DNA of 64,000 nucleotides, taken from the NCBI GenBank assembly GCA_910584975.1, contig CAJUEA010000003.1, positions 34,236 to 98,235 on the forward strand, in the 5' to 3' direction. The translations under genes were made by a program, and so were the position numbers. The notes under the pieces are model-generated. The model did not search any database. It had not been told where the DNA came from and saw only the letters and a program-made list of their open reading frames with translations. Positions 1 through 64,000 of this stretch are shown here, one piece after another. Position 1 is the stretch's first letter. Every line of letters begins with the position of its first letter. The stretch comes from an uncultured Christensenella sp. (GTDB lineage Bacteria; Bacillota; Clostridia; Christensenellales; UBA3700).

Positions 1-3000
1 AAATTCAAGGCATAAACTTCAAAACATTTAATGCATCAGAAAAAATAAAAGACTTTGTGGAAAAGTTTGCAGTAAAAAACATTCCTGAAATTGCAAGAAA
101 AGAATATTCAAGCGATGTTTATGTTAAAAAGCAAACGATGAAACAAAGCGTTGTTAAAAGACAACTGACAGCTGCAACAATAGGTGAAATAACCGTTTCC
201 GACCAATCAAAATTGAAAATGGCAAATCAATTTTTGGAAAGGGATAACTTTGCAAGCGCTGCTAGTCTTTGCAAAAATATGATAAGAGAAAATCCGTCCA
301 ACAGCGAGGCTTATTGGATGCTGTTTTTGGCGGAAAACAATTGCTCAAACGAAAAAGAGTTTAAAAACTTGCAAGCAGAGGTTGACGATTTTGACAATTT
401 GGAAAAAGCCATTGCATCAGTCAGCGATTATGCAAGAAAACGAGTTTTTTATTCTGCATTGTATTACTATGCGAAAAAGACTTTGCATTTAAATGCTTAT
501 GTAGAGTTTATCACTCTTCCTGACAGCAAAGATAGAAATATTGAGGAATTATCCAAAGTTTTTTATCAAAAAGCATTGACTGAAAAAAATGAAGATATAT
601 TCAATCAAGTGATCAAAACAATCACCAACACCGACCAATACATTGATATGAACTTTGAGTTTGCAAACATTTTGCCTGCAGATTCAGCGCAAAAGTATTA
701 TGACAATATTTTGAAGGTGGATGAGGGACATCATAAGGCATTGTGGCATTCGTTTGTAAACGGCATTCCCGATTTGTTTGCATATTTTTCAGATGAAAAC
801 AATTTTAAACTTATTGAAGACAAAATTTATTCCTACGGCTTTAATGAGTATGCAACTGACAGATTGATTGAAATGGTGCAAAGCAATCTTGAGGAAAACA
901 TTGACAATGCTTGCAAAATTTTTGATTTTATCATTTCAATGATTCCAAAGGAAAATAATGACTTGTACCTTGAATACTTGAATGATATGGTTGACAAGCT
1001 TATCAAACTTGGCAGATTCGGAAAGGTTACAAAATACAACGAAATGTTGTTGGTTATGGATCAATATGACCATAATGCGCATTTCAACAGATGCCTTATC
1101 ACTCACAATATTTCAAATCCTATCGGGCTTGTTAAATATGCAGATAGGTTTATGGATGACAAGAATTTTTATGCTGCAATGAGTAGCTATAGCGAAAAAT
1201 ATCCCGATAATGACAATATTTATATGGAAATTGCTAGTCAGTTGGAAAAATTGTTTTGTGTGAATGATTATCCAGATATTTTGGATAACATTGTAAGTCG
1301 TGTTTATGTAAGCCGTGATGAACTTGTCAATTGCTATGACACAATAATAAATGTTATCCAAGCTGTTGGAAACAAGCTTTACAATGGCATTTTGCAGGAG
1401 CATAATTGCAAAACGGATAGGGATTTTTATCAGCTGACTGAAGATGTTACAAAAAACAAACATTGGCAGATGATAAGAGACATTGCCGTTATTTGCAATG
1501 ACAAAGATAAAATTCAAATTGTTGACGAATTGAGGGAATCACAGCCATATATAAGTAGAAAAAACAGAGTAGAGATTAAAAGTTTAAGAACTTTAAGGAC
1601 TTTAGCATTTACAAATATCATTGTGATTTTTGCAATAATTGCGTTTTTTGTATCTTTTACATTGCGTTCAAGCATTCAAAAACTAGATTATTTTTATTAT
1701 CTAATATTCGGAACAACAAATTTTCATGCTGCATTTATTGTAGTTTTTATATTTGCAATAGTTGGAATTGTAATTTGTTTGTTTAAGCTTTTAGTTATTC
1801 AAAGAACGCCAAAAAAAACAGAAATAATAAAACTGAGAATGGGCAAGTACTATTCAATTATTTCAAATGTAATTGCAAGTGCAGTATTAATTGCACTTTT
1901 CAGTATTTTGATTGTTCCTTCGGTCAAAATATCTCAAGCAAACACAGGTAAAAACGGCTTGTACACTTTCAATGATAATATGTTTGATTTGAAGGAAGTT
2001 GCAGGTGGTTATTCTATTGAGAGAGTTTTGGTAGAACAAACTGAAATAACAATTCCTAGTAAAATTAATTTCAAACAAATTGTGGAAATTGGTGATGAGG
2101 CGTTTTATAACAATTATAAGTTGAAAAGTGTGTATTTGCCAAATTCAATAAAACATATTGGCAATAGTGCTTTTTATGGTTGCAGTCAAATTGAAAGCAT
2201 TGTGTTGCCTGATAGTGTGCTTAGCATAGGCGATAGAGCATTCAAAGATTGTAGAAACCTAAAAACCCTTGTAATGGGTGCAAACGCAAATAATGTAGGA
2301 ACAGATGCTTTCAAAAATTGTGAGATAGAGGACGCAATTGTGCCGTCAACTGCTGTAAGATTTTTGGACGAGGAAAAGTTGATTTCTCTTGAAATTTTGG
2401 GGTCAACGATTTCTGACATAGATTTTGATGAATTTGAGAATTTGGAAAAACTTGTTTTGAATGAAGGTATAAGATCAATTCCTTATCAAGCTTTTGCGCA
2501 GTGCAGAAATCTTAAAGAAGTTGTAATACCAAATAGCGTTACAACGGTTACAACAAATGCGTTTGGCAATTGTAGGATAGAAAAAGCAACTATGCCAAAT
2601 ATTTGGTTGAAATATTTTCCAAAAACTTACTTGCGAGAGATAGTTATCACAAATGGGGACAGTTTGGATGACAGTGCGTTCAGCAATAACGCTTTTAATC
2701 TTGAAAGAGTTGTTCTGCCAAATGGTATGACAAGCATTGGCAATTATGCTTTTAGTCGGTGCCAAAAATTGAAAAATGTTACATTGCCATCCACATTGAC
2801 AACAATTGGAGATTATGCATTTTATGGTTGTACATCTCTTAAGCAATTGGATATTCCACAAAGTGTAAAGTATATTGGGGACAATGCTTTTGAAGATAGT
2901 GGTATTGAAGAAATTGAACTGCCTGACAATGTTACAAGTCTTGGAGATAATGTTTTTTCAAGTTGTGATAATTTGAAAAGTGTAGTTTTGGGCAAAGGTA

Positions 3001-4013
3001 TTAAAAAAATAGGTCAAAGGACTTTTTACAATTGCAGTAACCTTGAGAGCATTTCAATGTCAGATGAAGTGACTGAAATTGGCGATTATGCATTTTATTA
3101 TTGTATAAAGTTAAAAAATATAAATTTGCCAACAAATTTAACAGCAATAGGCAACTATGCTTTTAGCAACTGTGAAAGTTTGGCTGGCATTGCAATTCCA
3201 AATAATCTTCAAATGATTAATCAAAATGTCTTTTCTGATTGTTATCAATTAAAAAGTGTTAAATTTGGCACAAGTTTAAAAACAATTGGATATAATGCTT
3301 TTGAAGGGTGTAGGAGCTTGACTGAGCTTAACTTTGAACATGTTGAAAGCATTGGTAATACAAGTTTTTTTGATTGCGACGGACTTTTAAAAGTTACATT
3401 GAGTAGCAATGTAAAAACTATTGGATACAACGCGTTTTTTGGATGTGATGGAGCTATATTTTATTGCGAGTCAAAAAGTAAGCCAAATAACTGGAATAGC
3501 AGTTGGATGGCAGAGAATTACGCAGTAATTTGGGATTATAAAAATAATACCACCCCTGGCTATCTTCAGTTGAATGGAGTCAAATATACTTTAAATCATA
3601 ATGATAAAACAGCAGTCATTGAAAAACAATCATATAGCTTGAATGGTGATGTGGAAATTCCTGCAAATGTTGAGTGTAATAATGTTGCATTTTCGGTAAA
3701 AACCATAAAAGATAGTGCATTTGATGCTTGCAAAATTAAAAACATTAAAATTGCAGATGGTGTTGAAATTGAGGCAAGAGCTTTTTTCAATTGTTTTGAA
3801 TTGGAAAGTATACAATTGCCAGTAACTTTAACGAAATTACCGTATTGGATTATTTATTCTTGCAGAAATTTGTCAAAAATATATTTTGACGGCACAAGTA
3901 GTCAATGGCTAAATTTGCAAAAAAATGAAAATTGGGCTGCAATGACAAGTAATTTTACCATTGAATGTTCTGACGGCAAAATTTTAAGCAAAGATGATGC
4001 AATACTAAATTAG
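1..4013 (+). CDS. Large membrane protein: TPR-like N-terminal region, three predicted TM helices, C-terminal BspA-type leucine-rich repeats (LRR_5-like). The 5' end is probably outside the window.
   Basis: ORF track gives 57..4013 (GTG start, no SD upstream). The same frame has no stop back to base 3. Hydrophobic helices lie at about aa 515-620. Then come many degenerate ~23-aa repeats of the type IP.SV..IG..AF..C..L..I. Confidence 0.75.
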   Translation, partial: IQGINFKTFNASEKIKDFVEKFAVKNIPEIARKEYSSDVYVKKQTMKQSVVKRQLTAATIGEITVSDQSKLKMANQFLERDNFASAASLCKNMIRENPSNSEAYWMLFLAENNCSNEKEFKNLQAEVDDFDNLEKAIASVSDYARKRVFYSALYYYAKKTLHLNAYVEFITLPDSKDRNIEELSKVFYQKALTEKNEDIFNQVIKTITNTDQYIDMNFEFANILPADSAQKYYDNILKVDEGHHKALWHSFVNGIPDLFAYFSDENNFKLIEDKIYSYGFNEYATDRLIEMVQSNLEENIDNACKIFDFIISMIPKENNDLYLEYLNDMVDKLIKLGRFGKVTKYNEMLLVMDQYDHNAHFNRCLITHNISNPIGLVKYADRFMDDKNFYAAMSSYSEKYPDNDNIYMEIASQLEKLFCVNDYPDILDNIVSRVYVSRDELVNCYDTIINVIQAVGNKLYNGILQEHNCKTDRDFYQLTEDVTKNKHWQMIRDIAVICNDKDKIQIVDELRESQPYISRKNRVEIKSLRTLRTLAFTNIIVIFAIIAFFVSFTLRSSIQKLDYFYYLIFGTTNFHAAFIVVFIFAIVGIVICLFKLLVIQRTPKKTEIIKLRMGKYYSIISNVIASAVLIALFSILIVPSVKISQANTGKNGLYTFNDNMFDLKEVAGGYSIERVLVEQTEITIPSKINFKQIVEIGDEAFYNNYKLKSVYLPNSIKHIGNSAFYGCSQIESIVLPDSVLSIGDRAFKDCRNLKTLVMGANANNVGTDAFKNCEIEDAIVPSTAVRFLDEEKLISLEILGSTISDIDFDEFENLEKLVLNEGIRSIPYQAFAQCRNLKEVVIPNSVTTVTTNAFGNCRIEKATMPNIWLKYFPKTYLREIVITNGDSLDDSAFSNNAFNLERVVLPNGMTSIGNYAFSRCQKLKNVTLPSTLTTIGDYAFYGCTSLKQLDIPQSVKYIGDNAFEDSGIEEIELPDNVTSLGDNVFSSCDNLKSVVLGKGIKKIGQRTFYNCSNLESISMSDEVTEIGDYAFYYCIKLKNINLPTNLTAIGNYAFSNCESLAGIAIPNNLQMINQNVFSDCYQLKSVKFGTSLKTIGYNAFEGCRSLTELNFEHVESIGNTSFFDCDGLLKVTLSSNVKTIGYNAFFGCDGAIFYCESKSKPNNWNSSWMAENYAVIWDYKNNTTPGYLQLNGVKYTLNHNDKTAVIEKQSYSLNGDVEIPANVECNNVAFSVKTIKDSAFDACKIKNIKIADGVEIEARAFFNCFELESIQLPVTLTKLPYWIIYSCRNLSKIYFDGTSSQWLNLQKNENWAAMTSNFTIECSDGKILSKDDAILN

Positions 4014-4161
4014 TATTGATAGTAAATATAAGGATATTTTTATAATGATTTTTTTAATTAAAATATGTTATTATTAATTAAAGAATATTAATAAAGCATA
4101 TTTCATTTGTTGTCTTTGATACTTTTTCATTTTTATAAATTTTATGATAACCCAAAACTTT

Positions 4162-4197
4162 CCTCGTAAAGCATTTGTTTTACGGGGAATTTTTTTT
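4162..4197 (+). terminator. Rho-independent terminator after the LRR gene
   Basis: Stem cctcgtaaa (4162-4170) pairs with tttacgggg (4179-4187), followed by a T7 run at 4191-4197. A second hairpin, ttacgggaa/ttcccgtaa, follows at 4196-4223. Confidence 0.6.
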
Positions 4198-4375
4198 ACG
4201 GGAATAACAAACATTTCCCGTAATTTACTATCATTTTTATGGGAAAGTTGTGTTATTAATATGTTAATTACTGGAAGAAATCAAAAAATAAATTTTAATT
4301 TTCTCAATTTGCATTGATTTTTAAGGTGTGAAATGTAAAATTTTAACAATTTTTTAAAAAAATCAGCATAAAGTA

Positions 4376-4403
4376 TTGACAATTTGCTATAATAGAGTAT
4401 AAT
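4376..4403 (+). promoter_or_regulatory. Sigma-A type promoter of the hrcA operon
   Basis: TTGACA (4376-4381), 16-nt spacer, TATAAT (4398-4403), immediately upstream of CIRCE. Confidence 0.7.
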
Positions 4404-4407
4404 AGAA

Positions 4408-4434
4408 TTAGCAGTCAAGGGGTGAGAGTGCTAG
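4408..4434 (+). promoter_or_regulatory. CIRCE operator (HrcA binding site)
   Basis: TTAGCAGTC-N9-GAGTGCTAG versus the consensus TTAGCACTC-N9-GAGTGCTAA. It sits between the promoter and hrcA. Confidence 0.85.
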
Positions 4435-4501
4435 CAACCTAAACACTAAATTGAAAAATTGCTTGAATTTATGCTTATTTAAGCTGTGATAAGGAGGGAA
4501 T

Positions 4502-5509
4502 ATGAAAATCAGTGAACGCAAAAGCAAAATATTAAAATCGCTAATTGACAATTATATTTCAACCTGTGAGCCAATCAGTAGCAGTCAAATCAAGCAGGCG
4601 TGTTTGCCGGAAGTTAGTTCTGCAACAATCCGTAGTGAAATGGTGGCACTTGAAGAAATGGGTTATCTTGTTCAACCTCATAAGTCTGCGGGCAGAGTTC
4701 CTTCCTCCAAAGCTTATCGCTACTATGTTGACAATTTGATTGACAGGGATGCCATTGATAGGCAAATGGATAATTTTGTTGACTATTTTGACAGAAATTT
4801 TAGCGATGTTGAGCAAGTTGTAAAAAACACAGCAAAAGTGATAAGTGACATCACAAATTACACATCCATTGTGGTTATGGGTGGTGTGGATAGCATAACT
4901 CTTAAAGATATTAAACTTGTGGATATTGGCGATGATAGTGCATTGCTTGTGATAATCACAGATAGTGGACTTTTAAAAGACAAAATCATTGATATCCCTC
5001 AAAATATGAAAAACAAGTTTTTTGCTCAAGCAAATGAAATGCTTGTTCAAATGTTTGCAGGAAAGACTGTGAAGGAAATTACTGACAACAGCGATATTAT
5101 TGTGCAATCTTCAATAAGCGAATATAGGGCATTGTTTCAAGAAGTTTTGGAAATGTTGCAAAACTATAAGCGCAAAGAAGAAAGCAGAATGTATATGGAA
5201 GGCACAGACAAAATTTTTGATTACAAAGAATTTGAAGATGTAGGAAATGTGAAAAACTTTTTGTCAGTTATCAACACAGGAGAAAAATTGCACAGCTTGA
5301 TAAGTCAAGATGATGTGGAAATTAATATAAAAATAGGAAAAGATGAAAACGCTGAGGAAAATATGGCTGTGGTTACTGCAAAATGTGTTATTGCAGGCAA
5401 AGAAGTGGGGCACGCAGTTGTAATCGGACCTGAAAGAATGGATTATCAAAAGGTTTTAGGCGTTCTTGGTGGAGTAACCAAAGCGATTGAAAAGATAAAA
5501 AAGGAGTAG
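4502..5509 (+). CDS. hrcA: Heat-inducible transcription repressor HrcA
   Basis: 335 aa. N-terminal winged-helix region (ERKSKILKSLIDNYISTCEPISSSQI), SD aaggaggg, and position ahead of grpE-dnaK-dnaJ. Confidence 0.9.
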   Translation: MKISERKSKILKSLIDNYISTCEPISSSQIKQACLPEVSSATIRSEMVALEEMGYLVQPHKSAGRVPSSKAYRYYVDNLIDRDAIDRQMDNFVDYFDRNFSDVEQVVKNTAKVISDITNYTSIVVMGGVDSITLKDIKLVDIGDDSALLVIITDSGLLKDKIIDIPQNMKNKFFAQANEMLVQMFAGKTVKEITDNSDIIVQSSISEYRALFQEVLEMLQNYKRKEESRMYMEGTDKIFDYKEFEDVGNVKNFLSVINTGEKLHSLISQDDVEINIKIGKDENAEENMAVVTAKCVIAGKEVGHAVVIGPERMDYQKVLGVLGGVTKAIEKIKKE

Positions 5510-5512
5510 GAC

Positions 5513-6061
5513 ATGGAAGAAAAGGAAATTTTGAGTGAGCAAGCTTGCGAGCAAGAAAACATTGAGGCTTGTGAGTCAGAGGCAAAAGAAGAGACAGCTG
5601 CCAAGCCAAAAAGAAAAAATAAAGCACAAATGGAGCTATTAAAACTTACTGAAGAAAATGAGAAACTTCAAAACTACGCACTTCGTATGAAGGCAGATAT
5701 GGAGAATATAAAGAAGCGTAATGAACATATCGCAAGAGATATGTACAATGACGGAAGAAATGATGCAATAATTTCTTTTTTGCCAGTTGTTGACAACTTG
5801 GAGCGTGCTATGAGTCTGGAAATGCCAGACGGAATAAAAGACGGCTTATCAAAAGTAAAAAAGCAAATAGATACGATTTTCGAACGATTAAACATCAAAG
5901 AGATTGAAAGTCTTGGAAAAGAGTTTGACCCAAATTTGCATAATGCATTAATGCAAATTGATGACGAGGAAAACAGTGGAAAGTGTGTTCAAGTTTATGA
6001 AAAAGGTTACAAAATAAATGACAAAATTTTGCGTCACGCAAGTGTTGTTGTTGCAAAATAA
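5513..6061 (+). CDS. grpE: Nucleotide exchange factor GrpE
   Basis: 182 aa with a charged N-terminus and a GrpE core (RMKADMENIKKR ... FDPNLHNA). Confidence 0.9.
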   Translation: MEEKEILSEQACEQENIEACESEAKEETAAKPKRKNKAQMELLKLTEENEKLQNYALRMKADMENIKKRNEHIARDMYNDGRNDAIISFLPVVDNLERAMSLEMPDGIKDGLSKVKKQIDTIFERLNIKEIESLGKEFDPNLHNALMQIDDEENSGKCVQVYEKGYKINDKILRHASVVVAK

Positions 6062-6155
6062 TAGTTTTGAGAGAGCAAAACTTATCTAAAACAAATAGTT
6101 AATAATAACAAAATGTTATTTAAATAAGAAATTTATCAAAAGGAGATATAAAATT

Positions 6156-7973
6156 ATGGCAAAAATAATTGGTATTGATTTAGGTACAACTAACTCTTGC
6201 GTTGCTGTTATGGAAGGTGGCGAGCCACAGGTTATAGCAAATGCCGAGGGCAATAGAACAACTCCGTCAGTGGTTGCATTTGCAAAAGACGGGGAAAGAT
6301 TGGTTGGTGCAACTGCAAAAAGACAGGCTGTTGCAAACACTGACAGAACAATTTCTTCAATCAAAAGACATATGGGTAGTGATTACAAGGTTACTATCGA
6401 TGGCAAAAAATTTACACCACAAGAAATTTCAAGTATGGTGCTTGGCAAACTAAAACAAGATGCAGAGGCTTTTCTTGGCGAAAAGGTTACACAAGCTGTA
6501 ATCACTGTTCCAGCTTACTTTACTGATGCTCAAAGACAAGCAACAAAAGATGCAGGCAAAATTGCAGGACTTGATGTTTTGCGTATTATCAACGAGCCAA
6601 CAGCAGCTGCTTTGGCTTATGGTTTGGATAAAGACACAACAAATGCTCAAAAAGTTTTGATTTATGACTTGGGTGGTGGCACATTCGATGTTTCTGTGTT
6701 GGAGCTTGATAATGGCATGTTCCAAGTTCTTGCAACTTGTGGAGATAACAAGCTTGGTGGTGACGACTTTGACAAAAGAGTTGCTGATTATATTTTGGAT
6801 GAATTTAAAAAGTCTGAAAACATTTTTTTGTCAAAAGATAAAATGGCTATGCAAAGAATTATTGAGGCTGCTGAAAAAGCAAAAATTGAGCTTTCAAGCC
6901 TTTCTAAAACAAACATCAACTTGCCATTTATCACTGTTACAGCTGATGGCCCAAAATCAATTGATATCGATTTGACAAGAGCAAAATTTGATTCAATGAC
7001 ATCTGATTTGGTTGAAAGAACAATGAAACCACTTCGTCAAGCTTTGTCTGATGCAGGTTTGTCAAGCAATGACATTGCAAAAGTTATTTTGGTTGGTGGT
7101 TCAACTCGTATTCCTGCAGTTGTTGAGGCTGTTAAAAAAGCAACAGGAAAAGAGCCATACAAAGGCATTAACCCAGATGAGTGTGTTGCAATCGGTGCAG
7201 CAATTCAAGGTGGCGTGCTAACAGGTGATGTAAAAGATATGGTGCTTGTTGATGTTACTCCACTTTCACTTGGTATTGAAACTGCTGGTGGTGTGTTTAC
7301 AGTGCTTATCCCAAGAAACACTTCTATCCCAACAAGCAAATCGCAAGTTTTCTCAACTTATGCTGACAATCAACCTGCTGTTGATGTTCATGTTTTGCAA
7401 GGCGAGAGAAGTATGGCAAGTGACAACAAAACTTTGGGCAGATTTGTTTTGGATGGTATTCCTCCTGCACCAAGAGGAGTTCCACAAATTGAAATTACTT
7501 TTGATATCGATGCAAATGGTATCGTAAATGTTAAGGCTTTGGATAAAGGCACAAACAAAACTCAAAGTGTAACAATCACAGCATCTTCAAACTTGAGTGA
7601 CGCTGATATTGATGCAGCTGTTAAAGAGGCAGAAAAATATGCTGAAGAGGACAAAAAGCGTAAAGAGGCTGTTGATGCTAAAAACGAGGCAGAACAATTG
7701 ATTTTTGCATCTGAAAAGTTTATGAAAGAGAATGGCGAAAAGCTTACTGAAGATGAAAAAACAAAAATTCAAGAGGCTATCGACAAGGCAAAAGCAGATC
7801 TTGCAAAGGAAACTGAGGCTGATGCTATCCGTAAAGTAATTGAGGCAATGAGCGAAGTTACTGGACCTATCTTTACAAGAATTTATCAAGAAACAGCTCA
7901 AGCTGAGCAAGCAAACAAAAATGGCGCAGATCCAAATGGCGATGTAGTTGTTGACGCTAACCCAGAGGAATAA
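6156..7973 (+). CDS. dnaK: Chaperone DnaK (Hsp70)
   Basis: 605 aa with Hsp70 signatures [18 protein letters not shown] and [13 protein letters not shown]. Confidence 0.97.
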
Positions 7974-8000
7974 AATACAAAAAAATTACCCTTTGACTTT

Positions 8001-8024
8001 TTCGCCGATTTTCAAGTCGGCGAA
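8001..8024 (+). terminator. Hairpin after dnaK (weak terminator or attenuator)
   Basis: ttcgccga (8001-8008) pairs with tcggcgaa (8017-8024). The following T tract is interrupted. Confidence 0.45.
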
Positions 8025-8113
8025 ATTAGTCGTATTTTGAAATGAATTTTATTTGATTTGTTTTTTGTGATTTTGTTAAAACATAAAACACAATTTTAAT
8101 TAGTTTTTTTTAA

Positions 8114-8140
8114 TAATAGCGATTTTCGTAGTGTTTTTTA
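8114..8140 (+). repeat. 27-nt element TAATAGCGATTTTCGTAGTGTTTTTTA (partner at 14346-14372)
   Basis: Identical to 14346-14372 except for one base (G/T). The shared exact 21-mer is cgattttcgtagtgtttttta. Confidence 0.85.
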
Positions 8141-8200
8141 AAAAAATGATTAAGTATGCAACAATAAAATTTGTTTTTGATTAGGTTAAGGAATTTATTT

Positions 8201-9337
8201 ATGGCAGAAAAGAATTATTATGATTTGCTTGGTGTGCAAAAAGGTGCAAGCGAGCAGGAAATTAAGGCGGCTTATCGTAAGGCTGTAATGAAATATCATC
8301 CGGATAGATACGCAACAAAACCTGAGGCAGAACGCAAGCAGGCAGAGGACACTTTTAAGGAAATCAACCACGCATATGATGTTTTGTCCGACCCACAAAA
8401 AAAGGCAAACTATGACCAATACGGAACAGAGGACGGCCCTCAGTTTAATGGTGGGTTCAGTGGTGGCACTGGTGGTTTTGGTGGCTTTGGCTTTGAAGAC
8501 ATCTTCAATCAGTTTTTTGGTGGCAGTGGCAGAACAAGTCGTGCAAATATGCCTATTGACGGCGATGATATTACTATGCGATTGGATATCACTTTTGAGG
8601 AGTCCATCAAAGGCACAGAAAAATCAGTCAAAGTTTATCGAACAGAAAAATGTCCAGACTGCAAAGGCAGTGGCGCAAGTGATCCATCAAAAATTAGTAC
8701 TTGTCCAGATTGTAATGGTACAGGTACTGTAACAATGACTCAAAACACAATTTTTGGCAGGCAGACTGTCAGAACAAAGTGTTCAAGATGTGGTGGCAGT
8801 GGTAAAATTATAACTGAAAAGTGCAAAACTTGTCGTGGTGCTGGAACAATCAAAAAAGAAAGAGTTATTCCTGTTACTATTCCAGCTGGCGTTGACAACG
8901 GACAGACAATTACTTATATGAACGAAGGCGAGGTTGGTGTCAATGGTGGTCAAAACGGCAGATTGATTATTGTGCTTAATGTTAAAGCTCATCCACTTTT
9001 TATAAGGGAAGGCTACGATTTGTATTACAAAGTGCCAATCACTATGACAGAGGCAATCAATGGTGCTAAAGTTGAAATTCCAACAACTGATAAATCGGTT
9101 ACAATCACAATACCACCGGGTACAGCAACGGGTACAAAATTCCGTGTTAAGGGCTATGGTGTAAAATACCTTAAAAAACAAGCGTATGGAGATTTGTATG
9201 TGACAGTCGAAATTGATACTCCACAAAAATTAAGCAAGAAACAACAAGATTTGCTAAAAGCATTTGAAGATTCTTTGGTTGATAAGCAATATGAAAAGCG
9301 TAAATCTTTCCGTACAAAATGGCTTGGCGAAAAGTGA
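8201..9337 (+). CDS. dnaJ: Co-chaperone DnaJ
   Basis: ATG at 8201 after SD aaggaa. J domain YYDLLGV...HPD, G/F-rich linker, four CxxCxGxG zinc motifs. The 8171 TTG extension in the track is unlikely. Confidence 0.95.
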   Translation: MAEKNYYDLLGVQKGASEQEIKAAYRKAVMKYHPDRYATKPEAERKQAEDTFKEINHAYDVLSDPQKKANYDQYGTEDGPQFNGGFSGGTGGFGGFGFEDIFNQFFGGSGRTSRANMPIDGDDITMRLDITFEESIKGTEKSVKVYRTEKCPDCKGSGASDPSKISTCPDCNGTGTVTMTQNTIFGRQTVRTKCSRCGGSGKIITEKCKTCRGAGTIKKERVIPVTIPAGVDNGQTITYMNEGEVGVNGGQNGRLIIVLNVKAHPLFIREGYDLYYKVPITMTEAINGAKVEIPTTDKSVTITIPPGTATGTKFRVKGYGVKYLKKQAYGDLYVTVEIDTPQKLSKKQQDLLKAFEDSLVDKQYEKRKSFRTKWLGEK

Positions 9338-9384
9338 TTGAATATTGATTTGTTTAGATAAAAATTTAATTTAATATCATAATG

Positions 9385-9419
9385 AAAAAACTGCTCCAAA
9401 AGAGCAGTTTTGATTTTTA
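9385..9419. terminator. Bidirectional terminator between dnaJ and the convergent XRE gene
   Basis: aaaactgctc (9387-9396) pairs with gagcagtttt (9402-9411), with an A run before and a T run after. Confidence 0.7.
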
Positions 9420-9432
9420 TTAACAATTAATT

Positions 9433-9705
9433 TTATAATAATTCTTTAATATTGTTTAAATGAGCGATACATTTTTTCAATTCGTTTTTTACATCAGCAG
9501 AATTGTTGCAATTAAGGCTTTTTCTTCCAACCAAATAATCAATAGAGACATTAAAATAGTCAGCAAGTAAAATCAATGCCTCGCTATCTGGACGCGTTTT
9601 GCCTGTTTCGTAGTTTGAAATAGTTTTTTGGTCAATTCCTGTCGCTTTTGACACATCGCTTTGTCTTAAATCGTGGTCTTCTCGCAGTTCTTTTAGTCTT
9701 AACAT
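9433..9705 (-). CDS. XRE-family helix-turn-helix transcriptional regulator
   Basis: 90 aa. HTH_3-like LRQSDVSKATGIDQKTISNYETGKTRP. Confidence 0.85.
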   Translation of the reverse strand: MLRLKELREDHDLRQSDVSKATGIDQKTISNYETGKTRPDSEALILLADYFNVSIDYLVGRKSLNCNNSADVKNELKKCIAHLNNIKELL

Positions 9706-9767
9706 ACATGCTCCTACTAATATTTTACTATTTTTTTATAATTTTAACAAAAATTTAGTAAAAATGC

Positions 9768-9796
9768 TTGACATACTAATAATTTACTTATATAAT
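9768..9796 (+). promoter_or_regulatory. Sigma-A type promoter for the PH-domain gene
   Basis: TTGACA (9768-9773), 17-nt spacer, TATAAT (9791-9796). Confidence 0.6.
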
Positions 9797-9834
9797 AATT
9801 GTATACTAAGTTATTACTTACGGAGGAGATTAAA

Positions 9835-10236
9835 ATGAGTAACTTTTTGGAAAATGATTTGGGTAGAAATGAACAAGTAGTTCTTGTTGGTAAGTTGCAT
9901 ATTTTGACAATATTGCCATGGCATTTTATTAGATATGCAACAACTAAGTTAGGTTTTACTAACAAAAGAGTAGTGGGTAAGGTTGGATTTATTAAAAAAC
10001 AATCATTGGATGCTCCACTAAACAAAATTAACAATGTAGGTGTTAGTCAAGGGCTTTTTGGTAAAATATTTAACTGGGGAAAAGTTAAAATAAACACTTC
10101 TTCAGGCGAATATAGTTTTCCTTGCATTGTAAAGCCAAATGAGTTTAAAAACAAATTAATGGCACAAGTTGATCAATTTGAAGAGGATAGATTGACTGCT
10201 CAAGCTCAACAACTTGCAAATGCAATTAAAAATTAA
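9835..10236 (+). CDS. Bacterial PH-domain (bPH_2/YdbS-like) protein
   Basis: ATG at 9835 after SD ggaggag. 133 aa. The pattern L..NE.V...G....... T.KLGFTNKRV is typical of bPH domains. The family call comes from memory of that pattern. Confidence 0.55.
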   Translation: MSNFLENDLGRNEQVVLVGKLHILTILPWHFIRYATTKLGFTNKRVVGKVGFIKKQSLDAPLNKINNVGVSQGLFGKIFNWGKVKINTSSGEYSFPCIVKPNEFKNKLMAQVDQFEEDRLTAQAQQLANAIKN

Positions 10237-10270
10237 TTAATTGTTTTGCACCAACCATAAAATTTATAAA

Positions 10271-10306
10271 CAGGAAGGAGAAATTTTTTCTCCTTCTTGT
10301 TTTTTA
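10271..10306 (+). terminator. Rho-independent terminator
   Basis: caggaaggagaaa pairs with tttctccttcttg (one G-U pair), followed by a T run. Confidence 0.75.
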
Positions 10307-10500
10307 GCTTGTTTAAACAAAAATTTCATTGAATAAAAGTTAGTATTTAACACATTAGTAGCATTAATTTAATATTGGTAGCAGAACTTATGTTAAGTAG
10401 TTTAAGCAAAACATTATATTAAATATTTAATTTATCTAACCATATATTTTGTTTCGACAATTTTGTAAGCTAATTTAAAACTTTAAAGCAATTCTAACTA

Positions 10501-10529
10501 TTGACATTGTGCCAAAACTATGGTATAAT
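10501..10529 (+). promoter_or_regulatory. Sigma-A promoter of the SRP RNA gene
   Basis: TTGACA (10501-10506), 17-nt spacer with an extended -10 TG, TATAAT (10524-10529). Confidence 0.75.
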
Positions 10530-10535
10530 ACATTT

Positions 10536-10805
10536 ACTACGCTAAGTGGGGAGCTAGCGGTGCCCTGTACCTGCAATCCGCTACAGCAGGACTGAATACT
10601 ATTCTAGGTTTAGTGTATGGAAGGTCTGACTTGAATAAGGAGTGTTGATATCAAGGTCTTGTGCAATGTTTCACTGTGAACCATGTCAGGGCTTGACCGC
10701 AGCAGCATTAAGCAGACCGATGCATGTGCCACGAGGAAGCTTTGAAGTAGCCACCTGTTTGAGGAATCGCTTCGGTATGCTATATCGAAAATAGTTGCGT
10801 AGTTT
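10536..10805 (+). ncRNA. ffs: Signal recognition particle RNA, large Bacillus type (scRNA with Alu domain)
   Basis: GC-rich island with no ORF. Contains GAGCTAGCGGTGCC.TGTA.CTGCAATCCGCT..AGCAGG, and GAACCATGTCAGG...GCAGCAGCATTAAG...CATGTGCC matching SRP domain IV. The 5' actacgc (10536-10542) pairs with the 3' gcgtagt (10797-10803), followed by a T run. Confidence 0.85.
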
Positions 10806-10816
10806 TTTGCAAATAA

Positions 10817-10849
10817 AAGCTGAGTTTAATTGCTCAGCTTATTTTTTTG
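10817..10849 (+). terminator. Rho-independent terminator downstream of SRP RNA
   Basis: aaagctgag pairs with ctcagctt, followed by a T7 run. Confidence 0.7.
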
Positions 10850-11042
10850 TCATTTTAAATTTAGTATTAACTCATATAGATAAATAACAAATATTAATTT
10901 GTCATTTTTAGTATAATTGGAATTTCACAAAGTATCCTTTTTGTAGGAATAAGAAAGCAACTCAAATTTAGACAAGGAAGTAATTAATAAAAATTATCTT
11001 TAGTTTTTCAGTTTTCTTATTAACAATGATTGCATAATAAAA

Positions 11043-11080
11043 CGGCAACTGCGATTTGCAGTTGCTGTTTTTGTTTTTTT
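11043..11080. terminator. Bidirectional terminator downstream of the GH3 gene
   Basis: cggcaactgc (11043-11052) pairs with gcagttgctg (11058-11067). There are A/T runs on both sides. Confidence 0.65.
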
Positions 11081-11104
11081 AGTTAGCTGATAAAAAATCA
11101 TTGA

Positions 11105-14008
11105 TTAGTCATTGTTTTCAGTGTTATCGTTTGATTGATTACGCTTTTTGCCTGAAAGTAGGGCAATGATATGTTGTTTTTCTTCTTCTGTGTCCATATC
11201 ATTATCCATATTTTGAAGATAATCTTTCAAGGCTTTTTTAATTTCTTTTTCTTCAGTTCTTTTTGATTGAACATCAATTCTGCCTTGCTTTTTCATATCG
11301 TCAAGATCTTTTATGCTTTGAGCTTTGATATTTTCAATATTTGTTTTGGCATCTTTAATGCTCTTTTTGTGTTGTTCTTTGTATTCCTTAAGTTTAGTAG
11401 GGTCATCAATATTTCTTAATATCTTGTTCAGCTCATCCATTTCAAATTCCAATGCTTTGATGTAATCTTCTTGGTCGCTGATAAGTTTTTTACGCTCCTG
11501 CTTTAAGCGTTTTTGTTCTTCTTTGATTTTCTTGCGTTCACGAGTAACTTTTGTTTCACTTGAAATTTTTCTTATATTCTTGATTGACAAGAATAAGCCC
11601 TTAAGCATTTTTCCCAAACCTTTAAGTCTGTGTCTGTTACCCCAAAGAATAATACCTTCTGTGACAATGTTGTCAAGCAAGCCAGATGTTACGCCTGACA
11701 AACCACGCATTGGCATTTCTTCCATACCTTGTTGCAACATAAGCATTGTTGTCATATCTGCATCTGGCACTTGGCTTTTGATAACAGCTGGAGCAAATTT
11801 GCAGAATAGTTTGCCGATAATGCAACATTTCATTTCTCCAATTGTGGTGTTTTTGTCAAATTCACCACGCTTAGCAGGCATATTTGGTGGCATTTTATCT
11901 CCATATATTGCCTCAAATTGCTCAACAGGGATTTCCTCTGCATCAACCATATTATAATAAACTGGTGCACTTTCTTTGTAGTCTGGGTGAGTAATGTTAT
12001 CGTTACCTTTAACATTAACAACACTTGAAAGTTTGATATCTCTTGAAGATGCACCAACAAGAATTTCAAATTCGCCACTTTCCACAACCCAGTCTTTTAC
12101 ATCCACATTGTAGTAAGCAAAGCTGCGTTTGTCAAGCTCTATGCTGACAGTAGCACTTTCGCCAGCCTTGATAAACACTTTGTCAAAGCCTTTAAGTTCT
12201 TTTTCAGGTCTGAAAATTGTGCTTTCAATATCTTTAACATAAACTTGAGCAACTTCAAATCCATCATATTTGCCTGTGTTTTTGATGTTGAAAGTTATTG
12301 TCAATTTATCATTATCACTAATTTTGTCACTTGAAAGTTTTAGGTCAGAGTATTCAAAAGTAGTGTAACTCAAGCCGTGTCCAAATGGGAAAGCAACTTG
12401 TTTTTTCGCACTGTCGTAATATCTGTAACCAACAAACATACCTTCGCGATGTTCACTTGTTTTTGGTGCGCCAACATAGTATTTTGAACCAATGTAATCT
12501 TCAAGTTTGATTGGATATGTTTCTGCAAGTTTACCACTTGGGTTGACAATACCATAAATAATGTCAGCAATTGCCTCACCAGCAGCCTCGCCAGGTAAAT
12601 AAGCATTCAAAAGTGTGTGGACTTTGTCTATCCAAGGCATTTCAACAGGGGAGCCACCAAGCAATACAACAATAACATTGTTGTTTACTTGCGTAACAGC
12701 CTCAATCAATTTGCTGTGGCTGACAGGGATTGTCATATCCTTTCTGTCATAGCCTTCACATTCGTAAGAGTCGGTTAGTCCCACAAACAAAATAACATGG
12801 TCGTTGTTTTTTGCACTTTCAACTGCCTCGTTAAACAAAGCCTCGTCGTAACCATCGTTTGACAATTTGTAGCCTTCTTTATATTCATATGCAAGCTTGT
12901 GACTATCCAAATAATCAGTAAAGCTTACCAAATTGTAAGGATTAATTCTTGAACTTCCTGCACCTTGATAACGAATAGTTTTTGCAAGGCTACCAATTAC
13001 AGTGATTTTATCAGTGTGGTCAATAGGCAAAGCATTTTTGTCATTTTTCATAAGGATGATAGACTCATTTGCAACATGCCTTGCCAAACGATGGCCATCA
13101 CGATAGTTATAGAAATATCCGTCATCTTGTGCTGCTTGAACTTTAAAGATAAGTTTCAAAATTCTTTCAACAACAATGTCAAGGTCAGCCTCTTGTAAAG
13201 TGCCGTCAAGCACTGCTTTGACAATTTCCTTATCTGTTCTGCCACCACAACTTGGCATTTCCAAATCCATACCTGCAACAATGCCTTGAACTCGATCATT
13301 AACTGCATTCCAGTCAGAAACAACCATACCTTCAAAGCCCCATTCGTCTCTTAAAATATCAGTAAGCAAATATTTGTTGTCAGAGCTGTAAACGCCGTTT
13401 ATGCGATTGTAACTGCACATTACAGTTTCAGGTTGAGCCTCTTTGACAGCAATTTCAAATGGTGTCAAATAAATTTCACGAAATGTCCTTTCGTCCACAA
13501 CTTCGTTAATAGTCATACGATTGGACTCTTGGCTGTTAACAGCAAAGTGTTTTAGGGAAGTGCCAACGCCAGTTGTTTTTGTTCCTTGAATATAGCTGCT
13601 TGACATTTTTCCTGCAAGGAATGGATCCTCAGAAAAATATTCAAAGTTTCTGCCACAAAGTGGAGATCTTTTGATGTTTGTTCCAGGTCCTAAAATAACA
13701 TCAATATTTTGATTTATGCATTGTTCGCCTAAAGCTCTGCCCACTTGTTTGATAAGTTCAGGATTCCAAGTGGATGCCATATTTACAGCAGGTGGAAAGC
13801 TAGTTGCAGGAAAGCTACTTTTCAATGCAACATTGTCTGCGTCGTCGTTATTTTCTTTTCTTAGTCCGTGAGGGCCGTCTGACATCATAATTGATGGGAT
13901 GTTAAGTCTGTCAATTGACTTAGTCTCCCAAAATGTTTGACCACTGCACAATGATGCCTTTTCAAATAAGGTCATATTTCTGATTAGATTATGAATTAAG
14001 TTTTCCAT
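11105..14008 (-). CDS. Glycoside hydrolase family 3 beta-glucosidase-like enzyme with a long K/E-rich C-terminal tail
   Basis: 967 aa, no signal peptide. GH3 motifs SDGPHGLRK and GFEGMVVSDW (Asp nucleophile), followed by a Fn3-like domain. The last ~154 aa are charged with a heptad-like pattern. Confidence 0.85.
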   Translation of the reverse strand: MENLIHNLIRNMTLFEKASLCSGQTFWETKSIDRLNIPSIMMSDGPHGLRKENNDDADNVALKSSFPATSFPPAVNMASTWNPELIKQVGRALGEQCINQNIDVILGPGTNIKRSPLCGRNFEYFSEDPFLAGKMSSSYIQGTKTTGVGTSLKHFAVNSQESNRMTINEVVDERTFREIYLTPFEIAVKEAQPETVMCSYNRINGVYSSDNKYLLTDILRDEWGFEGMVVSDWNAVNDRVQGIVAGMDLEMPSCGGRTDKEIVKAVLDGTLQEADLDIVVERILKLIFKVQAAQDDGYFYNYRDGHRLARHVANESIILMKNDKNALPIDHTDKITVIGSLAKTIRYQGAGSSRINPYNLVSFTDYLDSHKLAYEYKEGYKLSNDGYDEALFNEAVESAKNNDHVILFVGLTDSYECEGYDRKDMTIPVSHSKLIEAVTQVNNNVIVVLLGGSPVEMPWIDKVHTLLNAYLPGEAAGEAIADIIYGIVNPSGKLAETYPIKLEDYIGSKYYVGAPKTSEHREGMFVGYRYYDSAKKQVAFPFGHGLSYTTFEYSDLKLSSDKISDNDKLTITFNIKNTGKYDGFEVAQVYVKDIESTIFRPEKELKGFDKVFIKAGESATVSIELDKRSFAYYNVDVKDWVVESGEFEILVGASSRDIKLSSVVNVKGNDNITHPDYKESAPVYYNMVDAEEIPVEQFEAIYGDKMPPNMPAKRGEFDKNTTIGEMKCCIIGKLFCKFAPAVIKSQVPDADMTTMLMLQQGMEEMPMRGLSGVTSGLLDNIVTEGIILWGNRHRLKGLGKMLKGLFLSIKNIRKISSETKVTRERKKIKEEQKRLKQERKKLISDQEDYIKALEFEMDELNKILRNIDDPTKLKEYKEQHKKSIKDAKTNIENIKAQSIKDLDDMKKQGRIDVQSKRTEEKEIKKALKDYLQNMDNDMDTEEEKQHIIALLSGKKRNQSNDNTENND

Positions 14009-14345
14009 ATATCCTCCACATAAAATTTATGATATGGTGATAAAAATAAATTTTATTCACATTTTTGATTTAATGGTTTTTAATTGTAATTTCGCTATAT
14101 TTAGCATTATTAAGTCTAGTATACCATATAATTTTGGTAAAATCAATAGCTTATTGCAAAATTCTTTTAATTTAAAATATATATAATTATAAATATGAAT
14201 GATATGCAACATTTGTGAATAAAATTGTTAAGATTGTTCTTTTTTTTGGCACTTTTACTTTTTATTGAATGCATTATAAATTTTCAATACTGTTGTTTGA
14301 AAAATACTATTTTGTGCATATTGCGATTATATTAGTTTTATAAAT

Positions 14346-14372
14346 TAATATCGATTTTCGTAGTGTTTTTTA
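14346..14372 (+). repeat. 27-nt element TAATATCGATTTTCGTAGTGTTTTTTA (partner at 8114-8140)
   Basis: See 8114-8140. Ends 140 nt upstream of the guaB ATG. Confidence 0.85.
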
Positions 14373-14478
14373 TTTTTATGTCAATATATCGATAATTTAA
14401 CAAAAATTTTTTTAATTTTTTTTTGTCAAACCCGTTATTTGTTTGACTTTTTTTTTAATATCTATTACAATAATTTAA

Positions 14479-15969
<1,491 letters not shown>

Positions 15970-15985
15970 TTAAATTAAAAATTAT

Positions 15986-16016
15986 GCCTGTCAGTTTTTT
16001 GACGGGCAATTTTTTA
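15986..16016 (+). terminator. Rho-independent terminator after guaB
   Basis: gcctgtca (15986-15993) pairs with tgacgggc (16000-16007), followed by a T run. Confidence 0.75.
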
Positions 16017-16099
16017 TTGCCCCACGAAATAACCTTTTTGTGGGGACCTCATTTTATATTTTGGTTGGACTTAATATTGCTGTATTAATGACTTTTTTT

Positions 16100-16428
16100 G
16101 TCATTTCGAGCAATTATGCAAGTGTCATTTCGAGCGAAGTCGAGAAATCTCAAACTTTGCTTGGAATGTATAGGTGAGTGTCATATGGAGTTATTATGCA
16201 AGTGTCATCCCGAGCTTGTCGAGGGATCTCAAACTTAGCTTATTATAAAAATGATTCCTTTTATCTTTCTCAACAAGCACAGCCCGAGATTTCTCAACTG
16301 CACTGCGTTCCGTTCGAAATGACAAGTTAAACTTAGAATGACATAGTACCATTTTTATTGTTAGCAATAATATTAATGTCATTCCCCGAGTGAAACGCAG
16401 TGAAATCGAAAGATCTCAAACTTTGCTT
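16100..16428. repeat. Cluster of GTCATTYCGAGC...GAGAAATCTC-type short repeats, including two 80-bp tandem units
   Basis: Unit 1 starts at 16100 and unit 2 at 16180 (GTCAT..GAG.WATTATGCAAGTGTCATYYCGAGC..TCGAGRRATCTCAAACTTWGCTT). There is an inverted long copy at 16285-16323 and a direct long copy at 16378-16428. Confidence 0.85.
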
Positions 16429-16485
16429 TTTATGATAATAATGTTTACCTTATTATAAAGGCTTTAAAAAGTTACCAATTGTGTA

Positions 16486-16524
16486 AAAAGTGTCAAAAAA
16501 AGTATACCTTTTTTGACACTTTTT
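16486..16524. terminator. Near-perfect 16-bp palindromic hairpin with flanking A and T runs
   Basis: aaaagtgtcaaaaaaag pairs with cttttttgacactttt, followed by a T run. It is not adjacent to any CDS end. Confidence 0.5.
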
Positions 16525-16926
16525 TAACTAAAGTTTAAAAACTAAAAGTTATTAAAAATGATAAAATAATAAAGTATTTTACATAAATAGTATAGCATTT
16601 AAACAAAATGCTGTCAAGTGCAATTTGTCAAAAAAGGTATACTTTAATTGGCAGATTTTGCGCAATATGTGTAATAAAAACAGCATATTTTTGAGTTAAT
16701 TTAAGTAGTATTAAATATAAATAAAATATAAAAATTATATTTGACCTTGCTTTTATACATTTTGTATGATATACTTGAATTATAAGCAGTTTTGATTAAT
16801 ATTTGAGTGGCAAATAAAGCGAGCTTTTTTTATTAAAATTTACTTTCTTAAGTTGTATTTTAGCACATAAAAATATTTATAAAAAATAATTTTTCACAAA
16901 AAAATCTATCAAAAATCGGGGGATAT

Positions 16927-18189
16927 ATGAAATTTTGGGATATTTTGAAAATATCATGCAAAAATATGATGAACAACAAGCTTAGGACTTTGCTTGTTTG
17001 GTTTATGTTGTTTATTATGTCCACCATTGTGTTGGTTATTTTGTCAACAGGCGTTGGAATGATAGATTTTTTCAATGATAATTTGAACGAAGGCACCCGT
17101 ACATATCAAGATCTTACATTTGAATACAAAGAAGATAAAAAAGGGGAACAAATTGATATATTCAAATTTGACGAGATTGAGCAATTGGAAAATTTTATTG
17201 CAAAAAAATTGCCTCAACTTAAAGTTATCAAGATGTATTGTGGGGGAGATAATGGAGGAGTGGTTTCTTTTGGTGATCATGCTATTACGATAACTGATAT
17301 GAGATACAATATGTTTTTTGACCAACAGGACTATATGGTTAGTGGCAGAATGTGGGCAGAAAAAGATAGGAATACATCAAGAGTTTGGATAAATCAATCA
17401 TATGCAAATAAATTTAATAAAGCAGTTGGCGATAAAATTGATATAGGGTTGACAATTGGACGAAGTACATTCAAAGTTTATCTTGATATTTTTGGCATTA
17501 TAAAAGATGATGCTATTCCTGGTAAAATACAACAAGAATCAAATGTTTTTTGTGATTATGCTTTTATGCACAATCAAGGTGCTAAGTTTACAAAAATCCA
17601 GTTTATGGAGCCAATGAGTGGAGAAGGTTTGAACTATGATTCTTGGAAAGCTTTGAAAAGTTTTACAAACAAGTATAACAAGTATGACAAGGCAACTAAA
17701 AATGGCATTGCAGTTTATACAAGTTCAAGTGATTTTGATTTAATGTACTACATTATGCTTGCAATTATCTTTTTGATGGTTATTATTTCTCTTGTTGTGC
17801 TTTTGCTAAGCATTGGTTGCGTTGCAAACTCCATTCAAATTACGGTGGAGCAGAATGCACAATTTTTTGGTGTGATGAAAGCAATAGGTATGCGAAATAG
17901 CAATTTGTATTTCATAATTTATACACAAGCAGTAATTATCATTTTAGCAACAATAATCACTGCAAGTGGTGCAGCAGTAGGGTTGTTGTCTGTTTTGACA
18001 CCTGCGATTTTATCCTTTTTGACAACACTGGGTGCACCACCACTGCAACTTTCTTTGACACTTCCTGTTTACATGCCTTTTATTGTATTGTTTGTTTTGA
18101 TTGGACTTGTAATTTTGTGGACGGCAAAATCACTGAAAGGACTTGCTAAAAAAGATGTCATTACAATGATAAATGAGGTGGGGCAATGA
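16927..18189 (+). CDS. FtsX-family (MacB/LolC-like) ABC permease, type A copy 1
   Basis: 420 aa. N-terminal TM, ~230-aa extracytoplasmic domain, C-terminal FtsX domain (VEQNAQFFGVMKAIGMRN) with 3 TM. Confidence 0.85.
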   Translation: MKFWDILKISCKNMMNNKLRTLLVWFMLFIMSTIVLVILSTGVGMIDFFNDNLNEGTRTYQDLTFEYKEDKKGEQIDIFKFDEIEQLENFIAKKLPQLKVIKMYCGGDNGGVVSFGDHAITITDMRYNMFFDQQDYMVSGRMWAEKDRNTSRVWINQSYANKFNKAVGDKIDIGLTIGRSTFKVYLDIFGIIKDDAIPGKIQQESNVFCDYAFMHNQGAKFTKIQFMEPMSGEGLNYDSWKALKSFTNKYNKYDKATKNGIAVYTSSSDFDLMYYIMLAIIFLMVIISLVVLLLSIGCVANSIQITVEQNAQFFGVMKAIGMRNSNLYFIIYTQAVIIILATIITASGAAVGLLSVLTPAILSFLTTLGAPPLQLSLTLPVYMPFIVLFVLIGLVILWTAKSLKGLAKKDVITMINEVGQ

Positions 18190-19907
18190 AGATAAACGAT
18201 TGTTGGAGACTTGCAAAAATAAGTTTGCAAGCACGAAAAAAAGCCACACGAAATACAATTTGCGGAATGGTAGTCAGTTTGGTTATTATTATTCCGTTGA
18301 TATTTGCCACAATTGGCTTGAATTTGTCCGTAAAATCCGAGCTTAATTCTCATCCGGAGCTGCTTTATGCAAGCTTTTATAGTGCACAACCTGGATTTAA
18401 ATTGGATGAGAGCATTGATGAATACAATTTAGATAGGCGTGGTAATAACTATGATCCACCTCACAGAAGCAGATGGAAAGATAGAAGTGCTGATTTTAAA
18501 CAATTGGAAAATGAAACTTTTAATTATGTAAGCGTGGTGGCTGATATTGATAATTGGTATAGCAATTATAATGAAAGTATTCATGTTAATGGTGGTAGAA
18601 GAGGTTTGAAAAAATTTGAAAATATCGTTAACAAAGAATATTCAGCACTTGCAATTGCTGCTGAGAGCTGTGTGAGCAAGTTTTCTTCCTCAAAATATAA
18701 TTTTTTGAAGGCACCATATAACAAAGGTTTTACAGGAAATGGTGCAAGGCAAGTGATATTGAGTGAAAGATATCTTGCAATGGCAGGCTTGCAACCACAA
18801 GATGTTTATGGCAAAAAAGTTACAATAAAAATTAAAGAACATCACTATATTTCCAGTACAAATAATTTTTATTTCAAAACTGACGGCAATGAAAATTTGG
18901 TCGATTCAGTTGAATACAATTTGTTTGAGGAGTTTGAAGTTGTTGGCATTACTACCAATAAGCTATGGTACAATTCAAGCACGGAAAGTGGATTTGATGA
19001 AATTGATGATGATCACTGGAGGAATTATTACACGGGGTTGGAAAATGCCAATATTATAGTGTCAGGTGCATCATATTATGGCAATGACGGAAAACCTGCT
19101 ATTGACCATGAATTTTATGTTGATGAGAATGGCGAAAAGCTGATTTGTGATTTTGGAAATTTGCAGGAGAAAAATGCAATGACAAAAGATTTTGTCTTTT
19201 GTGGGGCAAATGGATACAATCCCTATTATATTGAGGCAGAAAGAGAAAATTGGAAATACACTGGCAAAATGAATTGCGTTCAAGTGAATTATTATAAATA
19301 TTATCCTGAAAATGACAGCACAGATTCTTATGACCAAATAACTGCTATACTAGAAAAAGCTTATCCATTTTATAGTGATGAGTACAAGTCTTTTGACCAA
19401 TTTAGGCTTGGAGGGTATACTGCAAGGATGTATTCTGAATTTGCAGTGATAGACTTTTTTATAAGCAGTATTCTTATGATATTATCAATTTTTTCCATTA
19501 TCATTTTGCTTACAGCATTGATAAATTTGTTTAACACAATTATGCACAGCGTTCAATCACGGAAAAATTATTTGGGTGTTATGCGTGCAGTAGGGGCAAA
19601 ATCCAAAGATATACCTAAGCTGTATTTCTTTGAGGTAATAAGAATGATTTGCACTGCTTTTGCTTGGATTGCGTGCATTGGAATAGCATTGTGTATTGTT
19701 GTAAAAATTGTAATTGACAAGATTTTTACAAGTGCAATTGGTGGTTATGCAAAAATAATTACAATTTCTTTGCCATGGTATTTAATCCCGATAGTAATAC
19801 TAGCGATTATGGCAATTTTGTTTGTTGTCGGATTGATATTTGCTTTGGGTTGCAGTGTAAAAATTGCTTATAAGCCGATTGTGGAATCGCTTGAAGAAGG
19901 GCAATAA
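18186..19907 (+). CDS. FtsX-family ABC permease, type B copy 1
   Basis: 573 aa. ATGA overlap with the upstream gene. ~380-aa extracytoplasmic domain, then an FtsX domain (SRKNYLGVMRAVGAKSKDI). Confidence 0.85.
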   Translation: MKINDCWRLAKISLQARKKATRNTICGMVVSLVIIIPLIFATIGLNLSVKSELNSHPELLYASFYSAQPGFKLDESIDEYNLDRRGNNYDPPHRSRWKDRSADFKQLENETFNYVSVVADIDNWYSNYNESIHVNGGRRGLKKFENIVNKEYSALAIAAESCVSKFSSSKYNFLKAPYNKGFTGNGARQVILSERYLAMAGLQPQDVYGKKVTIKIKEHHYISSTNNFYFKTDGNENLVDSVEYNLFEEFEVVGITTNKLWYNSSTESGFDEIDDDHWRNYYTGLENANIIVSGASYYGNDGKPAIDHEFYVDENGEKLICDFGNLQEKNAMTKDFVFCGANGYNPYYIEAERENWKYTGKMNCVQVNYYKYYPENDSTDSYDQITAILEKAYPFYSDEYKSFDQFRLGGYTARMYSEFAVIDFFISSILMILSIFSIIILLTALINLFNTIMHSVQSRKNYLGVMRAVGAKSKDIPKLYFFEVIRMICTAFAWIACIGIALCIVVKIVIDKIFTSAIGGYAKIITISLPWYLIPIVILAIMAILFVVGLIFALGCSVKIAYKPIVESLEEGQ

Positions 19908-19911
19908 TATG

Positions 19912-19930
19912 TCAAAAATCGGTACTAAAA
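19912..19930 (+). repeat. TCAAAAATCGGTACTAAAA motif copy
   Basis: Exact 19-mer, identical to 40927-40945. Intergenic, between a permease gene and the ATPase gene. Confidence 0.8.
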
Positions 19931-19977
19931 CGCAAAAATATGCGTTTGCAATATAAAAAGTTTTTTTTGGAGGTAGT

Positions 19978-20868
19978 ATGATTAAATTAACAAATGTGAA
20001 CAAAGTGTATGGCAAAGGGGATAGCGCCGTTCATGCATTGAAGGATGTCAATTTGGAGTTGCCAAGTGGCAAGTTTATTTCCATTGTCGGCAAATCTGGA
20101 AGTGGTAAATCCACACTTATGAACATTGTTGGTGCATTGGATTCTTGCACATCTGGTGAGGTTGAAATTGATGGTGAAGTGCTTAACAACAAAACTTCAA
20201 ATCAACTTGCTGACTATCGCAACAAAAAGATTGGCTATATCTTTCAGTCTTTTTATTTGGAACCAACATTTACAGTGCTTGAAAATGTTGCAATGCCAAT
20301 GACCATTGCAGGCGTAAATCGCAAAGAGCGTGAGGCAAAGGCAATGCAGGCTATTTCCGATTTGAATTTGCTTGACAAGGCAAAAAAGAAAGCAAGTGAA
20401 TTGTCAGGTGGACAAAAGCAGCGTGTTTCCATTGCAAGAGCCTTGGTGTTTGACCCAGATATCATTTTGGCAGATGAGCCAACAGGAAATTTGGACAGCC
20501 AAAACGGACAAGAGGTTATTGCACTTTTGCAAAAAATTTGTGATAGTGGTAAAACTGTGCTTTTGGTTACTCACAATATTGATGACGCACGCAAAACTGA
20601 CATTATGGTTGAAATCAAGGATGGTGTGATTGCAAATATTATCGAAAACGATGAGGCAACCAAAAAGGCTGCACAGCACGCAAGTGATTACGATGCTGAT
20701 GGCAACCTTATTGAAAAGAGTGCAACAAGTAAAAATGACTCTTTTGAGCAAGAAGATATCGAGATTAATGTTGAACTTGCAGGAAATAATGACAAACAAG
20801 ATGTTAAAACTGAAAAAAATATTTCCAGCTTAGATGTTGCAGATAAAGCGCAGAAAGTGGAGGAATAA
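19978..20868 (+). CDS. ABC transporter ATP-binding protein (MacB/LolD-like) with an acidic C-terminal extension
   Basis: 296 aa. Walker A GKSGSGKST, signature LSGGQKQRVSIARA, Walker [14 protein letters not shown] ggaggt. Confidence 0.92.
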   Translation: MIKLTNVNKVYGKGDSAVHALKDVNLELPSGKFISIVGKSGSGKSTLMNIVGALDSCTSGEVEIDGEVLNNKTSNQLADYRNKKIGYIFQSFYLEPTFTVLENVAMPMTIAGVNRKEREAKAMQAISDLNLLDKAKKKASELSGGQKQRVSIARALVFDPDIILADEPTGNLDSQNGQEVIALLQKICDSGKTVLLVTHNIDDARKTDIMVEIKDGVIANIIENDEATKKAAQHASDYDADGNLIEKSATSKNDSFEQEDIEINVELAGNNDKQDVKTEKNISSLDVADKAQKVEE

Positions 20869-20869
20869 A

Positions 20870-22177
20870 ATGAAGTTTTGGGATATTTTTAAAATCTCAA
20901 TGCATAATATCTGGGGCAATAAGTTGAGGACATTGCTTGTAACGCTTGTGCTGTTTATTTTGTCAACTATTGTGTTAATAGTTGCATCTGTCGGCGTAAA
21001 TGTGGGTGTGCTATTAAACGAGGCTCAGTCAAGTGAAGACGATAATTATGCAGATATGTCATTGAGATATCAATATGAGCAAATTCAAATTGGCGATCAT
21101 TTTGAAATGAAAGAGTATTATTTTGATAATAATGAATTGGGTAGTTATATTGAAAAAGTTGGCAACGAATTGCCATTTTTGCAAAATGTAACTATGAATG
21201 TAAATACCTCACAAATTCGTTTGGACAACAATACGGAATATGTGGATTTTGCTTTGACTGATTTGAGCAAAAATATGCTTGCAGGACAAGATAACTATTT
21301 GAGAGCAGGCAGATTGTGGAATAAGGATGATGTTAACAAACAATATGCATGGATAAATGATACATATGCAGAAAAGTCAAAGTTGACAGTGGGAGACAAA
21401 TTTAACATAAGAGTTTTTGACAGCGAAGGATATGATAAAGATCCAACTCCAAATTATAACGACTATGAAAAAAGTTATGAGTTTGAAGTTGTTGGAATTG
21501 TTGATTTTCAATACTATGAATGGGCACAAAATTCTTTTGTTATTTTGGATTATAATTTTGCAACAAAAAGTGGGCTTAAAATTAATCGTATTAGATTTAC
21601 TCAATCAAAGATTGAAGAAGGTGCCACTTTGGGACAATTGAACAAAATCAAAAGCTTTATCAAAGACAACAAGACATTTGATTACGAAAAAAATCCAACT
21701 GGACTTGATGTTTATTCAGATATCATTAATGCAAGAACAATGTCAATGATTATGACATTGATTATTGTTGTTGCAGTGCTTGTTGTGTCTGTCATTATCA
21801 TTTTGCTTAGCATTGGTTGTGTGTCAAACTCAATTCAAATTACTGTGGAGCAAAATGCAAAATTCTTTGGTATGATGAAAGCTATTGGTATGAGAAACAA
21901 TGTGGTTAAAAGCGTTGTGAGGATTCAAGCTTTGGTAAGCATTTTTATTGCAGTATTGCTTGGAACTATTGTGACAATCGGGTTGTTTTATGGTATTCAG
22001 CCATTGCTTGCATCAACTCTTGCAACATTAGGCTTGAACTTGAAATTGGTTATGCCTTTTTATGTGCCGTTTGCAGTGTTTGCACTTATGGCGATAATGG
22101 TAATTCTGTTTACAATAAAATCTTTGAACAGAATAAGCAAAATGGATGTTGTTTCTGTAATAAGTGAGGTGAACTGA
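20870..22177 (+). CDS. FtsX-family ABC permease, type A copy 2 (paralog of 16927..18189)
   Basis: ATG at 20870 after SD ggagga. The N-terminus MKFWDIFKIS..NKLRTLLV and the VEQNAKFFGMMKAIGMRN motif are conserved with copy 1, but the extracytoplasmic domain has diverged. Confidence 0.85.
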   Translation: MKFWDIFKISMHNIWGNKLRTLLVTLVLFILSTIVLIVASVGVNVGVLLNEAQSSEDDNYADMSLRYQYEQIQIGDHFEMKEYYFDNNELGSYIEKVGNELPFLQNVTMNVNTSQIRLDNNTEYVDFALTDLSKNMLAGQDNYLRAGRLWNKDDVNKQYAWINDTYAEKSKLTVGDKFNIRVFDSEGYDKDPTPNYNDYEKSYEFEVVGIVDFQYYEWAQNSFVILDYNFATKSGLKINRIRFTQSKIEEGATLGQLNKIKSFIKDNKTFDYEKNPTGLDVYSDIINARTMSMIMTLIIVVAVLVVSVIIILLSIGCVSNSIQITVEQNAKFFGMMKAIGMRNNVVKSVVRIQALVSIFIAVLLGTIVTIGLFYGIQPLLASTLATLGLNLKLVMPFYVPFAVFALMAIMVILFTIKSLNRISKMDVVSVISEVN

Positions 22178-22178
22178 T

Positions 22179-23858
22179 ATGAAAGTGAATGATTACTGGA
22201 GACTTGCCAAAATCAGTTTGAAGGCAAGAAAAAAAGCAACACGAAGCACAGTAAGTGGAATGTCTATCAGTTTGATTATTATTGTTCCAATAATTTTTGC
22301 AATGGTAGCACTTTACGCATCAATTCTTCCTCAATTGAACAAAAATCCTGAAACATTGTATGCTATTTTCCAAAGTGGACAAAAGGGAGTGGTAACAACA
22401 AGTTATAATAATTATACCTATCAATCAATAAATGGTGGAAGGTATGTTAATACAGTAAATGCGAAAGACAATTCTGCTGTTTTTGAAAATGCAAGTTTTG
22501 AAACTTTACATTATGTAAAGGCTTATAAAAGATTTGATGTTTATTCAATGGACGACGAGACTCTGCAAAGTGAATATAAATATTTTGACAGAATTACTGT
22601 GGATGGTGAGACAAAACCACTCAGAGTTAAAAGCACAGATAATCGTTCGGCTAGTGCAAATACATCGCTTGCAGTGGTGGATTCAAATCAGCTTGATTTG
22701 CTTGCAGCATCAAAATTTGGTGTTTTGGGCGATTCTCACAACAAAGGCTTTAGTGGCAATGGTGCAAGACAAGTTATTTTGAGTCGCAAATACTTAAAAA
22801 TGGCAGGACTTACAGCTGATGATGTTTATGGCAAAAAAGTAAGTGTGGAAATTCGTGAAAAATCAAATGGTACGATAGATTATTGTTCAGGTGAAGATAA
22901 ATTTTCTTATATTGACCACTATTTGTTCAGAGATTTTGAAGTTGTCGGAGTAATTGGCAGTGAAAACGCTCCACTTTATGATTATGAGGGGACAAAAGAC
23001 ATCAACACTGCAGATATGATTGTATCTTCAGCATCTTTGTATAGCCAAGATAATACACCTGCAATAATGTATAACATTAATGCAGATAACAATAATGGTA
23101 ATTATACAAGATATAAAATTGATTTTGGCAATATTGAGGCAAAAAATTTCAAGGCATATCAATACTTGTTTACAGGATTTGAAGATTATGGTATTTATAC
23201 AAATTTGGCTAAATATAACGATAAAACAGGAGAAATTTTGCAAGTTGAAAGCAATTATTACAAATATATTCCTGATAAAAACAAATTAAATGCTTATGGG
23301 CAGGTTTCAAATGTTGTATCTTCTGTTTATCCACATTACAAGGCAGATTACACTTTAAAAATGGAGTTTGAAAATGTGGTTGGTTCGCCTTCATATGCAA
23401 CATTTTCTATGATAAACTTTATCATTACAATTGCAATGTCTTTTGCAGCAGTGTTTGCTGGCATAATATTGTTTGCAGCATTGGTCAACTTGTTTAATAC
23501 AATCATGCACAGTGTTAATTCTCGAAAAAATTATCTTGGAGTTATGCGTGCAATAGGTGCAAGGTCAAGTGTTATCCCTAAATTGTATGTGTCTGAAGTA
23601 ATGCGTGTTTTTGCAAGAGCATTTGTTTGGATTGCATTGATTGGTGGTGCAATTTGCGTGGGTATTAAGTTGTTGTTTGACTATTTGTTCAAAGGTGGAC
23701 TTGCTTATGGCAATGTGGTTATTTCTATAAGTTGGGCAACAATACCAATTGCACTTGTGGTTGTTATCGCAGTGCTTGCTGTGATTGGATTAGCTTTTGC
23801 CTTAGGGTGCAGTTTGAAAATGTCTCGCAAACCTATTATGGAAACTTTGGAGGGTTAA
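22179..23858 (+). CDS. FtsX-family ABC permease, type B copy 2 (paralog of 18186..19907)
   Basis: 559 aa. MKVNDYWRLAKISLKARKKATR, NKGFSGNGARQVILS and SRKNYLGVMRAIGARSS all match copy 1. Confidence 0.85.
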   Translation: MKVNDYWRLAKISLKARKKATRSTVSGMSISLIIIVPIIFAMVALYASILPQLNKNPETLYAIFQSGQKGVVTTSYNNYTYQSINGGRYVNTVNAKDNSAVFENASFETLHYVKAYKRFDVYSMDDETLQSEYKYFDRITVDGETKPLRVKSTDNRSASANTSLAVVDSNQLDLLAASKFGVLGDSHNKGFSGNGARQVILSRKYLKMAGLTADDVYGKKVSVEIREKSNGTIDYCSGEDKFSYIDHYLFRDFEVVGVIGSENAPLYDYEGTKDINTADMIVSSASLYSQDNTPAIMYNINADNNNGNYTRYKIDFGNIEAKNFKAYQYLFTGFEDYGIYTNLAKYNDKTGEILQVESNYYKYIPDKNKLNAYGQVSNVVSSVYPHYKADYTLKMEFENVVGSPSYATFSMINFIITIAMSFAAVFAGIILFAALVNLFNTIMHSVNSRKNYLGVMRAIGARSSVIPKLYVSEVMRVFARAFVWIALIGGAICVGIKLLFDYLFKGGLAYGNVVISISWATIPIALVVVIAVLAVIGLAFALGCSLKMSRKPIMETLEG

Positions 23859-23861
23859 GCT

Positions 23862-25214
23862 ATGCGTAAGAAATTTTTAATATTTTTATCAATTTGTATT
23901 ATAGCTTGTCTTAGTTTGTGTTTGGCATCATGTGCGGACAATACAGACTATTCAGGCGAGGTGCGTGTAACAATCAATTTGGATAAGGAATATCCTGAAG
24001 TTTCTGTTAATTGTCCTCAAGGAGAAATCGAAAAGAAGGACAATAAACAATATGTTGTGTCATTAAGCAATACTTTGCCAGTGGATATTGTTGTCGCTTG
24101 TCCCGGTTATGAAACAGTTATTTTTTCATACACAACCAAGCAATTAAAACAAAATTCTGACATAACAGAAAGTGTAACTTTTAAAAATGAGTTTTACAGA
24201 TTTAGCTTTAAAGTTCAAAACAACGAAAAAATTGAGTTTGCAGAAGATTATGAAGGAATAAATTTGTCAATTCAATCAGGCAGTTATGTACTAGAGAGCG
24301 AAAAGCCTATTACTCAAGATATAAAATTTAATGTTAAAAATGAAGAGTTCAAGCCATTTGTCATTTTTGAGGAATCTATAATTTATAATGGTGCGAAAGG
24401 TTCGCTTGTTGAATCTATTCCTTTGCTTGATAAAAGAGAAAGTAATTCGGCAGTAATATATGTTCCAACAAGCTTTGGTCACAATAAGCAAGAATTGGCT
24501 ATGGTAGATGCTAAAGATTTTGATATGGATTATGAAAAAGTAACAATACTTAAAGCAGGCGAGTATAAAAAAGTCGAAATAAAAAATTATGTGTTATTTG
24601 ACAGGTATAATTATTATTATGGAAGTAAGACTTTAGTAATGGAAGATACTCTTAAAAACAATGGCTATTGCAATCTTGCAACCTGTGATACTATCGAAAG
24701 TGATGCAAATCAAAAAACAAGTGTAGAGGTTGAATTGAAAGATAAACTTACTGGTGCGACACTACAAAATATTTCGCAAGATATTTGTCAAGGTGAAATT
24801 TTGTATCTTAGAAATTTTTATTATAACAATGATTATTCCATTGTAGGTTCAGAACAAGTTGTCTATTACAAAGAAATATTCGGCAATAAAATTGTTGTTG
24901 AGTTTATGAGACAATATGTGGTAACTTTGCACATAACAAATTATCAAGATATACAATATGAGGAAGAATATCAAAACTTTAGCTGTGGCAGTGGCTCAAA
25001 TTCTTTAGGTTTTAATGTGAAACAAATGATTGAGAATAATGGAAGAGTGGAGATAATAATCAAAGGAAATATGGCAGGTAAAAAATTGCAGTTTGTTATG
25101 ACATCGTTTATGAATAATGAGCCAAAATATGTGTTCATATTGAGTATTCCAGAAAATATGGAAAATATGAATACCTTTGAAATCATTGTTGAAGCTGCCG
25201 ATGCAGGCTGGTAA
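23862..25214 (+). CDS. Lipoprotein of unknown function
   Basis: 450 aa. Signal peptide with lipobox LASC (MRKKFLIFLSICIIACLSLCLASCADN). Starts 3 nt after the preceding permease stop. No domain recognised. Confidence 0.7.
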   Translation: MRKKFLIFLSICIIACLSLCLASCADNTDYSGEVRVTINLDKEYPEVSVNCPQGEIEKKDNKQYVVSLSNTLPVDIVVACPGYETVIFSYTTKQLKQNSDITESVTFKNEFYRFSFKVQNNEKIEFAEDYEGINLSIQSGSYVLESEKPITQDIKFNVKNEEFKPFVIFEESIIYNGAKGSLVESIPLLDKRESNSAVIYVPTSFGHNKQELAMVDAKDFDMDYEKVTILKAGEYKKVEIKNYVLFDRYNYYYGSKTLVMEDTLKNNGYCNLATCDTIESDANQKTSVEVELKDKLTGATLQNISQDICQGEILYLRNFYYNNDYSIVGSEQVVYYKEIFGNKIVVEFMRQYVVTLHITNYQDIQYEEEYQNFSCGSGSNSLGFNVKQMIENNGRVEIIIKGNMAGKKLQFVMTSFMNNEPKYVFILSIPENMENMNTFEIIVEAADAGW

Positions 25215-25299
25215 AATGCTTTCATTGCAAATTAATATTTTGGTCATTAAAAGCTTATTGTTTTAAAAAGATTGCATAAAAGAAAAACTAATTAAACGA

Positions 25300-25336
25300 A
25301 AAACTCGTCTTCTTGAAATTTGAAGATGAGTTTTTT
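25300..25336 (+). terminator. Rho-independent terminator of the ABC/lipoprotein operon
   Basis: aaaactcgtcttc pairs with gaagatgagtttt, followed by a T run. Confidence 0.8.
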
Positions 25337-25386
25337 ATTTTAGCAAATAATTTATTCAGATTTTTGTTTTTAATCTTTTGATAAAG

Positions 25387-25414
25387 AAAAGGCGAACTTT
25401 TTTGTTCGCCTTTT
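25387..25414. terminator. Bidirectional terminator, probably serving the convergent acyl-CoA synthetase gene
   Basis: aaaaggcgaac pairs with gttcgcctttt across a T6 loop. Confidence 0.65.
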
Positions 25415-25464
25415 AACATTTGTGCATGACATTAATTTTTAGAGATTAATTTTGTAAGTATTGC

Positions 25465-27117
25465 TTACTTTTTATTGTCACGAGCGGCAATCTCTTTTCT
25501 GATGATTTTTCCACTGATTGTTTTTGGTAATGCATCCACATATTCCACAATTCGTGGATATTTGTAAGGAGCTGTTGCTTTTTTAACATGATTTTGCAAT
25601 TCTTTTGTAAGCTCGTCGCTTGGGCTAAAGCCTTTTGCAAGTACAATTGTTGCTTTTACAACTTGTCCTCTTAGTGGGTCAGGTGCACCTGTAATTGCAC
25701 ATTCCAAAACAGCAGGATGTTCGTGAAGAGCTGATTCAACTTCAAATGGTCCAATTCTGTAACCACTTGATTTGATAATGTCGTCTTTTCTGCCAACGAA
25801 CCAGTAGTATCCGTCGCTGTCCTTTGTTGCAAGGTCGCCTGTGTGATAAACTCCTGTGCCAAAAGTATTAAATGTTCTTTCGTCATCTTTGTGATATTTG
25901 TACAAAAGCCCAAGTTGATTTTCACGCATTTTAATGCAAATTTCGCCTGTTGCGCCATCCTCAACTTCGTTTTCAGAATTGTCTGCAAGATAAATATCAT
26001 AGATTGGAGAAGGTTTTCCCATACTGCCTTGCTTGATTGGAAGATATTTGAATGTTCCAAGCAAAACTGAAGATTCAGTTTGACCAAAGCCTTCGTAAAT
26101 TTCAAGTCCTGTTGCTTTTGTAAATTCTTTTGAAACTTCAGGATTTAAAGGTTCGCCCGCAGTAGAGCAGTGTTTTAAGCTTGAAAAATCATATTTTGAC
26201 AAGTCTTCCTTAATCAAAAATCTGTAAATTGTTGGAGGTGCACAAAAAGTTGTAACTTTGTATTTTGAAATCATTGGCAGTATGTCTGTTGGAGTAAATC
26301 TGCCAAAGTAGTCATAAACAAAAATTGCTGTGCCAGAAATCCATTGACCATAAATTCTTCCCCAACTGCATTTTGCCCAGCCACTTTCTGCCATTGTAAG
26401 GTGCAAACCATCATCAACAACATCTTGCCAAAATTTTGCAGTGATAATGTGTCCCAATGGGTACAAATATTTGTGAGCAACCATTTTTGGTTCGCCTGTT
26501 GTTCCACTTGTAAAGTAAACAAGAAACATATCGTCGTTTTCAGTTTTCCAAGGTGGAGTGAAATCAGCTGAAGTGTTTTCAAGTGTAGTGGTAAAGTTGA
26601 GCATACCATCAGCCTCGCCATGAGTGTAAACAGCTTTAAGTTGTTTGCAGTTTGGTATTGCCTCTAAAACATGCTTTGTAACTTCTTTTTGATTTGTAAC
26701 AAACAAAAGCTTAACTTCTGCATTGTTGCATCTGTATTCAATATCTTTTGCTGTAAGTAAAAAAGTTGCAGGTACAAGTACAATGCCAAGTTTATGACAA
26801 GCTGTTGCAATAATCCAGTATTCGTACCTTCTTCCAAGCATTGTCATAATAAAATCGCCTTTTTTAAGGTTGTGAGAAAGCAAAATATTGCAAACTTTAT
26901 CACTTAATGTTTTTAGTTCTCCAAAAGTAATAATTTTTTCCTCTCCCTCGTCATTAACCCAAACAAGAGCAATTTTTTGTGGAGTGATTCGTGCATATTC
27001 ATCGACGACATCGTAACCGAAGTTAAAGTTTTCTGGGATGTTGATTTTAGTATTTTTGCTAAAATCGTCGTAATCCAATGCATTGATGTTGCTACAATAT
27101 CTGTCTAATAAATTCAT
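25465..27117 (-). CDS. AMP-forming acyl-CoA synthetase (medium-chain/ACSM-like adenylate-forming enzyme)
   Basis: 550 aa. AMP-binding motifs YFTSGTTGEPKMV, YGQTE and GDLATKDSDGYYWFVGRKDDIIKSSGYRIGPFEVE. Confidence 0.85.
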   Translation of the reverse strand: MNLLDRYCSNINALDYDDFSKNTKINIPENFNFGYDVVDEYARITPQKIALVWVNDEGEEKIITFGELKTLSDKVCNILLSHNLKKGDFIMTMLGRRYEYWIIATACHKLGIVLVPATFLLTAKDIEYRCNNAEVKLLFVTNQKEVTKHVLEAIPNCKQLKAVYTHGEADGMLNFTTTLENTSADFTPPWKTENDDMFLVYFTSGTTGEPKMVAHKYLYPLGHIITAKFWQDVVDDGLHLTMAESGWAKCSWGRIYGQWISGTAIFVYDYFGRFTPTDILPMISKYKVTTFCAPPTIYRFLIKEDLSKYDFSSLKHCSTAGEPLNPEVSKEFTKATGLEIYEGFGQTESSVLLGTFKYLPIKQGSMGKPSPIYDIYLADNSENEVEDGATGEICIKMRENQLGLLYKYHKDDERTFNTFGTGVYHTGDLATKDSDGYYWFVGRKDDIIKSSGYRIGPFEVESALHEHPAVLECAITGAPDPLRGQVVKATIVLAKGFSPSDELTKELQNHVKKATAPYKYPRIVEYVDALPKTISGKIIRKEIAARDNKK

Positions 27118-27321
27118 ACGATTCTCCTTTTATATATTTATTCACTAAATCATACCACATTTTGTCTAATAAATAAAGCAAATTTGATTACTTAGTTGAT
27201 TTTTTTTTAATTTTGTTATATAATTTATATGTAATGTAATATTTATTTCAAAAAATTGATTGAAAATTAAGTCAAAATATTGCTATAAAGAAGTTTTATT
27301 TTGTGGTGAAAAGGAGTGATT

Positions 27322-27846
27322 ATGCTTAATTCTAATGTGGTTAAACTTGCCGAAGTGTTGGATAAATTGTGCGTGGAAGGCTATAATACAATAGATAAAT
27401 GTGATATAATCAGCACTCTTGAAAAAGATTTTGAATGCACTTGGGATAATGATTTGCTAAACGCAGAAATAAAAGGACTTTGTGATAACAAGTTTATAAT
27501 TTTAAAATATCAAGATGAGGATGTGCTTTGTTTGACATTTACGCCTGCAGGCAAAGAATTGGTGGAAAGGATTCGCATTGCAAGGCAAAATGAGCAAAAC
27601 AAACTTAAGTCAAAAAAGCTTGTTAAAAAAGAGCAAGAGGCAATCACTCCCGTGGCAACAACAAGCTTTGACCCTTCAGCGCCACTTTCTCAAAATGAAA
27701 TTATGGCAGGTCTTGTGTCTGTTTCAAGTGTAAGTAGCAAAGCCCCAAAAAGCAATATCAAAAACTTTTTAATCAGTTTGTTGGGTGGAATTCTTGGTGG
27801 TGGAATAAGTGGTGCAATTATAACCTTGCTTGTGCTACTCTTGTAA
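27322..27846 (+). CDS. Hypothetical protein with a C-terminal TM anchor (possible winged-helix N-domain)
   Basis: ATG at 27322 after SD aaaggag. 174 aa. C-terminal FLISLLGGILGGGISGAIITLLVLLL. The N-domain resembles that of 28377..28742. Confidence 0.6.
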   Translation: MLNSNVVKLAEVLDKLCVEGYNTIDKCDIISTLEKDFECTWDNDLLNAEIKGLCDNKFIILKYQDEDVLCLTFTPAGKELVERIRIARQNEQNKLKSKKLVKKEQEAITPVATTSFDPSAPLSQNEIMAGLVSVSSVSSKAPKSNIKNFLISLLGGILGGGISGAIITLLVLLL

Positions 27847-27893
27847 TAATACAAAATTTATGCTTACATTAATTTGGATTAAAAAGGGGAAAA

Positions 27894-28328
27894 ATGGTAA
27901 AAGTCGCAGAAAAACAAGACATAAATATTTTGGTAAATATGGCAGTTCAGTTATATGAAAATAGCACAAAAAAAGAATTGCAAGAAGAATTTTGTGAAGA
28001 TATTTTGAATGATAATGTTAAATTTTTTTTGAAATATGAAAATAATTTGCCCGTAGGTTTTGCACAAGTAAATTTAAGATTTGATTATGTGGAAGGAAGT
28101 GCAACAAGTCCAGTAGGATACCTTGAAGGGATATGGATACAAGAAAGTTTTCGCAGGAAAGGATATGCTAAAGAGTTGTTGCAAGAATGTGAAAAATGGG
28201 CAAAAAGTAAAAATTGTAAGGAATTTGCAAGCGATTGCGAATTGAGTAACAAAAATAGTCACAATTTTCATAAAGCAATGAATTTTAAAGAGGCAAACAA
28301 GATTATTTGTTTTATTAAAAATATATAA
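27894..28328 (+). CDS. GNAT N-acetyltransferase, AAC(6')-I-like
   Basis: 144 aa. The GNAT core IWIQESFRRKGYAKELL and the C-terminal CKEFASDCELSNKNSHNFHKAMNFKE resemble the EFASD...N..S...H..LGF.E region of aminoglycoside 6'-acetyltransferases as I remember them. Confidence 0.6.
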   Translation: MVKVAEKQDINILVNMAVQLYENSTKKELQEEFCEDILNDNVKFFLKYENNLPVGFAQVNLRFDYVEGSATSPVGYLEGIWIQESFRRKGYAKELLQECEKWAKSKNCKEFASDCELSNKNSHNFHKAMNFKEANKIICFIKNI

Positions 28329-28376
28329 GTTAATTTGAATATTTTCTGAAAAGTCAAATAATAAAAGGAGTGTATT

Positions 28377-28742
28377 ATGCTTAACAAAAAAGAAAAAGCT
28401 GTTATGAAATCAATATACTATAATTCTGTGGACAAAAACGGCGTTTGTCTGTTGCGTCCTATTGAAGTGCTAAATGATATTTCTCCTAAAATTGAAATAA
28501 AGGGCAATGACCTAAACAAAATTATTCGTGATTTGGAGCTTGACGATTATTATGAATTGGTTGAGTCCAAAAGAAAAGGGGAGACAGTTTGGTGCTTTAC
28601 ATTGCATCAAAAAGGACACGCTTTTTATCGTGAAATTTTGAATGAAAAACGCTGGGTATACTTTAAAATTTCAATGTCAGTTGCTCTTGCAATAGGTGTG
28701 TTTTTCCTAAAATTGATTTTGGATGCAATTGCAGGTAGATAA
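28377..28742 (+). CDS. Hypothetical protein with a C-terminal TM anchor (paralogous architecture to 27322..27846)
   Basis: 121 aa. SD aaaggag. C-terminal helix YFKISMSVALAIGVFFLKLILDAI. Confidence 0.6.
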   Translation: MLNKKEKAVMKSIYYNSVDKNGVCLLRPIEVLNDISPKIEIKGNDLNKIIRDLELDDYYELVESKRKGETVWCFTLHQKGHAFYREILNEKRWVYFKISMSVALAIGVFFLKLILDAIAGR

Positions 28743-28821
28743 TTTTTTGAAAATATTTGTGATTTATCAGTTAAATTAGTACATATTATGCTTGATTTGG
28801 CATTGAAAAATTGAGGGATGA

Positions 28822-29538
28822 ATGAATAAAGATTACATACAGAAAACGCTTACTATTGTCAGTTTTGTTTTGCCTACTATACTTTTTGGAATATGTTTGT
28901 TTTCCACATTCTTTTTGGCAGATAACATTGCAGCTCATTTTGACAGCAACAACAATGTGACTCGTGTAGGCGAACAATACGAATTGCTTATTTTAGGCTT
29001 TGTTTATTATTTGTTGCCAATAGTTTTTGCATCTATTTTTGCACATGTAAATACTTTTTCAACAAAAGTTTTTGGACTTGTAGTCAGCATTTTCATTTCG
29101 CTTGTGCTTTTTGGAGTGACAATAAACATTTTGGTTTTGACATTTGCAAACAGTGCAAAATCTTCAGTAAGCAGTGGGCTTTGGGTGTCATTTGCACTTA
29201 GTATTATTGGCTTTGCAAGTGTATTGGCATCGCATATTTTGTTGTTTGTGCGCAAAAATTTGTTTTTCAGAAAACGCCATTCTATTTTTATCAAACATTG
29301 CAATTTCAACAAAATGAATGTTATCATTTCAGTATTTTTGTTTATGTTTGGCATAAGCGTTTGCATAGGCTGCTCCGTGCTTAAAAGCTTATATTCATTA
29401 ATTGTGTTTTTTACAAGTCTTTTTGTGTTTGGTGCAATTTGCTTTTTTGCAATAATAAAACTTGCAAAAAAATGCACCCGAATAGTTGAATTGCAAGGCA
29501 AGGAAAAATGCAATGTGTCATGTGATTGTGGAGACTGA
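28822..29538 (+). CDS. Polytopic membrane protein, DUF1648/SdpI-like N-terminus
   Basis: 238 aa with about 6 hydrophobic helices. The first loop ADNIAAHFDSNNNVTRVG resembles the DUF1648 motif. Cys-rich C-terminus CNVSCDCGD. Confidence 0.5.
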   Translation: MNKDYIQKTLTIVSFVLPTILFGICLFSTFFLADNIAAHFDSNNNVTRVGEQYELLILGFVYYLLPIVFASIFAHVNTFSTKVFGLVVSIFISLVLFGVTINILVLTFANSAKSSVSSGLWVSFALSIIGFASVLASHILLFVRKNLFFRKRHSIFIKHCNFNKMNVIISVFLFMFGISVCIGCSVLKSLYSLIVFFTSLFVFGAICFFAIIKLAKKCTRIVELQGKEKCNVSCDCGD

Positions 29539-29580
29539 TAATAGGGAATAATTGCTAAGTGTTACAAGAAAAAACAAAAA

Positions 29581-29596
29581 TAGTATCGATTTTTGA
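29581..29596 (-). repeat. Motif copy (reverse complement TCAAAAATCGATACTA)
   Basis: About 110 nt upstream of the uvrB ATG. Confidence 0.7.
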
Positions 29597-29705
29597 TTGC
29601 TTTTTGATAATTTTGATGTTTAAATGATTTGCAATGATTGTGTTAATTTGAAGACAATTGATATAATTGTTTAAGTGAAATTAGTTTGTATTTTGGTATT
29701 AGACT

Positions 29706-31670
29706 ATGGATAAATTTGAGTTGGTAAGTAAGTATAAACCTTGTGGAGATCAACCACAGGCAATAGAATCTTTGGCTAATGGTGTGTTGGACGGACTTAA
29801 AACGCAAGTTTTACTTGGCGTGACAGGTTCTGGAAAAACTTTTACAATGGCAAATGTCATTGAAAAAGTTAACAAGCCCACCATTGTTATCGCACACAAC
29901 AAAACTCTCGCTGCTCAGCTTTGCAATGAGTTGCGTGAGTTTTTTCCTCACAACAGAGTGGAATATTTTGTGTCTTATTATGATTACTATCAACCTGAGG
30001 CTTACATCCCTCGTTCGGATACTTACATTGAAAAGGAATTGCAAATTAATGACGAAATAGACAAGCTTAGACACTCTGCAACAAGCAGTTTGTCAGAGAG
30101 GCGTGATGTTATTGTTGTGTGCTCGGTATCTTGCATTTATGGCTTGGGTGCACCACTTGAGTATTACAATATGGCAATATCTTTGCGACCGGGTATGGAA
30201 CTTGACAGAGATGAATTTATTAGGCGTTTGGTGGAAATTCAATATAAGCGTTCGGATATTGATTTTACTCGTTCAACTTTTAGGGTTCGTGGCGATATTG
30301 TTGAAGTTATGCGTGCAGATAACAATGACAAAGGACTTAGAATTGAGTTTTTCGGAGACGAAATTGACAAAATAAGCGAGTTTGATTTGATTACATCAAG
30401 GGCAATAAACACATTGGAACACGCAAATATCTTTCCTGCAAGCCACTATGTTGTAAACAGTGATAGTATGCAAAAAGCACTTGATCAAATTGCAAAAGAT
30501 ATGGTGGCACAAGTCAAATATTTTGAGGAAAACGGCAAGCTTATTGAGGCTCAAAGAATAAAAGAAAGAGTAAGCTATGATTTGGAAATGATGAGAGAAA
30601 TGGGCTATTGCAATGGCATTGAAAACTATTCCCGTTACTTTGATGGCAGATTGCCAGGTCAAATGCCTTACACATTGCTTGACTTTTTTGGTAAAGATTA
30701 TCTTATGTTTGTGGATGAATCGCACATCACTTTGCCACAGCTTAGGGCTATGTTTAACGGCGATAAGGCAAGAAAAACAAATCTTGTGCAGTATGGATTC
30801 AGACTTCCTTCGGCTTTTGACAACAGACCATTAGCTTTTGAGGAGTTTAACAGCAAAATCAGCCAAATTATTTGTGTTTCAGCAACTCCTGCCGATTACG
30901 AACTTAATCTTTCGGACAACACAGCAGAGCAACTTATCCGTCCAACAGGACTTTTGGATCCTAAGGTTGAAGTGCGTCCGATTGATGGGCAAATTGACGA
31001 TTTGCTTTCTGAAATTAACAATGTTGTGAGCACAGGACACAGAGTTTTGGTTACTACACTTACAAAAAAGATGAGTGAATCGCTCACAAATTATTTGAAA
31101 GAGCACAATGTCCGTGTGAATTATATGCATTCGGAAATTGATGCTTTGGAAAGAATTGAGATAATCGGTGGACTGAGACGAGGAGAATTTGATGTGCTTG
31201 TTGGCATAAACTTGCTTAGGGAAGGCTTGGATATCCCAGAGGTGCAGTTGGTTGCGATACTGGATGCAGATAAGGAAGGTTTTTTGCGTTCGGAAACATC
31301 GCTTGTGCAAACAATAGGCAGAGCGGCAAGAAACAGCGAGGGCAGAGTTATTATGTATGCAGACAATATCACGGATAGTATGAAGGCTGCAATAAGCGAA
31401 ACAAATCGCCGTCGTGAAGTTCAAAATCAATATAACATCGAGCATAATATTGTGCCAAAAACTATTGTTAAAGATGTTGTTAATACTTTGGAAATTACAA
31501 AGAAAATTGACAGCAAAAATGATAAAAACCTTACGAAAACCGATATATATCGTGAAATTGACATCCTTAAAAGCAGAATGGCAATTGCAAGCAGCAAGCT
31601 TGATTTTGAGTCTGCAATTTCCTATCGTGAGGCTATCAGTGAGTTGAAAAAGAAATTAAAGGATTTGTAA
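29706..31670 (+). CDS. uvrB: Excinuclease ABC subunit B
   Basis: 654 aa. [12 protein letters not shown], helicase motifs, and a C-terminal UVR domain. Confidence 0.96.
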
Positions 31671-31901
31671 AAACATTTTAAATTTTTTGATTGTTAGGGA
31701 TAAATTCTTGTATGTTTTTAATCAAAATATAGTATGCAGTTATTCCTTAATAATTCACAAAACAGTTGCTTTGTGGAGACACAATGAATGTGGTATATTC
31801 ACAAGATTGATATAATTACTTTAATGGTAATTTAAAATTGTGGAAATTGAAAATAAATTTATCAAAACATACTAATTAGAGAAAAATAAAAATGGTGAGT
31901 T

Positions 31902-34721
31902 ATGAAAGACGAAATTATTGTTAGAGGTGCAAGAGAAAACAACTTAAAAAATATTAATGTGACTATTCCAAGGGATAAGTTGGTTGTGTTTACTGGACTT
32001 TCTGGGTCAGGTAAATCTTCACTTGCTTTTGATACAATTTTTGCAGAAGGTCAAAGAAGATATATTGAAAGTTTGTCTTCTTATGCAAGAATGTTTTTGG
32101 GACAAATGGATAAGCCAGATGTGGATAGTATTGACGGAATTTCTCCAGCAATTTCCATTGACCAAAAAACAACATCACACAATCCAAGGTCAACTGTTGG
32201 TACTGTGACAGAAATTTATGACTATTTGAGGCTTTTGTATGCAAGAATTGGTATTCCTCATTGCCCTAAGTGTGGGAAGGAAATAAAACATCAAACAGTA
32301 GATCAAATTGTTGATAAAATCATTGCATATGGCGACAAAACAAAGGTTATTATTGTTGCACCTGTTGTGCGTGGCAGAAAAGGCGAGTACACAAAGCAAC
32401 TTGAGGGATACAGAAAAAGTGGTTATATGCGTGTTCAGATTGACGGAATCGACTATTCTTTGGATCAAGATGATGTGATTTTGGAAAAAAATGTTAAACA
32501 CACAATCAATGTGGTTATTGATAGGTTGGTTATCAAGGAAGGTATTTCAAAAAGACTTGCCGATAGCGTGGAAAATGCTTTGAAATTGGCAAACGGCTTG
32601 GTTGAGGTTCAAAGTGAAGGCAACAGCCAGTTGTTTTCTATCAATTATGCGTGCCCTGATTGCGATATTAGCATTGAGGAACTTGCACCAAGAATGTTCA
32701 GTTTTAACAACCCTTTTGGAGCGTGTCCAAAATGTCACGGATTGGGATTTAACAATGTTATTGATGTAAATAAGCTTGTAAAAGACTGGAACAAATCGCT
32801 TAAAGACGGAGCGATTGAAGTTTCGGGGTGGAACCTTGACACAAGCAGAATTTCAAGCAGTGTGCTTAAAGTTGTAGCAAAAGAAAATGGCTTTGATTTG
32901 GATACTCCACTTAAGGATTTGCCAAAAAAAGCTATCGATTTGCTTATGTATGGCGACAATAAGGAATATAAGGTTAATTACGCATCCTCTTCTTTCAGTG
33001 GTGCCTATAAAATGAAATTTGAAGGTGTTGCAAGCAATTTGGAGAGGAGATATAACGAAACAAATTCAGATTTTGTAAAAGCAGAAATTGAAAAATATAT
33101 GACACAAGAGCCTTGTGATTTGTGCAAGGGGAAACGACTTAAAAAAGAGGCTTTGTCAGTTACAGTTGGTGGTTTAAATATTGCAGAATTGTGCGATTTG
33201 CCAATTGTTAAAGCAAAAGAGTTTTTTGCAAATTTGACACTTACAAACACTGAAATGCAAATTGCAAAACAGATTTTGACAGAGATTAATGCAAGACTAA
33301 ATTTCCTTTGCAATGTTGGATTGACTTATCTTACATTGTCAAGGTCAGCAGGCACATTGTCAGGTGGCGAGGCACAAAGAATAAGGCTTGCCACTCAAAT
33401 TGGCAGTGGTTTGACTGGTGTGCTTTATATTTTGGACGAGCCAAGCATTGGTTTGCATCAAAGAGACAATGAAAAGTTGCTTAAAACATTGCAATCGCTT
33501 AGGGATTTGGGCAACTCACTTATTGTGGTTGAGCACGACGAGGACACAATGATGCTTGCAGACTACATTGTGGATATTGGGCCAAAAGCAGGAATCCATG
33601 GAGGCGAGGTTGTTTGCTGTGGCACTCCTCAGCAGGTTATGGATTGTGAGAAGTCTTTGACAGGACAATATATGAGTGGAAAGAGGAAAATTGAGGTGCC
33701 AAAAACACGCAGAAAAGGCAATGGACTTTTCATTGAGGTTAAAGGTGCAAAGCAAAACAATTTGAAAAATGTTTGTGTGAAAATTCCACTTGGGAAATTC
33801 AATGTTGTGACTGGTGTTTCGGGCAGTGGTAAATCAAGTTTGGTAAATGGCATTATTTATCCTGTTTTGCAAGCAAAACTTAATGGTGCAAGACAAAAAT
33901 TTGCAAATTGTGAAGGTATTGAGGGAATTGATAATTTGGATAAGGTTATTTGCATTGACCAATCTCCAATTGGCAGAACACCTCGTTCAAATCCAGCGAC
34001 TTATACGGGTGTTTTCTCTGCAATAAGGGAATTGTTTGCATCTACACCAGAGGCAAAGGCAAGAGGTTACAAGTCAGGCAGATTCAGCTTTAATGTGGCA
34101 GGTGGCAGATGTGAAAATTGTGCTGGTGACGGAATTATTAAAATTGAAATGCACTTTTTGTCAGATGTTTATGTGCCTTGTGAAGTTTGTGGTGGCAAGC
34201 GTTATAATAGGGAGACTTTGCAAGTTACTTACAAAGGTAAATCAATTTATGATGTTTTGGAAATGACTGTGGATGAGGCATGTGTTTTCTTTGAAAATCT
34301 GCCTTCAATTTACAAAAAAATTAAAACTTTGCAGGATGTTGGTCTTGGTTATATCAAATTAGGGCAATCTGCAACAACTTTGTCAGGTGGAGAGGCTCAA
34401 AGGGTTAAACTTGCAACAGAGCTTGCAAAACGCAGCACAGGCAAAACAATTTATATCCTAGATGAGCCAACAACTGGATTGCACACACACGATGTCAAAA
34501 AACTTATTGCAATTTTGGATAGACTTTGCGATTTGGGCAACACTGTTTTGGTTATCGAGCATAATTTGGATGTGATTAAAGTTGCAGACAATATCATTGA
34601 TTTAGGACCTGAAGGTGGCGATGATGGAGGAAGAATTTTGATTACTGGAACACCAGAACAAGTTGCAAAATTTGAAGGTAGCTATACAGGTAAATTCTTA
34701 AAAGACAAATTGAAAGATTAG
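31902..34721 (+). CDS. uvrA: Excinuclease ABC subunit A
   Basis: 939 aa. Two ABC modules ([25 protein letters not shown]), zinc fingers, and LSGGEAQR twice. Confidence 0.97.
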
Positions 34722-34841
34722 TTAGCAAATATATTTCAAAAGAAAATTTTTGCAAAAACTTAGACTAATATAATTTAAAATGATATTTATTTATCGCATA
34801 TAACATTATGTTTTGCCTTAAATTTTGCATAACAAAAAGTT

Positions 34842-34871
34842 AAAAATGACTGCGTTTGCAGTCATTTTTTT
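34842..34871 (+). terminator. Rho-independent terminator after uvrA
   Basis: atgactgc (34846-34853) pairs with gcagtcat (34858-34865), followed by a T6 run. Confidence 0.8.
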
Positions 34872-35174
34872 ATGCAGTTGTGTTTTTTAGTTTATTTGTA
34901 TCATAAAAAATGTTAAGCTACAATTTTTGTGACAAATGGAGTGTTTGAGTTAAAAACAAATAGTTTTACGATTTAAAGTGGTGGGAACAAGTAGAAAATA
35001 TTTTATGTGATTGTTTAAAAAAAATAGCATTTGTATTCCTTAAAATTACAAAATTATTTTTAATTTTTCATTATTGTAAATTATTTTTCGGGCAGTGGTG
35101 CAGTGATATAAAATCATATCTGCAAATGCTCATTTAATAATTTGTTTTTTATGCAAAAAATTGAATTTTTCTGT

Positions 35175-35207
35175 CAAAAATCGGGGTTAATTTGTATTAA
35201 TCCCGAT
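35175..35207 (-). terminator. Rho-independent terminator of the minus-strand DUF421/DUF4363 operon
   Basis: atcggggttaat (35180-35191) pairs with attaatcccgat (35196-35207). On the minus strand it is followed by a T5 run. Confidence 0.7.
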
Positions 35208-35330
35208 TTGTTTATATGAATATATCACAATATGATTTAATGCAGATATCTGCAAATCAGCATATGATAATATATTGCAATGAGTTTGTGGCTTTTTGTC
35301 ATTTAAGTTGTAACTTTCATTGCGTTGATT

Positions 35331-35711
35331 TTAAAAAATGTTTTTAGGTGCATATTTCAAAAGTCCTAATCTTGTTTTTGCATCTTGTTGAAGAGAAATG
35401 CTAATTGACAGGGCATCTTGATAATTTTCTGCGTAAATTGCACCATATAAAGTGGATAGATTTGTCATAAAGTCTTTTATTTCATTATGAGGGCAAGTCA
35501 ACTCTAAAATTTCGCGTCTTTTATGCCACCATTCAATGCTTTCTTGTGAAACTTGTTTTGCTTTTTCGTAATCTTTGTTTTCCAAAAGCGATTGCACCTC
35601 TTCGCAACGCATACCTATGCCATTAAAAGAATTGTTGATATAAACTTCATTCAGCACACCAAAAGTCAAAATTAATACGATAACTACTATTGCTATGATA
35701 ATTCTATTCAT
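35331..35711 (-). CDS. DUF4363-family small membrane-anchored protein
   Basis: 126 aa with an N-terminal TM. It overlaps the stop of the DUF421 gene, a pairing common in Firmicutes. Confidence 0.6.
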   Translation of the reverse strand: MNRIIIAIVVIVLILTFGVLNEVYINNSFNGIGMRCEEVQSLLENKDYEKAKQVSQESIEWWHKRREILELTCPHNEIKDFMTNLSTLYGAIYAENYQDALSISISLQQDAKTRLGLLKYAPKNIF

Positions 35712-36414
35712 TCATTACCTCCTCGACATTTGTATTGATAGCAGTTTTTTTGATTGGTTGCAAAAATACATTTTTGTTGTTATCAACAGATGCCAAAAGC
35801 ACATTTTTTTGTTTCAAGTCGTATTTTTTTAGCATTTTTTCAATAAATTCATTGCTGACTCCTGATAGCTGCATATTTTGAGAAAGCAGTTTTCCTTCGC
35901 AAATAAGCATATATGGTATGCCTTTTGGATCAGTTTGGATTCCCATATCAGATGGGGTTAGTGGTGCATTTTCTGCTTTTGGCACAACTGTTAGGTCGCC
36001 GTTTGTTTCCACTATTGCAAATTGGACTTCAGCAGGAGAAAAATATCCCGCCCCTCGCAAAGATTCCAAAAGGTCATTTACTGTCATATCCAGTTTGTTA
36101 ATTGCATCATAGTTTATACCGTTTGAGTCTATTACAATGATAGGTTTGCCATTTATCACACGCCTGAATCTGATTGAGTGCTTAATAATTTTGGTCAATA
36201 TCAAATGAATCACAAACAATGTGAAAATTGGTATTAATCCAAAAAATACTGGCACGGTCGTGTCTGACATTGGTATGCAAGCAAGTTCTGCTGCCACCAG
36301 TGTAATCGCAAATTCAAAGGGTTGCAATTCCCCAAGTTGCTTTTTGCCCATAAGTCGCATTGCAAAAAGCAAACATAAATAAATAATTATTGCACGAGTA
36401 AATACTATTAACAT
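35704..36414 (-). CDS. DUF421 (YetF-like) membrane protein
   Basis: 236 aa. RLMGKKQLGELQPFEFAITLVAAELA is the typical YetF-family N-terminus. Confidence 0.75.
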   Translation of the reverse strand: MLIVFTRAIIIYLCLLFAMRLMGKKQLGELQPFEFAITLVAAELACIPMSDTTVPVFFGLIPIFTLFVIHLILTKIIKHSIRFRRVINGKPIIVIDSNGINYDAINKLDMTVNDLLESLRGAGYFSPAEVQFAIVETNGDLTVVPKAENAPLTPSDMGIQTDPKGIPYMLICEGKLLSQNMQLSGVSNEFIEKMLKKYDLKQKNVLLASVDNNKNVFLQPIKKTAINTNVEEVMNE

Positions 36415-36636
36415 ATTTTTAGTATCTGAATTGATAGCTGTTTTATACGAAATAATATGTATTTTTTTTGCAATTTTTTATGCTTGCTTTAAGCTAATTG
36501 ATCTTTATTTTTTAATTTCTTTTTTTTGTGTTACATATTGCGATCTTTCTTTTATCAAATGCAATATACTAAAATTATTTTTAAAAATAAGAATATTTGA
36601 TTAATGTTTTAGCGATATGCGTTTTTTATTATAAAT

Positions 36637-38139
36637 TTATTTGTTACTGTTTTTTGATATTATAGCATTTCTATGTTTTTTTAACTTGATAACAATAGGA
36701 AGGGCAAACACTCCAAAAATTAAAGTTGATATTATTGAGGAAATGCATACTCTGCCAAAAATGTTAAGTTGCTGATAGCTCAGACCAATCAATTTTACCA
36801 AATATCCAACGCCTATGGAAATTGCAAGTGTAAGTCCACAAACAACAAGGTAACTAAGTGAAATATCCGTATATTTTTTAAGGTTGATTGTGTTGAATAT
36901 CAATCCAATGCTGTGGTAGACAAGTAGTGCAGCTGGATATGCATAAATACCAATTGCTTTTGCAAGTATCAACAAGGTCAAAATAAGTCCTATTGAGGAA
37001 ATTATGCTTGAAATAAATGTTTTTTTCTCCCTGCCCAAAGTGTTAAGCAAGGATGCAGAAAGCTGATTGATAACAAGTGGCAGAATTATCATTGATGTGA
37101 TAACAAGCATGTTTCCAGCTCTTTCGTCTGCATAAAACATAATGGAAATATCCTCGCCAGCACTGATAAAAATTGTCATAAGAAGAGCAGAAATCAATGC
37201 TGTAAAAATCATTGCGTTTTTGATTTTTCCATTTGCTGCTGTTTTGCCTTTTTTTGCAACTAAACTTGCAATTTCAGGTATCATAATCACCAAAAGTGAA
37301 CCTATGATTGTGTTTGGTGCAAGGGCAATGGGCAAAACCATGCTGCTCATTCTTCCATAATCGGCTGTTGCCATGTCCAAACTCATTCCTCCATGTACCA
37401 AAAGACTTGGCAACATAAGTGCAACAACCGAACTCATAAGCGAACCAATTATTCTTGTGGTTGTGATTGGAAGGGAAGAACTGGTAATTTCTCCACCATA
37501 ATTTGGCTTTTTGATTTTGCCACCGAATGCAATGAACATTATAACAATAATAATCATACAAAAAACATCGCCAATTACATTTGCAAGTGCAAAAGCGTTG
37601 TATGGTTCTGTGCTGTAAAACTTTGTTAGCCAAATAATCAGCACCCCAACAAGCAAAAATGCCTCGTCAGCAAACTCTAGCAATGAGTAGGTTGTATATT
37701 TCTTTTTGCCCCAAAACCAAGCACGAAAAGTTGCATAAATTGCAGTTGAGATTAGCGTTGGCAACAAAATGCGAAAAACTTCACGACATTTTGGGTTGGA
37801 AAAAAGCAAATTCATTGAGCTTGGAACAAGATAAAAAAACAGGCATATTGCAGTGGAAATTCCAGCTGTAATCACCAATGTTGAAGTTAGCATACTGTTT
37901 GAATGGTCAAAATCTCCCAGTGCATCATAATGTGCAATTTTTCTTGATAGCGTAACTGGAAATCCACTGGATGCAAAGCAAGCAAACATAACAAAAACAG
38001 AGCTTGCAATCGAATAAATTCCAATGTTAAGCGCACCGAAAATTCTAGTCAGATATATATGAAAAATAAAGGAAACTACGCGCGTTATTATGCTTATCGA
38101 AGTAACCTTGAAAAAAGATTTTACAAAATTATTAGCCAT
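36637..38139 (-). CDS. MOP-superfamily polysaccharide/lipid II flippase-like protein (SpoVB/MurJ-like)
   Basis: 500 aa with about 12-14 TM. The N-terminus (ITRVVSFIFHIYLTRIFGALNIGIYSIA) is typical of the polysaccharide-biosynthesis / SpoVB family. Confidence 0.65.
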   Translation of the reverse strand: MANNFVKSFFKVTSISIITRVVSFIFHIYLTRIFGALNIGIYSIASSVFVMFACFASSGFPVTLSRKIAHYDALGDFDHSNSMLTSTLVITAGISTAICLFFYLVPSSMNLLFSNPKCREVFRILLPTLISTAIYATFRAWFWGKKKYTTYSLLEFADEAFLLVGVLIIWLTKFYSTEPYNAFALANVIGDVFCMIIIVIMFIAFGGKIKKPNYGGEITSSSLPITTTRIIGSLMSSVVALMLPSLLVHGGMSLDMATADYGRMSSMVLPIALAPNTIIGSLLVIMIPEIASLVAKKGKTAANGKIKNAMIFTALISALLMTIFISAGEDISIMFYADERAGNMLVITSMIILPLVINQLSASLLNTLGREKKTFISSIISSIGLILTLLILAKAIGIYAYPAALLVYHSIGLIFNTINLKKYTDISLSYLVVCGLTLAISIGVGYLVKLIGLSYQQLNIFGRVCISSIISTLIFGVFALPIVIKLKKHRNAIISKNSNK

Positions 38140-38220
38140 ATTCCTCCGAAAAAAATATATTTATCCATATATCATATTGCAAAAAAAATCAAAATAGAAT
38201 AGAAAGGGGAGGATAGTGCT

Positions 38221-38505
38221 ATGCAATATATTCATAAAGTAAAAAAAGAGGAAAGTGTAAGGGATATTTGTGTGAAGTATTCTGTTTGCGAAGAGGAGCT
38301 TTTGAGCGCAAATAATCTTGCTGAAGAGGACATAAAGGAAGGTGTTTTGCTTTTTGTTAGTGTCCCTGACGGCAGAAGGTATGTGGTCAAGCCCTTTGAC
38401 ACCATCCGAAAAATAGCAGAAAAGTTTGAAGTAAGCGAGGCTGCTATATTGGAATTTAATAATATAAAACAAATATTTTTGGGACAGATAATTTATATCC
38501 CTTGA
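38221..38505 (+). CDS. Small protein with two LysM domains
   Basis: 94 aa. HKVKKEESVRDICVKYSV..EELLSANNL and YVVKPFDTIRKIAEKFEVSEAAILEFNN. Confidence 0.75.
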   Translation: MQYIHKVKKEESVRDICVKYSVCEEELLSANNLAEEDIKEGVLLFVSVPDGRRYVVKPFDTIRKIAEKFEVSEAAILEFNNIKQIFLGQIIYIP

Positions 38506-38551
38506 TTGTATGTTTTTGTGTTTTATGCGACAACAATAAAAGCTTTTTGGT

Positions 38552-38578
38552 ATATTGAGGATAGCTTGGTCATATGCT
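38552..38578 (+). promoter_or_regulatory. Candidate sigma-E-type sporulation promoter
   Basis: ATATT (38552-38556), 14 nt, CATATGCT (38571-38578). This resembles the mother-cell sigma-E pattern ATATT / CATACA-T, recalled from memory. Confidence 0.35.
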
Positions 38579-38595
38579 TTAGCGTGGAGGTTGAT

Positions 38596-39000
38596 ATGGA
38601 GAAAAAAATGAAATTTGGAAAAGAGGATTTGATTGATATTGTAAAAAGCAGTTTAATTGCTGTTGTCAGTTCTTTAGTTTTGATTTTACTTTTTGCAATA
38701 ATAATAAAATTTAGTGGAATTGCTGACAATGTAATTCTTGCAATCAATATGGTAATCAAAAGCATTAGTATTGTACTTGGTATTTTGTTTGGAATAAAGC
38801 ATGCCAGATTGGGTGCAATAAAAGGACTTTTCAGTGGACTTTTGTTTGTTATTGTTTCATATGTGCTTTTTTCAATAATCAATTTGGATGGAAAAATTGA
38901 TTTGATGATGTTGGTTGACAGTCTTATTATTTTGGCAGAAAGTTTGATTTCTGGAATTATCGCGGTTAATATCAAAGATAAAAGGACAGGCAAAAGGTGA
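38596..39000 (+). CDS. Small 4-TM membrane protein (TIGR04086-like), overlapping the spoIIIAA start
   Basis: ATG at 38596 after SD ggagg. 134 aa. Four hydrophobic helices. Its stop overlaps the GTG start of spoIIIAA. Confidence 0.55.
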   Translation: MEKKMKFGKEDLIDIVKSSLIAVVSSLVLILLFAIIIKFSGIADNVILAINMVIKSISIVLGILFGIKHARLGAIKGLFSGLLFVIVSYVLFSIINLDGKIDLMMLVDSLIILAESLISGIIAVNIKDKRTGKR

Positions 39001-39842
39001 ACTCAAGTTTGAAAAGGCTCTTGCGCGAGCAAATTTATTGGAAATTGGAAAAGTATAACGGCATTTGCGAAATAAGGTTTCGGCGTGGCAAAAATGTGGT
39101 TGTTTATACTTTGGGCGATAGGTTTGTTGTTGATTACATTTGCACAGCAGAAGATATAGAGTATGTTTTGAAAATTGCTACATCACGCTCACTTTATGCA
39201 GCAGAGGAGAGTATCAAACAAGGATACATAAGCTGTGAAGGTGGCATAAGAATTGGCATTGTGGGAGAAGCTGTTCTTGATAATGGCAAATTACGAAGTG
39301 TAAAAAATATAAATTCAATAGTAATTCGAATTGCAAAATCAATTCAGAATCTGCCAGTGGAAGTGCTTCCGATAGTGGAAAATTTTGATAACACTTTGAT
39401 AATTTCTCCACCATATCTTGGAAAAACTACAATTTTAAGAGAGATGACAAGAAGGCTTTCAAACAAAGGCAATGACATCCTTGTGATTGATGAGCGAAAT
39501 GAACTTTCTGCAACAACTGATGGTGTGCAAAATTTGGATATGGGTGCAAACACGGATATTATGGTTGGAGTGCCAAAGCTCAATTGCTATGAAGGTGCTG
39601 TAAGAACAATGTCTCCGGATATTATTGTCACAGATGAAATTTTTGGTGGGGCAGAGGTAAGTTGTCTTTTGGATACTGCAAGATGTGGGGTTAAATTTAT
39701 GGCAACTGCACACGGAAAAAATATTGACAAGTTTTTGCAAAATGAGTGCTATTCACCACTGAAAAGTGTGGTTGCAAATTATTTGTTGCTTGGGGATAGT
39801 GTGGGGTGTGTCAAGGAGGTCAGGTGTAATTGTTTAAATTGA
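38997..39842 (+). CDS. spoIIIAA: Stage III sporulation protein AA (ATPase)
   Basis: 281 aa. Walker A PPYLGKTTILRE, Walker B-like ILVIDE. First gene of an 8-gene spoIIIA array. Confidence 0.88.
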   Translation: MNSSLKRLLREQIYWKLEKYNGICEIRFRRGKNVVVYTLGDRFVVDYICTAEDIEYVLKIATSRSLYAAEESIKQGYISCEGGIRIGIVGEAVLDNGKLRSVKNINSIVIRIAKSIQNLPVEVLPIVENFDNTLIISPPYLGKTTILREMTRRLSNKGNDILVIDERNELSATTDGVQNLDMGANTDIMVGVPKLNCYEGAVRTMSPDIIVTDEIFGGAEVSCLLDTARCGVKFMATAHGKNIDKFLQNECYSPLKSVVANYLLLGDSVGCVKEVRCNCLN

Positions 39843-40324
39843 TTTTGGGTGGAACAATTTGCATAGTAGTGTCTTTTATCGGACTGGTTATCAAAAGAAA
39901 ATACAAGGTCAATGCAGATTTTATGACAGCATATGTTGATTTTGTTGGCTATGCAAAAACTGAAATATCCAACAACAAAACACCTGTTTTTACCATAATC
40001 GACAGCTATATTGCAAGAGAAAACAACATCTTTACAAAAGTGCTTGGAGTGATAAACAACAACCTCAAAAAAGATATTGTGGATAGCGAAAGTTATCCCA
40101 AAGAATGTGCTTTGGTGGACAAAAAAAGAATAAAAGCTTTGATATCCGATATTGAAAGCGTGGGAAAATATGACAGCGTTACGGAAATAAACAAACTTAA
40201 AAGCATTGAGGAACGCTCGCTTAAAGATGCGCAAAAGGCGACTGAAAAATATAAAAAAGATGGGGTTATGGCATTTAAATTGTCTGTTGCAATAGGCATT
40301 GCAATCATGATTATTTTGTGCTGA
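39830..40324 (+). CDS. spoIIIAB: Stage III sporulation protein AB
   Basis: 164 aa, TM at both ends, position in the operon. TTG start after SD aaggagg. Confidence 0.75.
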   Translation: MFKLILGGTICIVVSFIGLVIKRKYKVNADFMTAYVDFVGYAKTEISNNKTPVFTIIDSYIARENNIFTKVLGVINNNLKKDIVDSESYPKECALVDKKRIKALISDIESVGKYDSVTEINKLKSIEERSLKDAQKATEKYKKDGVMAFKLSVAIGIAIMIILC

Positions 40325-40330
40325 GTGTGT

Positions 40331-40528
40331 ATGGGAATTGACATAGTTTTTAAGATTGCAGGTGTGGGGCTTATAACTTGGATAATCAATAGTGTGCTGA
40401 AAAAAGCCGATAAAGATGAAATTGCAACTTTTGTAACAATGGCTGGGCTTATTATTGTGCTTTCAATAATTTTGGATATGATAGGTGGTTTGTATAGCAG
40501 TATAAAATCACTTTTGCAGTTATATTGA
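40331..40528 (+). CDS. spoIIIAC: Stage III sporulation protein AC
   Basis: 65 aa, two TM (IFKIAGVGLITWIINSVLKKADKDE). The GTG at 40325 is an alternative start. Confidence 0.8.
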   Translation: MGIDIVFKIAGVGLITWIINSVLKKADKDEIATFVTMAGLIIVLSIILDMIGGLYSSIKSLLQLY

Positions 40529-40914
40529 TGGATATTTTTAAAGTAATAGCAATAGGGTTGATTGGTGCAATAATTGTGGTTATGCTAAAAACGATAAAGT
40601 CGGATTTAAGCATAATGGCAACGCTTGCAACAGGAATAATAATTGTGATTATAACCCTGACATATATTGGCGATGTTATTATCGCGTTTAATCAAATAGT
40701 GGACAAGACTGGGCTTAACAGCAAACTTTTTTCCTCACTTTTAAAAATTGTGGGAATAGGATATCTGACGGAATATTCAAGCAGTATGTGCGAGGATATG
40801 GGTAGCCCAAGCCTTGGCAAAAAAATTCAATTTAGTGGGAAAATAGCTATATTTTTGATGGCTATCCCTGTGGTAACAGCATTGATAAACACAGTGGCAA
40901 ATTTGTTAAAATGA
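40528..40914 (+). CDS. spoIIIAD: Stage III sporulation protein AD
   Basis: 128 aa polytopic protein. TGATG overlap with spoIIIAC. Confidence 0.8.
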   Translation: MDIFKVIAIGLIGAIIVVMLKTIKSDLSIMATLATGIIIVIITLTYIGDVIIAFNQIVDKTGLNSKLFSSLLKIVGIGYLTEYSSSMCEDMGSPSLGKKIQFSGKIAIFLMAIPVVTALINTVANLLK

Positions 40915-40921
40915 GGAAAAT

Positions 40922-42136
40922 ATGCTTCAAAAATCGGTACTAAAAAGTAAAAAATACATATTCATAGCAATGCTTGCTGTATTGATTTTGCTTGCACTGG
41001 CATCAATGTTTTTTGCTGAAAATATTTCTGCAACCACAGCTGCCGAGGAGGAAATTCAAAAAGAACTGGAGGATAATGTAAACAAAAATCTTGAGGATAT
41101 TGATTTTTCTGAGCTTGTCCAGTTTGAAAAAAATTTGGGTGGGATGTCTTACGAAGGTGGCATAACAAAACTTATAAAGGATATTTTGTCAGGGGAATAC
41201 AATGGTGGTTTTGAGGACACCTTCAATTTGATAATAAATATGCTTGGTGTGTCAATAAAAGGCTTTTTGCCTTTGCTTGTAACTTTGATTGCAGTAAGTG
41301 TAATTTTTAGCATTGTAAATGGTTTAACATCTGGCTTTATGTCAAAGTCCACAACAGAAATAATTCATTTTGTGTGCTATTCTGCAATGATTGTAATTCT
41401 TATGACAGAGGTTACTTTTTTGATTTCAGACAGCGTAAAAGCAATAAAAAATATGTCTGCTTTTATGGAAATCATTTTTCCAATAATGCTCACTTTGGTA
41501 ACTGCGCTTGGAGGGATTGCAACAACAGTAACTTACAGCCCTATGATGACAGTCTTATCTGTTGGTGTGGCAAAAATTATCAGTAGCATTGTTTTACCAT
41601 GTTTTATTGCAACAATGGCACTTTCGATAGTTGGTTTTATCTCAAAAGATATCAAGCTTAACAAATTGACAAGTTTTTTTAAGTCTGCAGGCGAAATTAT
41701 TATTGGTGTTGTTTTTGGATTGTTTACAACTTTTGTTACCATAAATGGAATAAGTGGAGCACTTGCAGATAACATTTCTATCAAATCAGCAAAATTTGCA
41801 ATAGCAAGCTATGTGCCAGTTTTGGGTGGTTATTTGAGCGAAGGCTTGGATCTTGCCGTGGCAAGTGTAATGCTTGTTAAAAATGCTGTAGGAGTGGGTG
41901 GTGTAATTATGATGATGTCAATAGTGCTTGCACCCGTTTTAAAAATTCTTGTTTTTTCGCTTGGTTTGAAGTTGGTAGCAGGAATCATTGAGCCAATTGG
42001 AAACAAACGAATGAGCGAAATTATTTATTCAATAAGTAAAAATCTAACTTTGTTGGTAGTGGCAATGCTTGGTATGGCTTTTATGTTTTTTATTATGATG
42101 ATTTTGATTTTGATAACTTGCAATGCAGGAATTTAA
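40922..42136 (+). CDS. spoIIIAE: Stage III sporulation protein AE
   Basis: 404 aa. Signal/TM segment, then a polytopic permease-like body. Position in the operon. Confidence 0.85.
   Translation: MLQKSVLKSKKYIFIAMLAVLILLALASMFFAENISATTAAEEEIQKELEDNVNKNLEDIDFSELVQFEKNLGGMSYEGGITKLIKDILSGEYNGGFEDTFNLIINMLGVSIKGFLPLLVTLIAVSVIFSIVNGLTSGFMSKSTTEIIHFVCYSAMIVILMTEVTFLISDSVKAIKNMSAFMEIIFPIMLTLVTALGGIATTVTYSPMMTVLSVGVAKIISSIVLPCFIATMALSIVGFISKDIKLNKLTSFFKSAGEIIIGVVFGLFTTFVTINGISGALADNISIKSAKFAIASYVPVLGGYLSEGLDLAVASVMLVKNAVGVGGVIMMMSIVLAPVLKILVFSLGLKLVAGIIEPIGNKRMSEIIYSISKNLTLLVVAMLGMAFMFFIMMILILITCNAGI
40927..40945 (+). repeat. TCAAAAATCGGTACTAAAA motif copy
   Basis: Exact 19-mer lying over codons 2-8 of the annotated spoIIIAE start. 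Confidence 0.8.
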
Positions 42137-42163
42137 TTTGCAATAAAGTTGAATGGGGGTGTT

Positions 42164-42613
42164 ATGAATGCATGGTTGCTTTCAATAGTCGGTGTGGTGT
42201 CACTTGGAGTATTGCTTGAAATTTTGCTGGCTGATGGCGAAACATCAAAATATATCAAAGGAGTGTTTGCTTTGGCAGTTGTGCTTATTTTGGTTGCACC
42301 TCTACCTAAGTTTTTGAATAAGGATTTTGATTTAAATGATTTTTTTGGAAAAGAAATGCAAACACAAACAACTTTTTTGAATAGTGTAAACGAAAGGAAA
42401 AATCAAGAGAGAGAAAACAGAATTCTAACCGAATTGAAAAAATCTGAAATTGATGTGCAAAAAGTAAGAATATTTTATTTAAGAGGCGATACTGATAATA
42501 TTGATGTTGTTAAAGTTTATGTGAAAGGAGATTTTGAAAAAGATAAAATTTACAAAGTTGTAGGGGATAACCTTGCTTGCAAACAGGATAAAATTAAAAT
42601 TTATAACGGATAA
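42164..42613 (+). CDS. spoIIIAF: Stage III sporulation protein AF
   Basis: ATG at 42164 after ggggg. Two N-terminal TM plus a soluble domain. Confidence 0.75.
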   Translation: MNAWLLSIVGVVSLGVLLEILLADGETSKYIKGVFALAVVLILVAPLPKFLNKDFDLNDFFGKEMQTQTTFLNSVNERKNQERENRILTELKKSEIDVQKVRIFYLRGDTDNIDVVKVYVKGDFEKDKIYKVVGDNLACKQDKIKIYNG

Positions 42614-42677
42614 AAATATTATAATAAAAAATATAACATTAATTTGAAAATGCATTTTTTCATAAGGAAGGTGGAAT

Positions 42678-43217
42678 GTGGAAAATAAAAATATCATTGA
42701 CAAACGCGGGAAAAAGACAGAAAAAATTGATAAAATTTTGAGAAATAAAAAATTTCAAATAATTTTTGCAGCAGTTGTTCTATTTGTTGTTGTCATTGCA
42801 TATGTTAGTTATGTAAATGTGAAGGACAAGGACAAGCAAGTAACTTTGAGTGACGGCAAAGAACTTACTTCGCAGATTCAGGATGTTTTAGGAAAAATAA
42901 AGGGGGTAGGTGATGTAAAAGTTTTGATTGTTTATGATGGTGGTGAGCAACTTGAGATTGCCTCAAAGGTTGACAAGCGTACAGACAGAGTTGAGGACGA
43001 AGGAAGAGTAACTGAAATAATAGAGGAAACTACAACACCAATCCTTACAAATGGAAATGAACCATTGGTGATTGGGACAAAGCGTGCCAAAATTGACGGA
43101 GTTGTGGTGGTTGCAAAAGGTGGGGATAACCCAAAGGTGAAGGTGGCAATTATGCAGGCACTTTCAACCTTATTAAAAATTGAATATAATTGCATAAATG
43201 TGTTTGGTATGGAATAA
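42678..43217 (+). CDS. spoIIIAG: Stage III sporulation protein AG
   Basis: 179 aa. One TM, then the ring-building domain GVGDVKVLIVYDGG...IDGVVVVAKGGDNPKVK. Confidence 0.85.
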   Translation: MENKNIIDKRGKKTEKIDKILRNKKFQIIFAAVVLFVVVIAYVSYVNVKDKDKQVTLSDGKELTSQIQDVLGKIKGVGDVKVLIVYDGGEQLEIASKVDKRTDRVEDEGRVTEIIEETTTPILTNGNEPLVIGTKRAKIDGVVVVAKGGDNPKVKVAIMQALSTLLKIEYNCINVFGME

Positions 43218-43243
43218 AATATATTAGAAAATCGGAGGTCGTT

Positions 43244-43741
43244 ATGAATATTAAATTGACAGAAAACAAAAAGAAAATTCTTGTATTGAGTTGTATGGTA
43301 GTTTTGCTTGTGGTTGCAGGCACTTTGAGCATTGTGCTTAATCTAAATGCAGGAAAGGCCAATGAGGGTAGCAATATGGATGGAACTCAAAGCACTTTCT
43401 TCAGCGAATTGCAAAGCAATAAAGAGCTAAGAAAAAATGAGCAAATCGCACTTTTGGATGCAATTATCAACAATGATAATTCAACTAAGGAAGCAATTGC
43501 AAATGCTGAAAAAGAGAAACTTGCTATCGTAACAAATATCAAAACTGAAATGGCACTTGAATCAATGATTAAAGCAAAAGGCTTTGATAATGTTGCAGTT
43601 ATGATTGGCAACGAAAAAATCAATGTGTTTGTGGATAAGGCAGAGTTGCTTGATGAGGAAAATGCAGCAATTTGTGCTTTGATTATGGAGCAAACCAACT
43701 TTACAATAGCAGATATCATTATCAATCCAACAAAAATGTAA
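43244..43741 (+). CDS. spoIIIAH: Stage III sporulation protein AH
   Basis: ATG at 43244 after SD ggaggt. 165 aa. N-terminal TM plus a YscJ/FliF-like domain. Last gene of the operon. Confidence 0.8.
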   Translation: MNIKLTENKKKILVLSCMVVLLVVAGTLSIVLNLNAGKANEGSNMDGTQSTFFSELQSNKELRKNEQIALLDAIINNDNSTKEAIANAEKEKLAIVTNIKTEMALESMIKAKGFDNVAVMIGNEKINVFVDKAELLDEENAAICALIMEQTNFTIADIIINPTKM

Positions 43742-43765
43742 TCAAATCACATAAAAATAAATTAT

Positions 43766-43800
43766 AAAAATGTGGTGCAAAATGTGCCACATTTTTTGTT
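43766..43800 (+). terminator. Rho-independent terminator after spoIIIAH
   Basis: aaaaatgtgg (43766-43775) pairs with ccacattttt (43787-43796), followed by a T run. Confidence 0.8.
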
Positions 43801-43977
43801 TTTATTTGCTAAAATTCATTTAAAAAATGAAATAATTATATATGGTAAATGCTATTTTGTTTTTCTTAATATAAAATGTATCAATGACAGAAAGGTAAAA
43901 TTGATTAGCGATAATTTTGAAAGGCATAATAAAATATAATTCAGCAAATTTTGTGCTAATTTGTTTTTATTTGTTGT

Positions 43978-44030
43978 CAATTTCGCCAAATACAAGCCAA
44001 TTTCGCCATTAATATAGATATTATTATATT
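43978..44030 (+). promoter_or_regulatory. Direct-repeat operator (2 x CAATTTCGCCA, 20-bp period) with a candidate -10 TATATT
   Basis: Perfect 11-mers at 43978-43988 and 43998-44008. TATATT lies at 44025-44030, 17 nt after the weak -35-like TTCGCC (44002-44007). Confidence 0.45.
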
Positions 44031-44142
44031 TTTTGATATTATGAAATCAGGAAAGTAGTTTTGCTCTTGAGCTATATCGGTGGCTCAAATTAAAGCAATG
44101 TTTGCTCCCCGTTGCAAATCATTGCTTTAAGAGGGGGTATCA

Positions 44143-46809
44143 ATGATAACATTTAAGGATGTCTACAAAGTTTATGAAAATGGTGCGATAGCTGTCAGCA
44201 ATGTGTCTTTTACTCTGCAAGATACAGGAATGGTGGTTATTGTGGGGCATAGTGGGTCGGGCAAATCGACACTGCTTAATTTGTTGTCAAACAATGATAT
44301 CCCCTCAAAGGGCGAAATCTTTTTGGATAATCAAAATTATAATGATATGGATAAATATATGCTTAACAAAAACTTTGCATATGTTTATCAAGATTTTAAA
44401 CTTATTGAAAATCTTTCTGTTTATCAAAATATTTTGCTAGCTTATGAACTTGCAAACAAGGATATTGACATTGATTTTGTTTTGCAAACAGCAGAGCATT
44501 TTGGAATTTCTGAGTTGCTGGATGAAAAAGTTTATACATTATCTGGTGGACAGCAACAAAGGGTTGCCATTGCAAGAGCAGTTGCAAGTAAAGCAAAAAT
44601 AATTGTCGCAGATGAGCCAACAGGCAATTTGGATAGCACAAACTCTGAAATTGTGTTTGAAACGCTAAAACAGCTTTCTAAGGATAATCTTGTTGTGGTT
44701 GTATCTCACGATAAACGAATCACTCATTTTGCTGACAGATTGATAAGATTGAAAAATGGCTCAATCATAGACGATTTTATGCTGGATGAAAACAAAAATA
44801 ATGTTGAGGAAATTTTGCTTGATTATCAAGAAGAACAAATTGAACAAACAAGTAATGAAGAAAAAGAATCTTTGTTAAATCAACATTCTGAGAGTGATTA
44901 TATGGCAGCAAATTCTGCCGTTCAACCCATAAAAAATAAAGCTGAAAGTTGTGACGATTCAGAGAATGTTGAATTTTCAAAAAACAAAGATAAAAAAGTA
45001 AAAAAACATTCAAAAATCGACACTAAAAGTATATTTAGCTATACAAAAGGAGTAAGTAAAAAAAGGAAAAAAGACGGATTATCCATCAAATCAATCAGTG
45101 CATTGACTTTGTCCTTCGGAAATAAAAATGTCAGCAAAAAAGTGACTTTGGCTGTGGTTTCCGTGGTTATGATTATGTTGATTTTTTTGAGCTCAGCTGT
45201 CTTGTTTTCTTCCACAGAATTTTCTTTTTGCAAAAATATGAAAATCAACAAGGCTCCATTTTTCGCTTACACCACAGGAGGCAATGGATATAGTCTTAAT
45301 AAAGAGGAGTATGGCAAACTTAATGGCTATATAAAAAACAAATATGGAAAAGAATGTTATGTTTATGAGCAAACATATTTGAATAATTATGTGGGTGATA
45401 TTGTACCTGCAGGAGATGTGGTTGCACCTTCTTATGCAAAGCATATGAACTTAAATCATACGGATACTCTTTATATTGATAATCCTAGTGATTTAAATTT
45501 GAAATTTGTTGTTGGGGTGCCACCAAAGGCAAATGACAAATATCCCGAAATTGCAATTTCAAAAACTTGGTACAATTATTTTTGTGAAGTAAAGCGTTTT
45601 GACAATAGCTTTGGAGAAATTGTTGATTTTGAAAAAACTGAACTTATTGGACAATATATTGAGCCATTCAATTTTGCAATCACAGGTGTTTTTGAGGATT
45701 ATAACAACGACTACAATATGAACACGGATGACAAAGACTGGCAATTGCACCTTTATAACAGTTTAGTTTTTACAATTGTGCGTCCACAAGCAGCACTTGC
45801 AAACAACAAAGCAATTTTTTTAAATCCGCTTAGTAATTATCGATTGGTGTTTGAGGATATGCAAAGACAAACTTTTTCTTTTGCACCAAATTCAAAAGAG
45901 TTTTATGACTATTATTTTAAAGATCACAAGTTCACTCCACTTGTTGAAAATGAAGTTTTGATTGATAAGTCCTATGCAGAGAGTTATAGGTATCAATCGG
46001 GGAATAAAATTGAAGTAGGCTCACAAGTCAAATTGAAATTTATTAAGGAAAGACCGGGGATTTCAGGTGGATTATATTTGGGGGATTATGGCACAAAAAC
46101 TTTTGTGGTTAAAGACATTGTGGATAATCTTAATGCGATTGTTATCAATGAAAAAGTTTTTAATGAGTGGACAGATGGTATTTTGCCATTGTCTGAAAAT
46201 TTTGCAATAAGTAGCAAAAAAGTAACTCCACAAATGTTAAAAGATATTAGAAACTTTGCATACAATGGCATTTCTGCTGAAATTTCAAGCCTTATCAAAG
46301 ATGACTTTTATAAGGAAAATTTTTATTTGGATTTTTATATGTTCAAATGCAACAGAAATGATGAATATACCAATTCTGTTATTATGATTGTAAGAATGTG
46401 TATTGCGTTACCTTTGTTTATTCTGTCGGTTATGGTGTTTGGCATTGTTGCTTCTGTGCTGATTGCAGATATGATAAAATCAAAAAGCAATGAAATTTTG
46501 ATTCTAAAAACACTTGGTGCAAAAAGCTTGGATATATGGAAAATCTTTGGTTGTATTTTGTTGTTACTGGTAGTGTTCCAATTTGTAGTCGGCACACTGC
46601 TAGGCGTGGGAATAGTTGGTGCTCTTAATGCATTTTGGATGATAATTGGGAGCTATGATTTTTATGCCACAACATTTTTTATCACAGCACCATGCGTATT
46701 TATCGTGTTGCTTGCAATTGCTGGGATAAGTGCTTTTGGATTGTGGTTTAATGTCAAAAAGTTGAATGACGAAAATTTGCGTTGTGCTTTTCAAAATCAA
46801 AAGAAATAA
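44143..46809 (+). CDS. MacB-type fused ABC transporter (N-terminal ATPase plus FtsX permease), copy 1
   Basis: 888 aa. [38 protein letters not shown]. Then TM1, a ~400-aa extracytoplasmic domain and an FtsX domain (SNEILILKTLGAKSLDI). Confidence 0.88.
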   Translation: MITFKDVYKVYENGAIAVSNVSFTLQDTGMVVIVGHSGSGKSTLLNLLSNNDIPSKGEIFLDNQNYNDMDKYMLNKNFAYVYQDFKLIENLSVYQNILLAYELANKDIDIDFVLQTAEHFGISELLDEKVYTLSGGQQQRVAIARAVASKAKIIVADEPTGNLDSTNSEIVFETLKQLSKDNLVVVVSHDKRITHFADRLIRLKNGSIIDDFMLDENKNNVEEILLDYQEEQIEQTSNEEKESLLNQHSESDYMAANSAVQPIKNKAESCDDSENVEFSKNKDKKVKKHSKIDTKSIFSYTKGVSKKRKKDGLSIKSISALTLSFGNKNVSKKVTLAVVSVVMIMLIFLSSAVLFSSTEFSFCKNMKINKAPFFAYTTGGNGYSLNKEEYGKLNGYIKNKYGKECYVYEQTYLNNYVGDIVPAGDVVAPSYAKHMNLNHTDTLYIDNPSDLNLKFVVGVPPKANDKYPEIAISKTWYNYFCEVKRFDNSFGEIVDFEKTELIGQYIEPFNFAITGVFEDYNNDYNMNTDDKDWQLHLYNSLVFTIVRPQAALANNKAIFLNPLSNYRLVFEDMQRQTFSFAPNSKEFYDYYFKDHKFTPLVENEVLIDKSYAESYRYQSGNKIEVGSQVKLKFIKERPGISGGLYLGDYGTKTFVVKDIVDNLNAIVINEKVFNEWTDGILPLSENFAISSKKVTPQMLKDIRNFAYNGISAEISSLIKDDFYKENFYLDFYMFKCNRNDEYTNSVIMIVRMCIALPLFILSVMVFGIVASVLIADMIKSKSNEILILKTLGAKSLDIWKIFGCILLLLVVFQFVVGTLLGVGIVGALNAFWMIIGSYDFYATTFFITAPCVFIVLLAIAGISAFGLWFNVKKLNDENLRCAFQNQKK
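45009..45027 (+). repeat. Motif copy TCAAAAATCGACACTAAAA
   Basis: Matches the consensus at 17 of 19 positions. Lies in the ATPase-permease linker region of the fused ABC gene. Confidence 0.7.
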
Positions 46810-46824
46810 CAGAGGGGGGTTATT

Positions 46825-49434
46825 ATGATAAAATTGCAAAATGTAAGCAAAACTTACGAAAACGGAACTTTGGCAGTTGACGATGTGAATTTTGAATTGC
46901 CGGAAAAAGGTATGGTCGCCATTGTTGGAACAAGTGGTTGTGGCAAATCAACTATTCTCAATTTAATGTCGCACAATGACATTGTATCTTCAGGCGAAAT
47001 TTTATATAATGACAAAAATGCAAATGAGTTTGATGGGGGTTCTTTGGCTAATGATTTTGCATATGTTTATCAAGATTTCAAACTAATTGACAACTTGACT
47101 GCTTATCAAAACATCATGATTGGCAGTGAGCTTGCAGAAAATGGTGCAGACTACGAATTTGTTTTGGAGATTGCAAAAAACTTAGGCATAGTGGATAATC
47201 TTGATGAAAAAGTTTATGCATTATCTGGTGGCGAGCAACAAAGGGTTGCCATTGCAAGAGCGATTGCAAGAAAGCCTAAAGTGATTTTTGCTGACGAGCC
47301 GACTGGCAATTTGGACGAGGAAAATAGCATTAATGTTTGCAACATTTTGAGAAAACTTGCAAATGATATTTTGGTTGTGGTTGTATCACACGAGCAAGAA
47401 ATTGCTGACTGGGCAGACAGGGTAATAACAATGCTTGACGGAAAAATTTTGTCGGATGAGGCAGGAAAGGCAATGCCTGAAAAGCAACTGGAAAGGGATG
47501 AAAATAGTTTGTCGGATAGCGAAGTTGCAGAGCTTATAAGGCAAAAAAATCAAAAAGGGGAAAAGACAGGTGAGTTTTTCTCTTTCAAAAACAAGCCGAA
47601 AACAGCAAAGAAGAAAAAAGGACTTTCAGCAAAATCTTCAGTTGGGTTAAGTCTTGCATTGCTCAACAAAGATATTGCAAAAAAAGTTTGCCTAACCATA
47701 GTTATGATTATTTTGATATCAGTCATGGTACTTTCTGTTTCAATGTCTTTTGCCACATCTGAAAAAACTTTGGCAAACGCAATCAATAATTTGAATGGCG
47801 ATAAAAAGTTGTTTGAAGTTGATTATGTTGTTGGCAAAGATGATTATAAAATGGATGACCACAATTTAAGTCAAATTGATGGTATTCTTGAAAGAAATAA
47901 CCTCGACTTTTATGAAATTGGCACTGGCGAAGTGATTGCAAATGGTTGGGGAAATTTGCAGACCAACAATGCAAATTTGTCAGCATATTTTGTGGATATG
48001 GAGCTGAAAAATCAAGAAAGAGCATTGTTTGTTGATGACCCAAAAAGTTTGGGGATAGAAATTTTAATCGGAAGGACAGCAACTAAAAATAATGAAATTG
48101 TGATTTCAAAAACATACTATGATTATTTGCTGCATTGCAAAAATTTTTATGTGGAAATCAACGAAATTGAGTATGAGTTAAGTTTTGATGAAAGCAATAT
48201 TTTGGATTCAGTAATAAGTCCGTTTGGCGTGAAAATTTGTGGCGTTTTTGATGACAGAAATAATGTGGATAATAGTTTGAAAGATAAACAATGGGATAAA
48301 TTGTCTGTAGCAGAACAAACGGAAATAAAAACAATAGTAAATCTTGAGCATCGCACAAATCCACTTATCAATCTTGTTATCAAATGCAAATCTGCTCAAC
48401 AAGATTGGAAACAATTTGCAGGTGTTAACTCCGATTTGAAAATTGCCGTTGAGGATTGCTTTGGCTATCAAAATGCCGAATATTATTTTGAGTATATGCC
48501 ATACAGCGATTGCACAAAAAGATATTTCAATTTTGACTTGGGCATAAATCCAAAGGATTTGGAGCAAAACAGCATCATTGTGGATAAAAATACTTTGGCA
48601 AAGTTGAATGAGTATTTGATTAGCAATCATTTTGACGAAGTTTTTGAAGGTGACAAAATCTCTTTGTCAGTGGTTGGCATGACAAAACTTGAACCTATGG
48701 GATATTATTATCCTAATAAAGTGTACAAAATTCAAGAATTTACCATTGCAAAAGTATTGGATGATATGGGCACAGCAAATGGCAAAATTTTGTTTAGTGA
48801 AAGAGTTTTTGACAAACTTACTGGCTATGGCAAACTTTCCACTGAGCGAATGATTTGTGCTGATAAGGTCACTGCAAAGCAACTTACAGCTTTAAATAAA
48901 GATTACAAAAGGCATTTTGAGTTAAAGTTTCAAGCTTGGTCAGATAGCTATTTGTCTTATTCAATAGCAGGTTGCCCTATGACAAGAGTATCCGATTATG
49001 ATTTTATTGGAATTTGCCAAAAATATGTGAGCATTCCACTTATGATTGTGGCAATTTTACTGACTGTTGCAATGATAGTGTTGTTCTATTTTGATTTTGT
49101 AAAAACAAAAGCAAACGAACTTTTGATTTTAAAATCTTTGGGTGCAAAAACAAAAGACTTTTTGGGGATATACGGAATTTTCAGCCTTGCACTCATTATT
49201 GTTCAGTTGATATTTGGCTTGGCGTTTGGCAGTCTTTTGATTTATATTGTCAACATTTTGGCATCAAATATAAGTGGTTATATGTCTGTATTTTCAGTGT
49301 TCTATCTTGATGCAGCTGCTTGGATTTTCAGCATTTGTGCAATAGCAGTTATAAATGTAATCAGCCTTGCAATAAGTATGGCTGGAATAAACAACAAAAA
49401 TCTTCGCAAATCCTTCCAAAAACTAAAAAAATAA
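46825..49434 (+). CDS. MacB-type fused ABC transporter, copy 2 (paralog)
   Basis: 869 aa. [38 protein letters not shown]. FtsX domain ([17 protein letters not shown]). Confidence 0.88.
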
Positions 49435-49456
49435 TCAATTTTTTTCAATTTTAATA

Positions 49457-49485
49457 TTGACATTATCTTAAATTTAGAATATACT
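49457..49485 (+). promoter_or_regulatory. Sigma-A type promoter
   Basis: TTGACA (49457-49462), 17-nt spacer, TATACT (49480-49485). Confidence 0.6.
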
Positions 49486-49566
49486 ATAAGTATACAAAGT
49501 GTTTCTTTTAAGATATTTATTAAAAATTGTTTTTATATCAAAATTATTATTGAAATTATTTAGAGT

Positions 49567-49604
49567 AGATAGACTTCAAAAGCATAGACTTTTGAAGTCT
49601 ATCT
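49567..49604 (+). other. 16-bp perfect hairpin in the leader of the lipoprotein gene
   Basis: agatagacttcaaaag (49567-49582), loop cataga, cttttgaagtctatct (49589-49604), followed by ttttaaaaa. Confidence 0.7.
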
Positions 49605-49739
49605 TTTAAAAATGGGGGTGACAAAATTTTAGTTTGTGGGAAAATAGTCAATGTCTTTTGACATCTTGAAATTGATAAAAAATTTAATTATTGATTTCAA
49701 TCGGCATATTAAATGCTGTTTAAAAATTCAGTGAGGAGT

Positions 49740-50249
49740 ATGAAAAAAAATATTAAAATTATCGTTTCAATATTGCTTTTAGTTATGCTTTTTAGCCTTG
49801 GCATTTTGTTAACTGGGTGTGATAACAATGAAGAACCAGGTTTTACAAAAGTAACTTTGCATCCAATAAATGCAATAACAGGCAATGAAATAAAACCAGG
49901 AGCAACCATTAAAATTAGTCAAAAAGATATTAAAGGCAAATATGATTGGCTAAAATTTGCTTATGAAATTGAAGGAGTAAAAAAACATGTGTCATTGGAA
50001 AATAAATATGTGAAAAATCGAGATATCAGGTATAGTGAATTGTATCATTTAACAAGTATTTATGCCGAAATTAATAATGAAAAAACAATTTTGAAACAAT
50101 GGGGAAGAGTTTCTACCCTAAGTGAAAAAGGTGTTTACAATATTAGTATTGGATTTAATGAGCGTGTAACTGATTTGGATCGAATAGTTTTTACTCCATC
50201 ATATCGATTTGACACATGTGATTTCCAATTTGTATTGGAAATAAATTAA
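49740..50249 (+). CDS. Small lipoprotein of unknown function
   Basis: ATG at 49740 after SD gaggag. 169 aa. Lipobox LLTGC (MKKNIKIIVSILLLVMLFSLGILLTGCDNN). Confidence 0.7.
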   Translation: MKKNIKIIVSILLLVMLFSLGILLTGCDNNEEPGFTKVTLHPINAITGNEIKPGATIKISQKDIKGKYDWLKFAYEIEGVKKHVSLENKYVKNRDIRYSELYHLTSIYAEINNEKTILKQWGRVSTLSEKGVYNISIGFNERVTDLDRIVFTPSYRFDTCDFQFVLEIN

Positions 50250-50269
50250 ATTATATTTTGGGGGATAAA

Positions 50270-53200
50270 ATGTGTAATAAAAAAACTAATAATAAAATTT
50301 TTATTGTTGCAGTTTTAATTATCGCTTTGTTGTTAAGCACAATCGCATTAGTTGTGCCAAAAACAAATTTGCATAATAAAAACTTGCAACTAAATAATGA
50401 TACTAGTTATGAAGATAAAATTGCTAATTTAACAGAGGGTACATATTCTTTCACAAACAATGAGATTGTAAACGGCATCAACATAGATGAATATGTAAAC
50501 TATTATGCAAAAAATGCATCAGTTAAATATAGTGCAGCTAAAGTAAAATATGTTATGAGTGTGTATGGGAATGATGATATAGTCAATTTTATTCCAGAAG
50601 ATTTGTTTAAAACTACTGGTTTTAAACAGCATTTTGGTAAAAAATATGGGTTTGTTGTGAGCACATCAGAAAGATTAAATTGTCAGGCATTAATTTCTTC
50701 AGTAATGCTTGTAAAAATTACAACTTCTGATGTTTATGACTCGACATCTCACCTTAAAATAAGGGTGGAACCAATCTTTCAAGCAGATTTTGCTTATGTA
50801 AACAAAAGTATTACAAAAATGGTTGCAATAGAATATCAAAGTAAGGATATTTTTGTTAATAATTATCTTGATAAGGTTATAATGGATTATCAATGTGATG
50901 GGGAAGAATTTATTGTGCCTGTTCCAACTGATGCTTTGGGACTTAATATGGAATTTAAGCAACATAATAAATTAAGATTATCAAATCCAACAAATATGGT
51001 TTCATTGTATAATGTCAATGGACTAAATCCTTGGGATAATGGATTTGACCCATATAAAGATAAAGGAGCGTTTTTCAGTCAAATTGATTTTGCATATGAA
51101 GGAAAATATTTGGTGCCAACTCAATCGGATTATGCTGATATAGGTGAATTATCAGTAAATATGATTAGCACAACTTTTGATGCACTGGACTTGTTACATG
51201 CAATAGATAATTTGAAAGAATTAAAATATCTTAAATCAGTGTTCAAAGCTATGCCATATGTTGGAGTAGCATTTTCAACAATTGATATCATAGCAGATAT
51301 TGCAAAATTGACTAGCAAAGCGAAATTTGAAGAAATTGGAAAAGAAAAGAAATTTTCTTATAAGGCATTTTTTAATAATAAGGAGCAACAAATACAAAAT
51401 GGAGGATTGCAAAAAGATGCTACTATTGCAATAAAAATTAATGAACCTGGCAAACAATTTTTGGTTGGCACAGGTGATTTTTTTGAATTTGATTATCAAA
51501 TAAATACTCAAGACCCAAATGTCGATATGGTTTATGCAAGTATGTTTGTGTGTGATGTTTATCAAGCAAACACAGCTGGTTCGTTAAACAATAAATCTGA
51601 AACTATTTTATTGGGTAATGTTGCAAGTGTTTTTAGCAATGAACTAATAAACAATAAAGATAAAAATTACAAGGAAGTTCCTGCGATTGATATAGATCAA
51701 ACAAATTTGGATTACGAAACTATAAATATTTTGCCAAATAGAGAAAGTGTTATTAAGATAACGCCTAAATTTACTGGCAAGTTTGATTTGACAATGAGTG
51801 AAAATCCATATGCTAAATTTAAAGTTTATAGGGTGCTTAAAGCGGCTGTTATTGGTAAGGATTATCGATTTGGCAGTGTGTATGCAAGTAGCGTTATGAA
51901 AAATAATTGTGCAGTTATTGAAAATTTAAATTTAAACAACAATTTTTCTTATATTATTGTAGCTGATTTGCAAAATAATTCTGCTAATGATAAAATTAGT
52001 ACCCGTTATGATATTTTGAATTTAAATATTAAATTCTTAGCAAATGAAATACATTATGGTAGTAATAATTTAGAATTGGAAAACAAAGAGGAAATCATTG
52101 CTTTTAATTGTAAGTATAATATGTACTATTATTTTGATTTCAATAAAGAGCAATTTGAGTCAATCTTTTTGTTAAATAACGAATATGATATTGTACAAGA
52201 TTGTTTATTAAGTGATGAGATAAAAGTATCTTCAAATTATGGTAGCAAGGTAATATTTTTTAAAGTAGTATTTAAAGATAATGTTGATAGAACCATAGAT
52301 GTTTCAATAAGAGATGAAATGAATGTAATTTTTACAAATGCTGATAATACAATAAATGAGTTTGACAAGCAAATTATTATTAATACGCAAGACGAATTTT
52401 CTTTGCCACAACCAATAAAAAATGGATATGTATTTGAAGGTTGGATTATGAACAATGGCAATCCTGATATTATTATAAATAATCAAAACATTTTCCATTT
52501 TGCAAGACCTGATTTAGAGTTAATAGCAATATGGTCTGTGATTGAATATGATATAACCTTTGTGACAAATGGTGGAACATCAATTGATAGTGTAAAATAT
52601 AACATAAAATATTCTTTTGACTTAAATGGTTTAACTCCAACAAAAGATAGTTATCATTTTGCAGGTTGGTATGATAATCCACAATTTAGTGGTAGTAGAA
52701 TTAATGTGTTAAAAGCAGGCAATTATGGCGATAGAACTTATTATGCAAAATGGATAAAAAATCAACTGCAATTGGAACTTGATGTTAATAAAGCAGCAGT
52801 TGATGGTGTAGATGTTAAGATTAATCAAACTGATTTTGTAGTGAATTATGGTAAATCATATACCTTGCCAGTTCCATATGCCGATGGTTTTATTTTTGAA
52901 GGTTGGTATTATGGTAATAAAAAATTAACAAATGCTTATGGGATTAGCCTACAAGTTTTTGAAGAAGATTCAGATATTACTTTGACAGCGCATTGGGCAA
53001 GAGAAGTCTTTTATTTTAGGATTAATAAAAATAATGGCACCTATGTATGGCTAACGCAAATTGGGGATGAATTTGTTGTAATGCCAAATAAAGTTGGTAT
53101 TGAGTTTTCTGTAGGAATGTGTCCAAATTGCTTTATCATTGGACAGCTTGCACTGAAAAATGAAAATAGTGAATTAATTAGACAAAGATTATTCCGAGAA

Positions 53201-54892
53201 GGAAAATATTTTACACATATGTCAACTGCAAATTCAAAGGAAAGCTTTTGTTGGAAGGATATTAATGCCTTGTCATTGTTTGATAGGGACAAAACTTTTG
53301 CGTTATATCCACAATATAATACAGAAAAATATAGGATTGTAATTTCAAAAGATAAAGTATCACAAGAAGAATTTGTGCTTGAATATGGACAAAATTTATA
53401 TGAAAATGGCGTATTTTTGCCACAAGTAACTACAATTTTTGATGATAAAAATGGTTATTATGTTGATGGATATGAGGTGGCAGATGTTATTGAAAATTAT
53501 AAGTATAATGGTAGCCACTTTGCTATTGGCAGTGTTTTTAACTATAAGCAGATGCCTGATTTATCAAATCAATTTTTCACATATGATGACATATATTCCA
53601 TCTATCTGACGGCACATTATTCACCAAAGCATTATGTTGTAAATTTTGAAAATGTGGTTGATGAGTTGGAACCAATTGAAGTTGAATTTGGTGGAATTTA
53701 TACTTATAATAAAGCATTGCCTGTTCCATTGAAAAACGGCTATATTTTTGCTGGGTGGTGTGTTTCGGGAAATGGAGAGCCAATTTCAAATAATTTGGGA
53801 TACATTGAACAATGGAATATTGCAAGTGATTGTACACTATATGCAAAATGGGATATTGCCGAATTTACAATTACATTGGATGCTAATAGTGGTTCTGTTG
53901 ATCAAACTGAAATCAAGTATAATATTGAAATGGAAACATTTAAATTGCCTATTGCCTATAAAAGTTGGTATACATTTATGGGTTGGAAATATGGCAATCA
54001 AACTATTACTGAGTTAGAAACAGGAACCTATGGAGATATTGTTTTAGTTGCTGTATGGGATAAAGAAAAGGTTAACGCAATTATTTTTGGAGAAAATATA
54101 ATAGATAGAAATGGATTAATAATTGATATTAGTTTGTCAGGGTCGTTAATTAGTCAATCTTTTATAATCGAAGATACAGTTAGTGAGATAACATTTACGG
54201 GAAGATTGTTACCTATGTCATATAAAACAATTAAAATCAAACCTAGAACTAAAGATTTGTCAATAAAATTAAAACAATTTAATGTTTATGGAAATTATAA
54301 TGGATCTGTTATTGATGCTAGCGAATGTCATACTTTAAATTTAATTGTGGATGGAAAAAACTTTTTAGGTTCAGGAAACAAATTTTTGACAACTGTAGAT
54401 TCTATTAAGGCTGCAATTATGTGTCAAAATATTAATATTTCAGGGACTAATAATGGAGAGTTAGAATTGCTGGGTGGTGCAGGTTTTGGGCTAGTAGATA
54501 ATAAGCATGGTTTGTCTGGTTCGTCTGGTATTTATGGAACTGGAAGTACAATGAGAATATCAAATGTCAAATTGACGGCAACTGGTGGCAATGGCTATGG
54601 TGGATATGTTGATAACAATGGCGGCATTGGTGGTAATGGTGGCAATGGCGGACATGGTATATACTTTTATGGTAGAATTATAGTAAATGATAGTAGTAAA
54701 GTTGTTGCAAAAGCAGGTAATGGTGGTAATGCTGGTAGTCGTGGCAGGCCTGGTAGTCCTGGTTCACCGGTTATTGCGTCTGATGGGGTTTCAGGTACAA
54801 TTGAAAGAATATATGGAGATTCTGGTAGTTATTCATTGAATTCATATGACTTTGTAGAAAATGAAATACAATTAGATACTAATATTGCATAA
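50270..54892 (+). CDS. Giant N-terminally anchored surface protein with Listeria-Bacteroides (Flg_new/InlB B-repeat type) repeats and a glycine-rich C-terminal region
   Basis: ATG at 50270 after ggggga. 1540 aa. Signal-anchor IFIVAVLIIALLLSTIALVV. At least 5 repeats of the type GY.F.GW......G........L.A.W between about 52320 and 54065. Tail GGNGYGGYVDNNGGIGGNGGNGGHG...GNGGNAGSRGRPGSPGSP. No LPXTG. Confidence 0.8.
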   Translation: MCNKKTNNKIFIVAVLIIALLLSTIALVVPKTNLHNKNLQLNNDTSYEDKIANLTEGTYSFTNNEIVNGINIDEYVNYYAKNASVKYSAAKVKYVMSVYGNDDIVNFIPEDLFKTTGFKQHFGKKYGFVVSTSERLNCQALISSVMLVKITTSDVYDSTSHLKIRVEPIFQADFAYVNKSITKMVAIEYQSKDIFVNNYLDKVIMDYQCDGEEFIVPVPTDALGLNMEFKQHNKLRLSNPTNMVSLYNVNGLNPWDNGFDPYKDKGAFFSQIDFAYEGKYLVPTQSDYADIGELSVNMISTTFDALDLLHAIDNLKELKYLKSVFKAMPYVGVAFSTIDIIADIAKLTSKAKFEEIGKEKKFSYKAFFNNKEQQIQNGGLQKDATIAIKINEPGKQFLVGTGDFFEFDYQINTQDPNVDMVYASMFVCDVYQANTAGSLNNKSETILLGNVASVFSNELINNKDKNYKEVPAIDIDQTNLDYETINILPNRESVIKITPKFTGKFDLTMSENPYAKFKVYRVLKAAVIGKDYRFGSVYASSVMKNNCAVIENLNLNNNFSYIIVADLQNNSANDKISTRYDILNLNIKFLANEIHYGSNNLELENKEEIIAFNCKYNMYYYFDFNKEQFESIFLLNNEYDIVQDCLLSDEIKVSSNYGSKVIFFKVVFKDNVDRTIDVSIRDEMNVIFTNADNTINEFDKQIIINTQDEFSLPQPIKNGYVFEGWIMNNGNPDIIINNQNIFHFARPDLELIAIWSVIEYDITFVTNGGTSIDSVKYNIKYSFDLNGLTPTKDSYHFAGWYDNPQFSGSRINVLKAGNYGDRTYYAKWIKNQLQLELDVNKAAVDGVDVKINQTDFVVNYGKSYTLPVPYADGFIFEGWYYGNKKLTNAYGISLQVFEEDSDITLTAHWAREVFYFRINKNNGTYVWLTQIGDEFVVMPNKVGIEFSVGMCPNCFIIGQLALKNENSELIRQRLFREGKYFTHMSTANSKESFCWKDINALSLFDRDKTFALYPQYNTEKYRIVISKDKVSQEEFVLEYGQNLYENGVFLPQVTTIFDDKNGYYVDGYEVADVIENYKYNGSHFAIGSVFNYKQMPDLSNQFFTYDDIYSIYLTAHYSPKHYVVNFENVVDELEPIEVEFGGIYTYNKALPVPLKNGYIFAGWCVSGNGEPISNNLGYIEQWNIASDCTLYAKWDIAEFTITLDANSGSVDQTEIKYNIEMETFKLPIAYKSWYTFMGWKYGNQTITELETGTYGDIVLVAVWDKEKVNAIIFGENIIDRNGLIIDISLSGSLISQSFIIEDTVSEITFTGRLLPMSYKTIKIKPRTKDLSIKLKQFNVYGNYNGSVIDASECHTLNLIVDGKNFLGSGNKFLTTVDSIKAAIMCQNINISGTNNGELELLGGAGFGLVDNKHGLSGSSGIYGTGSTMRISNVKLTATGGNGYGGYVDNNGGIGGNGGNGGHGIYFYGRIIVNDSSKVVAKAGNGGNAGSRGRPGSPGSPVIASDGVSGTIERIYGDSGSYSLNSYDFVENEIQLDTNIA

Positions 54893-54941
54893 TAATATAA
54901 TGTCAAACATTTATATAATTATTAGATGAATTTCAAATTAT

Positions 54942-54979
54942 AAAAAATTAGGTTGAGTTTTACTTGACCTAATTTTTTG
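54942..54979 (+). terminator. Rho-independent terminator after the giant gene
   Basis: aaaaaattaggt (54942-54953) pairs with acctaatttttt (54967-54978). Confidence 0.75.
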
Positions 54980-55179
54980 TGAATATTAGTAAATACTGCA
55001 AAAAAGGTCAATACTTGAATAAGAGTATGTTTTTGTCGTTTTATAGAAATTAGGGCTAATATTTTTTTGTAAAAATTGCATATAATTGAAATTGCAGAAA
55101 CATAGTTGTTTATTTAAAGTTATTTTTAGTATAATTTTTGCATAAAAATATAAAAATGCATAAAAAATTTGAATAAATC

Positions 55180-55208
55180 TTGCTTTTATAAATTATTTAT
55201 GCTAGAAT
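55180..55208 (+). promoter_or_regulatory. Sigma-A type promoter for asp23-nusB-folD
   Basis: TTGCTT (55180-55185), 17-nt spacer ending in TG, TAGAAT (55203-55208). Confidence 0.5.
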
Positions 55209-55257
55209 ATATTTGTATATTTATAAATAAAAACTTTTATATATTTTAAGGAGCAAT

Positions 55258-55590
55258 ATGGATAATACATTAAATCAAAATACTTATATAAGTTTAATTG
55301 CATCAATAATTTCCGGCGCGGCATCTAAGGCAAAAGGTGTGGCATCTATCAGCACGGAAAGTGGTATAATCAACAAGTTTACATCCAAAGATGGCTATGA
55401 CGGAATGGAAATTGTTATCACTCATACAAATATGGTGGTAATTTCTTTGTCAATCAATGCATATTTTGGCTATCCATTGCCTGAAATAGTAAGTGAATTG
55501 CAAAACACAATCAAAAAAGATATTGAAGAGCAAACAAGTTTTAAAGTTAAAGCTATCAATGTAAATGTTGTTGGTGTTGTTTTTGTTTAA
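55258..55590 (+). CDS. Asp23/Gls24-family (alkaline shock) protein
   Basis: 110 aa. IASIISGAASKAKGVASI and VNVNVVGV are typical of Asp23. Position upstream of nusB. Confidence 0.8.
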   Translation: MDNTLNQNTYISLIASIISGAASKAKGVASISTESGIINKFTSKDGYDGMEIVITHTNMVVISLSINAYFGYPLPEIVSELQNTIKKDIEEQTSFKVKAINVNVVGVVFV

Positions 55591-55715
55591 GTAAAAATCA
55601 AGCAAATTGCAAGGTGGCAATTTGTTGTGTTTGTGGACAATTGTAGTTTTAAGCAAAATTAAATAGCAATCATATGAAAAAATAAGAGAAGTCAAAAGTA
55701 TTATTGAGGATAAAA

Positions 55716-56150
55716 ATGAGTAAAAATGAAGTGAAAAATGAAAAAATTACAAGCAGAAGAAAGGCAAGAGATTATACATATCAATTGATTTTCAGCTTTC
55801 TTTTTAGTGGTGAAAAGGACGAAATGTTGTGGCAAAAAATAAGTGAGGACAAGCATATTCTTGATGATGATTTGGATTATATCTCCACAACTTTTGACAA
55901 GATGGCTGCAAACATTGACGAAATAAAAAGCATTATTGCAAAGTTTGCAATTGGCTATCAGTTGGATAGAATTTACAAGCCAGATCTTGCAGTGCTTATT
56001 TTGGCAGTTTGCGAAATGAAATATGTTGATGAAGTGCCTGACGAGGTGGCTATCAGTGAGGCTGTTTCTATTGTAAAAAAATATTCAACAGCAAAAAGTG
56101 GTCCATTTGTAAATGGCATTTTGGCAAGTGTTTATAAGGAGTTGAATTGA
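55716..56150 (+). CDS. nusB: Transcription antitermination factor NusB
   Basis: ATG at 55716 after SD gagga. 144 aa. RRKARDYTYQLIF...AVLILAVCEM...EAV..VKKY. Confidence 0.9.
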   Translation: MSKNEVKNEKITSRRKARDYTYQLIFSFLFSGEKDEMLWQKISEDKHILDDDLDYISTTFDKMAANIDEIKSIIAKFAIGYQLDRIYKPDLAVLILAVCEMKYVDEVPDEVAISEAVSIVKKYSTAKSGPFVNGILASVYKELN

Positions 56151-56151
56151 T

Positions 56152-56991
56152 ATGAGTTTGATAAATGGTAAGGAAGTTTCCAAAGCAACAAGAGAAAAAG
56201 TTGCCTTGATGGTTAAAGATTTTGTGGCTGATAAAGGCAGAGTGCCTTGTCTTGCAGTTATTCTTGTGGGAGAGGATCCAGCATCTCAAACTTATGTGAA
56301 AAACAAAATTATCGGTTGTGAAGAGGTTGGAATGAAGTCTTTGGCTTATCGATTACCAGCTGAAAGCACTAATGATGAGGTTGCTAAAATCATAAAAGAG
56401 CTTGCAGAGGATAGCAATGTGGATGGCATTTTGATTCAGTTGCCATTGCCAAAACAACTTGATGAGAGATATTTGTTGTCTTTGATTCCAGATAGCAAGG
56501 ATGTTGACGGATTTAGTCCAAACAATCTTGGATTGCTTGCAATGAACAATCCTCGAACAGTAAGTTGCACTCCTTACGGAGTAATGGAATTGCTTGCATC
56601 CACAGGCGTGGAGCTTAGTGGAAAGCACGCTGTTGTTATTGGCAGAAGTAACACAGTTGGCAAGCCTATGGCAATGTTGCTTTTGAATGCAAATTGCACA
56701 GTTACCATTTGCCATTCCAAAACAAAAAATATGAAAGACATCACAAAACAAGCAGACATTTTGGTTGTGGCAATCGGAAAACCAAAGTTTGTGACAGAAG
56801 AAATGGTTAAAGAAGGGGCGATTGTTATAGATGTTGGCATCAACAGAGTGGATGGAAAACTTGTGGGAGATGTAGATTTTGAGAATGTAAGCAAAAAAGC
56901 ATCTTTTATTACTCCAGTGCCAGGTGGCGTTGGACCAATGACAATTTCAATGCTACTTTACAATACACTTATGTGTGCAAAATATGAATAA
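56152..56991 (+). CDS. folD: Bifunctional methylenetetrahydrofolate dehydrogenase/cyclohydrolase
   Basis: 279 aa. PCLAVILVGEDPASQTYV, DGILIQLPLP, VVIGRSNTVGKPMA, PVPGGVGPMT. Confidence 0.95.
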   Translation: MSLINGKEVSKATREKVALMVKDFVADKGRVPCLAVILVGEDPASQTYVKNKIIGCEEVGMKSLAYRLPAESTNDEVAKIIKELAEDSNVDGILIQLPLPKQLDERYLLSLIPDSKDVDGFSPNNLGLLAMNNPRTVSCTPYGVMELLASTGVELSGKHAVVIGRSNTVGKPMAMLLLNANCTVTICHSKTKNMKDITKQADILVVAIGKPKFVTEEMVKEGAIVIDVGINRVDGKLVGDVDFENVSKKASFITPVPGGVGPMTISMLLYNTLMCAKYE

Positions 56992-57144
56992 TTTTGTAAT
57001 GGAGTGTACAAGTGTTGATTAAAATTATTGGCAAATGTTATTTAAGCGAATGTTTAATTTGTTTGCAGGATGAGGTGCCATTTCTGTCACATTAAAAAAC
57101 AAAATTAAATTAATAAGTTTAAGAAAAAGTTAATTATAATAAAA

Positions 57145-58332
57145 ATGGGCGATTTTGTTTCAGTAAGCCTTTTGACAGGCTATATAAAAAACATATTGGG
57201 AGCAGAAGAACTGTTGCACGATATCAAATTGGTGGGTGAGGTGTCTGGATTGCGTTGTTCAGGACCACACGCTTACTTTACACTTAAGGATGAAAATGCA
57301 CAAATCGCTTGCAATTGTTTTAGTTATGCAAAAACTTATCTGCCTAAAAATGGCGAAAGCGTTTGCCTTTTTGGTGGAGTGGATTTTTATCCACCGGGTG
57401 GAAAACTATCTTTTAATTGCAAAAAGATTGAGCCTTTGGGCAAGGGATTGCTTGCCTTGCAACTTGAACAACTCAAAAAAAAGCTTGCTGAGGCTGGTTA
57501 TTTTGATGAAAGACACAAAAAACCTATCCCAAAATATCCAAAAAATGTTTGCGTGCTAACAGCAAAAACAGGTGCAGTAATAAGAGATATTGTCAGCACT
57601 ATTCGCAAAAAAAATAACATTTTGGATATTGATGTTGTGGATGTCAAGGTGCAAGGGCAGTTTGCAGAAAACACAATTATAACTGCTTTAGATATGGTGG
57701 ATAAACTTGGATATGATGTGATTATCATTGCGCGTGGTGGCGGCTCAATGGAAGATTTAATGCCATTTAACAGCGAAAGATTGGTTTATAAAATTTTCGA
57801 TTGCAAAACGCCGATTATCTCTGCTGTGGGACATGAAACTGATTTCACTTTGTGTGATTTTGTAGCAGACAGACGAGTGCCAACCCCCACTGCCGGTGGC
57901 GAGCTTGTGGGATATGATGTGGCAGAACTCAAAAATACTTTGGCAGCATATTGCGATTTGTACAAAAAGCAACTTAACAATCGCTTGCAAAATGCAGAAT
58001 TGCAACTTATAAGCGCTGTAAAAACAGTGATAAACAAACTTAGCGTTAACATTGCGACAAGTGAAGGCAGATTGAAAAACTTATCTGCGAGTCTAGGCAA
58101 TATTTTTAAGGTAAAATGCCTTGAAGGCGAGCATTGCGTAAATAAGATTATGGCAAGAATTGATGCAAACAATCCAATAAGGATTTTGGGGCAAGGTTAC
58201 AGCAAATTGTACGGTGAGGATGGCTTTGCAACGGATATTGACAAAGTTAATATCGGTGAGAACATTACAATTTTGACACAAGGTGGAAAGATTGGTGCTG
58301 AAGTTAAAAACAAAACAGCAATAAACAAATAA
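57145..58332 (+). CDS. xseA: Exodeoxyribonuclease VII large subunit
   Basis: 395 aa. N-terminal OB fold (GEVSGLR.SGPHAYFTLKD), and ARGGGSMEDLMPFN. Confidence 0.92.
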   Translation: MGDFVSVSLLTGYIKNILGAEELLHDIKLVGEVSGLRCSGPHAYFTLKDENAQIACNCFSYAKTYLPKNGESVCLFGGVDFYPPGGKLSFNCKKIEPLGKGLLALQLEQLKKKLAEAGYFDERHKKPIPKYPKNVCVLTAKTGAVIRDIVSTIRKKNNILDIDVVDVKVQGQFAENTIITALDMVDKLGYDVIIIARGGGSMEDLMPFNSERLVYKIFDCKTPIISAVGHETDFTLCDFVADRRVPTPTAGGELVGYDVAELKNTLAAYCDLYKKQLNNRLQNAELQLISAVKTVINKLSVNIATSEGRLKNLSASLGNIFKVKCLEGEHCVNKIMARIDANNPIRILGQGYSKLYGEDGFATDIDKVNIGENITILTQGGKIGAEVKNKTAINK

Positions 58333-58348
58333 AAGAAGGATATTGATT

Positions 58349-58570
58349 ATGGAATTTGAAAAAGTATTGCAAGAGCTGGAAGAGATTGCAAAAAAAATGG
58401 AAGATAAAAACACAACTTTGGATGAGAGCTTGGCACTTTTTGATAAAGGCGTCAAAAAAAGCAGTGAGTGCATAAAAGTGCTTAACGAAACAAAAGGAAA
58501 GGCAGAGCTTTTGATAAAAGAACTGGATAATATAACAAAAACTGAATTGATACTTAATGAGGATAATTGA
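58349..58570 (+). CDS. xseB: Exodeoxyribonuclease VII small subunit
   Basis: 73 aa. FEKVLQELEEIAKKMED..TTLDESLALFDKG. Confidence 0.9.
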   Translation: MEFEKVLQELEEIAKKMEDKNTTLDESLALFDKGVKKSSECIKVLNETKGKAELLIKELDNITKTELILNEDN

Positions 58571-58611
58571 GTTGATTAGTTGACTTGCAATTTGAATCAA
58601 ATTGGAGAATA

Positions 58612-59481
58612 ATGAAAGAATTTTTGGCAGAAAACAAAAAAATATTTGAAAACTATTTGAGCACTCGTCTTAAGGAATTGGATGGCATGGCAGAGCCTAT
58701 TGGCAGTGCTGTTAAGTATGCATTGGATGGTGGAAAGAGGATACGACCTATATTGTGCATTTTGGGTGCAGAGTTTATGGGCAAAGGGTTTGAGGAGATA
58801 AAAAATCTTGCTTTGGGAGTGGAATGTATTCATAACTATTCTTTGTGCCATGACGATTTGCCTTGTATGGATAATGACGATTTAAGACACGGCAAGCCAA
58901 GCACTCACAAAAAGTTTGGCGAAGGTATGGGTGTGCTTGCAGGTGATGGCTTGCTTAATCTTGCTTTTGAATTTATGTTTGATGGAGAGCATAACCAAAA
59001 TTATTTTAAAGCAGTTGCTTACATTTCAAAAATGAGTGGCGTTTTTGGAATGGTTGGTGGTCAATGCATTGACATTGCAGCAGGAGATTTCAGACAAAAA
59101 ACATTGCAGGAAGTAATTGAGCTTAATATGCTAAAAACTGCTTGTTTATTCAAGGCAGCTTTGGTTGGTAGCAGTATCAGCCTTGGGGCAAATGACCAAG
59201 AGATTGAAAGCCTTGAAGAATTTGCAGAAAAAATAGGTTTGATTTTTCAAATTGTGGATGATATTTTGGATGTCACTTCAAATGAAAAGGAACTGGGAAA
59301 AAATATCAACAGCGATATAAAAGAAAACAAGATTACTTATCTTTCAATCTGTGGTATGGAAAAGGCAAAACAGGATATTTTGCATTTGGAAAATGAGGCG
59401 ATTGAGGCTGTCGCGAAATATGGAGATAGGGCAAATAATCTTATCAAACTTGCAAAATTTCTTACAAATCGAAGCAAATAA
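58612..59481 (+). CDS. ispA: Polyprenyl (farnesyl/geranylgeranyl) diphosphate synthase
   Basis: ATG at 58612 after ggaga. Aspartate-rich motifs DDLPCMDNDDLRHGKP and FQIVDDILD. Confidence 0.9.
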   Translation: MKEFLAENKKIFENYLSTRLKELDGMAEPIGSAVKYALDGGKRIRPILCILGAEFMGKGFEEIKNLALGVECIHNYSLCHDDLPCMDNDDLRHGKPSTHKKFGEGMGVLAGDGLLNLAFEFMFDGEHNQNYFKAVAYISKMSGVFGMVGGQCIDIAAGDFRQKTLQEVIELNMLKTACLFKAALVGSSISLGANDQEIESLEEFAEKIGLIFQIVDDILDVTSNEKELGKNINSDIKENKITYLSICGMEKAKQDILHLENEAIEAVAKYGDRANNLIKLAKFLTNRSK

Positions 59482-59595
59482 AAAGTCGAATTGATAAAAT
59501 AAAAATTAAAAAGCTATTGCAGTTTTGTTTGATTGCAAAATTAAATTGGTAATATAAAAAAGTTTGTTTGATTTTATGATTTTAAAAATAATCAT

Positions 59596-59614
59596 TCAAA
59601 AATCGGTATTAAAT
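59596..59614 (+). repeat. Motif copy TCAAAAATCGGTATTAAAT
   Basis: Matches at 17 of 19 positions. Ends 25 nt upstream of the dxs ATG. Confidence 0.7.
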
Positions 59615-59638
59615 AAAAAATGCTTAACAAGAGGGGAT

Positions 59639-61492
59639 ATGTTGTTAAAAGATATTAAGCATCCATCAGATATTAAGAATATGGATATTGCAGAGCTTAA
59701 GCTACTGGCAAAAGAATTGAGACAAAAGATTTTGGACACTGTTATGGTTAATGGTGGGCATTTGGCAAGTTCTTTGGGTGCGGTGGAAATTATTCTTGCA
59801 ATGCATTATTGTTTTGATTGTCCTAATGACAAATTTATTTTTGATGTGGGGCATCAATGTTATGCGCACAAACTTTTAACAGGACGCTATGAACAATTTG
59901 ACAGCTTGAGACAATTTGGTGGAATTTCAGGTTTTCCAAAAATAAATGAATCGCAATTTGATGCGGCAAACACAGGACATTCAAGCACAAGCATTTCCAT
60001 AGCTTGTGGTTTAAGTCGTGCTTTGTGGCAGGATAACTCTCCTAATATTACAGTTTCTGTTATTGGAGATGGTGCGCTTACTGGTGGTCTTGCTTATGAG
60101 GCACTTAATGACTGCGTAAACTTAAAGAAAAAACAAATTATCATTTTGAATGACAACTCAATGTCAATTTCCGAAAATGTTGGCAGTACAGCAAAATATT
60201 TGTTAAGATTGCATACTTCAAACACTTACAATAAGTTTAAATCAAAGGCTTACAATGTTGTGCGTGGCTTTAGGATTGACAACACTGATCTTGCAATGAG
60301 GTTTTTGTATAAGGCAAAAAACAGCGTAAAATATTTTCTGCAAGGTGGAATGCCGTTTGAGCAGTTTGGTATAAGGTATTTTGGTCCAATCAATGGACAC
60401 GATTTGGAAGATATTATAAACATTTTGGAAATTGCAAAACGCGAGGATGAAAGTTGTATAATTCATGTGGTTACAAAAAAAGGCTATGGATTTAAAGAGG
60501 CAGAGGATAACCCTGCAAAATATCACGGGTATAGTCCAAAAAGTGGAAGCACTAATGAAAAAATATCTTTTTCTGACGCTTTTGGCGAGGCAATGAAAAA
60601 CATTGCAAGCAGTAATAACAAAGTTTTTGCAGTTACAGCTGCAATGCGTGAAGGCACAGGGCTTTTAGGGTATTCTGAAATGTTTCCACAACGCTTTAGT
60701 GATGTGGGCATTGCAGAAGGGCATGCTGCAACAATGTGTGCGGGGCTTGCACTTGGTGGATATAAGCCATATTTTGCCGTGTACTCTTCATTCTTGCAAA
60801 GGGCATATGATAGTGTCATTCACGATGTTTGTTTGCAAGATTTACCTGTAACTTTTTGCATTGACAGAGCAGGTATTGTGCCAAGTGATGGCGAAACTCA
60901 TCAAGGAATATATGATGTCAATTTTTTGAGGCTTGTGCCAAATATGACAATTTTTGCACCTAAAAACACTGCAGAATTATGTGAGGCAATCAAATGGTCT
61001 GTGGATTTTGAGCATCCACTTGCAATAAGATACCCGAAAGGCTCTGTTGGTGTGGATGGCAATGTTGAACCTATTGAATTAGGCAAATGGGATGTGCTAA
61101 AAAAATCCGATGGGCGTTTGGTAATTCTTGCTGCAGGTGCTTTGATGGTGGAGCAAGCTTGTCTTGCAGCGCAGCAACTTGAGCAATGTGGCATTGAGGC
61201 AGAAGTTGTAAATTGCAGATTTATCAAGCCTATGGATAAAGATTATTTGTCAAAGCTTGACGGCAAATTGGTTGTTACTTTGGAGGATAATCAGTTGGCA
61301 GGTGGATTTGGCAGTGGTGTGTTGGAATTTATCAGTGACAACAATATTAAATCAAATGTGGTTCGTATGGCAATTGATGACAAAGTTTTAACACAAGGCA
61401 GTGTTAAGGAATTGCTAAAAATGTCAAATTTGGATGTGGACAGCATTGTAAAAACTTGCAAATCCAAACTGAATGAGTTTGTGGGGAAATGA
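59639..61492 (+). CDS. dxs: 1-deoxy-D-xylulose-5-phosphate synthase
   Basis: ATG at 59639 after SD gagggg. 617 aa. GGHLASSLGAVE, IGDGALTGG, GIAEGHA. The 25-codon upstream extension in the track carries the repeat motif and is unlikely to be coding. Confidence 0.93.
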   Translation: MLLKDIKHPSDIKNMDIAELKLLAKELRQKILDTVMVNGGHLASSLGAVEIILAMHYCFDCPNDKFIFDVGHQCYAHKLLTGRYEQFDSLRQFGGISGFPKINESQFDAANTGHSSTSISIACGLSRALWQDNSPNITVSVIGDGALTGGLAYEALNDCVNLKKKQIIILNDNSMSISENVGSTAKYLLRLHTSNTYNKFKSKAYNVVRGFRIDNTDLAMRFLYKAKNSVKYFLQGGMPFEQFGIRYFGPINGHDLEDIINILEIAKREDESCIIHVVTKKGYGFKEAEDNPAKYHGYSPKSGSTNEKISFSDAFGEAMKNIASSNNKVFAVTAAMREGTGLLGYSEMFPQRFSDVGIAEGHAATMCAGLALGGYKPYFAVYSSFLQRAYDSVIHDVCLQDLPVTFCIDRAGIVPSDGETHQGIYDVNFLRLVPNMTIFAPKNTAELCEAIKWSVDFEHPLAIRYPKGSVGVDGNVEPIELGKWDVLKKSDGRLVILAAGALMVEQACLAAQQLEQCGIEAEVVNCRFIKPMDKDYLSKLDGKLVVTLEDNQLAGGFGSGVLEFISDNNIKSNVVRMAIDDKVLTQGSVKELLKMSNLDVDSIVKTCKSKLNEFVGK

Positions 61493-61494
61493 TT

Positions 61495-62340
61495 ATGAAA
61501 ATAGGTGTATATGTCAACAAAAATCGTGATTTCGGTGCAGAGTCTGCTTTGAAATTTATGGGAATTGCTGAGGCAAAAGGTGTGCAAATTATTCTTGCAA
61601 CGGGTGTGGAGGAATTTGTTAATATCAAGGCATACAGCTTGGATGAAGTTGCACAAAATTGTGATATTTTGGTTGTTTTTGGTGGCGACGGAACAATGCT
61701 TTCAGTTGCAAGGCGTGTGGTTAAATATGACATTGCTTTGCTGGGCGTAAACAAAGGAAAACTTGGTTTTTTGACAGAGTGCGAGGATACTGACTTTGAA
61801 AATTTGATTGACAGATTGATTGCACAAGATTTTAATATCGAAAAAAGGGCAATGCTCAATGTTAGCGTGGGTGGCAAAAATTATCTTGCACTCAATGAAG
61901 TCAGTTTGTCAAGGCTTATGTCAAAACGCACAATTGACATTTCAATAAGCGTTGATGGTGGAATTTGTGACATTGTGACAGGCGATGGGGTTATTGTAAG
62001 CACTCCAACAGGTTCAACTGCATATGCAATGAGTTGTGGTGGTGCAATTTTAAGCCCAAGTGTGAAAGCCATTGGTGTAACTGCAATTTGTCCTCACAGC
62101 TTAAATTCTAGGCCAATGGTTGTTGGGGATGAAAGCAAACTTTGTCTGAAAGTGCAAAACTGCAATACAAGTGACATTGTTGTTTGCGTGGATGGAGAAA
62201 GTATTGTGTTGGATGAGTCAAACTGCATTGAAATTAAAGTGGAAAAAAGCGAGTGTTTTGCAAAGCTTATAAGACTGAATAATAATAATTTTTATAGCAA
62301 ATTGATACAAAAAATGTCTGGTTGGAACAAATTGGGTTAA
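61495..62340 (+). CDS. nadK: NAD kinase
   Basis: 281 aa. GGDGTML and TPTGSTAY motifs. Confidence 0.92.
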   Translation: MKIGVYVNKNRDFGAESALKFMGIAEAKGVQIILATGVEEFVNIKAYSLDEVAQNCDILVVFGGDGTMLSVARRVVKYDIALLGVNKGKLGFLTECEDTDFENLIDRLIAQDFNIEKRAMLNVSVGGKNYLALNEVSLSRLMSKRTIDISISVDGGICDIVTGDGVIVSTPTGSTAYAMSCGGAILSPSVKAIGVTAICPHSLNSRPMVVGDESKLCLKVQNCNTSDIVVCVDGESIVLDESNCIEIKVEKSECFAKLIRLNNNNFYSKLIQKMSGWNKLG

Positions 62341-62350
62341 AGGAGAAAAT

Positions 62351-62803
62351 ATGAAAAGAAACAAGCGCCAACTTAAATTAGTTGAAATAATCAATAACCA
62401 CGATGTGGAAACTCAAGGAGAGCTGATTGAACTTTTGCAAGCAGCAGGTTTTTCTGTTACGCAAGCAACAATTTCAAGGGATATCAATGACCTTGGTATT
62501 ACAAAAGTAATTGCTCCAAACAGACGCTACAAGTATATTTGCCCACTAGAGGAAAAAGAGGATTTGACAAACAAATATAACAGCTTGTTTAAGCAAGCAG
62601 TTGTTTCAATCAAATCTGCTCAAAACATAATTGTAATCAAAACGATAATTGGCTCTGCAAATAGTGCCGCTGCTTTTATTGATAACTTAAATATTTCGGA
62701 AATCGTTGGCACGCTTGCCGGTGATGATACAATTTTTTTGGCACTTGAAAACGAACATCAAGCAGATATGGTAAAGAGGAAATTGAACAGCTATTTGCAA
62801 TAA
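62351..62803 (+). CDS. argR: Arginine repressor
   Basis: 150 aa. Winged-helix TQGELIELLQAAGFSVTQATISRDINDLG and C-terminal GTLAGDDTIF. Confidence 0.92.
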   Translation: MKRNKRQLKLVEIINNHDVETQGELIELLQAAGFSVTQATISRDINDLGITKVIAPNRRYKYICPLEEKEDLTNKYNSLFKQAVVSIKSAQNIIVIKTIIGSANSAAAFIDNLNISEIVGTLAGDDTIFLALENEHQADMVKRKLNSYLQ

Positions 62804-62818
62804 TTTTTCAAAAAAGTG

Positions 62819-62837
62819 TCAAAAATCGTGACTAAAT
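62819..62837 (+). repeat. Motif copy TCAAAAATCGTGACTAAAT
   Basis: Matches at 16 of 19 positions. Lies in the argR-recN intergenic region. Confidence 0.7.
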
Positions 62838-62971
62838 TGAAAATTTGCAGATTTTTGATAGGAAATTTATTCAAAAACAATTCAAATGTAGCAAATATTT
62901 ACAATTAAATTTTGCTTTTTCAAGCAAAGTTAAATATTGCATTTTAAATCAAATTGTAGCAGGGGGTGCTT

Positions 62972-64000
62972 ATGTTACGCACACTTACAATCAACAATAT
63001 AGCCTTAATAAGTTTTGCAGAAATTGATTTTTCACAAGGCTTGAATATTCTGACTGGTGAGACAGGAGCAGGTAAATCTATCATTATAGATTCCCTCAAT
63101 TTTGTGCTTGGCGAAAGGGCAGACAGGTCGCTTATTCGTGAAGGAGAGGACGAGGCTGTTGTTGAGGCAGAATTTGACAACATCAATCAAATCACTCAAG
63201 CGATTTTGAAGGAGTATGAAATTGACTTTGACGATGGCTTGATTTTGTCAAGAAAAATGGGTGTGGATGGCAAAAATGTTTGCCGTATAAATGGAATAAA
63301 AGTTACAGTCAGTGCGCTAAAAAGCATAGCATCATCTTTGGTGGATATTTATGGTCAGCACGAAAATGCAGTGCTGTTGAACAGCGATAATCACATTGGC
63401 ATTTTGGATAATTTTATTGGCGAAAAAATTGATGACGCAAAGGATGAATATTTGCAGGCTTACAGAAATTTCAAACAAGTTAAAAATAAACTTAGTGAAT
63501 ACAGCAAAATGACAGATGTGGAAATTCGTTTGGAAATTTTGCAAAAACAACTGGATGAAATCAATGAGGCAAACATTGTAATTGGCGAAGAAGAGGAACT
63601 GCAACAAAGATGCGATATGTATGACAATGCAGAGGAAATTGTGCGTAGTTCAAGCAATGCGTATACTTTGCTTAATGGTGATATGGAAAATAATGCTTGT
63701 GACAACATTTATAGTGCAATCAAAGAACTCGGCAGAATAGAAGAGTACAATGCAAATATTTCAGAATACATTTCAAGACTAGAAGAGACAAGAATTGAGC
63801 TTGCAGACATTGCCTCAAGTGTGGATTCAATTGCTAATGGCGTAAGCGTGGATGAGTACGAGGCACAGCGTGATATTGCAAGATTGCACACAATTCATAA
63901 CATAGAAGGTAAGTATGGCAACACTGAGGAACTTGTTTTGGCATATAGGGATAAAATTGCTAGCGAAGTTGAGGAGTTGTCTAACTACAGCTTTATGCTT
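62972..64000 (+). CDS. recN: DNA repair protein RecN (3'-partial, runs off the window)
   Basis: Absent from the ORF track because there is no stop in the window. ATG at 62972 after SD aggggg. MLRTLTINNIALISFAEIDFSQGLNILTGETGAGKSIIIDSL. My hand translation of the first ~70 codons from 62972 has no stop, and the track reports no + strand ORF or stop-bounded frame cutting it before base 64000. Confidence 0.9.
   Translation, partial: MLRTLTINNIALISFAEIDFSQGLNILTGETGAGKSIIIDSLNFVLGERADRSLIREGEDEAVVEAEFDNINQITQAILKEYEIDFDDGLILSRKMGVDGKNVCRINGIKVTVSALKSIASSLVDIYGQHENAVLLNSDNHIGILDNFIGEKIDDAKDEYLQAYRNFKQVKNKLSEYSKMTDVEIRLEILQKQLDEINEANIVIGEEEELQQRCDMYDNAEEIVRSSSNAYTLLNGDMENNACDNIYSAIKELGRIEEYNANISEYISRLEETRIELADIASSVDSIANGVSVDEYEAQRDIARLHTIHNIEGKYGNTEELVLAYRDKIASEVEELSNYSFML

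Follow-up and report, generated by a model that had tools for sequence, protein, structure and literature searches.

Six tightly packed genes of an uncultured mouse-gut Christensenellales bacterium, all lying in one orientation, probably encode an accessory type VII ABC envelope machine composed of an ATPase (D), two unlike permeases (A and B) and a lipoprotein (Lpp), in which D is shared by two A-B pairs. We give this reading as a whole a probability of roughly 0.6. The genes occupy positions 16927-25214 of the window, which is the 64,000-nucleotide stretch of DNA that was analysed. Membership of the type VII ABC (MacB/FtsX-fold) superfamily is established by the FtsX scores, the four-helix topology, the structural model of B2 and the cognate ATPase. 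As judged from sequence comparison, the ancestral unit is a widespread four-gene cassette, D-A-B-Lpp, with one permease pair.

Organization of the array

The gene order is A1-B1-D-A2-B2-Lpp. The features of the region are the following:

15970-16926, + strand: gene-free leader/promoter region, with multi-copy repeats (16099-16442), a palindrome (16491-16524) and a promoter-like site (16741-16770)
16900-16919, + strand: left copy of a 20-nt imperfect direct repeat, containing TCAAAAATCGG, 85% identical to the right copy
16927-18189, + strand: A1, type-A FtsX/MacB-fold permease of the inserted pair, 420 aa, 4 TM, outside domain of ~225 aa
18186-19907, + strand: B1, type-B FtsX/MacB-fold permease of the inserted pair, 573 aa, 4 TM, outside domain of ~370 aa
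19903-19922, + strand: right copy of the 20-nt direct repeat, the spacing between copies being 3003
19908-19977, + strand: B1-D spacer of 70 nt, the proximal leader that D has kept, containing a small hairpin and a GGAGG Shine-Dalgarno sequence
19978-20868, + strand: D, sole ATPase gene of the array, 296 aa, with an ABC_tran match and motifs in its translation
20870-22177, + strand: A2, type-A permease of the ancestral pair, 435 aa
22179-23858, + strand: B2, type-B permease of the ancestral pair, 559 aa, with an AlphaFold2 model of MacB fold
23862-25214, + strand: Lpp, putative fourth component of the cassette, a lipid-anchored protein of 450 aa with the lipobox LASC, predicted to be all-beta

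A1 and B1 overlap by 4 nt, and the other junctions measure 1 nt (D-A2 and A2-B2), 3 nt (B2-Lpp) and 70 nt (B1-D). A first-pass annotation of this DNA had described four FtsX-family permeases of two unlike types, arranged as A-B pairs with one ATPase gene, and junctions that overlap or are a few nucleotides long except for the 70 nt before the ATPase gene; ORF coordinates and Pfam matches agree with both statements. The start of A2 was taken at the conserved MKFWDI (20870), which yields 435 aa; the mechanical ORF call begins at 20834. Independent mouse-gut runs yielded single contigs that extend across the array (X1, 16205-25700; X11, 16923-25700; X2, 16806-24610), and therefore the six-gene array is not an assembly artefact. 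Metatranscriptome contigs, which may contain DNA carry-over, cover all six genes and bridge B1-D, A1-B1 and A2-B2-Lpp.

Pfam and NCBIfam searches and inspection of small ORFs found no membrane fusion protein (MFP), two-component system or precursor gene in the operon, as had been claimed from the sequence alone. Neither a kinase nor a response regulator was present within or adjoining the operon in the ORF list or among the Pfam and NCBIfam matches, and no regulator, peptide gene or resistance marker was found around it.

The ancestral cassette and the inserted permease pair

The order D-A-B-Lpp occurs in 14 other loci of Christensenellales/Clostridia MAGs (G001, G005, G006, G004, G058, L038, L040, L042, L086, L087, L088, L090, L094 and L096), and the surroundings of these loci are unrelated. 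Three genomes (the window, G008 and L089) carry both pairs intact, and A1-B1 is missing from close relatives. The first-pass annotation had named as contrary evidence homologous loci that generally have one permease pair and no linked lipoprotein: a single pair is indeed general, but Lpp is linked in every ancestral-type locus, that is, in the 14 single and the 3 double ones. The order A-B-D-A-B-lipoprotein, considered there as a possible conserved neighbourhood, is present in the three genomes mentioned. The module itself is patchy, being found in ~11 of 61 related genomes and absent from G007, a member of the same genus.

An orthologous D (85-94% identical) accompanies only a type-2 pair in G001, G005 and G006 and only a type-1 pair in G002 (D-A1-B1), which backs the proposal that one D serves both pairs. 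G006 and G008 have nearly identical A2-B2 genes and differ just by A1-B1. A and B are always adjacent, either overlapping or 1-2 nt apart. In phylogenies of the two types, which had been suggested as a way of dating the duplication, the A and B trees are parallel and the type-1 clade, in which A1 groups with G002 and G008, has 100% support. These parallel trees argue that the A-B pair was duplicated as a unit within the genus. Cross-species identity is 96% for the flanking IMPDH, 93% for the flanking acyl-CoA synthetase, 50-57% for A and B (53-57% for the A2 orthologues of G001, G005, G006 and G008) and ~33-50% for Lpp over its aligned parts. From species to species, the type-1 copies have diverged to the same degree as the type-2 orthologues.

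The symmetrical layout around the ATPase gene that had been perceived at first is not what the comparison reveals: D-A-B-Lpp appears to be ancestral and A1-B1 is a genus-level insert of 3003 bp that separates D from its leader, with the 20-nt direct repeat on both sides. The same kind of repeat bracket surrounds A1-B1 in G008, as seen against the uninserted leader of G006. In G006, where A1-B1 is missing, the final ~65 nt before D are practically the same as the G008 spacer that corresponds to the 70 nt between B1 and D; the spacer of the window resembles the G005 leader. On the basis of such comparisons, the 70-nt gap represents the proximal leader that D has kept from an ancestral D-first operon. 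G001, G002 and G005 preserve parts of the distal leader, among them the palindrome, in front of their first cassette gene. The interval 15970-16926 contains neither a remnant of D nor a convincing small ORF, and it yielded no match in Rfam.

The permeases

All four permeases pass the Pfam cut-off for FtsX (PF02687, 25.5 bits), with 41.3 (A1), 40.6 (B1), 44.8 (A2) and 29.2 bits (B2). Of the two families proposed for an HMM search, FtsX was thus recovered throughout, whereas MacB_PCD matched A1 alone and slightly under its cut-off (24.8 bits). Four TM segments are predicted per permease, the TM1-TM2 loop comprising 225-370 aa. The paralogues share 37% (A1 and A2, E 3e-62) and 39% identity (B1 and B2, E 6e-113); A1 and B1 are 21% identical, and this similarity is confined to the FtsX part.

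Paralogue identity is 64% in the N-terminus plus TM1, 42-52% in TM2-4 and 22-32% in the loops. The divergence of the extracytoplasmic domains that had been reported is therefore confirmed; "highly conserved", a description applied to the cytoplasmic and TM parts, suits the N-terminal and coupling-helix stretches only. Two matching 33-mers quoted as an example were located at 17811 and 21811, within a 121-nt stretch, corresponding to the coupling helix, that is 81% identical and constitutes the best-preserved DNA between paralogues.

The AlphaFold2 model of B2 (pLDDT 84.6, pTM 0.81) has a MacB fold and its best PDB matches are YtrF (E 2.9e-11), Spr0695, MacB and LolE/LolC (E 3e-11 to 1e-8), HrtB and BceB being further matches. 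The A-type profile aligned to YtrF (9o9x) over its full length (residues 1-406, E 1.8e-19) and gave a weak local match to LolE in PDB (E 5e-4). In both sequence and fold, homodimeric YtrF is the closest relative with a solved structure. None of the four permeases matched the NCBIfam LolC/E models at E <= 0.01.

The ATPase and the lipoprotein

D consists of a nucleotide-binding domain (NBD) of the MacB/LolD/FtsE type (~222 aa; ABC_tran match 2.4e-35 in Pfam) and an acidic low-complexity tail (~75 aa). Walker A, signature, Walker B-Glu and H-loop motifs are legible in its translation. The top NCBIfam models are LolD, which scores best, MacB-NBD, DarD and FtsE, and none of them reaches its cut-off. 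For instance, D obtains 235.2 bits with the LolD equivalog TIGR02211 (cut-off 307.75), 204.1 with NF008639 (cut-off 360) and 207 with the FtsE equivalog TIGR02673 (cut-off 264.85).

The signal peptide of Lpp ends in the lipobox LASC, a lipobox is present in 57 of 60 family members, and Lgt is encoded in the host genome. Lpp has no Pfam or NCBIfam match, so that the earlier description of a terminal 450-aa lipoprotein with no recognisable domain holds. It belongs to an orphan family of 63 clusters among 1.84 billion representatives, whose members were always directly 3' of D-A-B in the loci examined. Compared with relatives of 583-743 aa, it lacks ~150-200 central residues. The low-confidence model (pLDDT 62) is all-beta and Ig-like, with generic Ig-like matches only. 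G002 possesses D-A1-B1 and no Lpp anywhere in its genome, which indicates that the type-1 pair can dispense with Lpp; what connects Lpp to the machine is gene linkage only.

Selection

All genes are under purifying selection, with omega values of 0.14-0.23 for the permeases and Lpp. By region, the outside domains give values of 0.21-0.35 and TM2-4 values of 0.04-0.10; in D omega is 0.02 for the nucleotide-binding domain and 0.26 for the tail.

Proposed function and alternative explanations

The presence of a second permease pair ahead of a single ATPase gene suggests that one motor probably drives two different outward-facing assemblies. Most likely, a single D powers the alternative complexes A1B1D2 and A2B2D2, which would differ mainly in their outside domains. 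We infer that A and B form heterodimers, that these share D and that Lpp is in physical contact with the machine. In the proposed machine, a D dimer would lie beneath one A and one B, two dissimilar permeases of four helices each, in a single-membraned cell. ATP binding and hydrolysis would move the long TM1/TM2 stalk helices, as expected from the fold family, and this movement would drive two different outside domains with no solute being carried through the membrane. Lpp, presumably a lipid-anchored string of Ig-like beta domains, would be the outside fourth component and might act with, or be acted on by, the outside domains of the permeases. A1-B1 would have arisen probably by duplication within the genus, and could be excised or inserted between the short direct repeats. 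A and B could also each form homodimers, as in YtrF, and the cross pairs A1B2 and A2B1 may exist.

As to the task of this machine, peptide or envelope-stress defence is our best guess. It might consist in the removal or neutralisation of variable ligands outside the cell or at the membrane face, such as antimicrobial peptides, a guess suggested by the fast-evolving outside parts and by what other Gram-positive type VII systems do. A more far-reaching proposal, which we put forward as tentative and at well below even odds, is that the array represents an undescribed Gram-positive type VII class, in which an obligate heterodimer works a lipid-anchored, wall-spanning Ig-like rod and the permease pairs are repeat-bounded, exchangeable cartridges on a common ATPase.

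A control of wall remodelling, in which the outside domains would hold and switch a wall-acting partner, with Lpp as partner or scaffold, is considered unlikely. FtsEX already exemplifies the regulation of outside proteins by a type VII machine. The full-length similarity of the A type to YtrF points in the same direction, since in B. subtilis YtrE2F2 has been connected with autolysis and with the thickness of the wall (PMC13729185, PMC8060467). However, no hydrolase, LytM, CHAP, amidase or coiled-coil part is recognisable in Lpp by Pfam, NCBIfam or the low-confidence model, and the module is patchy and fast-evolving, unlike core wall machinery.

Still less probable is a Lol-like extraction, by which A-B-D would pull its own or other lipoproteins from the outer leaflet of the cytoplasmic membrane into the wall or medium, the second pair being devoted to a different lipoprotein set. 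The first-pass annotation had recognised here the logic of LolCDE, and the gene content (two unlike 4-TM permeases plus one ATPase), the fold matches of B2, the first rank of LolD among the models for D and the constantly attached lipoprotein gene fit this idea. Nevertheless, D stays under the LolD cut-off, A and B match no LolC/E model, YtrF and not LolE is the closest relative, and D-A1-B1 has been kept without Lpp in G002. Moreover, LolA (PF03548) and Omp85 (PF01103), both found in control genomes, are absent from the 96%-complete genome, leaving no acceptor or destination. Identity with LolCDE was therefore rejected.

That the pairs are not used side by side, A1-B1 being a copy that is redundant or in decay, or else another allele of the same locus that was captured, and one pair working with D at a time, is equally hard to credit: a single pair of either type suffices in close relatives and the difference between G006 and G008 indicates easy gain or loss, but both pairs are intact in three genomes, A1 and B1 have omega values of 0.20-0.23 (0.07-0.10 in TM2-4), transcript contigs over both these genes run on into D (with possible DNA carry-over), and the divergence of type-1 copies between species implies that they have long been kept.

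To our knowledge, heterodimeric type VII ABC machines are understood almost solely through LolCDE, which serves the outer membrane, and the envelope biology of Christensenellales is hardly documented. The array would offer a compact, putatively heterodimeric example from a gut bacterium with one membrane, accompanied by an orphan lipoprotein partner of its own. Related genomes provide a natural comparison in which the chromosomal site and the ATPase are shared and the accompanying genes are pair 1 by itself, pair 2 with the lipoprotein, both, or neither. They make it testable whether one nucleotide-binding dimer can serve alternative permease heterodimers, and what a mechanotransmitting ABC gains from a lipid-anchored Ig-like rod. 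The rapid evolution of the outside parts suggests that the machine works where the cell meets peptides, phages or its host within the gut. If the permease pairs are indeed exchangeable cartridges, the cell could alter or widen its outside-domain recognition leaving the motor untouched.

Comparison with known systems

Like LolCDE, the array has two unlike four-helix MacB-fold permeases beside one ATPase and would deal with a lipoprotein; LolE/LolC are strong fold matches for B2 and LolD is the top model for D. However, its host has neither an outer membrane nor LolA, the outside domain of B is much larger (~360-370 aa), the lipoprotein is a single dedicated orphan family and not the whole lipoprotein set of the cell, and the second permease pair has no counterpart in LolCDE.

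YtrE2F2 of Bacillus subtilis (PDB 9o9x/9o9y) is also Gram-positive, with a separate ATPase and no MFP. YtrF belongs to the ytrGABCDEF operon, which is repressed by YtrA and also encodes a second ABC system (PMC13729185). While YtrF is a single, homodimeric permease, the array has two unlike permeases and a dedicated lipoprotein, and its operon lacks a GntR regulator.

YknXYZ and Spr0693-0695 of S. pneumoniae (PDB 5xu1) share with the array the MacB fold, a likely role at the outer membrane face and the need for an extra, operon-encoded outside component. They consist of a homodimeric permease plus an HlyD-type MFP, whereas the partner in the array would be a lipid-anchored Ig-like beta protein. 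A MacAB/YknXYZ-type adaptor-dependent pump was rejected because no HlyD-family MFP gene was found in the window operon or in the Pfam-annotated related loci (L086-L090, L094 and L096). A BceAB-type system, i.e., a single 10-TM permease that has one outside domain and an adjacent BceRS-like two-component system, was rejected since the permeases have 4 TM and no kinase or regulator accompanies them. FtsEX, whose FtsX has a small outside domain for binding a wall hydrolase or the activator of one, was rejected on account of the low FtsE score, an FtsX_actino score of ~20 versus 250, outside domains of 225-370 aa and the absence of a hydrolase or coiled-coil signature in Lpp.

MsmK/MsiK serve several sugar permease pairs, and group II ECF modules likewise share their ATPase. 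As proposed for the array, one ATPase product is used by several alternative membrane modules. Those systems are importers of other ABC folds whose ATPase is encoded apart, whereas in the array the sharing would occur within one operon of type VII mechanotransmitters.

Organization of the operon and its host

Six open reading frames, all in the same orientation, lie within 16927-25214. They encode two pairs of permeases of the FtsX/MacB fold, each consisting of a type-A and a type-B protein (A1-B1, called type 1, and A2-B2, called type 2), together with an ATPase (D) and a lipoprotein (Lpp).

Genes of the permease array (window coordinates, strand, product)
16927-18189, + strand: A1, type-A permease, 420 aa
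18186-19907, + strand: B1, type-B permease, 573 aa
19978-20868, + strand: D, ATPase, 296 aa
20870-22177, + strand: A2, type-A permease, 435 aa, its start taken at the conserved MKFWDI
22179-23858, + strand: B2, type-B permease, 559 aa
23862-25214, + strand: Lpp, lipoprotein, 450 aa

A1 and B1 overlap by 4 nt; the D/A2, A2/B2 and B2/Lpp junctions measure 1, 1 and 3 nt, respectively, and 70 nt precede D. The FtsX model of Pfam matches each of the four permeases above its cut-off, and D, the sole ATPase gene of the operon, codes for a complete ABC ATPase. No match to Lpp was found in Pfam or NCBIfam. In independent mouse-gut metagenome runs, the array is spanned by single contigs and is therefore not an assembly artefact. 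The six-gene arrangement described in the first-pass annotation is thus borne out by the frame positions, the FtsX scores, the identities between paralogues and these spanning contigs. Contigs from metatranscriptome runs, which may include DNA carry-over, extend over all six genes and connect A1 to B1, B1 to D, and A2 through B2 to Lpp.

The runs that hold this stretch are mostly from mouse gut, and the wider relatives are Christensenellales or Clostridia MAGs. The host genome (1.7 Mb, 96% complete) gave no match for Omp85 or LolA, both of which were found in control genomes; therefore, the cell has a single membrane, as the annotation had assumed.

Permeases and ATPase

A1 and A2 are 37% identical, and B1 and B2 39%, while the likeness between A and B is confined to the FtsX part (21% identity). 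Four transmembrane (TM) helices are predicted in each permease, the loop after TM1 comprising 225-370 aa. Between paralogues, identity is 64% in the N-terminus and TM1, 42-52% in TM2-4, and 22-32% in the loop. Two matching 33-mers reported in the first reading were located at 17811 and 21811; both belong to a 121-nt stretch, 81% identical, that codes for the end of TM2 and the coupling helix.

In an AlphaFold2 model of B2 (pLDDT 84.6, pTM 0.81, from a 45-sequence alignment), TM1 and TM2 are both long and enclose a beta-rich outside domain of some 350 residues; TM2 is followed by a short coupling helix, TM3 and TM4. The best matches of this model in the PDB are YtrF (9o9x), S. pneumoniae Spr0695, MacB, LolE/LolC, HrtB and BceB. 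The A-type profile aligns with YtrF over the full length (E 1.8e-19). With respect to its fold class, the array is a type VII ABC machine.

Selection was measured between the window and L089, a metagenome contig that forms a sufficiently close pair with it. The omega values were 0.23 for A1, 0.20 for B1, 0.14 for A2, 0.17 for B2 and 0.19 for Lpp; in D, the nucleotide-binding part gave 0.02. Evolution is several-fold faster in the outside domains (0.21-0.35) than in TM2-4 (0.04-0.10). Across species, identity is about 96% for IMPDH and 93% for the acyl-CoA synthetase, whose genes flank the array, and 85-94% for D; it is only 50-57% for A and B, and about 33-50% for Lpp over the aligned parts.

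The C-terminal 75 aa or so of D (20644-20868) form an acidic, low-complexity tail, which evolves fast (omega 0.26 versus 0.02 in the catalytic part) and differs in length among species (D of 270-295 aa, longer in the related genome G006). This tail is absent from the 225-aa ATPases of distant cassettes.

The single-pair cassette and the gain of a second pair

In relatives, the gene order is D-A-B-Lpp, with a single permease pair. This order was found in four genomes of the same genus (G001, G004, G005 and G006), in one of another family (G058), in seven further loci (L038, L040, L042, L086, L087, L088 and L090) and in two that were reached solely through remote Lpp relatives (L094 and L096). 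The neighbouring genes vary in every locus; the cassette is therefore self-contained, and the search for a clue to function in conserved genomic context of the related loci gave none. The B family comprises only 49 clusters among 5.8 billion proteins, and the module is patchy within the order (about 11 of 61 genomes). In two loci, defence-type genes directly follow the cassette: a type III methylase, a helicase and NERD in L087 (10746-15641), and a D12 methyltransferase and NOV_C in L090 (12523-14490). Restriction-modification or other defence-type genes were not seen after the cassette in the window or the other loci.

The double form (A1-B1-D-A2-B2-Lpp, flanked by IMPDH and an acyl-CoA synthetase gene) recurs in G008, where it is split across two contigs, and in L089, where it is intact and 81-90% identical to the window at the protein level. 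This chromosomal site is occupied by D-A2-B2-Lpp in G001, G005 and G006. In G002 it carries D with a type-1 pair, followed by the start of a large secreted protein (L027, 11887-13269), and Lpp is absent from the whole G002 genome. In G007 the site holds only this secreted protein, of 1132 aa and without a clear Pfam family (L092, 8452-11850). In this genus, the region between the IMPDH and acyl-CoA synthetase genes is a variable island.

The A and B trees are parallel, which indicates that the pair was duplicated as a unit. The type-1 clade (window, G002 and G008; 100% support) branches inside the genus, after G004. A tandem duplication of D-A-B with later loss of the first D would be expected to leave a remnant of D in the 957-nt gap between IMPDH and A1; tblastn detected none.

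The anatomy of the insert is clearest in G006 and G008, whose A2-B2 genes and leaders are almost identical. In G008, A1-B1 lies inside that leader between the copies of a repeat some 25 nt long, and the last 65 nt or so before D are retained. In the window, A1-B1 is flanked in the same way by the two copies of an imperfect direct repeat of 20 nt (16900-16919 and 19903-19922; spacing 3003 bp), which contains TCAAAAATCGG, a motif with 8 copies in the window and 146 in the genome. Therefore, the 70-nt gap before D, which the annotation had singled out among the junctions, corresponds to the retained proximal leader of D. Judging from these repeats, A1-B1 could be lost or gained by recombination between them, leaving the rest of the operon unharmed.

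The 10-mer TCAAAAATCG has 8 copies in the window, where 0.26 would be expected: at 16909, 19912, 29587 (minus strand), 35174, 40927, 45010, 59596 and 62819. The genome of 1.7 Mb contains 146, most of them lying on the coding strand ahead of genes. Two copies make up the direct repeat around A1-B1; the 10-mer is a candidate leader element or recombination site. The 957-nt gene-free leader also contains multi-copy repeats (16099-16442, with GTCATTTCGAGC... units) and the palindrome TGTCAAAAAAAGTATACCTTTTTTGACA (16491-16524), which is also found in related species' leaders and has about 11 copies in this genome. Metagenome contigs from several runs break at these repeats and at the palindrome, and in one strain (mouse-gut run X11) 16029-16445 is swapped for 110 other bases. 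Upstream of the operon, neither an Rfam match to a riboswitch or leader RNA nor a convincing small ORF for a peptide was found.

The lipoprotein

The N-terminus of Lpp is a signal peptide with the lipobox LASC, and Lgt is encoded in the genome. The family is small (63 clusters among 1.84 billion representatives), and 57 of its 60 long members have a lipobox. Since these features coincide with a conserved, self-contained cassette, Lpp appears to be an integral, dedicated fourth component and no passenger gene, strict gene linkage being its only tie to the machine. The all-beta structural model looks like a series of Ig-like domains, at a confidence (pLDDT 62) too weak to yield a specific fold relative. 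The lipid anchor and this rod-like build suggest that Lpp may act as an outside partner or a scaffold reaching into the wall.

The Lpp of the window and that of L089, both of 450 aa, lack about 150-200 central residues of their 583-743-aa relatives. G008 has the double form and keeps a long Lpp; therefore, the loss of these residues is not linked to the presence of a second pair. A giant protein of 3250 aa from the representative library (P0102) contains 13 repeats similar to the first Lpp domain (profile positions 18-84). They score in Pfam as Ig-like (Ig_VWA7) and Calx-beta, which places this domain in a broader class of Ig-like repeats.

Proposed mechanism and possible function

Machines of the type VII family use ATP turnover in the cytoplasm to move their outside domains, and these do their work at the outer side of the membrane (PMC5985334). 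YtrF, the nearest solved relative of these permeases, is a homodimer (PMC13729185). In the array, A and B would work as partners, the simplest arrangement being a heterodimer seated on a dimer of D, by analogy with LolCDE; their fixed A-then-B order, translational coupling and co-duplication argue for this, as does the single ATPase gene. One D could serve either pair, since in relatives an orthologue of D accompanies either type 1 alone or type 2 alone. This architecture and its natural variants allow clean experiments.

Other assignments were considered. An importer that uses Lpp as its binding protein is rejected: the fold of the permeases is that of MacB, and Lpp, being all-beta and Ig-like, does not have a Venus-flytrap fold. 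An anti-phage defence system is likewise rejected; in PADLOC, neither the permeases nor Lpp had a match, and D matched only as a generic ATPase.

Gram-positive type VII systems such as YknXYZ, BceAB and HrtAB remove toxic peptides or lipophilic molecules. These roles, the fast-evolving outside parts and the accessory, patchy nature of the module lead to our best guess, to which we give about one chance in four: defence against variable ligands outside the cell or at the membrane face, the second pair broadening the range.

Comparison with known systems

We infer that the array is a heterodimer-type MacB-fold machine of a single-membraned host, in which an orphan lipoprotein is dedicated to the machine and a second, removable pair shares the one ATPase. 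It differs from MacAB and YknXYZ in that their membrane fusion protein is missing, and from BceAB in that the 10-TM permease and the two-component system are missing. Neither the scores and partner type of FtsEX nor the operon setting of YtrEF are matched. The first-pass annotation had read the array as a duplicated LolCDE-like arrangement, in which one ATPase would serve two alternative heterodimers and a lipoprotein ends the operon, and this interpretation is supported in part. The LolD and LolC/E scores, together with the absence of LolA and Omp85, led us to reject membership in the Lol pathway, the array failing each Lol test that could be run; what it does share with LolCDE is the logic of its genes.

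Follow-up and report, generated by a model that had tools for sequence, protein, structure and literature searches.

A variable spoIIIAH-asp23 site in an uncultured Christensenella species probably holds two independent modules, a type VII ABC pair and an adhesin-like cassette

The analyzed window is a 64,000-nt stretch of DNA from an uncultured Christensenella sp., whose genus comprises low-GC gut Clostridia labeled by NCBI as "uncultured Christensenella/Christensenellaceae". In Bacillus and Clostridia, the spoIIIA operon is located near an asp23-like gene, nusB, and folD in a conserved order. Between spoIIIAH and asp23, in an 11.5-kb interval (43742-55257), the window contains four genes encoding two fused ABC proteins (ABC1 and ABC2), a small lipoprotein, and a giant extracellular protein, and their coordinates match those of the first-pass annotation of this DNA (Table 1). 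The asp23 gene is followed by the genes for NusB and then FolD; the annotation of the near-identical contig L006 continues beyond FolD with XseA/B, IspA, Dxs, NadK, ArgR, and RecN. The first-pass annotation had also assigned a terminator of its own to spoIIIAH, which was recovered as a hairpin with a T-run (folding energy -15.3 kcal/mol, z -3.5), and a candidate operator, an internal promoter, and a terminator to the block itself, all of which have counterparts in Table 1. ORF and repeat checks agree with its statement that no integrase, transposase, or flanking direct repeats are present: no integrase or transposase ORF was found in the block and no direct or inverted repeats at its boundaries, and it also contains no tRNA, relaxase, terminal repeats, or target-site duplication. 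Given the absence of mobility ORFs and boundary repeats, an integrative mobile element (island, IME, or transposon) was rejected as a description of the block. Elsewhere, the window encodes a second cluster of FtsX/ABC genes and one more giant surface protein.

Table 1. Genes and predicted signals at the spoIIIAH-asp23 site (window coordinates).
Feature	Position	Strand	Basis or remark
SpoIIIAH, left flank	43190-43741		Pfam SpoIIIAH, E 2.4e-25
Intrinsic terminator of the spoIIIA operon	43766-43796	+	14-bp stem, then T-run
Direct repeat TTTCGCCA-N12-TTTCGCCA	43981-44008	+	Pattern count versus chance
Weak promoter-like site, extended -10	44015-44042		Directly 3' of the TTTCGCCA repeat
ABC1, fused NBD-FtsX protein, 888 aa	44143-46809	+	Pfam ABC_tran + FtsX
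ABC2, ABC1 paralog, 869 aa	46825-49434	+	Pfam; architecture as in ABC1
Inserted cassette, 5.7 kb	49443-55118	.	Comparison with L015; GC3
Promoter-like site TTGACA-17-TATACT	49457-49485	+	11/12 consensus match; left end of cassette
16-bp hairpin, then UUUU, in the lipoprotein gene leader	49567-49604	+	
Small lipoprotein, 169 aa	49740-50249	+	Lipobox LLTG|C, signal peptide
Giant extracellular protein, 1540 aa	50270-54892	+	Pfam Flg_new x4
Intrinsic terminator of the cassette	54940-54980	+	-18.7 kcal/mol, z -7.9
asp23-family gene, right flank	55258-55590	+	Pfam Asp23

The ABC1 and ABC2 proteins share 32% identity over their full length and match the ABC_tran family with E-values of 6e-34 (ABC1) and 3e-31. 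Both paralogs retain an intact Walker A motif, LSGG signature, and H-loop by pattern search, and an intact Walker B motif with its glutamate (IIVADE and VIFADE, read off the sequence). According to the hydropathy map, ABC1 consists of the NBD, TM1 (residues 336-354), an extracytoplasmic domain (~355-755), and TM2-4 (756-869); thus, one plus three helices surround a loop of ~400 aa, the Pfam FtsX match lies on the C-terminal helices, and the secondary structure of the AF2 model (pLDDT 77.8) is consistent with this topology. The top fold matches of ABC1 are full-length MacB structures (5lj7, 5lil, 5gko, and 5nik), aligned over the whole chain with E-values from 3e-28 to 5e-20 and target TM-scores of 0.58-0.63. 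Pfam MacB_PCD, which covers the Porter and Sabre subdomains of the external domain, was not reported for either protein at E <= 0.01, and it was reported for a different permease in the window. The whole-chain MacB match at E 3e-28 and the transmembrane topology bear out the earlier description of these proteins as fused MacB-type ABC proteins, which belong to the type VII (MacB/FtsX/LolCDE) superfamily and have an enlarged extracytoplasmic domain of ~400 aa. Among the known type VII systems (MacB, LolCDE, FtsEX, BceAB, and HrtBA), MacB likewise has an NBD at its N-terminus, fused to an FtsX-type membrane domain of four helices in which TM1 and TM2 flank a large external domain; however, its external domain is only ~215 aa long, and it works as a homodimer, unlike the two divergent tandem paralogs described here. 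A tripartite MacAB-TolC pump was rejected, since neither a MacA-like adaptor nor an outer-membrane duct is encoded in the block or at the loci of two congeners that carry the ABC pair (L015 and L018), an absence that is expected in a Gram-positive lineage. A BceAB-type module, which comprises a separate ATPase, a ten-helix permease, and an adjacent BceRS-like two-component system, was rejected as well: all of these are missing from the block, where the ABC proteins are fused and four-helix and genes for a kinase or a response regulator are absent, a candidate regulator binding site being all that is present. ABC2 is probably the heterodimer partner of ABC1. ATP hydrolysis by this heterodimer in the cytoplasm would move the external domains by mechanotransmission and so presumably expel or remodel a target on the outer surface of the membrane; an antimicrobial peptide or a component of the envelope would be the most plausible target.

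Upstream of ABC1, we identified a direct repeat, TTTCGCCA-N12-TTTCGCCA, which occurs once in the window (0.00 matches expected by chance). The repeat is kept 5' of ABC1 in L006, L019, L015, and L018 and is absent from all other fetched loci; it is thus conserved only before the ABC pairs that reside at this site. A dimer of the LytTR-domain regulator AgrA recognizes direct repeats that lie in pairs just 5' of its promoters (PMC4227749). By analogous arrangement, a dimeric activator of the ABC pair may bind at the TTTCGCCA repeat, and a regulator bound there may turn on ABC-pair expression, which would make this module inducible.

The two distal genes encode the small lipoprotein, whose reading frame is open from 49713 to 50249 with the likely ATG start preceded by AGGAG, and the giant protein, whose reading frame spans 50258-54892 with the ATG at 50270 as its likely start. 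The lipoprotein has no match in Pfam, NCBIfam, or PDB. A membrane-anchored small ORF lies directly 5' of the giant homolog in 8/8 lineages for which upstream sequence is available, and this small partner is always membrane-anchored and fast-evolving. From this arrangement, the lipoprotein is predicted to act as the giant protein's membrane-anchored partner and may serve to tether or fold it or to keep it at the membrane. The giant protein combines an N-terminal hydrophobic segment with a Sec-type signal, a conserved head of ~700 aa, at least four Flg_new repeats (Pfam E 9e-31; the profile also matches the InlB B-repeat in PDB), and a variable glycine-rich C-terminal domain. Its family is rare, comprising 14 clusters by word search and 117 by HMMER among 1.8 billion representatives, and its members share the conserved head and have three types of C-termini. 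Within the species, all four genes of the block are under purifying selection (pN/pS 0.12-0.52), with values of 0.18-0.32 for ABC1, 0.12 for the lipoprotein, and 0.16-0.25 for the giant protein.

For the head of the giant protein, modeled from the first 712 residues with medium confidence (pLDDT 70), all 24 of the 24 top PDB fold matches are botulinum HA70/HA3 of several serotypes (E 2e-10 to 4e-7, probability 0.97-1.00); global TM-scores are just 0.12-0.22, and the head may resemble HA70 in predicted fold alone. The head has no Pfam family, and the PDB profile search returned no HA70 match; further separate fold matches point to the HA70 domain D3 and to jelly-roll/CUB-type binding domains. 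HA70 works with the 17-kDa HA17, and the giant protein likewise has a small protein encoded next door; however, in the 1540-aa protein the head continues into Flg_new repeats and a C-terminus that varies, and its partner is a lipoprotein. Membership of the giant protein in the HA70 sequence family or an ha operon was rejected, as there is no sequence match and HA17, HA33, NTNH, and the neurotoxin are absent nearby. The three-domain fold of HA70 consists of the aerolysin-like D1/D2, described as a pseudo-toxin body, and a carbohydrate-binding domain (PMC12383247), D3 being a double jelly-roll. Among Firmicutes surface proteins with Flg_new (Listeria-Bacteroides/InlB B-type) repeats, the giant protein is similar in being large and extracellular and in having a signal sequence, but it contains no LRR, GW modules, LPXTG, or recognized wall-binding domain. 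A sortase-anchored adhesin was rejected because no LPXTG-like motif was found and the sole hydrophobic segment is N-terminal rather than C-terminal. We propose that the giant protein may be a surface adhesin or lectin with an Flg_new stalk and an exchangeable C-terminal tip.

Comparison of the spoIIIAH-asp23 interval among relatives, which the first-pass annotation had suggested, revealed clear differences in gene presence. A spoIIIAE scan identified six congeners (L009-L014), three of which have asp23 directly after spoIIIAH. The conserved neighborhood is shown directly by these empty sites (L009, L010, and L013), and the earlier view of the block as a lineage-specific interruption of that neighborhood, with no recognizable mobility genes, is upheld. 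The remaining congeners have two small membrane ORFs (L011), a single ABC2-like gene (L012), or the start of an ABC gene where the contig ends (L014); L012 and L010 share 95% DNA identity, and the ABC gene itself forms a clean 2.6-kb indel between them. Homology of the window with the empty-site congeners stops at ~43764, and the spoIIIA-operon terminator forms the left-hand border of the variable site. On the right, homology to L015 and the empty-site loci is regained at 55119-55162, and the asp23 promoter region from 55119 onward is kept in all congeners. The sister species L015 (92% identity in SpoIIIAE, 96% in Asp23, 72% in ABC1, and 81% in ABC2) retains the ABC pair at the site and has neither the lipoprotein nor the giant gene, and in the more distant congener L018 spoIIIAH is followed by ABC1 and ABC2. 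Tandem ABC1-like and ABC2-like pairs also occur in L016/L017. Deep nodes of the locus tree lack resolution, and in particular lineages the ABC pair may have been either gained or lost. Within this genus, the spoIIIAH-asp23 gap varies in gene content, and it is similar to chromosomal variable sites or genomic islets in its presence-absence polymorphism, sharp edges set by a terminator and the promoter that follows, cargo that differs by species, and atypical composition of the newest cargo.

Comparison with L015 also delimits the inserted cassette. The two loci are colinear up to 49442 and from 55119 on, and in place of the cassette L015 has ~200 bp that include the ABC2 terminator; no terminal repeats were found at the cassette ends. 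The comparison of base composition with the flanks, also proposed earlier, separates the two halves of the block: the cassette genes are atypical, with a GC3 of 0.190 that is the minimum in the window and 3.3 SD under the backbone (0.298 +/- 0.033), whereas ABC1 (0.283) and ABC2 (0.314) are backbone-like, as is their codon distance (~0.075). The promoter-like site that opens the cassette on its left shares the best score in the block with a single site on the minus strand, which lies within the giant gene. The leader hairpin downstream of it (-23.3 kcal/mol, z -5.5) has no match in Rfam and could be an attenuator, an RNA stabilizer, or a weak terminator against read-through from ABC2. There is no strong terminator between ABC2 and the cassette in the window, and co-transcription by read-through is possible because the ancestral ABC2 terminator was replaced. 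Judged from its absence from L015 and its composition, the cassette appears to be a self-contained, low-GC, later insertion restricted to this species (the window, L006, and L019).

The first-pass annotation had proposed that the four genes constitute one envelope system, in which the ABC pair would mechanically release, display, or remodel the lipoprotein and a giant adhesin. The four genes are indeed co-oriented and contiguous, and LolCDE from the same superfamily handles lipoproteins. However, all four genes occur together only in strains of this species, and by the refuting condition that the first-pass annotation set (no co-occurrence elsewhere) the single-system idea fails; we consider it improbable. 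Several ABC pairs exist without any gene of the giant family (L015, L016, L030, and L031), the two halves of the block differ in composition as described above, and the giant protein brings its own export signal. Conversely, a member of the giant family, the P0008 homolog, is found with its 158-aa partner amid a serine recombinase, tyrosine integrases, and a Mob_Pre relaxase on an integrative mobilizable element, and the surrounding 10 kb are free of ABC genes. An ABC-FtsX gene adjoins a giant homolog in only one other lineage, L008, where the gene for an 829-aa ABC-FtsX protein stands in a row with a small ORF and a giant gene that is split; this weak counter-example to the confinement of the gene set is not orthologous, with similarity to the window ABC proteins in the NBD only (40%). 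Other large Flg_new proteins are encoded near ABC genes of the same family as in the window in L029 and L017, and in L029 an LRR/Flg_new giant lies next to them. Neighbors of this kind have a high base rate, as the further FtsX/ABC cluster and the further giant in this one window show; still, such ABC proteins may be linked in function to giant surface proteins in a looser way. We consider it likely, although well short of certain, that the block consists of two independent modules with different arrival times, an inducible type VII ABC pair and an adhesin-like cassette, which would adjoin because the cassette landed beside a resident ABC pair and not through joint function.

An ancestral origin of the whole block, followed by loss in relatives, would explain the backbone-like composition of the ABC genes, and preservation of the upstream motif in three lineages with just 43-72% ABC1 identity fits long residence and then loss elsewhere. 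This scenario is highly improbable for the block as a whole given the GC3 minimum of the cassette, its sharp boundaries and absence from the sister species, and its relatives on mobile elements; in addition, within the species the lipoprotein gene has a pS of 0.145 in L019 compared with ~0.02 in the flanks, which suggests allele exchange. It is also unlikely, albeit somewhat less so than a single envelope system, that the cassette works in antagonism or as a toxin module, with a polymorphic effector, an aerolysin-like pore-forming head, the small protein as an immunity or handling factor, and the MacB-type pair as extra self-protection. The aerolysin-like D1/D2 of HA70 (PMC12383247) and weaker head matches to the alpha-hemolysin/leukocidin family are in line with such a role, although the pore-forming-toxin matches have low probabilities (0.14-0.69). 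Head residues 282-356, which have low model confidence, show alternating hydrophobic and polar runs on direct reading. HA70 itself is non-toxic. The conserved head with its variable C-termini, the membrane-anchored, fast-evolving partner, and the transfer of the gene pair on a mobile element are also reminiscent of polymorphic toxin systems, but the downstream immunity gene of those systems has no counterpart in the window, where the giant gene is followed by a terminator and then asp23. No toxin domain was recognized in any C-terminus of the family, and the Hint-like match in one C-terminal type (E 0.16) is below significance.

In its genomic distribution, the small membrane-anchored ORF together with the giant gene is a conserved pair that is mobile among gut anaerobes. 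A more specific proposal, which we make tentatively and hold to be less probable than its converse, is that the two proteins form an undescribed mobile two-component surface module with an HA70-like head and an obligate partner. The small partner would then tether the giant protein, chaperone it, or provide immunity, the module would serve host-glycan adhesion or contact-dependent antagonism, and, once captured beside the MacB-type ABC pair, it may now share a transcript with it.

These results do not overturn current understanding. Under the preferred two-module reading, an apparent four-gene "system" was split by comparison with a single sister genome, and adjacency at this locus is a product of how a permissive insertion site was filled over time rather than of a common function. 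The ABC pairs at the site are fast-evolving and tandem-duplicating and have a conserved repeat motif upstream, which makes them a workable case for studying the roles of MacB-type proteins in Gram-positive bacteria. The botulinum hemagglutinin binds host glycans and E-cadherin; if the head of the giant protein binds host or microbial glycans, its family would represent a new class of commensal adhesins akin to a component of a toxin complex.

The interval between spoIIIAH and asp23 (43742-55257) has four substantial genes and no more, each on the + strand, which encode two ABC proteins (ABC1 and ABC2), a lipoprotein, and a giant protein. Pfam analysis places SpoIIIAH on its left flank and Asp23, NusB, and FolD on its right, followed by the remainder of the conserved neighbourhood. 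The gene calls and flanks of the first-pass annotation were confirmed, and all of its regulatory features (terminators, direct repeat, internal promoter-like site) are present. It had noted no integrase, transposase or boundary repeats in the block; in agreement, the block has no integrase or transposase gene, neither terminal repeats nor a target duplication were found at either boundary, and small peptide or bacteriocin genes were represented in the three intergenic regions by spurious ORFs only. The best-supported interpretation is that the block is a composite of two modules: the ABC pair, and a cassette (49443-55118) comprising the lipoprotein and giant genes with their own signals.

Genes and signals of the block between spoIIIAH and asp23
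Feature	Position	Strand	Description
spoIIIA terminator	43766-43796		left side of block
Direct repeat	43981-44008		upstream of ABC1
ABC1	44143-46809	+	888 aa; N-terminal ABC ATPase domain, C-terminal FtsX domain
ABC2	46825-49434	+	869 aa; N-terminal ABC ATPase domain, C-terminal FtsX domain
Near-consensus promoter-like site	49457-49485		upstream of lipoprotein gene
Lipoprotein gene	ORF open from 49713; likeliest start ATG 49740 after AGGAG	+	169 aa
Giant gene	likeliest start 50270	+	1540 aa
Strong terminator	54940-54980		cassette terminator

A SpoIIIAE scan of species-representative genomes retrieved six congeners (81-84% identity), all mouse-gut and other MAGs labelled uncultured Christensenella or Christensenellaceae, and the window proteins were mapped onto each of the corresponding loci. 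In three of the six (L009, L010, and L013), asp23 directly follows spoIIIAH; the same site holds one ABC2-like gene in L012, the beginning of an ABC gene at the contig end in L014, and a 1.5-kb gap with two small predicted membrane ORFs in L011. The products of the latter (L011 13265-14002) have 167 and 76 aa, the shorter one with a CxxC...CxxC motif. L010 and L012 are 95% identical in DNA and are set apart by a clean 2.6-kb indel corresponding exactly to the ABC gene. The sister species L015, found via the genomic context of ABC1 homologues (92, 95, and 96% identity to the window in SpoIIIAE, SpoIIIAH, and Asp23, respectively), has the order spoIIIAH, ABC1 (72%), ABC2 (81%), asp23, without a lipoprotein or giant gene; ABC1 and ABC2 likewise follow spoIIIAH in the more distant congener L018. 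The L015 DNA is colinear with window positions 35074-49442 and again from 55119 on, and in place of the 5.7 kb in between (49443-55118) it has ~200 bp including the ABC2 terminator. A neighbour-joining tree of spoIIIAE-AH DNA gives 100% support to the pairs window plus L015 and L012 plus L010, its deeper nodes being unresolved. The lineage-specific interruption proposed in the first-pass annotation is borne out by this comparison. The four-gene set was seen only within the species, and L015 has the ABC pair only. On the best-supported view, cargo is tolerated in the stretch that separates the spoIIIA terminator from the asp23 promoter, and the ABC pair resides there in part of the genus.

Composition divides the block at the same point. 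The 39 backbone ORFs have a GC3 of 0.298 +/- 0.033 and a mean codon distance from the backbone pool of 0.129 +/- 0.033. ABC1 (0.283 and 0.076, respectively) and ABC2 (0.314 and 0.074) are indistinguishable from the backbone, whereas the lipoprotein gene (0.190 and 0.174) and the giant gene (0.190 and 0.134, the latter distance being high considering its length) lie 3.3 SD under the backbone mean in GC3, lower than any other gene in the window. Taken together with the site comparison in relatives, composition shows the block to be layered: the ABC pair has long been resident, and the cassette is foreign and arrived more recently, by insertion between ABC2 and the asp23 promoter.

ABC1 and ABC2 are 32% identical over their full length. 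In ABC1, a linker joins the NBD (1-220) to TM1 (336-354), after which come the ~400-aa external domain and TM2-4 (756-869); the topology of ABC2 is equivalent, and both proteins keep all catalytic motifs. An AlphaFold2 model of ABC1 (29 homologues, pLDDT 77.8) has full-length MacB as its best PDB fold matches (E 3e-28 to 5e-20, target TM 0.58-0.63). On the basis of this fold, topology, and motif content, the ABC pair adds a new member to the known type VII ABC superfamily. It is neither a MacAB-TolC pump nor a Bce module, since neither a MacA-like adaptor nor a two-component system is encoded nearby, and we found nothing specific in the literature on MacB-type systems of such kind. Between the window and L015, the ABC proteins are 72-81% identical as compared with 92-96% for the flanking proteins, and the external domains are the most divergent folded domains relative to L018 (38-41% identity). 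All four block genes are under purifying selection within the species (pN/pS 0.12-0.52).

In L014, L016, and L030, a secreted protein of 261-266 aa precedes ABC genes that belong to the same family as those of the window. It may be a dedicated partner or substrate of the ABC proteins; the window has no homologue of it. L030 carries three tandem fused ABC-FtsX genes (6204-14528), whose 5' parts are 91-95% identical in DNA, between mreB and minD/minE. Its 261-aa secreted protein is 100% identical to that of L014, which has one ABC copy 5' of spoIIIA (886-4274). These likenesses suggest that duplication or exchange was recent, or that the assembly collapsed; the L016 copy of the secreted protein shows 45% identity.

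Upstream of ABC1, a TTTCGCCA-N12/13-TTTCGCCA motif lies just 5' of a weak promoter with an extended -10. This motif is kept in the window, in L006 and L019 (same species), and in L015 and L018, although ABC1 identity drops to 43%; it was found neither elsewhere in the window nor in the other loci. Repeats recognized by LytTR-class regulators typically have a periodicity of ~21 bp. The LytTR-domain regulator AgrA recognizes, as a dimer, paired direct repeats that directly precede the promoters it controls (PMC4227749). By this parallel, the most economical reading of the conserved repeats is an inducible ABC pair dependent on a putative regulator; the pair is fast-evolving and probably inducible. 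A candidate structured leader upstream of ABC1 folds (z -3.4) but lacks conservation in L015 and was discarded. The stretch separating the promoter-like site of the cassette from the lipoprotein start contains an AT-rich, very stable hairpin (49567-49604, -23 kcal/mol, z -5.5) followed by UUUU. Rfam searches of the block leaders, including this hairpin, gave no riboswitch or known RNA at gathering or E <= 1 thresholds; the sole Rfam match in the window is the bacterial large SRP RNA at 10537-10802 (RF01854, 171 bits).

The giant protein carries a single hydrophobic segment, at its N-terminus, and four Pfam Flg_new repeats; an LPXTG motif is absent. Its layout is a conserved head (~700 aa), then a stalk of Flg_new repeats, then a C-terminus that varies, for which the homologues show three types (in the window, a glycine-rich one that matched no assigned domain). 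In most homologues, the hydrophobic segment is followed by a canonical A-x-A signal-peptidase site; this site is absent in the window's protein, which may thus stay anchored by its N-terminus. In a PDB fold search with the head model (pLDDT 70, pTM 0.63), the top 24 matches were botulinum HA70/HA3 (E 2e-10 to 4e-7, probability 0.97-1.00), with low global TM-scores (0.12-0.22), followed by collagen-binding and CUB jelly-rolls and then, more weakly, by the alpha-hemolysin family. HA70 combines an aerolysin-like pseudo-toxin body (D1/D2) with a carbohydrate-binding D3 (PMC12383247). Against solved proteins at the sequence level, the head matched the InlB B-repeat solely and not HA70, and we assign it a predicted HA70-like fold with medium confidence. 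A viral origin was considered and rejected, as a BFVD fold search gave no convincing match. The family is rare among the proteins searched: a word-indexed search of 5.8 billion proteins gave 14 clusters, and with the head as query, full HMMER against 1.84 billion representatives gave 117, 49 of them at E <= 1e-10. The literature on Listeria-Bacteroides repeat proteins offered nothing specific on proteins of such kind.

The 169-aa lipoprotein has a signal peptide and a lipobox (LLTG|C). Its relatives in a word-based search were same-species copies only, profile searches of Pfam, NCBIfam, and PDB gave no match, and a profile comparison with the giant family was negative. A small ORF (155-190 aa), its product bearing a lipobox or a membrane anchor at the N-terminus, is located directly upstream of the giant homologue in 8 out of 8 lineages with upstream sequence available (the window species; L020; L033, partial; L008; L001-L004 with L022 and L025; L032; L023; L026 with L028), in some of them as two or three such ORFs. 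The pairing of a small anchored protein with a giant is thereby shown, though the small products are only 22-31% identical to the window's lipoprotein. In L023, two giant-family genes (8-1117, 2866-5889) stand in tandem with two small anchored ORFs between them; thus the cassette can be arrayed. The lipoprotein gene of L019 (9444-9977) differs from that of the window (49740-50249) with a pS of 0.145 versus ~0.01-0.05 in flanking genes, and the L006 copy is identical to the window's; this divergence suggests allele replacement by recombination inside the cassette.

The first-pass annotation had proposed that the four genes form one envelope system, in which the ABC pair works with the lipoprotein and an adhesin-like giant. 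This reading has a lower probability. Outside the window, all four genes were seen together solely in other strains of its species (L006 and L019; proteins 98-100% identical to the window, except the lipoprotein at 95.5% in L019), and the ABC genes fall outside the conserved unit of small ORF and giant. The pair of the giant homologue P0008 has a serine recombinase with tyrosine integrases on one side and a Mob_Pre relaxase on the other, and no ABC gene is present within 10 kb; nor is there one within 10 kb downstream in L005 and L007. The single exception is L008: an 829-aa ABC-FtsX gene there comes after a split giant gene, and its product resembles the window's ABC proteins in the ATPase domain only (40%). 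Conversely, L015, L016, L017, and L030 have ABC genes of the family found in the window but no giant-family gene; in L016 and L017, a 266-aa secreted protein precedes the ABC pair in a mobile-element-like context. Other large Flg_new proteins lie close to ABC genes in L029 and L017. The window itself has a second FtsX/ABC cluster (16927-25214), with four FtsX-type permeases (420, 573, 447, and 559 aa, the first also MacB_PCD), a separate ABC ATPase (19978-20868), and a 450-aa ORF without a Pfam match, as well as a second giant surface protein (57-4013, 1318 aa, BspA-type LRR_5 repeats) upstream of hrcA-dnaK-dnaJ, with grpE presumably between hrcA and dnaK. A genome so rich in type VII ABC systems has higher odds of accidental adjacency to surface proteins, and chance adjacency is therefore likely, also in L029 and L017.

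A toxin-like module is another possible reading of the cassette, likewise of lower probability. One C-terminal type of the giants (P0004-P0006, loci L005 and L007) begins with CVAEG(T/S)xITLADG, after which comes a helical domain of ~100 aa, a layout resembling self-cleaving polymorphic toxin termini. A Hint/intein module at these termini was rejected, the matches being sub-threshold (Hint E 0.16, intein-domain protein E 0.12), and Pfam detected only Flg_new and GLUG, no enzymes, on distant head-family members.

Under the two-module interpretation, a self-contained cassette of promoter, leader hairpin, lipoprotein gene, giant gene, and terminator would have landed between ABC2 and asp23 in one species, replacing the ABC2 terminator. 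With this terminator lost, ABC2 transcription may read through into the cassette; if so, this would be a consequence of the insertion and not evidence of shared function. By superfamily analogy, the ABC pair most likely acts on the external side of the membrane, where cytoplasmic ATP hydrolysis would move the external domains to clear or remodel something, the leading guess being an antimicrobial peptide. Genome plasticity of the sort seen at the variable site is ordinary, and no recognisable mobility genes accompany it here. Within the searches made, no description was found of the pairing of a small anchored protein with a giant whose head is HA70-like, and neither head nor partner has a Pfam model; the likeliest products of the cassette are a surface lectin or adhesin and a membrane-anchored partner, which would tether or handle the giant.
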